A stretch of DNA of 35,008 bases, taken from assembly GCA_036560125.1 (NCBI GenBank), contig DATBRW010000015.1, forward strand, positions 1 through 35,008, in the 5' to 3' direction. The DNA is from Candidatus Limnocylindria bacterium (GTDB taxonomy: Bacteria > Chloroflexota > Limnocylindria > QHBO01). Positions within the stretch are counted from its first letter, which is position 1; every line of letters begins with the position of its first letter. The notes below the pieces were generated by a model. It did not search any database. It was not told where the DNA came from and was given only the letters and a program-made list of their open reading frames with translations. Of the stretch, positions 1-35,008 are shown one piece after another. A program made the translations under genes and the position numbers.

Positions 1-2730
1 CAGCGCCAGGCGGAGGGCGTGGTCGACTCGATCGTCTTTGGCGCCGGCGACGGCGGGACCATCACCGCCCGCAGCGTGATGAGCGGCGAGGTGCTGGCCG
101 AATGGCAGGCGGGCGGCCCGGTCGCCAGCCTGGCCTACGACCCCGACCAGGCGCGGCTGCTGGTGGGGATGAGCGACTCGGGGACGGTGACCACCTACGA
201 CCTGGCCGCCTTCCTGTCGGTGCGCGGCGAGCGCGGGCCGCCGGCCGCGGGGTTGGTCATCGAGACCGGCCTGGCGGGCGTGAACGAGATTGATGTGCCG
301 CCGGACCAGCCCGCCCTGCTGTTCCGCGGCCCCGACGGGATCGTGGCGGCCGAGAAGGCCACCGGCGTGGAGCTGGCCCGCAGCGAGCTGGTGGCCGGCG
401 GGGTCGGATACGTGCCGGGCACCACGGGCGACGCGCCCAGCGGACCGTTCGTGGTGGCGACCGACCTCGAGCGCAACGTGCTGGTGGTGATGGACGCAGC
501 CACGCTGCTCCCGGATGAGGACATCAACGGCAACCCGCGGGTCGAGTCGCTGCCGTCGTCGGTGGTCGGGCCGATCGAGGTGCGCGGACGCGGCGACGAC
601 GCCCAGGTCTGGGTCCCGGTCGGGCCGCTGCCCGCCGACAACGAGCACCCGGCGGTCCGCGGCGGCATCACCGTCTTCGACGAGCGCATCCAGGAGATCG
701 ACACCGCGCCGCTGCCCGGCACGCCGTCGCTGATCGGCTGGCAGTCGGTGGCCAACATCATCTACATCGCGGGCTTCGACGAATCCAGCCAGCAGCCGGC
801 GGTGTGGACCGTCCAGCCCATCGGGAATGGCGGCAGCCAGAGCGCCGGGTTCGCGGCCTTCGACACGACATTGCTCAGCGGGCAGCCGCTGGCCATGGCC
901 TTCGACGTCTCGGATCACGACCAGGACGAGGACCATGCGCGCCTGCTGGTGTCAGTCACCGCTGAGGACGGCAGCGGCAGCCTGGTGCAGATCGACGCCG
1001 GGAGCAACGCCTTCGCCTGGCGTCTGGCGGGCATCGGCTTCGGCTCCGTCCTGGTCGCGCTGATCTACCTGCTGGCGGCGACCATGTTCAGCCGCCGTCG
1101 GATCGCCGTGCTGGCGGGCATCTTCGTGGCGGTCGACGGCATGAGCTACGTGATGAGCCGCATCGGCATGAACGACATCTACGTGGCCGTCTTCATCGCC
1201 GCTGCCTACCTCGTCTTCTGGCAGGTCTGGTCGGGCCGCTGGCCGCGCAGCGCCTGGTGGGCGCTGCCGCTGGCCGGCGTCCTGATCGGCCTGGCGGCGG
1301 CCACCAAGTGGGTCGGCATCTACGCCATGCTGGGCATCTGGATCCTGGTCTTCGCGCGCTCGGCGCTCGGCCGCTTCCTGCTGGTAGCGCTGATCGCGGC
1401 GATCGCGGTGGTGATGGGCTTCGGCGCCCCATGGCCGTTCCTGGTGGTGGCGCTGGCCACGCTGGCGCTGGCGCTGGTGGTGGTCTGGGTGCGGCCGATC
1501 CAACTGGAGATGCGAGATCTGCTGGGCCTGTCGGCGACGATGGCCGCGCTGGCAGCCGTTGGCCTGGCCTTCACGCTCGCCTTCAACCAGGTCGAGGGCG
1601 CCCGTGAGCCCGGCAACGCGGTGGAGCTCGTCTTCAGCGTGCTGGCGCGCGCCGCGCAGGTCGGGTGGCCCGCCTATCTGCTGCTGGCCGGATCCGCGGT
1701 GCTGCTGGTCATCCGTGCCGTTCGCTCCCTGTCCGACCCGGACAGCGACCGTCGCTGGCAGCTGCCCGGCGAGCTGGGTGGGTTCCAATGGCCCTGGATC
1801 GCAGCCTGCCTGGCCGTGATCCCGCTGCTCGTCTATTTCCTGGCTTACGTGCCGTACCTGCAGCTCGGCCATAACATCGCCGGACCATCGGCCGGTCCGG
1901 GCTATGGCTGGTCATTGGATGAGATGCACGCCCAGATGTTCGGCTACCACTTCGGCCTGCAGGCCGGGCATCCCTCGTCGTCGCCGTGGTGGAGCTGGCC
2001 CCTCGACCTGAAGCCGGTCTGGTTCTACGGGCACGACTTCGACGAGCGACGCGTCGGCGTGATCTACAACGGCGGCAATCCGATCCTGTTCTGGGCCGGT
2101 GTGCCGGCGCTCGTCTGGTGCGGGCTGATGGCCTGGAAGCGCCGCTCACTGGCGATGGTGCTGCTGGTGGTGGCCTTCGCCTTCCAGTTCCTGCCCTGGA
2201 CCCGGATCGAACGCGCCACGTTCCACTACCACTATCTGACGGCGGTCATCTTCGCCATGGTGGCGGTGAGCTACGTCGTCGACGAGATGCTGCGCTCCTG
2301 GACGTATCGGCCGCTGGCGATCGCGTTCCTGGTGCTGGCGGCGATCGTGGGCGTCCTGGTCTTCCCGCTCGGCTCGGCCATCGCCATGCCCGACTGGTAC
2401 ATCAACCTGGCGCGCTCCTTCCCGCCCTGGAACTACGCCTTCCAGTTCCCGCCTCCGCCGCAGGGGGAGCGCGGCCAGCTGATCGCGGCCGACTCGGTGA
2501 AGCTGATCGCCGGCGTGCTGGTGGCGGTCAGCGCCGCGGCGTTCGCCCTGTACGGTCGAGAGCTACTGGGAGGAGGGCCGTCGCAGGGCGAGGACGAGCA
2601 GGACGATGCCCAGGACCACGAGCGCTACCGGCCACAGCAGGTCGGTGTCGATGGCGGGCACGTACTGGTCGATCAGGAACCAGACCCCCAGCCCGATCAG
2701 GATCACGCCGAAGATCACGGCACCGCCTGA
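1..2730 (+). CDS. GT39/PMT-family (polyprenyl-phosphate-mannose protein mannosyltransferase-like, GT-C) membrane glycosyltransferase, 5'-partial, with a large soluble beta-propeller-like region
   Basis: Frame 1 is open from base 1; the ORF track starts at GTG 19 but there is no upstream stop, so the 5' end probably lies outside the window. The region from about aa 330 on is polytopic and carries PMT/GT39 hallmarks: NAFAWRLAGIGFG, VDGMSYVMSRIGMNDIYV, and the PMT_4TMC-like SSSPWWSWPLDLKPVWFY / FLPWTRIERATFHYHYL. The first ~330 aa are soluble with repeated strand-like segments. Confidence 0.75.
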   Translation, partial: QRQAEGVVDSIVFGAGDGGTITARSVMSGEVLAEWQAGGPVASLAYDPDQARLLVGMSDSGTVTTYDLAAFLSVRGERGPPAAGLVIETGLAGVNEIDVPPDQPALLFRGPDGIVAAEKATGVELARSELVAGGVGYVPGTTGDAPSGPFVVATDLERNVLVVMDAATLLPDEDINGNPRVESLPSSVVGPIEVRGRGDDAQVWVPVGPLPADNEHPAVRGGITVFDERIQEIDTAPLPGTPSLIGWQSVANIIYIAGFDESSQQPAVWTVQPIGNGGSQSAGFAAFDTTLLSGQPLAMAFDVSDHDQDEDHARLLVSVTAEDGSGSLVQIDAGSNAFAWRLAGIGFGSVLVALIYLLAATMFSRRRIAVLAGIFVAVDGMSYVMSRIGMNDIYVAVFIAAAYLVFWQVWSGRWPRSAWWALPLAGVLIGLAAATKWVGIYAMLGIWILVFARSALGRFLLVALIAAIAVVMGFGAPWPFLVVALATLALALVVVWVRPIQLEMRDLLGLSATMAALAAVGLAFTLAFNQVEGAREPGNAVELVFSVLARAAQVGWPAYLLLAGSAVLLVIRAVRSLSDPDSDRRWQLPGELGGFQWPWIAACLAVIPLLVYFLAYVPYLQLGHNIAGPSAGPGYGWSLDEMHAQMFGYHFGLQAGHPSSSPWWSWPLDLKPVWFYGHDFDERRVGVIYNGGNPILFWAGVPALVWCGLMAWKRRSLAMVLLVVAFAFQFLPWTRIERATFHYHYLTAVIFAMVAVSYVVDEMLRSWTYRPLAIAFLVLAAIVGVLVFPLGSAIAMPDWYINLARSFPPWNYAFQFPPPPQGERGQLIAADSVKLIAGVLVAVSAAAFALYGRELLGGGPSQGEDEQDDAQDHERYRPQQVGVDGGHVLVDQEPDPQPDQDHAEDHGTA

Positions 2731-3039
2731 GCCTCCACGGCGCAGCCGCTGCTCGTGTGCCTCCCAATCGGAAGGCGGTGCGGCCGTGCCCATGGCTTCG
2801 GTGACCGCCAGCTCGCCGCCCGGCTCGGCGGCGCGCGCCACGGTCGCGGCGCTCGGACCCTCCGGCACCACGATCCACATCACGATGTAGAGCACCAGGA
2901 ATATGCCGCCGGTGACCAGCGCCAGCACCGCCCACACCACGCGCACGATCGACGGGTCCATGTCGAAGTAGTCGGCCACGCCAGCGGCGACGCCGCCCAG
3001 GATCGAGTCGCGGCGGGATCGGTAGAGGCGCCGGTTCAT
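2563..3039 (-). CDS. PspC-domain membrane protein (phage-shock/envelope stress family)
   Basis: N-terminus MNRRLYRSRRDSILGGVAAGVADYFDMDPSIVRVVWAVLALVTGGIFLVLYIVMWIVVPE is a textbook PspC domain. Two further C-terminal TM helices follow. The ATG overlaps the stop of the upstream gene (ATGA at 3036-3039). Confidence 0.85.
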   Translation of the reverse strand: MNRRLYRSRRDSILGGVAAGVADYFDMDPSIVRVVWAVLALVTGGIFLVLYIVMWIVVPEGPSAATVARAAEPGGELAVTEAMGTAAPPSDWEAHEQRLRRGGSGGAVIFGVILIGLGVWFLIDQYVPAIDTDLLWPVALVVLGIVLLVLALRRPSSQ

Positions 3040-4004
3040 GCACAGCCCTCCTCGGGGTTCAGGGTGAAGCTGGCGGCGTTGCCCTCGAGCGCCAGGTCGA
3101 TCGTGTGCGCGGCCGACTCGAAGCCGTCGCTGGTATAGGTGCCCTCACCGGACTTCTGGAGCCCGGAGTCGTCCAGGTTGTGGGCGAAGGTCACGTTGGC
3201 GTCCACCGTGATGCGCAGGCCCGCCTCGGGGGCGGTGCAGAGGTCGACGCTGCCGGCGTTCACGCCGATGCTGCCGGCCAACTGCGTGTCCGCATCGGTC
3301 AGCACCAAGAGCGAGCCGGCGTTCACGTGCAGGTCGAGCTCCCGCACCTCGGAGCCGCTGAGGTTGATGTCCAGGGACCCCGCGTTGGGATCGGCCCTGA
3401 CGCGGGAGAACTGACCGCCGTCCAGGGAAACGTGGCTGTCGGTGGCGTTCAGGGTCAGCGACAGGTCGTAATCGACGTCGCGGCCCAGGGTCACCGTCCA
3501 GTCCTGGCGATCGTCCCTGAACGGGAAGCCACCGTTGTTCGAGCGCATGGTGAGCGAGCCGGAATCTGCCTCAAGACTGACGTGCTGGTCGCCTTCCGCC
3601 GTCGTCATCGCCTCCCAGCCCGAACCATCGGCCAGGCCCAGTGTCAGATCGCCGCAGTTCAAGGTCAGGTCGACGCTGGCCGTCGTGGAGGAGAAGTCGC
3701 CGTTCGAGGTCTCTTGTGCGCCCTGCCCCTGGCCGCAGGTCCCAAGGAAACCGCCGGCCCCCGCCGCGATGGCGGCGCCCCCAGCGAAGCCCACCACCAG
3801 CGCCGCCACGACCACCCCAATCACGGCGAATGGGGTCCGCGACAGCACGATGGCCAGCCCGATCACGATCAGGATCACCGGCCACAGGTTCCACATCTCG
3901 GCCATGGCCGGGATCTCGAACCAGCCCTGGGTCGCGCCCAGCGCGACGACGCCGGCAGTGACGAGAGCCAGCCCCCAGAACAGGAGGCCGCGGTTGACAT
4001 GCAT
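3036..4004 (-). CDS. LiaF/toastrack-like (DUF4097/DUF2154-type) membrane protein
   Basis: The ORF track gives 3036..4292, but the first 96 codons are Arg/Gly-rich and run into the TetR promoter region. Internal Met97 (MHVNRGLLFWGLALV...) starts three TM helices followed by a repetitive beta-rich domain (SVDLTLNCGDLTL, SLDINLSGSEVRELDLHVNAGSL, GSIGVNAGSVDL), typical of toastrack/LiaF C-terminal domains. It is translationally coupled to the PspC gene. Confidence 0.7.
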   Translation of the reverse strand: MHVNRGLLFWGLALVTAGVVALGATQGWFEIPAMAEMWNLWPVILIVIGLAIVLSRTPFAVIGVVVAALVVGFAGGAAIAAGAGGFLGTCGQGQGAQETSNGDFSSTTASVDLTLNCGDLTLGLADGSGWEAMTTAEGDQHVSLEADSGSLTMRSNNGGFPFRDDRQDWTVTLGRDVDYDLSLTLNATDSHVSLDGGQFSRVRADPNAGSLDINLSGSEVRELDLHVNAGSLLVLTDADTQLAGSIGVNAGSVDLCTAPEAGLRITVDANVTFAHNLDDSGLQKSGEGTYTSDGFESAAHTIDLALEGNAASFTLNPEEGCA

Positions 4005-4081
4005 GCTCGAGGTCCTCCGCGGGTCGCAGCCCCCCAAGGCCTGCACGCCATTGTCGCATTGCCCCGCCAGCCCCACCCCTC

Positions 4082-4110
4082 TTGACATGATCCATATATT
4101 CACAATATGA
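4082..4110 (+). promoter_or_regulatory. AT-rich promoter/operator candidate for the TetR gene (possibly a leaderless transcript)
   Basis: This is the only AT-rich patch in the region: cTTGACAtgatccaTATATTcacaatATG. TATATT (4095-4100) ends 6 nt before the ATG at 4107. An inverted repeat CATAT-N8-ATATG (4092-4109) spans the start codon. The spacing between TTGACA and TATATT is too short for both to be used together. Confidence 0.3.
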
Positions 4111-4718
4111 CTCGTATCTCCAATCCTCCGGCCCGCGAATACCGCAGCGAGCTCCGCGCGCAGCAGGCGGAGGAGACGCGCGCCCGGATCCTGGAAGCGA
4201 CGGCGCGCGTCATGGCCCGCGGCATAGCCACCATCTCTATCCCGGCCGTGGCCCGGGAAGCGGGGGTCTCGGTGCCGACGGTCTACCGTCACTTCGGCAG
4301 CAAGCAGGACCTCCTGGCGGCGGTGTACCCGTATGCGCTCAAGCGCGCCGGGGTGGACGAGCCGCCATTCCCGGCATCGCTCGACGAGCTGAAGGAAAAC
4401 GTGCGGCTCTACGCTGCGCGGGTCGGCTCGTTCGACGAGCTCACTCGCGCAGCCATGGCCAGTCCGGCCTCGGCCGAAGTCCGAGCGCTCAGCATCCCGC
4501 GTCGGCTGGGCATGATCGAACGCCTGGTCGACTCGTTCGACCCACCGCTGGTAAACGCCGATCGCGAGCGGATGGTGCGGTTGCTGGCCGTGATGCTCAA
4601 CTCGTCGGCCCTGCGCACCTGGAGCGAGGTGCTGGGCGCCTCGGTCGAGCAGGTGGCTGATGACGTGGACTGGATCGCTCGCGCGGCGTTGGCCGCCAGC
4701 CGGAGGAAGGACCGATGA
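4107..4718 (+). CDS. TetR/AcrR-family transcriptional regulator
   Basis: N-terminal HTH region RARILEATARVMARGIATISIPAVAREAGVSVPTVYRHFGSKQDLL is the canonical TetR_N signature. The stop overlaps the next ATG (ATGA at 4715-4718). Confidence 0.9.
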   Translation: MTRISNPPAREYRSELRAQQAEETRARILEATARVMARGIATISIPAVAREAGVSVPTVYRHFGSKQDLLAAVYPYALKRAGVDEPPFPASLDELKENVRLYAARVGSFDELTRAAMASPASAEVRALSIPRRLGMIERLVDSFDPPLVNADRERMVRLLAVMLNSSALRTWSEVLGASVEQVADDVDWIARAALAASRRKDR

Positions 4719-6901
4719 GCACCGCGCTGCGACCGCTGAGCGATCTGCGCATGGCCGATGCTCCGGAGGTCGGTGGCAAGGCCGCCAGCCTGGGAGAGTT
4801 GGTGGCCGCCGGCGTCCGCGTGCCGGACGCGGTCGTGCTGACCGCCACCGCTGCGACGCTTGCCCCTGAGGAGCGACGCGCCCTCCTGGAGCAGGGTGTT
4901 CGCTTGCTGGGCGACGGAACGTTCGCGGTGCGCTCGAGCGGCGTCAGCGAAGACGGAACCGAGCGTTCGTTCGCCGGCATGTACGAATCGGTGCTGAACG
5001 TGCCCGTTGACGGCCTTGCCGCGGCGGCAGACCGCACTCTGGTAAGCAGGCGCGGGCCTCACCTGACCACGTATGCCGAGGCGGGCAACGGCGTGAACGC
5101 GGGTTTGGCGGTCATCGTCCAGCGCATGGTCCAGGCCTCCGCAGCCGGCGTCGCGCTGACCGCGGATCCCATTACGGGCGACCGTACCAGGACGATCGTC
5201 ACCGCCGTGCGGGGTACCGGGGACAGGCTGGTGTCCGGCGCGTCGATTGGCGATGAATGGGTCGTCACCGACGGTCGCGCCGCCGTTCGACGACGCGCCG
5301 AGTCGGCGATCGACGAGCGGCAGGCCCTCGCGGTGGCAGTCGAAGCGAACCGCATCGCGGCCGCGCGCAACCAGCCGCAGGATGTGGAGTGGGCGATCGA
5401 CGGAGACGGCACGCTCTGGATCCTGCAGTCCCGGCCCATGACGGCCCTACCGCGGCAGGTCTCCTGGGAGCCCGGCGCTGCCGGCGCCTTCACGCGGCAG
5501 CTGCGCCTGGGCGAGTGGATCGGCGCGCCGGTGACGCCCCTCTTCGAGACGTGGCTGCTGACTGCCATGGAGAATCGGATGCACGCCTTCTACAAGGCGG
5601 AGATCGGCCAACGGGTGCCGCGTCCATACCACGTCGTCGTCAACGGCTGGTATTTCTACGGCCTCAACTTCCTCTCGGGCGGGGCCATGCTCCGCAGCCT
5701 GCCCGGCATCCTCTGGCACCTCGTGCGCGAGCCGCGGAAGGCAGCGGGCGTGCTCCCGGCAACCGTCCGCCACGGCTATCCGCTGATGGAGCGCATGTGG
5801 CGAAGCGACATCCAGCCGAGGTATCAGGCGGTCGTTGCCGACGCCGCCAGCGAGGTCGAGGACCTGCCACTGGAGCAGCTTCCGGCGCTGGTCGACCGGC
5901 TCGCAGAAGCAGCGGGCGAATACTTCGCATCCATCACGGCCCTCGCCGGCGCCGGGTACAAGCTGGAAATGAACCTCGCCCGCTTCTACCAGCGTCATGT
6001 CCGGCCAAGGCTCGGTGGCAGCCACCTGCCCTTGCTGGCCGGCATCGAGGCCCCGGTCGGACCTGCCGCGCATGCGGTCACCTCGCTGGATTGGTGGTAT
6101 CCCCCGTTGGGCGAAGTGGGGGTGGCACGCGCGGACGGCGCATACGGACGCCTTGTCAGGAAGCGAGAAGCGGCCGAGTCAGCTGCCGAGGCGGCGCTGG
6201 CCGGATCGCCGAAGCGGCTGCGCGAGTTCTGCCAACTCCTCGCCGACAGTCAGCACCTCGTCCCCATCCGCGAAGAGCAGACCTCGGAACTGACCCTGCC
6301 GTGGCCGGCGATGCGGCGCGCCGTGCTGCGTATCGGCCAGGCCCTGACCAACCGGGGCCAGCTGGCTACCGCGGACGACGTCTTCTTCCTGACCCGCGAC
6401 GAGGTCCTCGCTGCCCTGGTCAACGGCGAAGCGTTCCAGGCACCGGACATCTCGGCGCGGCGTGCGACGCGCGAGGAGCAGGCGCGCCTGGTGCCGCCGC
6501 TCCTCATTGGACGCATCAACCCCATGCTGAAGCGAATGTGGGATTCGTACCCCCGAATGCTCGGCGCCACCCCATCGGAGCGGGCGCTGGTCTCGGGCAG
6601 CCCGGCGTCAGCCGGAAGAGCCACCGGCGCGGTGCGTGTGATCCTCGGCCCCGATGAGTTCGAATTGCTTCAGCCGGGCGAGATCCTGGTGGCGCCGCTC
6701 ACGGCTCCGGCCTGGACGCCGCTCTTCACGCGTGCGGCGGCTGTGGTCACCGACGTCGGCAGCCCGGCAGCGCACGCGTCGATCATCGCGCGCGAATACG
6801 GCATTCCCGCCGTCGTCGGCTGCGGGGACGCCACCGCGCGGCTCACCACCGGGATGCGCGTCACGGTCGATGGCTCGACCGGCAACGTGGAACCGGCCTA
6901 G
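4715..6901 (+). CDS. PEP/pyruvate-binding (PPDK_N-like ATP-grasp) plus PEP-utilising mobile His-domain protein; PpsA/rifampin-phosphotransferase-like architecture
   Basis: N-terminus VGGKAASLGELVAAGVRVPDAVVLT and FAVRSSGVSEDGTERSFAGMYESVLNV match PPDK_N. C-terminus LVAPLTAPAWTPLF...VVTDVGSPAAHASIIAREYGIPAVVG matches the swivelling phospho-His domain. The central ~300 aa are not recognisable to me. Confidence 0.8.
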   Translation: MSTALRPLSDLRMADAPEVGGKAASLGELVAAGVRVPDAVVLTATAATLAPEERRALLEQGVRLLGDGTFAVRSSGVSEDGTERSFAGMYESVLNVPVDGLAAAADRTLVSRRGPHLTTYAEAGNGVNAGLAVIVQRMVQASAAGVALTADPITGDRTRTIVTAVRGTGDRLVSGASIGDEWVVTDGRAAVRRRAESAIDERQALAVAVEANRIAAARNQPQDVEWAIDGDGTLWILQSRPMTALPRQVSWEPGAAGAFTRQLRLGEWIGAPVTPLFETWLLTAMENRMHAFYKAEIGQRVPRPYHVVVNGWYFYGLNFLSGGAMLRSLPGILWHLVREPRKAAGVLPATVRHGYPLMERMWRSDIQPRYQAVVADAASEVEDLPLEQLPALVDRLAEAAGEYFASITALAGAGYKLEMNLARFYQRHVRPRLGGSHLPLLAGIEAPVGPAAHAVTSLDWWYPPLGEVGVARADGAYGRLVRKREAAESAAEAALAGSPKRLREFCQLLADSQHLVPIREEQTSELTLPWPAMRRAVLRIGQALTNRGQLATADDVFFLTRDEVLAALVNGEAFQAPDISARRATREEQARLVPPLLIGRINPMLKRMWDSYPRMLGATPSERALVSGSPASAGRATGAVRVILGPDEFELLQPGEILVAPLTAPAWTPLFTRAAAVVTDVGSPAAHASIIAREYGIPAVVGCGDATARLTTGMRVTVDGSTGNVEPA

Positions 6902-7191
6902 AAACCCGCCTCCGTCTCGCCGTCGGCGTCCGGCTCGTGGTCCTCCGGCGCGGCCCTCTCGACCACGATCGTGCAGCGAGTGGCCAGCGCCGCCAGGGCG
7001 CCGATCGCCGCGAACACCGGCAGCAGGGCCGCGCCGATCACGCCTATCGTCAGCGGGATCACGATCAGCGTGTCGCCACTCTCGTTCTTGATCGTCAGCC
7101 GACGTACGTTGCCCTCGCGGACCAGCTGCCTGACCTTGGCCAGCAGCTCGTCGCCATTGATGCTGAACTCTTCGACCTTCTCGCCACCCAT
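6898..7191 (-). CDS. DUF4342-family small protein
   Basis: EEFSINGDELLAKVRQLVREGNVRRLTIKNESGDTLIVIPLTIGVIGAALLP followed by a hydrophobic segment matches my recollection of DUF4342 proteins. Its stop shares the palindrome CTAG (6898-6901) with the convergent upstream gene. Confidence 0.7.
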   Translation of the reverse strand: MGGEKVEEFSINGDELLAKVRQLVREGNVRRLTIKNESGDTLIVIPLTIGVIGAALLPVFAAIGALAALATRCTIVVERAAPEDHEPDADGETEAGF

Positions 7192-7218
7192 CGGTCCATC
7201 CCTTCCGCGCCGAGGGCG

Positions 7219-8172
7219 TCAGGTCGCGCGCCAGAACAGCCAGGCGTCGCGCATCCGCTGCACCTGACCCGGGGTGAACTGGGTGATGCACGAGTCGTCC
7301 GAGTAGTCCATATAGTTGTGAATCGGGTCCAGACCCGGTGCCGGGCAGGTGTCCTTGCCCTGTGGGCAGCCGGAGGTCGCGGACTTCTGCGGGGGCGTGT
7401 CGCTGACGAAGTCGCCGTTCTTGTTGCACTGCCCGAAGAAGGTGTGCTCGAGATTCAGCCAGTGGCCGGTCTCATGGGTGAGCGTGTCGCCCTCATCGGC
7501 GACACCTGCGTACTCGGTTGAAACACCGGGCATCGTCCGCCAGTCGATCACGATCCCGTCGAGGTACGCCTGGGCGGTGTCGGTGATCTCGGGCAGATAT
7601 GCATAGCCCAGGAGGGCGCCCCCGCTGGTCGAGTAGACATTGAGGGCGCTATCGCCGCCCTGCTTCAGTGCGCGCTTCATGTCGTGCTCGGCGCCGGCTG
7701 ACTGCGAGCGGTACCACACGGCGTTGTTGGTGCGAGTGACGCCGGCGAGTGAGAACGCGAAGCCGGTGGCCGCCCCTCCTTCACCGCCGCTGAAGCCGCG
7801 ATTGATCGCGCTGATCTGGCTACTGATCTGCGCATTCGTGACGGCGCCCGCGGTACCGTCCGTCACGACGTGCCAGTACACCGAGACGGTGACAGAGAAA
7901 TTGCTTGGCGCGCGGCCCTTGGCGGCCGCCGGAAGGTCGTGAACGACCAGGCCGCTGTCCTTGTCGCGGACGAGACCGCGGCTATCGACGGCCACGCCCC
8001 GTGTCGACCCGCTGCGAGCTTCTGGGCCAGTGGCGGCGGCCGCGATCTCTTGCGGAGAGCACGCCCAAGCGGGCAGTCCACTACTCGCGAGCGAGACCGT
8101 GGCCGGGCCGGCCAGCGAAATGGACAGGGCGGCCGACGCAAACAGCGCCAGCCCGCGACGTGCGACGGTCAT
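7219..8172 (-). CDS. Secreted zinc metalloprotease, M43 (pappalysin/ulilysin-like metzincin)
   Basis: Start chosen at internal ATG 8172 (MTVARRGLALFASAALSISLAGPATVSLASS, a signal peptide), preceded by GGAGGA 7 nt upstream. The longer ORF-track version (to 8490) adds Arg-rich sequence. Zinc motif THETGHWLNLEHTF (HExxHxxxxxH), a Cys-rich C-terminal part and IHNYMDYS. Confidence 0.85.
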   Translation of the reverse strand: MTVARRGLALFASAALSISLAGPATVSLASSGLPAWACSPQEIAAAATGPEARSGSTRGVAVDSRGLVRDKDSGLVVHDLPAAAKGRAPSNFSVTVSVYWHVVTDGTAGAVTNAQISSQISAINRGFSGGEGGAATGFAFSLAGVTRTNNAVWYRSQSAGAEHDMKRALKQGGDSALNVYSTSGGALLGYAYLPEITDTAQAYLDGIVIDWRTMPGVSTEYAGVADEGDTLTHETGHWLNLEHTFFGQCNKNGDFVSDTPPQKSATSGCPQGKDTCPAPGLDPIHNYMDYSDDSCITQFTPGQVQRMRDAWLFWRAT

Positions 8173-8229
8173 CACGCGATCCTCCAATCGGGGCGGCCGT
8201 GTCCGCCGCCTGGTCCCATGCTCGGCTGA

Positions 8230-8259
8230 AATGTACGCCGCCTGGCGCGCGCGGGCCAA
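8230..8259 (-). promoter_or_regulatory. Candidate promoter for the M43 protease gene
   Basis: On the minus strand: TTGGCC (8259-8254), N18, TACATT (8235-8230), about 55 nt upstream of the ATG at 8172. It lies back-to-back with the plus-strand promoter at 8262. Confidence 0.25.
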
Positions 8260-8261
8260 CC

Positions 8262-8291
8262 TTGACATCGGCGCCCGGGCGGTCGTAGACT
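8262..8291 (+). promoter_or_regulatory. Sigma-70/SigA-type promoter candidate (TTGACA-N18-TAGACT)
   Basis: Perfect -35 TTGACA at 8262-8267 and TAGACT at 8286-8291 with an 18-nt spacer, in a 440-bp divergent intergenic region. It would start a transcript near 8298, about 315 nt upstream of the ABC ATPase start. Confidence 0.5.
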
Positions 8292-8374
8292 CCCGCGGCG
8301 GCCACCGTGAACAGATCGCTGTTTCGGCGCGCCGTCCGGCCAATACACCACCTAGCGAGGATCGACCGAAGGCG

Positions 8375-8467
8375 ATGAACCTCCCGAAGAACGTTCCGCA
8401 CGCGTTCCGTCTGGTTACGCCACCGAGTGGCGCCGACGACGGGAGATCTGCGCCCGCCTCGAGCTGA
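8375..8467 (+). CDS. Possible 30-codon leader/small ORF (MNLPKNVPHAFRLVTPPSGADDGRSAPASS)
   Basis: An ATG-initiated ORF between the candidate promoter and a strong intrinsic terminator. The Shine-Dalgarno is weak (GAAGG immediately upstream, GAGGA 13 nt upstream). No family recognised. Confidence 0.25.
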   Translation: MNLPKNVPHAFRLVTPPSGADDGRSAPASS

Positions 8468-8504
8468 CGAGACGGCGGCAAGGCCGCCAATCAGACGCCA
8501 CGAG

Positions 8505-8534
8505 CCGTGGGCCAGATCGGGTCCACGGTTTTTT
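8505..8534 (+). terminator. Rho-independent terminator-like hairpin followed by a T6 run
   Basis: CCGTGGGCC (8505-8513) pairs with GGTCCACGG (8520-8528): 9 bp including one G-U, with a 6-nt loop, followed directly by TTTTTT (8529-8534). The upstream CCACG (8499-8503) can pair alternatively with CGTGG (8507-8511), giving a possible anti-terminator. Confidence 0.6.
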
Positions 8535-8557
8535 GATGCCCCATCGGCATCAGCCAA

Positions 8558-8597
8558 GAGCCGCGGATCCGCCGGGACCGCGGCTCGTTCTTTCTTC
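8558..8597 (+). terminator. Second terminator/attenuator-like hairpin just upstream of the ABC operon
   Basis: GAGCCGCGG (8558-8566) pairs with CCGCGGCTC (8578-8586): a perfect 9-bp GC-rich stem with an 11-nt loop, followed by the T-rich GTTCTTTCTTC. It ends about 15 nt before the ATG at 8612. Confidence 0.35.
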
Positions 8598-8611
8598 GAG
8601 ACAGGGGACAC

Positions 8612-9544
8612 ATGGCCACACACGAGGGACCAGACATGACCGGCATCGCAGAACAACTGAAGACCGATGCGGCCGTCGCCGATGAGCGGCGCGGCCTGGT
8701 GCCGGCTGCCCTTCCGGAGACGAAGCCTGAGGCTCCGGTGGCGGTGCTGGTCGAGCATCTGACCAAGTCCTTCGTGGTCGGCCGCCGCAAGAAGCCCGTG
8801 ATGGCGATCAACGACGTGTCGTTGATCATCCGCCGCGGCGAGATCTACGGCGTGCTGGGTGCCAATGGCAGCGGCAAGTCGACCCTGATCCGGCTGATGA
8901 GCACGCTGCTCACGCTGGACACCGGACGGGTCGAGGTGTTCGGCCACGACATCGAGCGCGACGAGATGGCGGTCAAGCGCCTGATCAACCGGGTCAGCGT
9001 GGACGCCGCGTTCTTCAAGAAGCTCAGCCCGTACGAGAACCTGGTCTACGCGGCGCGCCTGTACGGCCTGGATGCCGGCAAGGCGAAGGCCGATGCGGTC
9101 CGGATCCTCGAGCGGCTGGGCATCAGCGAGAAGCGGCTGGGCCGTCCGCTGGAGCAGATGAGCAGGGGCATGCAGCAGAAGGTCGCCATCGCGCGGGCGC
9201 TGCTGACCAGCCCGGTGCTGCTGCTCCTGGACGAGCCTACGACGGGGCTCGATCCGCGATCGAAGCTGGACGTTCAGACCTTCGTGGAGGACATGCGCGA
9301 CGAGCACAACGCCACGATCGTGCTGACCACGCACGACCTGGACGAGGCGGATCGGCTGTGCGATCGGATCGCGATCCTCAACGACGGAAGGATCGTCGAA
9401 GAGGACGCGCCGGCCGCGCTCAAGGCAATGGTCGCCGAGCGATATGGGATGGAGCCCACGCTGGAGAGCGCCTTCATGCGCTTCACCGGCCGCTCCCTCG
9501 ACGACGACATCGAGGAAGACGACACAGAGAACGACGACGAGTGA
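8612..9544 (+). CDS. ABC transporter ATP-binding protein (ABC-2/DrrA-like exporter ATPase)
   Basis: All catalytic motifs are canonical: Walker A GANGSGKST, signature MSRGMQQK, Walker B LLLLDEPTTGLD, H-loop LTTHD. An alternative start exists at 8636 (MTGIAEQ). Confidence 0.9.
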   Translation: MATHEGPDMTGIAEQLKTDAAVADERRGLVPAALPETKPEAPVAVLVEHLTKSFVVGRRKKPVMAINDVSLIIRRGEIYGVLGANGSGKSTLIRLMSTLLTLDTGRVEVFGHDIERDEMAVKRLINRVSVDAAFFKKLSPYENLVYAARLYGLDAGKAKADAVRILERLGISEKRLGRPLEQMSRGMQQKVAIARALLTSPVLLLLDEPTTGLDPRSKLDVQTFVEDMRDEHNATIVLTTHDLDEADRLCDRIAILNDGRIVEEDAPAALKAMVAERYGMEPTLESAFMRFTGRSLDDDIEEDDTENDDE

Positions 9545-9565
9545 TGAGAAAGGAGGTGAGAAACC

Positions 9566-9763
9566 GTGTGGATTCATCCGACCCCCAAGGAGGTGGTCGC
9601 CTATCACGAGGAGCTCGTGGCGCAGCTGCACCGCGACATCCACGGATCGGGCGCGCCGCGTCCGGAGCGTCGCCAGGTGCGGCGCTGGGTCGGTCGTCAG
9701 CTGGTGCGAGTCGGCACCCGGCTGGCGGCGGACCCGTCTATGCGGCCGGTCCGGTCCCTGTAA
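9566..9763 (+). CDS. Hypothetical 65-aa basic protein encoded between the ABC ATPase and permease genes
   Basis: The GTG start is preceded by the best Shine-Dalgarno in the window (AAGGAGGTGA, 9550-9559, 9-nt spacing from GGAGG). It sits in the 263-nt gap between two genes of one operon. No TM segment and no family recognised. Confidence 0.55.
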   Translation: MWIHPTPKEVVAYHEELVAQLHRDIHGSGAPRPERRQVRRWVGRQLVRVGTRLAADPSMRPVRSL

Positions 9764-9807
9764 TGGGACTCGGGCCGGCGTAGCCCACGTCGACAGGAGC
9801 AACCGCA

Positions 9808-10608
9808 ATGGCACTCATGACCCGCGAGCTGAGGGCGTCCTACGCCTTCGTTGAGCGGAACTTCAATCTCTCCAAGCGATATTGGGGCTGGGAAGTGGCC
9901 TGGCTCATTTACTCGGTCGCCGGTGCGCTGGCAGTCAGCCTCATCGGTCGGGCCGAGGGAAGTGAGACGCTGCTGCTCACCCTGGTCATCGGCGCCATCT
10001 TCTGGAGCTACCTGTCGATCGTCTTCGAGTTCATCGCTGACGCGGTCCAGTGGGAGCGCTGGGAGGGGACCCTGGAGTACACCTTCATGGCCCCGGTGCG
10101 GCGGTATGCCCAGCTGCTGGGAGCGGCCGCGTACGCGGTCATGTTCGGCCTGGTGCACACCATCTTCGTGCTGGTGATCCTGTCGCTCTTCTTCGAGCTG
10201 GACCTGTCGCATGCGAACTTCGCCACCGCGGCGATGTTCACGCTGCTGGGCACGATCAGCTTCGCCGGCATCGGGATCGCGGCGTCGATCCTGCCGCTGG
10301 TGTACGTGGAGCGCGGTGCGCAGATGGTCTTCGTCATCCAGTCGGTGCTGCTGCTGGTGAGCGGGGTCTACTACAGCGTGGAGATCCTGCCCCAGTGGAT
10401 GCAGGTGATCAGCGCCTTCTCGCCGGCCACCTACGTGCTGGACGGCGTGCGCGAGGGCCTGATCAACGGCAAGGGCATCGACAGCCTGCTGCACGACGTG
10501 TGGCCGCTGCTGATCATGGCCGTGGTCTTCATCCCTGCTGGGACGTGGGCCTTCGGTCGGGCGGAGCGCTACGCGAAGCGCACCGGAAAGCTGAAGCGCG
10601 TCGGATGA
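9808..10608 (+). CDS. ABC-2 type transporter permease
   Basis: 266 aa with six predicted TM helices. N-terminus ELRASYAFVERNFNLSKRYWGWEV and overall layout are typical of ABC-2 (DrrB/NodJ-like) permeases. AGGAG lies 9 nt upstream of the ATG. Confidence 0.85.
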   Translation: MALMTRELRASYAFVERNFNLSKRYWGWEVAWLIYSVAGALAVSLIGRAEGSETLLLTLVIGAIFWSYLSIVFEFIADAVQWERWEGTLEYTFMAPVRRYAQLLGAAAYAVMFGLVHTIFVLVILSLFFELDLSHANFATAAMFTLLGTISFAGIGIAASILPLVYVERGAQMVFVIQSVLLLVSGVYYSVEILPQWMQVISAFSPATYVLDGVREGLINGKGIDSLLHDVWPLLIMAVVFIPAGTWAFGRAERYAKRTGKLKRVG

Positions 10609-10667
10609 GCACGAAACGAGACACGGGCAACGCAACGGACGGGAATGCAATCTCACGGAGCTCTCAC

Positions 10668-11696
10668 ATGGCACTACCAATGACCGATGAGCCGATGAGC
10701 GACACGGCGGGCCTCCCCGCCGGCGTCGCCATGCGGCCGTTCGCCGGCGACGAGGACCTCAAGGTCTTCGTCGAGATCGCCAATGCCGCGAATGCGGAGG
10801 ACCGCGTGGAGGAGCGCACCAGCTTCGACGCGCTGCAGAACTGGGTTGGTCACCCGTCGCGCACGTTCGATGCGGCGCGGGACGTGGCCGTGGTGACGGT
10901 CGACGGCAAGCCGATCGCCTACGGCTGGACCACCTGGGTCGACTCCAGCGACGGCGTGCGCGACTACTCGACGCGCGGCCACGTCCATCCGGCGCGGCGG
11001 CGACGCGGCATCGGCACCGCCATCCTGCGGCACAACGAGGCCCGCCTGCGGCGCCTCGCAGCCGAGCACGCGACGGATCGGCCCCGGTTCTATTCGGCCT
11101 TCGCGCCCGACACTCGTCTGGGCGCGGTGGCGCTGCTGAAGGGGCAGGCCTACCAGCCGGTGCGCTACTTCTTCGACATGGTGCGGCCGACGCTGGACGA
11201 GATCGAGGTGCCGGACCTGCCGGAGGGACTGGAGCTCCGGCCGGTGGCCGGTCGCGACCAGATGCGGCAGCTGTTCGACGCCGATGTCGAGGCCTTCCTG
11301 GATCACTGGGGTGGCTTTGACGCCACCGATGCGGCGTTCGAGCAGTGGATGGCCGATCCGGACTACCAGCCGGAGCTGTTCGTGGTGGCCTGGGACGGCG
11401 ACGAGATCGCCGGATCGGTCACCAATGTCATCAACGAGCGCGAGAACGCCGAGCTCGGGCGCCTGCGCGGTCTGCTGGACAGCGTCTCGGTGCGGCGCCC
11501 ATGGCGTGGCCGCGGCCTGGGCTTCGCGCTCGTCATGCGCAGCCTGGAGCTGCTGCGCGAGCGCGGCATGACGAGCGCGTGGCTGGGCGTCGACGCGGAG
11601 AACCCAACGGGCGCGCTGCGCCTCTATGAGAAGGCCGGCTTCGCGGTGGACACCCGCGCGGCCGCGTACCGGAAGCCAATGGAGATGGACTCATGA
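10668..11696 (+). CDS. Two-domain GNAT N-acetyltransferase, mycothiol synthase (MshD)-like, paralog 1
   Basis: The ORF-track entry 10050..11696 runs through the permease gene in another frame. A plausible start is ATG 10668 (GGAG 7 nt upstream). ATG 10605, overlapping the permease stop as ATGA, is the alternative. GNAT cores: RGHVHPARRRRGIGTAIL and VSVRRPWRGRGLGFALV...GVDAENPTGALRLYEKAGF. Confidence 0.8.
   Translation: MALPMTDEPMSDTAGLPAGVAMRPFAGDEDLKVFVEIANAANAEDRVEERTSFDALQNWVGHPSRTFDAARDVAVVTVDGKPIAYGWTTWVDSSDGVRDYSTRGHVHPARRRRGIGTAILRHNEARLRRLAAEHATDRPRFYSAFAPDTRLGAVALLKGQAYQPVRYFFDMVRPTLDEIEVPDLPEGLELRPVAGRDQMRQLFDADVEAFLDHWGGFDATDAAFEQWMADPDYQPELFVVAWDGDEIAGSVTNVINERENAELGRLRGLLDSVSVRRPWRGRGLGFALVMRSLELLRERGMTSAWLGVDAENPTGALRLYEKAGFAVDTRAAAYRKPMEMDS
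11386..11423 (+). repeat. 38-nt exact repeat, copy A (inside GNAT paralog 1)
   Basis: ctgttcgtggtggcctgggacggcgacgagatcgccgg is identical to 12389-12426. The flanking bases differ. Confidence 0.9.
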
Positions 11697-12709
11697 CGAC
11701 CGATGCACGGGTGATCGAGCTGGCTCGCCCAGAGATCGAGGGTTTGAGCCTGCGCACGTATCGGCCCGGTGACGGGAAGGCCATCAGCGAGCTGGCCAAC
11801 CGCGTCTTTGAAGCCGATGACGTGCCGTGGCGCACCGATCCGGAGGAGCAGGAGAACTGGCTGTCGGCCGGCAACGAGCACTTCGACCCGGCGCGGGACG
11901 CGTTCATGGTCGAGGTTGACGGCACGCTGGTGGCCAACGCCGACATGGAGTGGGTCGACACCACCGATGGCCTGCGCGAGTACCGCATGGGCTGCCTGGT
12001 CGACCCGGCCTGGCGCCGACGCGGGATCGGGACCTGGCTCCAGCGCACGCTGGAGGCTCATGTCACGGGGCTGGCGGCCGCCAACCCGACCGACCGACCC
12101 CTGGCCATGGGGTCCTGGGCCGCTGACTCGGAGACGGAACGGATCGAGCTGTTGACCCGGTTCGGGTTCCAGCCGGCGCGCTATTTCTTCGAGATGGTGC
12201 GGCCCGCGCTGGACGAGATCGAGCAGCCGGTCATGCCAGACGGCATCGAGGTGCGGCCGGTGAGCGAAGCGCAGCTGCGCCAGCTGTGGGAGGCGGATAT
12301 CGAGGCGTTCCGTGACCACTGGGGTGGTTTCGACGGGTCGGAGGAGCGATTCCAGCAGTGGATGCGCGACCCGAAGTTCGATCCCAGCCTGTTCGTGGTG
12401 GCCTGGGACGGCGACGAGATCGCCGGCGGCGTGATCAACGAGATCAACGCCACGGAGAACGCCGCCTTCGGCCGTCAGCGCGGCTGGCTGCGCAGCGTCT
12501 TCGTCCGCCGGGAATGGCGGCGACGCGGCTTGGGCAAGGCGATCGTGCTGCGATCGCTGGAGGTCTTCCGCGACCGCGGGATGACCAGCGCCGGGCTGGG
12601 CGTGGACGCGGATAACCCGACCGGCGCCATGGGCCTGTACACGGGCACGGGCTTCGAAACGGAGGTCCGCTCGAGCGCCTACCGCAAGCCGATGGAGACC
12701 GCCGCGTGA
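11693..12709 (+). CDS. Two-domain GNAT N-acetyltransferase, MshD-like, paralog 2
   Basis: ATGA overlap with paralog 1. It has the same architecture and is colinear with paralogs 1 and 3: LVDPAWRRRGIGTWL; VFVRREWRRRGLGKAIV...GVDADNPTGAMGLYTGTGF. Confidence 0.85.
   Translation: MTTDARVIELARPEIEGLSLRTYRPGDGKAISELANRVFEADDVPWRTDPEEQENWLSAGNEHFDPARDAFMVEVDGTLVANADMEWVDTTDGLREYRMGCLVDPAWRRRGIGTWLQRTLEAHVTGLAAANPTDRPLAMGSWAADSETERIELLTRFGFQPARYFFEMVRPALDEIEQPVMPDGIEVRPVSEAQLRQLWEADIEAFRDHWGGFDGSEERFQQWMRDPKFDPSLFVVAWDGDEIAGGVINEINATENAAFGRQRGWLRSVFVRREWRRRGLGKAIVLRSLEVFRDRGMTSAGLGVDADNPTGAMGLYTGTGFETEVRSSAYRKPMETAA
12389..12426 (+). repeat. 38-nt exact repeat, copy B (inside GNAT paralog 2)
   Basis: Identical to 11386-11423. 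Both encode LFVVAWDGDEIAG. Confidence 0.9.
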
Positions 12710-13743
12710 TCGAGACGGATCGCGAGCTGGAGCAGCTGGCGGCAGAGGCACCGGACATCCCGGGCCTCCGCTTCCGGCGGCTGCGCCTGCCAGACGATCT
12801 GCCGGCGCTCTCCGAGATGCACAATCGAGCGGCAGCCGCCGATGACATCGACGAGCGCGAATCGGCGGAGGATTGGGACAACTGGCTCGCACACCCGTCC
12901 GGGTTCGATCCGATGGTCGACTGCCTAGTCGGCGACCTCGACGGCACGATCGTTGCTTACGCCCAGGCCCGCGCGGAGGACGACAACGATGGTGGGCGGA
13001 ACTACACCGCCGGCGGCGAAGTGGACCCCGGTGTCAGGGGTCGAGGCATCGGGCGAGCGGTGCTGCAGCACAACATCCGCCACCTGCGGGCCCGCGCCGA
13101 GCTCGAGCAGGCCACGGCGCCGGGGGCCGCTTCAAGGGAGCGGCGGCTGGAAAGCTGGGCCTTCGAGGCGCAGCCACGGCGCGTCAGGTTGCTCGAGTCG
13201 GAGGGATTCGAGGTCGTGCGCTGGTTCTTCGAGATGCTGCGCCCGAACCTGGATGACATCCAGCCGCTCCCCATGCCGGACGGCCTGGAGATCCGACCGG
13301 TCGCGCCGGAGGATCACCGAAAGATATTCGAGGCGGATGTGGAGGCGTTCCGCGATCACTGGGGCGCCATGGAATTAGGTGAGAACACATTCCAGCGCTT
13401 CTTCAGCGGTCCCGGCTTTCAACCGGACCTGTGGCGCGTCGCGTGGGACGGCAACGAGGTGGCCGGCGTCGTCATGAACAAGATCATGATCGCGTTCAAC
13501 GACGCGTCGGGCGAGCGGCGCGGTGAGCTGGCCGGGGTCAGCGTCCGTCGCCGCTGGCGGAGGCGTGGGCTCGCTCGCGCGCTCGTGGCGGAGTCGCTGC
13601 GCGCCCTGCGCGACGGGGGGATGACCAGTGCGGTCCTGGGCGTGGACGCCGAGAACCCGACCGGCGCGCTGGGGGTCTACGAGGCCAACGGCTTCGGCGT
13701 CCACCGCAAGGGGATGAACTACCGCCGCCCGCTGGCGAGCTGA
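12706..13743 (+). CDS. Two-domain GNAT N-acetyltransferase, MshD-like, paralog 3
   Basis: GTGA overlap with paralog 2. Motifs: EVDPGVRGRGIGRAVL; VSVRRRWRRRGLARALV...GVDAENPTGALGVYEANGF. Confidence 0.85.
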   Translation: MIETDRELEQLAAEAPDIPGLRFRRLRLPDDLPALSEMHNRAAAADDIDERESAEDWDNWLAHPSGFDPMVDCLVGDLDGTIVAYAQARAEDDNDGGRNYTAGGEVDPGVRGRGIGRAVLQHNIRHLRARAELEQATAPGAASRERRLESWAFEAQPRRVRLLESEGFEVVRWFFEMLRPNLDDIQPLPMPDGLEIRPVAPEDHRKIFEADVEAFRDHWGAMELGENTFQRFFSGPGFQPDLWRVAWDGNEVAGVVMNKIMIAFNDASGERRGELAGVSVRRRWRRRGLARALVAESLRALRDGGMTSAVLGVDAENPTGALGVYEANGFGVHRKGMNYRRPLAS

Positions 13744-13746
13744 GCC

Positions 13747-14955
13747 TCAGCGCCCGGTGGCGCGCTCTGCCAGCACTCGATCGCGGACCTCCTGGTAGAA
13801 GTCCACGATCTGCTCGGTGACGCGGTCCCAGGAATACTCCGGCGCGCGAGCGCGACCCGCCTCACCCATGCGGTGCCGCAGCTCCTCATCGTTGGAGAGC
13901 GCGTACAGCGCGGCAGCCAGGGCGCGGTAGTTCTTGGGCTCCACCAGCAGGCCCTGCACGCCGCGTTGCACCACCTGCTTGTAGCCGTGGATGTCGCTGG
14001 CCACGATCGGCACGCCGGCGGCCATCGCCTCCAGCAGCACAATGCCAAAGCTTTCCTGGCCGGTGGCCGGCGCGCAGAAGATGTCGGCGCTCGCGAAGTA
14101 CCGCGCCTTGGCCTCGTCGGTGACGCGGCCCAGCAGCTCCACGTCGCGGATCTGGCGCAGGCCGATGAAGCGGCGGTACTCGCGGGCCTTCGGCCCTGAC
14201 CCGATCACCAGCAGCCGGGCATCGACGTGGCGCTTGCGCAGCCGGTGGTAGGCCTTCAGCAGATGGATCAGGCCCTTGCGCTCCTCGAAGCGGCCCACGA
14301 ACAGGATGTTGACCGTCCCGTCGCGCAGCTCCTCCATGGGCTCCGCATCGGCGTATAGGTCCAGGTCCACCCCGTTGGGAATGATCCGGTATTCGCCGGG
14401 GAAGTAGCGGCTGATGAAGTGACGCGCCGCCCCGCTCACCGCGATGCGCCCGTCGAGCTTGTTGGCCAGCTGCGAGGCGAAGCGCTTGCCGACCCAGTAC
14501 GACGGCGAGAAGCCGCCGAAGGCGTGGAAGGTGCCGATGTTGACGGTGTCCGACTGGTCGAGCATGGTCGGCGACAGGAAGGGCACCAGCGGCTCGTGGA
14601 AGTGCAGGACGTCGAAGCGATGCTCGGCCAGCAGGTCGCGCGCCCGCTCCTTGAAGCGCCAGCTGAGCGTGACGCGGCCCATGCTGCCGTTGGTCGGGAA
14701 GGCGTAGCCCGTGCCAAGGCGGATGACGTGGCCCTCCGTCTCGCGTTCCTTGCCGTACTTGCTGGTGATGATCCAGACGTCATGGCCCAGGCGGCGCATG
14801 GCTTCGTACGTGTGCCGCACGTGCTCGTTCACCCCGCCCGGATGCGGGTAGCCGTATGGGCTGACGATGCCGACCTTCAGCGGACCGCGAACAGGGGTTG
14901 GCTGGACCGATGGATCGGCGAGACGGCGCTCCTGGGCGACCTGGACCTGCGTCAT
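13747..14955 (-). CDS. pimA: GT4 glycosyltransferase, phosphatidylinositol alpha-mannosyltransferase (PimA)-like
   Basis: Colinear with mycobacterial PimA as I recall it: VGIVSPYGYPHPGGVNEHV, DVLHFHEP, GRIAVSGAAR, IIPNGVD, ESFGIVLLEAMAAGVPIVASD. Start chosen at ATG 14955, which overlaps the upstream stop (ATGA). The ORF track uses GTG 14961. Confidence 0.85.
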   Translation of the reverse strand: MTQVQVAQERRLADPSVQPTPVRGPLKVGIVSPYGYPHPGGVNEHVRHTYEAMRRLGHDVWIITSKYGKERETEGHVIRLGTGYAFPTNGSMGRVTLSWRFKERARDLLAEHRFDVLHFHEPLVPFLSPTMLDQSDTVNIGTFHAFGGFSPSYWVGKRFASQLANKLDGRIAVSGAARHFISRYFPGEYRIIPNGVDLDLYADAEPMEELRDGTVNILFVGRFEERKGLIHLLKAYHRLRKRHVDARLLVIGSGPKAREYRRFIGLRQIRDVELLGRVTDEAKARYFASADIFCAPATGQESFGIVLLEAMAAGVPIVASDIHGYKQVVQRGVQGLLVEPKNYRALAAALYALSNDEELRHRMGEAGRARAPEYSWDRVTEQIVDFYQEVRDRVLAERATGR

Positions 14956-15698
14956 CGCCACTCTCCTGTGGGACGGAAAGTATGGCGCAGGTGGCGGCCC
15001 TTGGCGACGAGCTGCCGGCCGTAGACCGAGATGTTGTGCCAGCCGCTCCAGTGCTCGCCGGCAGGCTCGGTCGCCCGCGCGGCGATGGCCTGCCGGTAGT
15101 CCGCCGCGGTCGCGCCCGCGAACCAGGTCCAGCCGGTGCCGACGTGCTCGAGCACGTGGGCGTCGGAATTGCCGACCCCTGCCAGGTGCAGGAACCGTTC
15201 GTTCAGCCGATTGCGCTCGAGGCGGCGCACACGACCCGCGGCGCTTGGGTTGTGGAGCTCGATCGCGTCCAGGTGATGCCGCGGATCGGGGTCTCGCTGG
15301 AGGGTGAGCAGGCTGCGGCGGCCGAGGCTGGGGGTCAGCGGCGCGAGCGGGTGCGCGGCGATGGCCAGCCCGCCTTGGTCGTGAATGCGTTCCAGGGTCT
15401 CGGGCAGCGGCCGCAAGGCGGGAATGCGCTCCTCGATGAACAGGGCCAGCACGTGGCCACGGCGGGTGGTGATCTCCTCGCCGACGACCAGGTCGAAGTG
15501 GAAGTCGCCCGCTTCGTGGATCTCGCGGGCGCGCAGCGCGCCGTCCAGGCGCTCGTGATCGGTGATCGCCATCAGATCGAGGTCGGTCTGCGCCTCGATG
15601 TGCTGGAGCAGGGCGTCGACCGCGACGGTGCCGTCCGAATAGAGCGTGTGCAGGTGCATGTCGGCTTTGCCACGGGTGCCCCCGCTGCGGGGCGTCAC
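14952..15698 (-). CDS. PHP-domain metal-dependent phosphoesterase
   Basis: ADMHLHTLYSDGTVAVDALL...DLMAITDHERLDG...AIAAHP...GNSDAHV are PHP (polymerase/histidinol-phosphatase) metal-ligand motifs. Start chosen at GTG 15698, overlapping the upstream stop (GTGA). ATG 15659 is the alternative; the ORF-track start 15755 would overlap the upstream gene by 61 nt. Confidence 0.8.
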   Translation of the reverse strand: MTPRSGGTRGKADMHLHTLYSDGTVAVDALLQHIEAQTDLDLMAITDHERLDGALRAREIHEAGDFHFDLVVGEEITTRRGHVLALFIEERIPALRPLPETLERIHDQGGLAIAAHPLAPLTPSLGRRSLLTLQRDPDPRHHLDAIELHNPSAAGRVRRLERNRLNERFLHLAGVGNSDAHVLEHVGTGWTWFAGATAADYRQAIAARATEPAGEHWSGWHNISVYGRQLVAKGRHLRHTFRPTGEWR

Positions 15699-16591
15699 CT
15701 GTCCGCCTCGCCGGTGCGCTGATCGGTCCAGAAGGGCTGGAAGGACGCCCACCACTGATCCGGTGCCTCGCCGATGGCCGCTTCGAAGCGTGCCGCCAGG
15801 GCGGCGGTCAGGGCCGCCACGTCCTGGTCGACCTGGCCCGTACGCGGCGCCTCCACCAGCTCGGCGCGGACGGCGAAGCGCTCCGGTGCGGTGCGCAGCA
15901 CGCGCGCCATCATCAAGGGTCGCTTGGTGCGCAGCGCCAGCGTGGCTGGGCCGGCCGGCAGAGTGGTGGCGTGACCGAACATGGTGACCGGGACGCCATC
16001 GGCGGTCAGGTCACGGTCGGCGATCAGCGCCACCAGGTCGCCGCCCCGCAACGCGGCCAGCATCGGCCGGTACGAGCGGGAGAGCGGCACCACCTCCACC
16101 TTGCCGCTGGCGCGTCGGGCGCGCAGGAAGTCGAACAGCTCGGGCGGGTCCGTCTCCTCGACCGGCGCCACGGCGCGCAGGCCATGCGCGACGATGAAAT
16201 GGCCGTACGGCTCGAAGTTGCCCAGGTGCGGCAGCGCGATCACCGCTCCGCCGCGCAGCACCGGGAGCCAATGCTCCCAATCGTCGACGTGGATGATGTC
16301 GGGGATCTGCTCGGCGCGGTAATACGGGGAGCGGAGCATCTCCAGCCAGTAGCGCGCGTGGTTCACGAAGGCGCGCCGCACCATCCCGCGAATGGCGCGG
16401 TCGGAGGTCGGCCGCCCGGTGGCAGTCGCCACCCGCAGCAGGTTTTCCGCCACCAGCGCGCGGCGCCCCGGCGCCATGCGGTACCACACTCGGCCGCCCA
16501 GGTCGGCAAGCGCATAGGCAGCGCCGCGCGGCAGCGAGCGCGCCACCGCCTCGGCGACCTGCAGTCCCAGGCGCAGTGCGGTGCCTCGCAT
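15695..16591 (-). CDS. LpxL/HtrB-family lipid acyltransferase, PatA (PIM acyltransferase)-like, copy 2
   Basis: 298 aa. HtrB-like layout with the motif IALPHLGNFE (HxxxxE). It lies in the position of patA between pgsA1 and pimA as in mycobacteria. Confidence 0.8.
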   Translation of the reverse strand: MRGTALRLGLQVAEAVARSLPRGAAYALADLGGRVWYRMAPGRRALVAENLLRVATATGRPTSDRAIRGMVRRAFVNHARYWLEMLRSPYYRAEQIPDIIHVDDWEHWLPVLRGGAVIALPHLGNFEPYGHFIVAHGLRAVAPVEETDPPELFDFLRARRASGKVEVVPLSRSYRPMLAALRGGDLVALIADRDLTADGVPVTMFGHATTLPAGPATLALRTKRPLMMARVLRTAPERFAVRAELVEAPRTGQVDQDVAALTAALAARFEAAIGEAPDQWWASFQPFWTDQRTGEADR

Positions 16592-16595
16592 CCGT

Positions 16596-17585
16596 CTAAC
16601 CGGCGGCCGCCCGGGTCCAGTCCTCGCCGCGCCGCGCCATCTCGAGCGCAGCGCGCGCCCGCTCGCGTGCCTCCGGCGTTTGCGGCCAGATCGGGCGGAA
16701 CATGTACCACTGGCCCGGATCGGCGGTTATCACGGTGCCCAGCTCGTCAGCCAGCGCCTGGGTGGCGCGGAAGATCTCGGCCGGCTCCTCGCTCGACGCC
16801 CGGATCAGCGGCAGGCCGCGCGCCGCGAAGCGGTCGCCGGTGGTGCGATAGCAGGCGACCGGCAGCATCGGCGCACCCGAGCGAGCCGATAGCGTCGCCG
16901 GCCCGGTCGGGAAGGTGGTGGGCTCACCCAGGAACTCGACCGGCACGTCGCCGGGCCGATACCCCCCGTCGCAGAAGAGCACCAGGTTCTCGCGGGCTCG
17001 CAAGGCCTTGAACAGGCCGCGCAGGTTGCGCCAGCCGATGAGCGTCAGGCCATGCCGCGCCCGCACCGCCTTGAGGTGGTCGTACAGGCGTCCATACGTC
17101 GTGTCGTCGGCGATGACGTGCAACTCCTGGGCATGCATCTTCAGCGCCGGAGCGATGACGTCCATGCCGCCCACGTGCACCGTGCAGAGCAGCACGCCCT
17201 TCTCGTCGGCGCGGGCCTCCCACAGGAGCTCGATGTTGTCGATGTCGACGAGGGCGCCAACGTCGTCCGGCCTCTCGTCGGCCAGACGCATCATGTCGGC
17301 CAGGTAGCGGGCGTAGTTGCGGAACGAGCGTCGCGCCGCGCGACCGACCTTCGGATGGCTGGCGGGCAGGCGCATGGCGCGGGCCAGGTTGTCGCGCACC
17401 ACGTCCTGCTTATCACCGGCCAGGTCGTAGGCCAGGTTGCCCGCCGCGGCGGCCACCGGCAGCACGAAGCCGCGGGGGAGCGCGCCGATGGCGGTCTCGC
17501 CGGCCCGATAGGCCCAGAAAGCCAGCCGTTCGCGGGTGCGCTCGCCGGCGTGCGGCTGCACCGCCGCACCCGCGGTCATCCGCAT
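16596..17585 (-). CDS. LpxL/HtrB-family lipid acyltransferase, PatA-like, copy 1
   Basis: 329 aa. Same family, with LLCTVHVGGMD (HxxxxD motif). It lies 4 nt upstream of its paralog. Confidence 0.8.
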   Translation of the reverse strand: MRMTAGAAVQPHAGERTRERLAFWAYRAGETAIGALPRGFVLPVAAAAGNLAYDLAGDKQDVVRDNLARAMRLPASHPKVGRAARRSFRNYARYLADMMRLADERPDDVGALVDIDNIELLWEARADEKGVLLCTVHVGGMDVIAPALKMHAQELHVIADDTTYGRLYDHLKAVRARHGLTLIGWRNLRGLFKALRARENLVLFCDGGYRPGDVPVEFLGEPTTFPTGPATLSARSGAPMLPVACYRTTGDRFAARGLPLIRASSEEPAEIFRATQALADELGTVITADPGQWYMFRPIWPQTPEARERARAALEMARRGEDWTRAAAG

Positions 17586-17615
17586 AGCGGCATGCGGCTG
17601 GTTGTCGGCATCAGC

Positions 17616-18838
17616 TCAGCCGACGCTGGCGGCCGCCTTCGGGCTGCTTGCCAGCTTGCGCAGCTTCCTGCGCTCCGGAGCCTGGCTGCCGTCCAATGTC
17701 TCGTTGTCATCGCCGCGGATGAAGGCCTCCACCCGGTTGTAGGCGACATCGTCGTGGATCTGGAGCGGCGGCGACTTCATGAAATACGAAGATGGCGCGA
17801 CCAGGGTGCCGGCCAGGCCGCGGTCGAGGCCGAGCTTGGCGCAGCGGATGGCATCGGTGATGACGCCGGCGCTGTTCGGCGAATCCCAGACCTCGAGCTT
17901 CAGCTCCAGATTGAGCGGCACGTCACCGTAGGTCGTGCCCTCCATCCGGATGTGGCACCACTTGCGGTCCTTGAGCCACGGCACGTAGTCGGAGGGACCA
18001 ACGTGCACATCGTCGTCGCCGATCTCGTAGTCGAGCATGGAGGTGACCGCGTTGGTCTTGCTGATCTTCTTTGACTCCAGTCGCTCGCGCTCCAGCATGT
18101 TCAGGAAGTCGGTGTTGCCGCCGAAGTTCAGCTGGTAGGTGCGATCGATCCGCACGCCGCGATCCATGAAGAGGCGGGTCAGCACGCGGTGCGTGATGGT
18201 GGCGCCGACCTGGCTCTTGATGTCGTCGCCGATGATCGGCAGGCCCTTCTTGGCGAAGCGGCGCTGCCAGTACGGCTCGCGGCCGATGAAGACCGGGATG
18301 GCGTTGACGAAGGCCACGCCCGCCTGCAGCGCCTGCTCGACGTACCACTTGGTCGCCTCCTCGCTGCCGACCGGCAGGTAGGAGACCATGACGTCGACCT
18401 TGCGGTCCTTCAGGATGCCGACCACGTCGGCCGTCGGGCCGGGAGCCTTCTCGATCACCTGGCTCAGGTACTTGCCCAGGCCGTCGTGCGTCATGCCGCG
18501 CTCCACGGGGACGCCCAGGTTCGGCACGTCGGTGAACTTGAAGGTGTTGTTCTGCCCTGCCCAGATCGCCTCCGAGAGGTCCTTGCCGACCTTCTCCTTG
18601 TCGACGTCGAAGGCGGCCACGAACTCGATGTCGCGGATGTGGTAGCCGCCCAGGTTGACGTGCATCAGGCCGGGGACGAAGTCGGTCTCCTTGGCGTTCT
18701 CGTAGTAGTGGCGGCCCTGCACCAGGCTCAGGCGCAGTTGCCCACCCCCACGATCGCCACCCGGATCTTGCCGTCCGAGGCGCGGTGCCCGTTGCTCGCA
18801 TGCTTGCCGTTGGCGGTCTTGCCGTTTCCGTCAGCCAC
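17616..18838 (-). pseudogene. ino1: myo-inositol-1-phosphate synthase (ino1), reading frame interrupted by an apparent 1-nt deletion near 18727-18729; the largest intact ORF is 17616..18722
   Basis: ORF 17616..18722 is colinear with actinobacterial Ino1 from ...LVQG.HYY onward ([43 protein letters not shown]). The preceding Rossmann motif [13 protein letters not shown] lies in another frame (ORF 18728..19009) and ends at TGA 18730-18728. The junction reads GGC AAC TGC GCC TG AGC CTG GTG CAG, one base short of GNCA-S-SLVQG. GTG 18838, just after the pgsA stop, is a possible true start. Confidence 0.8.
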
Positions 18839-18839
18839 C

Positions 18840-19535
18840 CTATTCGCTCTCCTTTGGTGTGTTTGCGGTCGTGGTTGCTCCCTGGGGCGCGCCCGAGGTG
18901 AGCTGGTAGACGTGCCGGATTCGCTGCACCGTGGTCGCCACGGCCAGGATCGAGATGATTGCGAGTGCGCCGATGAGGGCCCAGTCGAAGCCGAAGCCCG
19001 CCAGGGCAATGCCTAGCACGATCAGCACCAGGCGCTCGACGCGCGACGCGAGGCCAACCTCCGCGGAGAGGCCGAGGCCCTCCGCGCGAGCCCGCGAGTA
19101 GCTGACCAGGAACGAGCCCGTGAGGGCGACCATGGCCAACAGCACGGGAATCGTCGGGTCGTCGCTCGACAGCAGGAAGTAGGCAGCCACGCCGCCATAC
19201 AGGATCGCCTCAGCTGCGCGATCGAGGGTCGAGTCGAAGAACGCGCCGAACGGCGAGGTACCGCCGCTGGCGCGCGCCAGCGAGCCGTCCACCGCGTCCA
19301 GCGCCGAGCCGAAGCCCAACAGCACGGCGCCGATCAGCAGGTTGCCGGTTCCCACCAGGATGGCGGCGGCGATGACGATCAACAGGCCGAAGACCGTCAC
19401 CATGTTGGCGGTGATATGGAGCGCGAGTGCCAGCCGCACGATCGGCGACAGCAGGGCGCGGCCCGCCTGCTTGGTGCGGGTCGACAGGATGGAGGTGCCG
19501 CGCGGCACGTCCTTCGTCTGCGGATGGCTAGACAT
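18840..19535 (-). CDS. pgsA1: CDP-alcohol phosphatidyltransferase, phosphatidylinositol-phosphate synthase-like
   Basis: Motif DAVDGSLARASGGTSPFGAFFDSTLDR matches D-x2-DG-x2-AR-x8-G-x3-D-x3-D. Polytopic, 231 aa. Adjacent to ino1, patA-like and pimA genes as in the mycobacterial PI/PIM locus. Confidence 0.85.
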   Translation of the reverse strand: MSSHPQTKDVPRGTSILSTRTKQAGRALLSPIVRLALALHITANMVTVFGLLIVIAAAILVGTGNLLIGAVLLGFGSALDAVDGSLARASGGTSPFGAFFDSTLDRAAEAILYGGVAAYFLLSSDDPTIPVLLAMVALTGSFLVSYSRARAEGLGLSAEVGLASRVERLVLIVLGIALAGFGFDWALIGALAIISILAVATTVQRIRHVYQLTSGAPQGATTTANTPKESE

Positions 19536-19887
19536 TGGTGGCCTCCGAGCCGGCGGATGACGGAGCCAGGTCGATGCCGGCGGTGCCGGACACCAGGCGC
19601 GCCTCGGCCTCGTGCAGCTCCTCGAACGCGGCCAGGCGCAGCTTGCAGATCACCTCACGCCCCTGGCGCTTGGTGTCGATCAGCGCGGCCAGCCGCAGGA
19701 TCCGCAAGTGCCAGCTGATGAGAGGCTGCGAAAGCCCGACGCGGGCCGACAGCGTCTTGACCGGCACGGGTCCGAGCTCGGCCATGAGCCCGATCATGCG
19801 CAGCCGGGTCTCGTCGCCAAGCGCCCGGTACAGGGTTCGCAGGCGACGCAGGTCTCGCTCGCCGGCGGTGGTGCGGGGGATGGTCAT
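19528..19887 (-). CDS. ArsR/SmtB-family transcriptional regulator
   Basis: Winged-HTH region YRALGDETRLRMIGLMAELGPVPVKTLSARVGLSQPLISWHLRILRLAALIDTKRQGREVICKL. ATG 19887 is preferred over the ORF-track TTG 19908. No obvious metal-binding Cys motif. The 3' end overlaps the pgsA1 start by 8 nt. Confidence 0.85.
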   Translation of the reverse strand: MTIPRTTAGERDLRRLRTLYRALGDETRLRMIGLMAELGPVPVKTLSARVGLSQPLISWHLRILRLAALIDTKRQGREVICKLRLAAFEELHEAEARLVSGTAGIDLAPSSAGSEATNV

Positions 19888-19916
19888 GTCGTAGCGGTTC
19901 TTTATCAAATGCGGAT

Positions 19917-19940
19917 TGATATAAGCGGACGCTTATGATA
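19917..19940. promoter_or_regulatory. Palindromic operator candidate (ArsR-type 12-2-12-like inverted repeat)
   Basis: The perfect core ATAAGCG-GA-CGCTTAT (19921-19936) extends imperfectly to TTGATATAAGCG GA CGCTTATGATAT. It overlaps the -10 element and the predicted transcription start of the arsR-family promoter. Confidence 0.45.
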
Positions 19941-19963
19941 TCGACGTGCTCGGGACACGTCAA
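19935..19963 (-). promoter_or_regulatory. Promoter candidate for the ArsR-PI/PIM operon (TTGACG-N17-TATCAT)
   Basis: On the minus strand: -35 TTGACG (19963-19958), a 17-nt spacer, and -10 TATCAT (19940-19935), in one of the few AT-rich patches of the window. Confidence 0.5.
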
Positions 19964-20080
19964 GGCCGGTGCTAGACTGCGGCCCGCCAAGCCCCGCTGC
20001 GGCATCGCTGCCACCGGAGGAGGTGCATCCTGACCAGCTCCACGCCGGACGCCCTCTGGGCGTCGCGGTCGGTCCGGCTG

Positions 20081-20830
20081 ATGCGCCCGGCGGCGGTGGT
20101 GACGACGGGCCTGCGCCTGTCGGCGCGTGGCACCAGGGTGCTGGACGGGGTGGACCTGCGGGTACCGGTCGGGGCACGCCTGCTGCTGGTGTCGGAACCG
20201 GATGACGCCGCCTCGTTGCTCCTGCGCATCCTGGCCGGACTGGTGCGCCCGTCCGCCGGCTCCTTCGACCTGGCCGGCGTGCCGCACGCCAACGATGCCG
20301 ATGCGGGCTGGCGACGGCGGATTGGCTACGTGAGCGGCGAGCGAGGCTTCTATCCGTGGCTTTCGCCACGCGAGGTGCTGGACCTGGCGGGGCGCCTGGC
20401 CGATTACGACCGGGCGGAGCGGGGGCGGCGCATCGATGCCGCCGTCGAGCTGTACCGGCTCGGGCCGGGGCTCGACAAGCCGGTCTCGCGTGGTGGTCCG
20501 GCCCTGGCCCAGCGCGTTTCGCTGGCCGCGGCCATGCTCACCGATCCAGAGGTGCTGCTCCTTGACGACCCGCTGCGCTCGCTGGAGCCCGCCGAACGGG
20601 CCCGACTCCTGGATGTTCCAGGCGACCGGCGGACGGTGGTGCTGGCCAGTCGCTACCCGGCCAGCGAGGAGGGCCTGGTCAACGAGGTCGCCCTGCTGCT
20701 GAACGGGCGCCTCTCCATTCACGCCCGCCGCGAGGACCTGGCGGAACGCGGCCTCCCGCTCACCCTGCGCGGGATCGCGAGCCTGGCCGTGATGCGGCCA
20801 CCAGCCGTGCCGCGGGCGGCGGGCGCGTGA
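20081..20830 (+). CDS. ABC-transporter NBD-like protein with degenerate catalytic motifs (probable pseudo-ATPase)
   Basis: The ABC fold is recognisable (LRLSARGTRVLDGVDLRVPVGARLLLV...GLVRPSAGSFDLAG...IGYVS...). Walker A is replaced by SEPDDAASL, the signature is VSRGGPALAQR, Walker B is LLLDDP (Glu to Asp), and the H-loop His is replaced (LASRY). The start is uncertain: a strong GGAGGAGG at 20017-20024 has only CTG 20030 in frame. Confidence 0.75.
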   Translation: MRPAAVVTTGLRLSARGTRVLDGVDLRVPVGARLLLVSEPDDAASLLLRILAGLVRPSAGSFDLAGVPHANDADAGWRRRIGYVSGERGFYPWLSPREVLDLAGRLADYDRAERGRRIDAAVELYRLGPGLDKPVSRGGPALAQRVSLAAAMLTDPEVLLLDDPLRSLEPAERARLLDVPGDRRTVVLASRYPASEEGLVNEVALLLNGRLSIHARREDLAERGLPLTLRGIASLAVMRPPAVPRAAGA

Positions 20831-21561
20831 GGCGCTTTGGCACCGTCGCCGGGCTTGCCCTGCGCGAGCTGTGGATCAGCTTCCGGCTGCTGCTGGTGGT
20901 GGGTGTCCTGATCGTGGCGGCGGTACCGAGCGCCATGCTGCCGCACACCACCCCCGCGCTCGCCACCACGCCGCTGGAATCGCCGCTCGAATGGTTCGCG
21001 ATCGGTCTGGCGCTGGCGCTGGGCGTGGTCGGCGGGATGGCGGCCTCCGCGCTCTCCCTGGAGCGACGCCGCGGCTCGGCCGGTTGGCTGGTGATCCGCG
21101 CCGTGCCGCGCAGGGTGGTCCTGCTGGGCTGGTTCGCGGCCTTCGTGCTGCTGCTGGTGGTCGGCCTGCTGCCAGGGGCCATGCTGGTGTGGCTGACCGT
21201 CGCGGCGCCGGCCAGCGACGTGGGCGACGCCTGGCCGTTCCTGGCGCCAGTGATCGGCGCCTGCGCCGCCGGGGCTGCGGCCGTGGCGATCGGCCTGCTG
21301 CTGGGAGCGCTGCTCACTCCGTGGCCCGCCGGGCTGCTGACCGTGCTGGTCACCGCCGGGCTCCTGCTCGTCGCAGTGCTGGGATTGGCGCCCCAGCTCG
21401 CCGCCGCCCCGGCACCCGGCGCGGGCCTCGCGATCCTAGGCGACCTGCCCAACCAGGCACGGCCGGTGGCCGATGCGCTGCGCGCCAGCGGCAGCTCGCT
21501 GGTGGTAGCGGCCGTGGCACTCGTGCTGGCCATCGCGGCGCTGGGACGCGCCGACCTGTGA
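20827..21561 (+). CDS. ABC-2-like integral membrane (permease) protein
   Basis: GTGA overlap with the NBD-like gene. Six predicted TM helices and an LSLERRRGSAGWLVIRAVPRRVVLLGWF segment resembling the E-x-x-x-GT...P-x-x-R motif of ABC-2 permeases. Confidence 0.65.
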   Translation: MRRFGTVAGLALRELWISFRLLLVVGVLIVAAVPSAMLPHTTPALATTPLESPLEWFAIGLALALGVVGGMAASALSLERRRGSAGWLVIRAVPRRVVLLGWFAAFVLLLVVGLLPGAMLVWLTVAAPASDVGDAWPFLAPVIGACAAGAAAVAIGLLLGALLTPWPAGLLTVLVTAGLLLVAVLGLAPQLAAAPAPGAGLAILGDLPNQARPVADALRASGSSLVVAAVALVLAIAALGRADL

Positions 21562-23201
21562 GCGCCAAGCCGACCCTGCCCATGCACCCGGCCGCCGCCT
21601 GGGCGGTGCTGGTGGTCGCCTCGCTGGGTGTGTTCCTGGGCGGCGTCGAACTGATGGTGGTGGCCATTGCGCTGCCCGCGATCGTGACCGACTTCGGCGG
21701 CTGGGCCAGCCTGGCGCGTGCCTCGTGGATCGTGAACGCGTACCTGCTGGCCTACATCGTGGCCATGCCACTCGCCGGCCGCGCGGCGGACCTGTGGGGC
21801 GCCCGTCGTCTGTACGTGGTGGCCATTGGCCTGTTCTGCATCGGCAGCCTGGGAGCAGGACTGAGCCGCTCCGCCGGCCCCGACACGGGCCTGGACTGGC
21901 TGATAGTGTCGCGCGTGGTGCAGGGCTTCGGCGGCGGCGCCATGGTGCCGCTGTCGATGGCGCTGGCCAGTCACCTGTTCGTTGGGCGGTCGCGTGCCGC
22001 CGCCCTGGGACTGGAGGGAGCCGCAACCTACATCGGCATGGCGATCGGGCCCGCGTACGCGGCCTGGGTGCTGCTCAGCTTCAACCTGCCGTTGCCGGGC
22101 GTGGACCTGGCCTCGTGGCAGTGGATCTTCTTCCTGAACGTGCCGGCCGGCATCATCACCCTGCTGCTGATCTACGTCGTGGCCGGCGGCGTGGAAACGC
22201 CACGCACGCCGGGACGCATCGACCTGTTCGGTGCGCTGCTGATCAGCCTGGCGCTGGTGTCGGGGATCGGCGCCCTGACTCTCGCCGGCGAGCGCGGTTG
22301 GACCGATCCGGTGATCCTGGGCGCCTTCGCCGTGGCGGCGGCCAGCCTGCTGGCCTTCGTGTTCGTGGAGCGGCGGCTGCGCGCGCCGCTGATCGACCCG
22401 CGGCTGTTCGGCAACCGCAGCTTCTCCGCCTCGAACGCGGTGAGCCTGCTGACCGGCTACACCCTGGCGACCGCCATCATCGGCGGGCCGGTGTTCGTCA
22501 ACCGGGTGCTGAATCTGGGCGCCGATCAATCGGCCCTGGCGCTGACCGCCCTGACCGCGGCGATCGCGGTGGGGGCGGTGGTTGGCGGCCTGCTGTCGGC
22601 CATTGGTGGCGAACGGCTGACCGCCGTGCTCGGCGTCGCGCTGAGTGCGGTGGGGCTGTACCTGGCGACCGGGTGGGGGACCGAGACCGGAGTGGATCGG
22701 CTGGCGCGCGACCTGGCCATCTTCGGCGGCGGCTTCGGGCTGACGGTGTCACCGCGGGCGACGGCCGCGGTCGAGGCGGCCGGGGCATCGGCCTATGGTG
22801 TGGCGAGTGCGATGCTGCAGATCACGCGCACGGTCGGCATGAGCGTGGGACTGGCGCTGTTGACCAGCATCGGCCAGAACCGCATCAACGACCTGACCGC
22901 CCTGATCAACGACGACGCCCGGCGCGACGCGCTGGTCACCACGCTCGGTCACCCCGAGTTCGTGGGCGTCGACCCTCGCGAGAGCCTGCAGCTGGTCAAT
23001 CTGCTCGAGGAGTGGTCTCGCACCGAAGCGGCGGACGTGCTGCGGCTGGTGCTGACCATCGCCATGGTGGTGGCGGTGGCAACGATCCTGCCGGCGCTGA
23101 TGGTCGGAGCGCGACGGCCGGCGGACGGCGTGGGCGCGGAGGACGAGGACTACTCGACCGGGTCGGCCACGACCACCAGCTCGCCCCAGTTGCGGTTGTA
23201 G
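21558..23201 (+). CDS. MFS transporter, DHA2 (EmrB/QacA-like, 14-TMS) family
   Basis: The GTG at 21558 overlaps the upstream stop (GTGA); the alternative is ATG 21582. Motifs: LGVFLGGVELMVVAIALPAIVTDFG, NAYLLAYIVAMPLAGRAADLWGARRLY (MFS motif A-like GRxxDxxGxR), VVQGFGGGAMVPL. The ORF-track entry 20871..23201 is a run-through. Confidence 0.85.
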   Translation: MSAKPTLPMHPAAAWAVLVVASLGVFLGGVELMVVAIALPAIVTDFGGWASLARASWIVNAYLLAYIVAMPLAGRAADLWGARRLYVVAIGLFCIGSLGAGLSRSAGPDTGLDWLIVSRVVQGFGGGAMVPLSMALASHLFVGRSRAAALGLEGAATYIGMAIGPAYAAWVLLSFNLPLPGVDLASWQWIFFLNVPAGIITLLLIYVVAGGVETPRTPGRIDLFGALLISLALVSGIGALTLAGERGWTDPVILGAFAVAAASLLAFVFVERRLRAPLIDPRLFGNRSFSASNAVSLLTGYTLATAIIGGPVFVNRVLNLGADQSALALTALTAAIAVGAVVGGLLSAIGGERLTAVLGVALSAVGLYLATGWGTETGVDRLARDLAIFGGGFGLTVSPRATAAVEAAGASAYGVASAMLQITRTVGMSVGLALLTSIGQNRINDLTALINDDARRDALVTTLGHPEFVGVDPRESLQLVNLLEEWSRTEAADVLRLVLTIAMVVAVATILPALMVGARRPADGVGAEDEDYSTGSATTTSSPQLRL

Positions 23202-23881
23202 CCCTGGCTGGTCTGCAAGGTCAGCCGCTCATGGTCGGTGGGCTGCGTCCATGCAACGCCGGCGGAGCAATCATCGGCTTGCTGCAGCACCAGCGGCAGC
23301 TGCACGCCCAGCGCCTCGGGGTTGAGCTCAGGGTTCGGCGGGTTGTCATCCGGGCAGGCCACATTGGGGTGGACCTCGGTCACCACGTAGCGCAGCACCG
23401 CGCCGTCCGACATCAGGATCTTGACGCGCGCCCCGAGCTGCACGTTCCAGAGCGGCTTGAAGAGATCCAGCAGGGCGTGGCCGAACATGTACGAATTGGT
23501 GCCGCGGCCCGGCTGCGAGCCGCGCCTCAGGATGAAGGCGGCATGGTCGGGCGGGAACGAATCGGTGGCCAGGCTGGTCGACTGTTCCACCGGTACGTTG
23601 ATGCCCACCGATTCGATCTGCAGCTGGACCGCCATCCAGTCCTTGGGAATCGGCGTGGGTTCCGGCGTCGGCTGCTCGGTGGCGGTCGGGCCGCCCGAGG
23701 CGGATGGTCCGGCCGATGGCGTGGGCGTGGCGATTGCGACCGGCGTGGCCGTCGGATCGGGAATCGGCGGCAGGCTTGAGACCGGCGGCGTGTCCAGGTC
23801 CAGCTGGCCCACGATAATGAGCACGACGCCGGCGACCGCCAGCACCAGGGGCAGCAGCATGCTTGACAGCGAGCGACGCAT
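23150..23881 (-). CDS. Membrane-anchored sortase-fold protein (class E/F-like) with Ser at the catalytic Cys position
   Basis: Start at internal ATG 23881 (MRRSLSSMLLPLVLAVAGVVLIIVG, a TM anchor), then a Pro/Thr-rich linker and a sortase-like core: LQIESVGINVPVEQ, PGRGTNSYMFGHALLDLFKPLWNVQLGARVKIL, YVVTEV, ERLTLQTSQGYNRNWGELVVVA. The TLxTC motif reads TLQTS (AGC at 23207-23209). Confidence 0.65.
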   Translation of the reverse strand: MRRSLSSMLLPLVLAVAGVVLIIVGQLDLDTPPVSSLPPIPDPTATPVAIATPTPSAGPSASGGPTATEQPTPEPTPIPKDWMAVQLQIESVGINVPVEQSTSLATDSFPPDHAAFILRRGSQPGRGTNSYMFGHALLDLFKPLWNVQLGARVKILMSDGAVLRYVVTEVHPNVACPDDNPPNPELNPEALGVQLPLVLQQADDCSAGVAWTQPTDHERLTLQTSQGYNRNWGELVVVADPVE

Positions 23882-23920
23882 ATCGCGGCGGAGTCTAACA
23901 ACCAGGGCCCGCGCGCTCGC

Positions 23921-24730
23921 ATGACCGATCCGTCCCGGCCAGGCCCGGACCCGATCGCCACGGCGCTGTCGCTGGCGCGCAACGCCCTGGGCGTGGCGCC
24001 GGCCGGCCTGCTCACCGACCTTGACGGCACCTTGGCGCCGATCGTCGACGACCCCGACGCGTCGCGGCCGCTGTCCGAGGCGGTGGCCGCCCTGATGACC
24101 CTCACAACGCGGCTGGCAGTGGTGGCCGTCATCTCCGGTCGGGCGCCGGACGACGCCCGGCAGCGGCTGGGGACCGATCGCCTGCTGGTGATCGGCAATC
24201 ACGGGCAGGAGCGCCTGGAGCCAGGCGACGAGCGCGCCGCGCTGTCACCCGCGCTGGCGGAGGCCGCAGCGGCGATCCGTGCGGTGCTGGCTCGCGTCCC
24301 GCGCGAGGAGGGCGTGTGGGTCGATGACAAGGGGCCATCGGCCACCATCCACTACCGCAGCGCGGCGGACCCGGCGCGCGCGGCGGAGCGCATCGCGGCG
24401 GCGCTCGGTGATGTCTCGGCCGATGGGCTCGCGCTCCGGCCGGGGCGCATGTCCTGGGAGCTGCGCGCGGCCGGCGCCGCGGACAAGGGCACGGCGGTGT
24501 CGCAGCTCATTGCGCGCCACGCGTTGCGCGGCCTGGTGGTGCTGGGCGACGACGTCACCGACCTGGACATGTTCCGCGCGGCGAGCGAGGCGCGCGCCCG
24601 CGGCGAGCTGACCGCCGCCATCCTGGCCGTGGCGGGGGGCGACGAGGTCCCGTCGGCGGTGGCCGCCGCTGCGGACGCGGTGCTGCCCGACCCTCAGGCG
24701 GTGGCCGCGCTGCTGGCCGCCCTGCCGTAG
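23921..24730 (+). CDS. otsB: Trehalose-6-phosphate phosphatase (HAD-IIB)
   Basis: LLTDLDGTLAPIV (DxDGT nucleophile motif), VISGR, DKGTAV and VLGDDVTDLDMF are OtsB/HAD-IIB motifs. Confidence 0.85.
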   Translation: MTDPSRPGPDPIATALSLARNALGVAPAGLLTDLDGTLAPIVDDPDASRPLSEAVAALMTLTTRLAVVAVISGRAPDDARQRLGTDRLLVIGNHGQERLEPGDERAALSPALAEAAAAIRAVLARVPREEGVWVDDKGPSATIHYRSAADPARAAERIAAALGDVSADGLALRPGRMSWELRAAGAADKGTAVSQLIARHALRGLVVLGDDVTDLDMFRAASEARARGELTAAILAVAGGDEVPSAVAAAADAVLPDPQAVAALLAALP

Positions 24731-24736
24731 CGCGAC

Positions 24737-26260
24737 CTAGCGCTGGCCGCTGCGGCGCGCGCCGATGCGCGCCATGTCCTCCAGCTGCGAGCGCAGCCAC
24801 CAGCCGATGTCCTGGCGTTCCACGCCCGCTCGCAGGCCCGCGTGGCGGCGCGCCCGCTCGCGAGCCGGCATGGCGAGGGCCTCCGCCAGCGCGTCGGCGG
24901 TGCCCGCCACATCCGCCGGCGCCACGGGCAGCACGTAGTCGGCCATCTGGTCGTAGGCGCCGGCCGTCTCGGACAGCACCAGCACCGCGTCGCGTTGGCT
25001 GACCAGCGCCGCCTCCTTGGCGACCAGGTTCATGCCGTCGATCAGCGGGTTGACCAGCACCACATCGGCGATCGTCAGCCCGGCGATGGCCTGTGGGTAG
25101 TCGTTCTCGTAGAAGAGCTGCACATGGCGGTAGCCGGCGCGGCCGTAGCGGGCGTTGATGCGCTCGACCGCGCCCTGCACCTGCCGGCCGTAGTCGCCGT
25201 ACTCGCGCAGCCCCGTGCGTGACGGGACCAGGAAGGCGAGCATCGTGACCCGTCCCCGCAGCCGCGGGTTTCGTTGCAGCAGCAGCTCGAACGCGGCGAA
25301 GCCGCGCAGGATGTTCTTGGACGGCTCCAGTCGGTCGACGCGCACGATCAGCTGGTCGGCGGCGCCGGCCCGCAGCTGCTCCCCGCGGCGCCGAGCTCGC
25401 GCCGAGGCGGCGACCCGCTGCGTCGCCTCCACGTCCAGGCTGATGGGGTAGTGGCGGACATGGGCCACGTGCCCGTCGTCGCGCAGCACCCGCCGGGTGC
25501 GGTGATCGACCCGCGCGCCGGGCAGGAACGACTCAGCGGCGCGCAGGAAGTTGTGGGCGTAGCGCTCCGTCTGGAAGCCGACCACGTCGGCCGCCGACAG
25601 CCCCTCCACGATGGCGGTGCGGATGCGCGGCGTGATGACCTGCCACAGCGACGACGGTGGCCACGGGATGTGGGTGAAGTGGCTGACCAGCGCGCCCGGC
25701 CGGCGCTGCCGGATGAACGACGCGGCCAGGTACAGGTGGTAGTCGTGCAGCATGATGCGCGGCTCCTCGTCGTCGCCGGCCTCGGCCAGCGCGGCGCGCG
25801 CGAAGGCCTCGTTGACCGGAACGTAGCCCTTGTCCCAGGCGCGCAGGGTGGCCGTGTCGATCATCGGCCGCGTGGGCAGCTCCCACATCTGGTGCTGCAG
25901 GAACCAGAGCAGGGGGTTGGCGATCACGCCGTACGCCGCCTCGTACATCGGTCGCTCGACCGGCGTGAAGCGCAGCCGCACCTCACCCGGCAGCGCCTGG
26001 TCGATCAGGGATGGCCTGTTGATGCCCAGCCGATCGCCGTCGCTGAACGGCGCGGCGAGCCACGTCAGCGGCACGTGCTGGCCGACCTGTGACAGGGCCG
26101 TCACCAGGCCACCGCTGCCACGTCGCGGCCGCAGGCCGCCATCGGCCCCCAGGCTGAAGGTGACCGGTCCACGGTTGGTTGCGATCAGCAGCCGGCGGTC
26201 GCCGAGCAGGCGCCGCGCCGCCCCGGCCAGGAGGCGCTCCCCACGCTGCCGCGGGCTCAT
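24737..26260 (-). CDS. otsA: alpha,alpha-trehalose-phosphate synthase (GT20)
   Basis: GT20 motifs: LLIATNRGPV, LHDYHLYL, RVDRLEPSKNI, VNPLIDGMNLVAKE. Confidence 0.9.
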   Translation of the reverse strand: MSPRQRGERLLAGAARRLLGDRRLLIATNRGPVTFSLGADGGLRPRRGSGGLVTALSQVGQHVPLTWLAAPFSDGDRLGINRPSLIDQALPGEVRLRFTPVERPMYEAAYGVIANPLLWFLQHQMWELPTRPMIDTATLRAWDKGYVPVNEAFARAALAEAGDDEEPRIMLHDYHLYLAASFIRQRRPGALVSHFTHIPWPPSSLWQVITPRIRTAIVEGLSAADVVGFQTERYAHNFLRAAESFLPGARVDHRTRRVLRDDGHVAHVRHYPISLDVEATQRVAASARARRRGEQLRAGAADQLIVRVDRLEPSKNILRGFAAFELLLQRNPRLRGRVTMLAFLVPSRTGLREYGDYGRQVQGAVERINARYGRAGYRHVQLFYENDYPQAIAGLTIADVVLVNPLIDGMNLVAKEAALVSQRDAVLVLSETAGAYDQMADYVLPVAPADVAGTADALAEALAMPARERARRHAGLRAGVERQDIGWWLRSQLEDMARIGARRSGQR

Positions 26261-26264
26261 GGGC

Positions 26265-27734
26265 TCAGAAGAGGGCGCCGGCGGAAGTTCGCAGCCAGCC
26301 CAGGATCGGCTCCGGGAAGAGGCCCAGCAGCAGCACCCCCGCCACCGACAGGGCGAGCGCCGTGTTGACGAGTGGGTGGCGGTCGACGGGGGCCGGGTCG
26401 GCCTCCGGGTCGCGCATGTACATGTAGACGATGACGCGCAGGTAGTAGAAGGCGGCCATCGCCGCGTTCAGGGCGATCGCGACTGCCAGCCAGCTCAGGT
26501 CGGCGTTGACCGTGGCCAGCAGCACGTAGAGCTTGGCGAAGAAGCCGACGGTGGGCGGGATGCCGGTCAGCGACAGGAGCAGCACCGCCATGGCGGCGGC
26601 CACCGCCGGGGCTCGTCCCGCCAGGCCAGCAAAGCTGTTTAGCCCGCCGTAGCGCGCCGGGTCGTGCTGCAGCATGCCCACCACCGCGAAGGCCGCCAGG
26701 TTCATGATCCCGTAGCCCAGGACGTAGAACAGGATCGCCTCGATGCCCTGCTGCTGGACCGCGGGCGTGGTGGCGGCGCCGAAGGCGGCAAGGGCGGCCA
26801 GGATGTAGCCGGTGTGCGCGATGCTCGAATAGGCGAGCATCCGCTTCACGTTGGTCTGGGTCAGCGCCACCACGTTGCCCACCGTCATGGTCAGCACCGC
26901 CAGCACGCCAATGACCACCACCCAGTCGGCCCGCTGCGGTGCCAGCCCATCCGCGAAGAGGCGCACCAGCAGGGCGAAGGCCCCCAGCTTGGGGCCGACC
27001 GACAGGAAGCCGGTAATCGGGGTCGGGGCGCCCTGGTAGGCATCAGGCGTCCAGAAGTGGAACGGCACGGCCGCCGCCTTGAAGGTGGCGCCCACGGTCA
27101 GCAGGCCAATCGCCACCAGCGCCGCCGGCAACAGCGCGCCGGCCTCTCCCAGAGCGGGCCCGATCTCGCTGATGCGCGTCGTGCCGGTCAGGCCGTAGGT
27201 CCAGCTGATGCCGAACAGCAGGATGGCGGAGGCGAAGCTGCCGAGCAGGAAGTACTTCAGGCCGCCCTCATTGCTGAACCGATTGGTCTTGTGGAAGCCG
27301 GTCAGCAGGTAGGCGGGCATCACCATCAGCTCGAGGCCCAGGAAGAGGGTGATGAGGTCGGAGCTGCTGGCGAGCACGAACATGCCCAGCAGGCTGAAGC
27401 CCAGGATCGCATTGAACTCGCCCAGCGGCATGCGCCGCGAGACCAGGTACGAAGGTGCAAACAGGGCGGTCATGAAGCCGATGACCACCGTTGCCAGCTT
27501 GAAGAAGACGGACAGGTCGTCGACCACGTAGAAACCGGCGAAGACGGTCTCGTTGATGTCCCACACCATCACGCAGCCGATGCCGGTCAGCACCAGGCCG
27601 AACAGCATCAGCGGGGTCAGGATCGCCTTGGATCCGCGCGGCAGGAACAGGTCGGTGATGATCACGACCAGCACCGTCGTGAGCAGCAGCAGCTCCGGCA
27701 GCAGGGTGAACAGGTCGTTCAGCGGATCATCCAT
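26265..27734 (-). CDS. nuoN: NADH-quinone oxidoreductase subunit N
   Basis: 489-aa antiporter-like subunit (FHFWTPDAYQGAPTPITGF, KRMLAYSSIAHTGY), last in the J-K-L-M-N order. Confidence 0.9.
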   Translation of the reverse strand: MDDPLNDLFTLLPELLLLTTVLVVIITDLFLPRGSKAILTPLMLFGLVLTGIGCVMVWDINETVFAGFYVVDDLSVFFKLATVVIGFMTALFAPSYLVSRRMPLGEFNAILGFSLLGMFVLASSSDLITLFLGLELMVMPAYLLTGFHKTNRFSNEGGLKYFLLGSFASAILLFGISWTYGLTGTTRISEIGPALGEAGALLPAALVAIGLLTVGATFKAAAVPFHFWTPDAYQGAPTPITGFLSVGPKLGAFALLVRLFADGLAPQRADWVVVIGVLAVLTMTVGNVVALTQTNVKRMLAYSSIAHTGYILAALAAFGAATTPAVQQQGIEAILFYVLGYGIMNLAAFAVVGMLQHDPARYGGLNSFAGLAGRAPAVAAAMAVLLLSLTGIPPTVGFFAKLYVLLATVNADLSWLAVAIALNAAMAAFYYLRVIVYMYMRDPEADPAPVDRHPLVNTALALSVAGVLLLGLFPEPILGWLRTSAGALF

Positions 27735-27749
27735 GGCCTGCGCTCCGCC

Positions 27750-29285
27750 TCACCACGGCAGGGAGAGGCTGGTCAGCCCGGTCGAGGGCGAGACCAGCTC
27801 GATGATCTTGTCGACCGGCGCCTGGGTCATGTCCAGCAGCGGGCCGGGGAACACGCCCAACCCCACCACCAGGATGATCAGCGGTGCCAGCGCCACCCAT
27901 TCCAGGCGATTCATGTCCGTGAGCGACGGCCACCAGCGGCGCATCCAGCCGGACGGGACGGTGAAGAACACGCGCTGGAACATCCAGAGCATGTACACCG
28001 CGCTGATGATGACCACGATCATGGCCGCGGCCGCCACCCAGGCGTTGTACTGGAAGGCGCCAAGCATGACCAGGAACTCGCCGACGAAGCCGGAGAGGCC
28101 TGGCAGGCCGATGCTGGCGAAGGTGAACAGCCCGAAGATGGCCGCGTAGCGCGGCAGCCGCGAGTTCAGGCCGCCCATGTGCGCGATCAGCCGATCGTGG
28201 GTGCGCTCGTAGATCACGCCCACCAGCAGGAAGAGGGCGCCGGTGGTGATGCCATGGCTGATCATCTGGAAGATGGCGCCCTGCAGGCCCTGGACGTTGA
28301 ACACGAAGGCGCCCAGCATCACGAAGCCCATGTGCGACACGCTCGAGTAGGCGATCAGCTTCTTCAGGTCCGGCTGCACCATGCTGACCACGGCCCCGTA
28401 CAGGATGGCGATCACGGCCAGCGCGATGACGATCGGGGCGAACTCGACCGCCGCATCGGGCAGCAGCGGCAGGCTGTAGCGCAGGAAGCCGTAGCCGCCC
28501 AGCTTGAGCAGCACGCCGGCCAGGATGATGGAGCCGGCGGTCGGCGCCTCCACATGGGCATCGGGCAGCCAGGTATGCAGCGGCCACATCGGCACCTTGA
28601 TGGCGAAGGCCAGGAAGAAGGCGATGAACGCCAGCGCCTGCAGCCCATCGGCGAATGGATAACCGCGCAGCTGCTCGTAGGCGAAGGTGAACTCGTTGCC
28701 GCCGGAGGCGTGGGCGATGGCCACCGCCAGGATGGCGACCAGCATCAGCAGCGAGCCGACCAGCGTGTAGATCACAAACTTGACGGTCGCGTAGATGCGT
28801 CGCGGGCCGCCCCAGATCCCGATCACCAGGTACATCGGGATCAGGCTGATCTCCCAGAAGACGTAGAACAGGAACAGGTCAAGGCTGACGAACACGCCCA
28901 GCATGCCCACCATCAGCAGCAGCATGGTGGCGTAGTACTCCTTGACTCGCGTCTGGATCGGCGCCCAGGAGTAGAGGATGGCCACCACGCTCAGGACCGT
29001 GGTCAGGATCACCAGTGCCACGGAGAGTCCATCGACTCCCAGCCGGTACCCCATGCCGAAGGCCGGTATCCACTCGACCTCCTCGCGGAACTGGAACTCC
29101 GGCCCGCCGGCCTGGTAGCCGAGCAGCAGCAGGCTGAAGCCCGTGGTGGCCAGCGCGGCCAGGAGCGCGATCCAGCGGATGGCCCGATGGCGATCGCCGG
29201 GCACCAGCAGCAGGATCAGCACCCCGATCACCGGGGTGAAGACCACCAGGCTCAGCACCGGGATGTCGCGGGCGAAATCGATCAT
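27750..29285 (-). CDS. nuoM: NADH-quinone oxidoreductase subunit M
   Basis: Start at ATG 29285 (MIDFARDIPVLSLV), overlapping the nuoL stop (ATGA). Motifs: HTWLPDAHVEAPTAGSIILAGVLLKLGGYG, KKLIAYSSVSHMGF. The ORF-track extension to 29456 is Arg-rich and lies inside nuoL. Confidence 0.9.
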   Translation of the reverse strand: MIDFARDIPVLSLVVFTPVIGVLILLLVPGDRHRAIRWIALLAALATTGFSLLLLGYQAGGPEFQFREEVEWIPAFGMGYRLGVDGLSVALVILTTVLSVVAILYSWAPIQTRVKEYYATMLLLMVGMLGVFVSLDLFLFYVFWEISLIPMYLVIGIWGGPRRIYATVKFVIYTLVGSLLMLVAILAVAIAHASGGNEFTFAYEQLRGYPFADGLQALAFIAFFLAFAIKVPMWPLHTWLPDAHVEAPTAGSIILAGVLLKLGGYGFLRYSLPLLPDAAVEFAPIVIALAVIAILYGAVVSMVQPDLKKLIAYSSVSHMGFVMLGAFVFNVQGLQGAIFQMISHGITTGALFLLVGVIYERTHDRLIAHMGGLNSRLPRYAAIFGLFTFASIGLPGLSGFVGEFLVMLGAFQYNAWVAAAAMIVVIISAVYMLWMFQRVFFTVPSGWMRRWWPSLTDMNRLEWVALAPLIILVVGLGVFPGPLLDMTQAPVDKIIELVSPSTGLTSLSLPW

Positions 29286-31501
29286 GGCCGCATCACCAGG
29301 TAGGCGATCAGCACCAGCACCAGCCCGCTGGCGATGCCCAACCCGTAGTTCTGGGTGCGTCCGGTCTGGAGCTTGCGCAGGATGGAGCCGATGCGCTGCG
29401 CCAGCCAGCCGGCGCCGTTGACGATGCCGTCGATGACGTTGGCGTCGAACCACCACAGCGCCCTGCCCAGCCGCACGCCGCCACGGGCGAACACGGCCAG
29501 GTACAGCTCGTCGATGTAGAACTTGTTCACGCTGGCGGCGTACAGGCCGGGTCCCCAGCCAAACGGGATGCGCTCAACGAAGCGCGCCGGCGCCGTCGGC
29601 TGACGGACGTAGAAGCGGTACGCAAGGTAGATGCCCAGCGCGGCCACGATCGAGGTGACGGTCAGCAGCAGGCCGTCGTGGCCGATGAGCTGGAAGGTTT
29701 CGTGCCCCGTGGCGGCGAAGGAGCCCGGCTGGATGCCCGCACCCGTCTCCTCCGCCCCCGCGAAGACCGGCTCCAGCCAGGTGTGGATCGCGCCGCCCTC
29801 CGGCGGCAGGCCCAACAGCACCCCTGCCAATACGGTCGGCACCGCCAGGATGACCAGCGGCGCGACCATGGTCGCCGTCGACTCGTGGACGTGACGCCAG
29901 GCCTCAGCCGGGCCGCGCCACTTGCCGTGGAAGGTCATGTAGATCATGCGGAAGGTGTAGAAGGCGGTCATGAAGGCCACGATCACGCCAACGACATAGA
30001 AGGCGTAGTAGCCGTGGTTGAAGGCCGTGCCAAGGATCTCGTCCTTGCTGAAGAAGCCGGCGAAGATCGGGATGCCGGCCAATGCCAGCGAGCCGACCAC
30101 CATGGTCCAGTAGGTCCATGGCATCGACACCCGCAGCTCGCCCATGTAGCGCATGTCCTGCTCGCCGTCTGCGCCGTGGATCACCGAGCCGGAGCCCATG
30201 AACAGCAGGCCCTTGAAGAATCCATGTGCCACCAGGTGGAAGATGGCTGAGGCCCATGCGCCGATGCCCAGCGCGAAGAACATGTAGGCCAGCTGGCTCA
30301 CCGTCGAGTAGGCGAGCACCTTCTTGATGTCGTTCTGGGTGAGCGCTATCGCGGCGGCCAGGATGGCGGTGAAGACGCCGATGCTGGCCACCACCCACAT
30401 GGCGGTGGGGCTCTCCGCAAAGATCGGGTTGGCGCGGGCGACCATGTAGACCCCCGCGTTGACCATGGTGGCGGCGTGGATCAGGGCACTGACCGGGGTC
30501 GGGCCCTCCATGGCATCCGGCAGCCAGACGTGCAGGGGGAACTGGGCGCTCTTGCCCACTGCGCCGGCGAACAGCAGCAGGGCAATCAGCGTGATCTGCC
30601 ACTCAGGTAGCCCGCCGATGGCCGCGAACACCTCGTCGAACTGCAGCGTGCCCAACGCGCTCCAGATGGCCAGGATGCCCAGCCCGAAGCCGAAGTCACC
30701 GACCCGATTGACGATGAAGGCCTTCTTCGCGGCGCCGGCGGCGGAAGGCTTCTTGTACCAGTAGCCGATGAGCAGGTAGCTGCACAGGCCGACCGCCTCC
30801 CAGCCGACGTATAGCATCAGGAAGTTGTCGCCCAGGATCAGCAGCAGCATGCTGAACATGAACAGGTTCAGGTAGGCGAAGAAGCGCCACAGGCCTCGAT
30901 CGCCGTTCATGTAGCCGATCGAGTAGACGTGGACGAGCAGGCCCACGCTGCTGACCACCAACAGCAGCATCGCGGTCAGCTGGTCGACGAAGAACGCGAT
31001 CTCGACCTGGAAGTCGCCGGCGCCGATCCAGCGGTAGAGGACGACGTGGTACTCCTGCTCGCCGAAGATGACGTTGGCGAACACGATCATGCTGAGCACC
31101 CAGCCCACCGCCACGGCCAGGGTCGGCACGATCCAGGAGACGTAGCGCGGCTGCGGGCCGTCCGGGGTGACATGGCCCGCCTGGCCCAGCCCGTCGTTCA
31201 GGTCGGGCGGGATGACGCCATCGGCGCCGGCAGCGTTGGCCAGGTCGTCGGCGTGGCCGGCGTGCGGGCTGGTCGCTCGCTGCTCCTCCTCGGTGGGAAT
31301 CGGCTGCAGGTCCTCATCGGCTCCACTGGCGTGGGCGTCGTGGGCGTCGGCGTCGCCGTGCTCGTCCGCGCCCGCGTGCGCATCAGTCCCGTGGTCGTCA
31401 TGGCCATGGACCGGGACGCGGTCCAGCCGTGGACCCAGCAGCACGGCGAACAGGAAGCCCGCCAGCGGCAACGCCGGGATCAGGACGATCAGCAGCTCCA
31501 T
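29282..31501 (-). CDS. nuoL: NADH-quinone oxidoreductase subunit L, with a ~100-aa His/Asp-rich insertion after TM1
   Basis: HVWLPDAMEGPTPVSALIHAATMVNAGVY and KKVLAYSTVSQLAYMF are NuoL hallmarks. 739 aa. Residues ~27-130 (HGHDDHGTDAHAGADEHGDADAHDAHASGADED...) are an acidic His-rich insert. Confidence 0.9.
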   Translation of the reverse strand: MELLIVLIPALPLAGFLFAVLLGPRLDRVPVHGHDDHGTDAHAGADEHGDADAHDAHASGADEDLQPIPTEEEQRATSPHAGHADDLANAAGADGVIPPDLNDGLGQAGHVTPDGPQPRYVSWIVPTLAVAVGWVLSMIVFANVIFGEQEYHVVLYRWIGAGDFQVEIAFFVDQLTAMLLLVVSSVGLLVHVYSIGYMNGDRGLWRFFAYLNLFMFSMLLLILGDNFLMLYVGWEAVGLCSYLLIGYWYKKPSAAGAAKKAFIVNRVGDFGFGLGILAIWSALGTLQFDEVFAAIGGLPEWQITLIALLLFAGAVGKSAQFPLHVWLPDAMEGPTPVSALIHAATMVNAGVYMVARANPIFAESPTAMWVVASIGVFTAILAAAIALTQNDIKKVLAYSTVSQLAYMFFALGIGAWASAIFHLVAHGFFKGLLFMGSGSVIHGADGEQDMRYMGELRVSMPWTYWTMVVGSLALAGIPIFAGFFSKDEILGTAFNHGYYAFYVVGVIVAFMTAFYTFRMIYMTFHGKWRGPAEAWRHVHESTATMVAPLVILAVPTVLAGVLLGLPPEGGAIHTWLEPVFAGAEETGAGIQPGSFAATGHETFQLIGHDGLLLTVTSIVAALGIYLAYRFYVRQPTAPARFVERIPFGWGPGLYAASVNKFYIDELYLAVFARGGVRLGRALWWFDANVIDGIVNGAGWLAQRIGSILRKLQTGRTQNYGLGIASGLVLVLIAYLVMRP

Positions 31502-31511
31502 GGGGCGGCGA

Positions 31512-31817
31512 CTACTCCTTCAGGTCGGAGTACTCGTCGACCTCGGGGGTCTGACGGGTGCGGATGATGGCGATTACCAGCGCCAGGCCGACGGTCGCCT
31601 CTGCGGCAGCCACGGCCATGACCAGCAGGGAGAAGACCCCGCCGATGTTGTCTGGGTCCGGCAGGTAGGCGTTGAATGCGACGAGGCTGAGGTTGACCGC
31701 ATTCAGCATCAGCTCGATGCAGATCAGCATCAGGATCGCGTTGCGCCGGGCCAGGAAGCCGAACGAGCCGATCCCGAACAGCAGCGCCGATACGACGAGA
31801 TAGCCGGTCAGCCCCAT
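31512..31817 (-). CDS. nuoK: NADH-quinone oxidoreductase subunit K
   Basis: Start at internal ATG 31817 (MGLTGYLVVSALLFGIGSFGFLARRN). 101 aa, 3 TM, LICIELMLNAVNL. The start shares one base with the nuoJ stop. Confidence 0.9.
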   Translation of the reverse strand: MGLTGYLVVSALLFGIGSFGFLARRNAILMLICIELMLNAVNLSLVAFNAYLPDPDNIGGVFSLLVMAVAAAEATVGLALVIAIIRTRQTPEVDEYSDLKE

Positions 31818-32326
31818 CAGTTCGCCTCCTCGTCCTCTTCGGGCCGGCGGGCCAGGAAGATGGCGCCGATGATGGCCGCCAGCAGCAGCAGGCTCAGGAT
31901 CTCGAAGGGCAGCGCGTAATCCGTGAAGAGGACCTGGCTGAGCGCCTGCAGGCTGATGACGGTCACCTCGGCGGCGGCACCCCAGTCGGTGGTCACCGCG
32001 GTGAAGGTGATCAGCGCCACCACCATCACGGAAACGGCCAAGGCCAGCCACGCCTGGCGGTGGAACGGCGATGGCAGGTTGGCGTCGCCGGCCTGGGTGA
32101 GCATGATGGCGAACAGGATCAGCACGCTGATGGCGCCCAGGTAGATGAGCACCTGCGCGGCGGCGATGATGCCGGCGCCCAGCAGCAGGTACATGCCGGC
32201 CAGCGACCCGAAGCAGACCATCATGGCGATCGCCGAGTGGATGACGTTGCGGAGGGTGACGACGGCAAGGCCACCGCCGACGACGCCGACGGCGAGCAGG
32301 ACGAAGAGGACAGCCGTGATGTCCAG
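31817..32326 (-). CDS. nuoJ: NADH-quinone oxidoreductase subunit J (apparent CTG initiation)
   Basis: The ORF from ATG 32224 (MMVCFGSLAG...AQVLIYLGAISVLILFAIML) lacks NuoJ TM1. The same frame is open upstream and encodes (L/M)DITAVLFVLLAVGVVGGGLAVVTLRNVIHSAIA, a typical NuoJ N-terminus. There is no in-frame ATG/GTG/TTG. CTG 32326-32324 lies 9 nt downstream of AAGGAG (32341-32336). Confidence 0.7.
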   Translation of the reverse strand: MDITAVLFVLLAVGVVGGGLAVVTLRNVIHSAIAMMVCFGSLAGMYLLLGAGIIAAAQVLIYLGAISVLILFAIMLTQAGDANLPSPFHRQAWLALAVSVMVVALITFTAVTTDWGAAAEVTVISLQALSQVLFTDYALPFEILSLLLLAAIIGAIFLARRPEEDEEAN

Positions 32327-32445
32327 GGCGAGGCTCTCCTTGGTTGGGTTCGAGCGCTCAGAAGCGGCCCCGGATCGTCGCGAGGCCGCGTCCGATTCTA
32401 GCGCAGGCGGCGCGCGGGATACCCATCAGCGAGAATGGGCGCCGC

Positions 32446-32883
32446 ATGTTCCGCCTCTTCGCCGGCGTGTTGCTGGGCCTCTGGTTGGGGGTCGCATTCG
32501 CCATCACGCTGCGCGAGGCGCATCCCCTGCCCGGGCAGGTCGTCAACGACAACTCCACCCCGTTCGCCACCATCCGGATCTATCTCGCCAACCTGGACTC
32601 GGCCTTCTGGATCGCGCAGGGGATTGGCAACCTGCTTCTGCTGCTGCCGGTGGGCCTGCTCGGCCCGATTGCGCTGCCGTGGCTGAACCGATGGTGGCGC
32701 GTGCTGCTGGTGGCGCTGATCCTGTCTGCCTGCATCGAGGCGGCGCAGCTCTGGATCCCGGAGCGCTCCGCCGACGTCGACGACGTGATGCTCAATGCGG
32801 TCGGCGCCCTGCTCGGCTATTGGCTGCTGCTCCTCATCCGGCCCCGCCCGAGCACGGGTGAGCCCCTTCTCGGCCCCGATTGA
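32446..32883 (+). CDS. VanZ-family membrane protein
   Basis: Start at internal ATG 32446 (MFRLFAGVLLGLWLG). Four TM segments and the C-terminal CIEAAQLWIPERSADVDDVMLNAVGALLGY match the VanZ signature (E..Q....R..D.DD...N..G). Confidence 0.75.
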   Translation: MFRLFAGVLLGLWLGVAFAITLREAHPLPGQVVNDNSTPFATIRIYLANLDSAFWIAQGIGNLLLLLPVGLLGPIALPWLNRWWRVLLVALILSACIEAAQLWIPERSADVDDVMLNAVGALLGYWLLLLIRPRPSTGEPLLGPD

Positions 32884-33073
32884 GCTTGAGCCAGAACGAC
32901 CGCCGTCCCGGGTTATGCACCACAGATATGGTGGCCGGAAGGTCGCCTGATTTCGGCCCTTCGGCGCATCGGTCTATGCAGGCTGGGGCATATCCGGTGG
33001 TCTGACAGCCACCAGGTTGCCCACACCATATCCCTGATGAATAGCCGCGCGATTAGCGGCCGAACCCCAGGGA

Positions 33074-35008
33074 TCAGCGGGTGGGGCGCTCCCGGTCGGA
33101 CATCTGGAGGATGTCGAGCATCGGCAGGTCGCGCTGGTATTCGCTGAACTCGAACTCCGGGCCGCAGCGCAGCGCGTCGTACGGGCAGGCATCAGCGCAG
33201 ATGCCGCAGAAGATGCACCGGCTGATGTCGAGCTGGTAGGTCTCCAAGGTGCGCGGTCGGGGCATCAGCGCGCCGACCGGGCAGGTCTCAGCACAGCGGC
33301 CGCACGACACGCACGGCGTCTCGTTCAGCGACACGAAGTCGGCAGTGGTGACCAGCGAGTCGAAGCCCTTGCCGATGAAGTCGTAGCAGCCGGCGCCCAC
33401 GATGTCCTTGCAGACCTGGGCGCAGCGCCCGCAGTCGATGCACCGGGAGTAGTCGCGAAGGATGAAGGAGTGCGTTTCGTCGCGGCCGTAGCCGTGGTTG
33501 ACGCCGACGTACGGGTTGTCCTGGATCGAGCGCTCGTCGATGGCCATGTTGAGCGTCGTCTCGTACTCGATCGCCGCCTCGCGCAGGTCGCAGTGGCCGA
33601 TCGCCTCGCAGGTGCACTGCAGGCAGCGCGCGGCCTCGCCCATGGCCTGGTCGTGCGTGTAGCCGAACTCGTACTCGTCGAAGTTCGTCTTGCGCTCCTC
33701 GGCGCCGAGCTTGCCCATCACCGCCTTCGGCTCCTTCACGTCGTCGGTGAAGGGCACGATGGTCAGGAAGTTGGGCTGCGGCTCGGACACGATGCGGCGC
33801 ACCTGCGGGTCGTCCAGGTCGTGCCCGCGCAGCCAGTAGTCGATGGCATAGGAGGCGCGCCGTCCCTCACCGATGGCCTCGACCACGGTGGTGGCCCCGG
33901 CCCGCACGTCGCCCGAGGCGAACACCCGCGGCACGCCGGTGCGGAAGATGTCCTCTTCGGCGACCAGCGTCCCGCGCCGGCTCACCTCCAGCTGGGCCCG
34001 GATCTCCTCCGGCTCGGACTCGATCCATGACAGCTCCGGTCCCTGGCCGATGGCGCCCAGCACGGTGTCGCACTCGACCACGAACTCGGTGCCGGGCATC
34101 GGCTCCGGGCGGCGGCGACCCTTCTCGTCGGGCGCCCCGAGCTTCATCCGCTGGAACTCGACGCCGGTCACCTTGTTGTTCCTGTCGGTCATGATGCGCA
34201 CCGGCGCGGCCTGGAAGATGACCCGCGCGCCCTCCTCGATCGCCTCGTGCACCTCGTCCTGCGACGGCATGTCCTTCAGGTCGCGGCGGTAGACGATCGA
34301 CACCTCGGCCGCGCCCTGCCGCAGGCTGGTGCGAGTGCAGTCGATGGCCGTGAAGCCGCCGCCGATGACGACCACCCTTGCGCCCTTCAGGGCCGGGATC
34401 GGCAGGCCGCGGGTGCTGTTGTAGAGGTTCTCCAGGGCGTTGACCACGCCGTCGGCATCCTCGCCGTGGATGCCCAGCTCGTTCGACTTGTAGCAGCCAA
34501 TGCCCACGTAGACCGCGTCATAGCCCTGCTCCAGCAGGTCGGCGACGTGGAAGTCGCGGCCGAGCCGCATGTTCGGCCTGAAGGTGGCGCCCAGCTCCCA
34601 GACGTGATTCAGCTCACGATCCATCCAGCCCTTCGGCAGGCGGTACTCGGGGATGCCGTAGCGCAGCATGCCGCCCTGCTCCGGATCGGCCTCGAAGACG
34701 TCGCAGTGATGGCCCCGCAGCTGCAGGTAGTAGGCGGCCGCCATGCCGGCCGGGCCGGCGCCGATGACCGCCACCCGGCGTCCGGTGTCCGGGTCCTTCG
34801 GCCATGGGATGGGCGCCGGCGCGTCCACCTCCAGCACGCGATCCGCACAGTACCGATGCGAGTCGCGGATGGCGATGGCAGTGTCGACCTCCTCGCGGCG
34901 GCAGTGCGTTTCGCACGGCGCCGGGCAGACGCGGCCCAGGATGGCGGGGAAGGGGAGCGAGCGCTTCAGGATGCGCGTCGCCTCCTCCCAGTTGCCCAGG
35001 CTGTTCTG
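33074..35008 (-). CDS. 5'-partial fusion protein: GltD-like NAD(P)H-dependent FAD/Fe-S oxidoreductase, NuoG/FdhA-N-terminal-like Fe-S region, and a NuoI-like 2x[4Fe-4S] C-terminus
   Basis: The frame is open to the window end: upstream of the ORF-track start it reads ...FPAILGRVCPAPCETHCRREEVDTAIAIR, the GltD N-terminal Fe-S motif. Then VAVIGAGPAGMAAAYYL, VVVIGGGFTAIDC and VFASGDV (GltD dinucleotide folds), then CLQCTCEAIGHCDL and CIDCGRCAQVCKD. The last ~80 aa are CVSCGRCAETCPVGAL...SRCIFCGICADACPYDALRCGPEFEFSEYQRDL, which closely resemble NuoI (E. coli CVACNLCAVACPVG...[34 protein letters not shown], from memory). Confidence 0.8.
   Translation of the reverse strand, partial: QNSLGNWEEATRILKRSLPFPAILGRVCPAPCETHCRREEVDTAIAIRDSHRYCADRVLEVDAPAPIPWPKDPDTGRRVAVIGAGPAGMAAAYYLQLRGHHCDVFEADPEQGGMLRYGIPEYRLPKGWMDRELNHVWELGATFRPNMRLGRDFHVADLLEQGYDAVYVGIGCYKSNELGIHGEDADGVVNALENLYNSTRGLPIPALKGARVVVIGGGFTAIDCTRTSLRQGAAEVSIVYRRDLKDMPSQDEVHEAIEEGARVIFQAAPVRIMTDRNNKVTGVEFQRMKLGAPDEKGRRRPEPMPGTEFVVECDTVLGAIGQGPELSWIESEPEEIRAQLEVSRRGTLVAEEDIFRTGVPRVFASGDVRAGATTVVEAIGEGRRASYAIDYWLRGHDLDDPQVRRIVSEPQPNFLTIVPFTDDVKEPKAVMGKLGAEERKTNFDEYEFGYTHDQAMGEAARCLQCTCEAIGHCDLREAAIEYETTLNMAIDERSIQDNPYVGVNHGYGRDETHSFILRDYSRCIDCGRCAQVCKDIVGAGCYDFIGKGFDSLVTTADFVSLNETPCVSCGRCAETCPVGALMPRPRTLETYQLDISRCIFCGICADACPYDALRCGPEFEFSEYQRDLPMLDILQMSDRERPTR

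What the first reader, a model, noticed from the sequence alone, without database searches (positions are those of the whole stretch)
33074..35008. The nuoI position is occupied by a GltD-like flavoprotein fused to NuoG-like and NuoI-like Fe-S modules: a possible alternative electron-input module for complex I
Immediately upstream of nuoJ in transcription order, interrupted only by the antisense VanZ gene, lies a >640-aa gene that is 5'-truncated by the window.

Its last ~80 residues look like a NuoI core. They carry both CxxCxxCxxxCP motifs with NuoI-like context and the NuoI-type C-terminal F-E-x-x-E-Y-x-R-D-L signature: CVSCGRCAETCPVG...SRCIFCGICADACPYDAL..PEFEFSEYQRDL.

N-terminal to this are:
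- a NuoG/formate-dehydrogenase-N-terminal-like cluster region (CLQCTCEAIGHCDL; RCIDCGRCAQVCKD);
- a complete GltD-type NAD(P)H:FAD oxidoreductase (GRVCPAPCETHCRR Fe-S motif, VAVIGAGPAGMAAAYYL, VVVIGGGFTAIDC, FASGDV).

A single polypeptide would thus wire a pyridine-nucleotide/FAD site through a chain of Fe-S clusters into the N6a/N6b position of complex I. That is the job normally done by NuoE, NuoF and NuoG. I am not aware of a described GltD-NuoI fusion. If the upstream genes are nuoA-D/H without nuoEFG, this would be a new type of N-module, for example NADPH-linked.
Basis: partly seen in the sequence, partly recalled or inferred. Interest (0 to 1): 0.8.

Follow-up and report, generated by a model that had tools for sequence, protein, structure and literature searches.

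The report
Complex I with a split NuoI
The gene is the large subunit of an unusual respiratory complex I, common in soil and freshwater Chloroflexota and Actinomycetota, whose NAD(P)H-oxidising head came from a transhydrogenase-like three-gene cassette inserted into the nuoI gene, leaving each half of NuoI fused to a different subunit.

Summary

- Full-length relatives (794-890 aa) align end to end with StnC/NfnA, the large subunit of Bfu-type NADPH transhydrogenases: a 2Fe-2S domain, an inserted GltD FAD/NADPH domain and a HydA-type dicluster domain.
- StnC's FdhF-like domain is replaced by only the C-terminal half of NuoI.
- The true N-terminal half of NuoI sits on the N-terminus of the NuoE-like protein.
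- The operon is nuoA-B-C-D-H-[NuoI_N::E]-F-[this gene]-J-K-L-M-N, so NuoE and NuoF homologues are present.
- E, F and the large subunit all resemble StnABC/NfnABC more than they resemble canonical NuoEFG.

All 53 related loci with enough upstream sequence show this order. Relatives are numerous in Ca. Limnocylindria; Thermoleophilia loci show the same operon.

Most likely function: a proton-pumping NAD(P)H:quinone oxidoreductase whose N6a/N6b domain is assembled from two polypeptides.

I found no description of the split NuoI or of a GltD module in nuo. "Nuo-Bfu" is the nearest published idea.

Verdict: new variant of a known kind; interest 0.74.

The parts
33074..35008 (-). 3' 1,935 nt (644 codons plus stop) of the large N-module subunit. 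It is StnC/NfnA-like (BfuA-type) and fused to the C-terminal half of NuoI. The 5' ~450 nt lie outside the window.
   Evidence: It is 94% identical to the full-length P0001 (794 aa). P0001 aligns end to end with 9bov_A (E 1.7e-162) and with StnC 8oh5_C (E 4.8e-146).
33824..35008 (-). GltD-type module: the second Fer4_20 cluster motif (GRVCPAPCETHC), the FAD Rossmann motif (GAGPAG), the NAD(P)H Rossmann motif (GGGFTA plus IVYRRD) and FASGDV.
   Evidence: Residue-by-residue alignment to the NADPH-binding NfnA/StnC domain. FAD and NADPH binding is inferred from conserved motifs only.
33251..33676 (-). Return from the GltD insertion into the NuoG/HydA-like Fe-S domain. It holds the second half of the His-ligated (N5/FS4C-like) cluster motif (CLQCTCEAIGHC) and the HydA-type 2x[4Fe-4S] domain, made of M1 (CIDCGRCAQVC) and M2 (CVSCGRCAETCP).
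   Evidence: M1 and M2 align to StnC residues ~602-680 and to HydA. All Cys are invariant in 65 family members. Assignment of ligands to clusters is inferred by homology.
33077..33250 (-). C-terminal half of NuoI: motif CIFCGICADACPYDAL plus the NuoI-specific tail PEFEFSEYQRDL.
   Evidence: - TIGR01971 positions 71-112 of 121.
- E. coli NuoI residues 90-128, E 4.3e-13.
- Joined in silico to the N-half from L002, it gives one continuous NuoI match over positions 5-112 at 109.6 bits.
32344..32883 (+). VanZ-family gene; the probable real start is near 32446 (MFRLF...). It is convergent with the fusion gene and divergent from nuoJ. It is cargo in a variable insertion site, not part of the complex.
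   Evidence: (VanZ, E 1e-23). The gap between the fusion gene and nuoJ is roughly 0.15-5.2 kb in the window's clade (read from nuoJ positions in the full-flank loci), and nuoJ abuts in the others.
31817..32325 (-). nuoJ. The listed ORF starts at 32224, but the conserved TM1 lies upstream in the same frame. A CTG start after an AAGGAG box is probable.
31512..31817 (-). nuoK
   Evidence: Oxidored_q2, E 1.1e-26.
29282..31501 (-). nuoL, with a His/Asp-rich insertion of about 90 aa at 31154-31420.
   Evidence: (NF005141, 730.9 bits, cutoff 556).
27750..29285 (-). nuoM
   Evidence: TIGR01972, 610.5 bits, cutoff 263.8.
26265..27734 (-). nuoN
   Evidence: TIGR01770, 431.4 bits, cutoff 332.6.

Best explanation
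The gene encodes the largest peripheral-arm subunit of a 12-gene complex I found in Ca. Limnocylindria (Chloroflexota) and in Thermoleophilia (Actinomycetota).

Shown: gene architecture
- The operon is nuoA-B-C-D-H-[NuoI_N::NuoE-like]-[NuoF-like]-[BfuA/StnC-like::NuoI_C]-J-K-L-M-N.
- This is an 11-subunit-type operon (ABCDH-I-JKLMN) with a three-gene cassette lying inside nuoI.
- The cassette is related to the Bfu-type NADPH transhydrogenases StnABC/NfnABC.
- Both ends are fused in frame. The N-terminal half of NuoI (membrane-proximal helix plus the first CxxCxxCxxxCP) heads the NuoE-like protein. The C-terminal half (second motif plus the FE..Y.R tail) ends the large subunit, where it replaces StnC's inactive FdhF-like domain.

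Inferred: assembly
- The two NuoI halves co-fold into one 2x[4Fe-4S] domain equivalent to N6a/N6b.
- That domain docks on NuoB/D/H and tethers the module to the Q-module by two polypeptides.

Inferred: electron path
- NADPH reduces FAD in the GltD domain. Electrons pass through its two [4Fe-4S] clusters and the His-ligated cluster.
- NADH reduces FMN in the NuoF-like subunit. Electrons pass through the N3-like cluster and the 2Fe-2S cluster.
- Both routes meet at the HydA-type dicluster domain, which is covalently followed by NuoI_C. Electrons then go through N6a/N6b and N2 to quinone.
- Proton pumping is by the ordinary H/A/J/K/L/M/N membrane arm.

Inferred: no bifurcation in Limnocylindria
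The features needed for electron bifurcation are gone in Limnocylindria:
- the extra Fe-S domains of BfuB;
- the second Cys pair of the 2Fe-2S site in the NuoE-like domain;
- one Cys of the N3 cluster motif.
The enzyme is therefore most likely a plain NAD(P)H:quinone oxidoreductase. The GltD/NADPH site is at least a co-equal input and possibly the main one.
For: Architecture of the large subunit
- P0001 residues 34-754 align end to end with NfnA 9bov_A residues 3-698 and with StnC 8oh5_C residues 3-700.
- The StnC domain map comes from PMC10482914.

Split NuoI
- The NuoE-fusion N-terminus matches TIGR01971 positions 5-73 and E. coli NuoI residues 9-83.
- The window gene's C-terminus matches positions 71-112 and E. 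coli NuoI residues 90-128.
- The two halves joined in silico give one continuous match over positions 5-112 at 109.6 bits.

Operon
- The gene order is seen.
- 53 of 53 loci with enough upstream sequence have the order H, NuoI_N, E, F.
- 59 of 59 NuoI_N copies keep CxxCxxCxxxCP, and 80 of 80 loci keep the second NuoI motif.

Bfu origin of the cassette
- The NuoF-like protein scores E 8.4e-111 and 5.9e-109 against NfnB and StnB, but only 2.9e-72 against the best complex I NuoF.
- The NuoE-like domain scores E 2.7e-22 against the Bfu C subunit, but 8.1e-13 against the best complex I NuoE.

Genuine complex I core
- NuoB, D, H, L, M and N all pass their NCBIfam cutoffs.

NADPH and FAD motifs
- They are conserved with NfnA/StnC, including YRR.

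Loss of bifurcation features
- The NuoF-like protein is 440-461 aa and lacks the Fer2 and Fer4 domains.
- Its N3 motif reads CGK[A/T]xPC in 54 of 56 motif matches.
- The NuoE-like domain has lost its second Cys pair.
Against: - There is no structural or biochemical evidence. The only model (AF2 of P0001) had pLDDT below 40 for residues 560-794 (mean 56.4 overall), so it says nothing about cluster geometry.
- The window does not contain the upstream genes. They are inferred from relatives with 80-92% DNA identity.
- I could not scan a whole Limnocylindria genome. A second, canonical nuo operon or a stand-alone nuoI elsewhere is not excluded.
- Pairing of NuoI_N with NuoI_C rests on homology. 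Other pairings among the four CxxCxxCxxxC motifs cannot be excluded.
- A Por-associated locus (L008) carries the same split ends without any nuo genes. The split ferredoxin may therefore be a feature of the cassette rather than proof of docking at the NuoI site.
- In the window's clade the NuoF-like motif NADEGDPG has become NL[IM]xxDP[TS] and one N3 Cys is missing. The NADH branch may be impaired.
Confidence: 0.66

Rival explanations
1. A version of the reader's idea. The GltD FAD/NADPH site is the only working electron input. The NuoE-like and NuoF-like subunits of the window's clade are structural remnants, which would make this a dedicated NADPH:quinone complex I.
For: - The NuoE-like domain lacks the second Cys pair of its 2Fe-2S site.
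- The NuoF-like N3 motif lacks its middle Cys in 54 of 56 motif matches.
- The window's clade has lost the Glu of the NADEGDPG nucleotide motif.
- The GltD motifs are invariant in 65 sequences.
Against: - The NuoF-like protein keeps GRGGxG(Y/F)P, GEET and three N3 Cys invariant across about 40% sequence divergence. That implies selection on an FMN/Fe-S site.
- The second Limnocylindria clade keeps the Glu, and Thermoleophilia keep a complete BfuB.
Confidence: 0.17
2. An electron-confurcating or bifurcating Nuo-Bfu. The module couples NADH (or NADPH) and reduced ferredoxin oxidation to quinone reduction, as Schut et al. proposed for Nuo-Bfu.
For: - E, F and the large subunit are Bfu-family proteins.
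- The Thermoleophilia version keeps a full BfuB of 636-638 aa, with Fer2 and 2xFer4 domains and an intact 2Fe-2S in the E subunit.
- The concept is published (PMC9304861).
Against: In Limnocylindria, including the window's clade, the N-terminal 2Fe-2S domain and C-terminal dicluster domain of BfuB are absent, and the cluster ligands of the E subunit are lost. PMC11829005 and PMC12018979 assign bifurcation in NfnABC to a composite flavobicluster site (abstracts). That the missing BfuB domains form part of that site is my own recollection; I did not read those papers.
Confidence: 0.08
3. The enzyme runs mainly in reverse. Proton-motive force drives electrons from quinol to NADP+ (and NAD+) to supply biosynthetic NADPH.
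For: - Complex I is reversible (established knowledge).
- The GltD module is the NADP(H) site of the Nfn/Stn enzymes, whose physiological role is NADPH supply (PMC10482914; PMC9304861).
Against: Nothing in the locus points to lithotrophy. The neighbours are trehalose, lipid and transport genes. Direction cannot be read from sequence.
Confidence: 0.07
4. Coincidental adjacency or an artefact. The gene would be a soluble Nfn/Stn-like oxidoreductase, or a chimeric assembly, that merely sits next to nuo genes.
For: - Antisense genes separate it from nuoJ in the window's clade.
- Annotation pipelines call it a formate dehydrogenase or an FAD-dependent oxidoreductase.
Against: - Both NuoI halves are conserved and there is no other nuoI or nuoG in the operon.
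- The gene abuts or overlaps nuoJ in clade 2 and in Thermoleophilia.
- The order is identical in 53 of 53 loci from many assemblers.
Confidence: 0.02

Closest known systems
StnC of Sporomusa ovata StnABC and NfnA of Bfu-type NfnABC (PDB 8oh5, 9bov, 9n5u; PMC10482914, PMC11829005, PMC12018979)
   Same: - The domain order matches: HydA-like 2Fe-2S, GltD FAD/NADPH domain inserted at the His-ligated cluster, then a HydA-type 2x[4Fe-4S] domain.
- The partner E-like and F-like subunits are also the closest PDB relatives.
- StnC is described as a NuoG-like domain plus a GltD-like NADPH domain that passes electrons from NADPH/FAD to the StnAB core.
   Different: - The FdhF-like domain (StnC residues 683-1172) is replaced by about 58 residues of NuoI C-terminal half.
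- The gene lies inside a nuo operon.
- The Limnocylindria F subunit lacks the extra Fe-S domains of BfuB.
- The acceptor is presumably quinone via N2, not NAD+/ferredoxin.
Predicted 'Nuo-Bfu' complex I (Schut et al. 2022, PMC9304861) and NUO-2 of Nitrospina/Kuenenia (PMC3578206)
   Same: A complex I whose NADH module is of Bfu type and sits in the middle of the nuo cluster.
   Different: - Those were described as 14 separate subunits, A-N; no GltD/NADPH domain or split NuoI is mentioned (the NuoG-like subunit of Nitrospina/Kuenenia NUO-2 keeps the N1b, N4, N5 and N7 cluster motifs).
- They were reported from Deferribacteres, Proteobacteria, Planctomycetes and Nitrospirae.
- Here there are 12 genes, H precedes E, NuoI is split, a GltD module is present, and the hosts are Limnocylindria and Thermoleophilia.
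- A text search of PMC9304861 found no 'split', 'fused' or 'fusion'.
Canonical NuoI (Nqo9/TYKY) and NuoG (Nqo3/75 kDa)
   Same: - The NuoI signature residues are conserved on both halves.
- The NuoG-like N-terminal 2Fe-2S and cluster motifs are present.
   Different: - NuoI is carried on two polypeptides.
- The molybdopterin-like domain of NuoG is absent.
- The HydA-type domain has both clusters, and a GltD domain is inserted.
mbx-like operons of Thermotoga and some proteobacteria, in which NuoI is replaced by a gltD-related flavoprotein (Degli Esposti 2015, PMC4758237)
   Same: A GltD-type NAD(P)-interacting flavoprotein at the NuoI position of a complex-I-related operon.
   Different: That is a different membrane complex (Mbx-like, hydrogenase-derived NuoD). 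The paper mentions no NuoE/F-like subunits, no StnC architecture and no split NuoI for it. I did not examine these sequences here.
Por-Bfu and Mbh-Bfu of Chloroflexi (PMC9304861)
   Same: A Bfu cassette embedded among the genes of another enzyme. Locus L008 (porG-porD-porA-[half-Fd::E]-BfuB-[StnC-like::M3::PorB]) carries the same NuoI-like split ends.
   Different: The partner enzyme is a 2-oxoacid oxidoreductase or a hydrogenase, not complex I. The split ends are not mentioned in the paper.

Membership tests
NuoI (TIGR01971 / PRK05888) | Whole-protein HMM score at or above the curated cutoff (113.05 bits for TIGR01971). | tested here: not met
   - 57.4 bits for the window fragment and 63.8 bits for its last 108 aa.
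- The match covers only model positions 71-112.
- The in-silico rejoined halves reach 109.6 bits over positions 5-112.
NuoI (TIGR01971 / PRK05888) | Both CxxCxxCxxxCP motifs (N6a/N6b) and the N-terminal helix in one polypeptide. | tested here: not met
   - This gene carries only the second NuoI motif.
- The N-terminal helix and the first motif are on the NuoE-like protein.
- The upstream motif in this gene aligns to StnC/HydA motif 2.
NuoI (TIGR01971 / PRK05888) | NuoI-specific tail after motif 2 (FE..Y.R..L) and a position between nuoH and nuoJ. | tested here: met
   - Aligns to E. coli NuoI residues 90-128, E 4.3e-13.
- Gene order shown.
BfuA / StnC / NfnA (Bfu-type Nfn large subunit) | Domain order: 2Fe-2S domain, then GltD FAD/NADPH insertion, then HydA-type dicluster domain. 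| tested here: met
   P0001 residues 34-754 align to 9bov_A residues 3-698 (E 1.7e-162) and to 8oh5_C residues 3-700. The 2Fe-2S part lies outside the window and is seen only in relatives.
BfuA / StnC / NfnA (Bfu-type Nfn large subunit) | C-terminal FdhF/molybdopterin-like domain; in StnC it is required for tetramer assembly. | tested here: not met
   The protein ends about 58 residues after motif M2 and has no Molybdopterin Pfam hit. StnC domain map.
BfuA / StnC / NfnA (Bfu-type Nfn large subunit) | Partner BfuB with an N-terminal 2Fe-2S domain and a C-terminal 2x[4Fe-4S] domain (the bifurcating core). | tested here: not met
   The Limnocylindria F subunit is 440-461 aa with only Complex1_51K, SLBB and NADH_4Fe-4S domains. 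The feature is met in the Thermoleophilia relatives, at 636-638 aa.
Glutamate synthase small subunit GltD (TIGR01317/01318) | Score above the cutoff and partnership with a GltB large subunit. | tested here: not met
   - 312.7 bits against a cutoff of 482.95, and 221.5 bits against 447.7.
- The neighbours are nuo genes and no gltB is present.
- This is homology at domain level only.
NuoG (TIGR01973) | Full-length match that includes the molybdopterin-like domain. | tested here: not met
   101.5 bits against a cutoff of 470.05; only model positions 1-95 are matched.
Respiratory complex I (nuo) operon | Core subunits NuoB, D, H, L, M and N pass curated models and are syntenic. | tested here: met
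   - Scores against cutoffs: NuoB 221.9/142.7; NuoD 408.4/360; NuoH 317.8/305; NuoL 730.9/556; NuoM 610.5/263.8; NuoN 431.4/332.6.
- B, D and H were taken from relative L002, because they are outside the window.
Respiratory complex I (nuo) operon | Quinone reduction coupled to proton pumping, and the identity of the donor (NADH or NADPH). | not testable with these tools
   This needs biochemistry or a structure.

The most novel reading that the evidence does not exclude
Abundant soil and freshwater bacteria (Limnocylindria, Thermoleophilia) respire with a complex I whose electron-input head was acquired independently of NuoEFG. An Nfn/Stn-type NADPH transhydrogenase cassette was inserted into nuoI. 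As a result the N6a/N6b ferredoxin domain is built from two different polypeptides, and the enzyme pumps protons with NADPH as a physiological donor. In Limnocylindria NADPH would be the principal donor. This would be a living example of how N-modules are bolted onto the 11-subunit ancestor, and a natural NADPH-driven complex I.
Probability: 0.3. Interest if true: 0.9.

Novelty: new variant of a known kind. Interest (0 to 1): 0.74.

Why it matters
1. Evolution of complex I. The accepted picture is that an 11-subunit core recruited a soluble NADH-dehydrogenase module (PMC3144371). Here the recruitment event is still legible in the gene order: the cassette sits inside nuoI and its donor family (Nfn/Stn Bfu enzymes) is identifiable. 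That makes the modular-recruitment hypothesis directly testable by phylogeny and structure.

2. Protein architecture. To my knowledge a Fe-S ferredoxin domain naturally split between two subunits of complex I has not been described. It would show that N6a/N6b can be assembled in trans.

3. Bioenergetics. A GltD-type NADPH/FAD site wired into the complex I chain suggests respiratory oxidation of NADPH with proton pumping, or pmf-driven NADPH synthesis. From my own knowledge, something like this has so far only been obtained by engineering NuoF.

4. Ecology and annotation. The family has thousands of members in metagenomes and hundreds of GTDB species. It is annotated as "formate dehydrogenase major subunit", "FAD-dependent oxidoreductase" or "NuoE". 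Metabolic reconstructions of these lineages therefore probably report complex I as lacking NuoG and NuoI.

Tried and rejected
- AlphaFold2 of full-length P0001 with a 65-sequence alignment. Mean pLDDT was 56.4 and residues 560-794 scored below 40. The model is useless for the Fe-S region, so I ran no fold search and did not spend the second job.
- Promoter and terminator consensus scan of 32100-33300. Nothing was found, which is uninformative in a 69% GC Chloroflexota genome.
- Reconstructing the missing 5' end from the nearest relative L010 (92% DNA identity). That MAG has frame-shifted ORFs, so I used L002 instead.
- A strict regular expression for NuoI_N found it in only 52 of the 80 loci and missed seven with a full upstream flank. 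tblastn found it in all 53 loci with enough upstream sequence.
- The reading that M2 plus M3 form a complete NuoI core. Rejected for three reasons: M2 aligns to StnC/HydA motif 2; the true NuoI first motif is on the NuoE fusion; and rejoining the halves nearly doubles the NuoI score.
- Cys765 (LRCGP) as a cluster ligand. Rejected because it is not conserved in Thermoleophilia.
- Glutamate synthase, formate dehydrogenase or hydrogenase catalytic neighbours. None is present.
- Eight literature searches. They returned no description of a split NuoI or of a GltD-containing nuo operon.
- Searching for a second nuoI or nuoG elsewhere in a complete genome.


Full report
**1. The observation**

Window 33074-35008 on the - strand is one open frame of 644 codons. 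It runs off the window end and stops at 33074-33076.

- Pfam finds Pyr_redox_2, Fer4_20, Fer4/Fer4_7 and a weak Fer4_Nqo3.
- The best NCBIfam matches are PRK12814/PRK12771, a "GltD-like protein with extra Fe-S" family (E ~1e-130). Next come GltD-family models. NuoI models match only at the extreme C-terminus.
- Downstream on the same strand are nuoJ, K, L, M and N. A VanZ gene on the opposite strand lies between this gene and nuoJ.

**2. What the protein is**

*Relatives.* Homologues are abundant: 7,705 proteins with E <= 1e-20. Full-length relatives are 794-890 aa and have an N-terminal 2Fe-2S domain that the window cuts off.

*Closest solved structures.* The full-length relative P0001 (94% identical) aligns end to end, over residues 34-754, with three chains:
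- 9bov_A, the NfnA subunit of a Bfu-type NfnABC (E 1.7e-162);
- 8oh5_C, StnC of Sporomusa ovata (E 4.8e-146);
- 9n5u_A, an archaeal NfnA.

[quoted passage not shown] It passes electrons through Fe-S clusters to the NuoE/NuoF-like StnAB core, and its C-terminal FdhF-like domain is inactive (PMC10482914).

What is new is the end of the protein. The FdhF-like domain is absent, and about 58 residues of NuoI follow directly after the second motif of the HydA-type dicluster domain.

**3. The NuoI part is only half of NuoI; the other half is on NuoE**

*The C-terminal half.*
- The C-terminus matches TIGR01971 (NuoI) positions 71-112 of 121, and E. coli NuoI residues 90-128.

*The N-terminal half.* I scanned the neighbouring "NuoE" of relative L002 (285 aa).
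- Its first ~85 residues are the N-terminal half of NuoI: TIGR01971 positions 5-73, E. coli NuoI residues 9-83, with the sequence PKVTNQYPE...RGR...KCEVCFQCAQVCPVEAIDM.
- A linker of ~45 residues follows, then a NuoE 2Fe-2S-type domain.
- The same holds in L003, L004, L006 and L089.

*Rejoining test.* Joining the two halves in silico gives a single continuous NuoI match over positions 5-112. It scores 109.6 bits against a cutoff of 113.05.

**4. The operon**

In relatives the order is nuoA-B-C-D-H-[NuoI_N::E]-F-[large subunit::NuoI_C]-J-K-L-M-N. This is the order of an 11-subunit operon (A-B-C-D-H-I-J-K-L-M-N) with E, F and the large subunit lying inside nuoI.

I surveyed 80 loci from GTDB species representatives.
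- All 53 loci with enough upstream sequence have the order H, NuoI_N, E, F.
- 59 of 59 NuoI_N copies keep CxxCxxCxxxCP.
- 80 of 80 loci keep the second NuoI motif.

The core subunits are genuine complex I: NuoB, D, H, L, M and N pass their curated cutoffs.

There is, however, no separate nuoG or nuoI in the operon.

**5. Origin of the cassette**

| Subunit | Best Bfu-type match | Best complex I match |
|---|---|---|
| NuoF-like | NfnB 9bov_B, E 8.4e-111; StnB 8oh5_B, E 5.9e-109 | E 2.9e-72 |
| NuoE-like domain | 9bov_C, E 2.7e-22 | E 8.1e-13 |

All three proteins therefore point to a Bfu-type Nfn/Stn donor.

- In Thermoleophilia the F subunit is a full BfuB of 636-638 aa, with an N-terminal 2Fe-2S domain and a C-terminal dicluster domain. 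The E subunit keeps its four Cys.
- In Limnocylindria F is reduced to 440-461 aa. Its N3 motif reads CGK[A/T]xPC in 54 of 56 motif matches. The E subunit has lost the second Cys pair.
- In the window's clade the NADEGDPG motif has become NL[IM]xxDP[TS].
- The GltD FAD and NADPH motifs, including YRR, are invariant.

**6. Distribution**

The best 80 are almost all Ca. Limnocylindria/Chloroflexota MAGs.
- One of them is a complete 2.09-Mb chromosome. The nearest relative is 92% identical in DNA.
- A second lineage has 982 proteins with E <= 1e-100. The members that carry a name are from Thermoleophilia/Actinobacteria MAGs. The three loci I examined (L006, L007, L089) have the same operon.
- The large subunit is annotated "formate dehydrogenase major subunit", "FAD-dependent oxidoreductase" or "GltD-like/formate hydrogenlyase subunit 6". 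The NuoE-like fusion is annotated "NuoE".

**7. Mechanism**

*Shown:* the gene architecture, the complementary NuoI halves, the Bfu ancestry and the conservation of all cluster ligands.

*Inferred:*
- The two NuoI halves co-fold into the N6a/N6b domain on NuoB/D/H.
- Two routes meet at the HydA-type dicluster domain, which is covalently followed by NuoI_C. One route runs NADPH -> FAD -> GltD clusters -> His-ligated cluster. The other runs NADH -> FMN -> N3-like cluster -> 2Fe-2S cluster.
- Electrons then pass through N6a/N6b and N2 to quinone.
- In Limnocylindria the bifurcation-specific parts are gone. A simple NAD(P)H:quinone oxidoreductase is therefore most likely, with NADPH at least a co-equal donor.
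- In canonical complex I the exit to N6a is from N5. Here the GltD domain is inserted at the N5-type motif, so the exit is more probably from the second HydA-type cluster. This is speculation that needs a structure.

*Rivals:*
- NADPH-only input with vestigial E and F.
- Ferredoxin-dependent confurcation, which is plausible for Thermoleophilia but not for Limnocylindria.
- Reverse operation.
- Coincidental adjacency, which is contradicted.

**8. Comparison with the literature**

- Schut et al. (PMC9304861) predicted "Nuo-Bfu", "Mbh-Bfu" and "Por-Bfu". Their Nuo-Bfu is described as 14 subunits (A-N) in other phyla; no GltD domain or split NuoI is mentioned. The paper does not contain the words split, fused or fusion.
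- Nitrospina and Kuenenia NUO-2 are of that type.
- Degli Esposti (PMC4758237) noted a gltD-related flavoprotein replacing NuoI in mbx-like operons of Thermotoga.
- A 2025 HMM survey of complex I variants mentions only C/D and B/C/D fusions.
- I found no description of a split NuoI or of an Nfn-type GltD module in a nuo operon. The library does not cover all journals.

**9. Limits**

- The upstream genes lie outside the window and are inferred from close relatives.
- No whole genome could be scanned for a second nuoI or nuoG.
- The AF2 model was unusable in the Fe-S region.
- Donor specificity and direction of operation are untested.

**10. Verdict**

The feature is real. It is wrong in two respects: NuoE and NuoF homologues are present, and the C-terminus is only half of NuoI.

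This is a new variant of a known kind: complex I with an alternative, Bfu-derived N-module. It has an unusually informative gene architecture. Interest 0.74.

Noticed in passing
window 32224-32344 (- strand): nuoJ has no ATG, GTG or TTG upstream of 32224, yet the frame stays open and encodes the conserved TM1 (LDITAVLFVLLAVGVVGGGLAVVTLRN). An AAGGAG box at ~32339-32334 is followed by CTG at ~32325, which suggests a CTG start codon.
   Followed up: partly
window 31154-31420 (- strand, inside nuoL): NuoL carries a His/Asp/Ala-rich insertion of about 90 residues after TM1 (HGHDDHGTDAHAGADEHGDADAHDAH...). NuoL of close relatives is the same length (729-730 aa) but I did not inspect their sequence. 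Clade-2 NuoL is 651-668 aa and lacks the extra length. A metal-binding role is possible.
   Followed up: partly
L003:12400-12550 and L004:12415-12571 (alignment A1, columns 860-966): Large subunits of the second Limnocylindria clade end in extra tails of 55-95 residues that finish rich in His, Gly and Asn (GNGHGHAH...). The window's clade lacks them.
   Followed up: no
window 32225-33073; L001:12398-13083; L002:12386-14967: The site between the large subunit gene and nuoJ is an insertion hotspot in the window's clade. The gap is roughly 0.15-5.2 kb and the antisense cargo differs: VanZ here; glyoxalase, VanZ, a 360-aa protein and an iron permease in L002; a 128-aa ORF in L001. This splits the operon into two transcription units. 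In clade 2 and in Thermoleophilia nuoJ abuts or overlaps the large subunit gene.
   Followed up: partly
L008:3052-11150: The locus reads porG-porD-porA-[half-ferredoxin::NuoE-like]-BfuB-[StnC-like::third CxxCxxCxxxCP::PorB]. The same cassette with the same split ends is fused to a pyruvate:ferredoxin oxidoreductase beta subunit. The rejoined halves still match NuoI best (61.8 bits, positions 33-115) but lack NuoI's N-terminal helix.
   Followed up: partly
L006:3466-14432; L007:8-9582; L089:3565-18336: The same 12-gene operon occurs in L089, from an NCBI assembly whose relatives are named Thermoleophilia (Actinomycetota), and in the unnamed metagenome contigs L006 and L007. All keep a full-length BfuB-type F (636-638 aa) and an intact 2Fe-2S in the E subunit. 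In one sub-lineage (P0145, P0427) the NADPH Rossmann/YRR motif of the GltD domain has degenerated.
   Followed up: partly
L001-L004 and L009-L088, NuoF-like genes (for example L002:8599-9981): The N3 cluster motif is CGK[A/T]xPC instead of CGKCxPC in 54 of 56 motif matches; two keep the Cys. The other three ligands are invariant, so the cluster may be a 3-Cys or [3Fe-4S]-type cluster.
   Followed up: partly
window 13747-19535 (- strand): A cluster resembling actinobacterial phosphatidylinositol-mannoside synthesis: a GT4 glycosyltransferase, a PHP_C protein, two HtrB-like acyltransferases, myo-inositol-1-phosphate synthase and a CDP-alcohol phosphatidyltransferase.
   Followed up: no
window 23921-26260; L001:19047-21384; L003:18567-21133: The trehalose genes otsA and otsB sit directly after nuoN in the window and in locus L001, and in clade-2 locus L003. 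L004 shows only a nearby trehalose phosphatase, and L002 has neither.
   Followed up: no
L010:947-6603: The nearest relative (92% DNA identity, MAG MFD02840.bin.2.48) shows broken or merged ORFs across E, F and the large subunit. These look like indel errors in the assembly rather than biology.
   Followed up: partly
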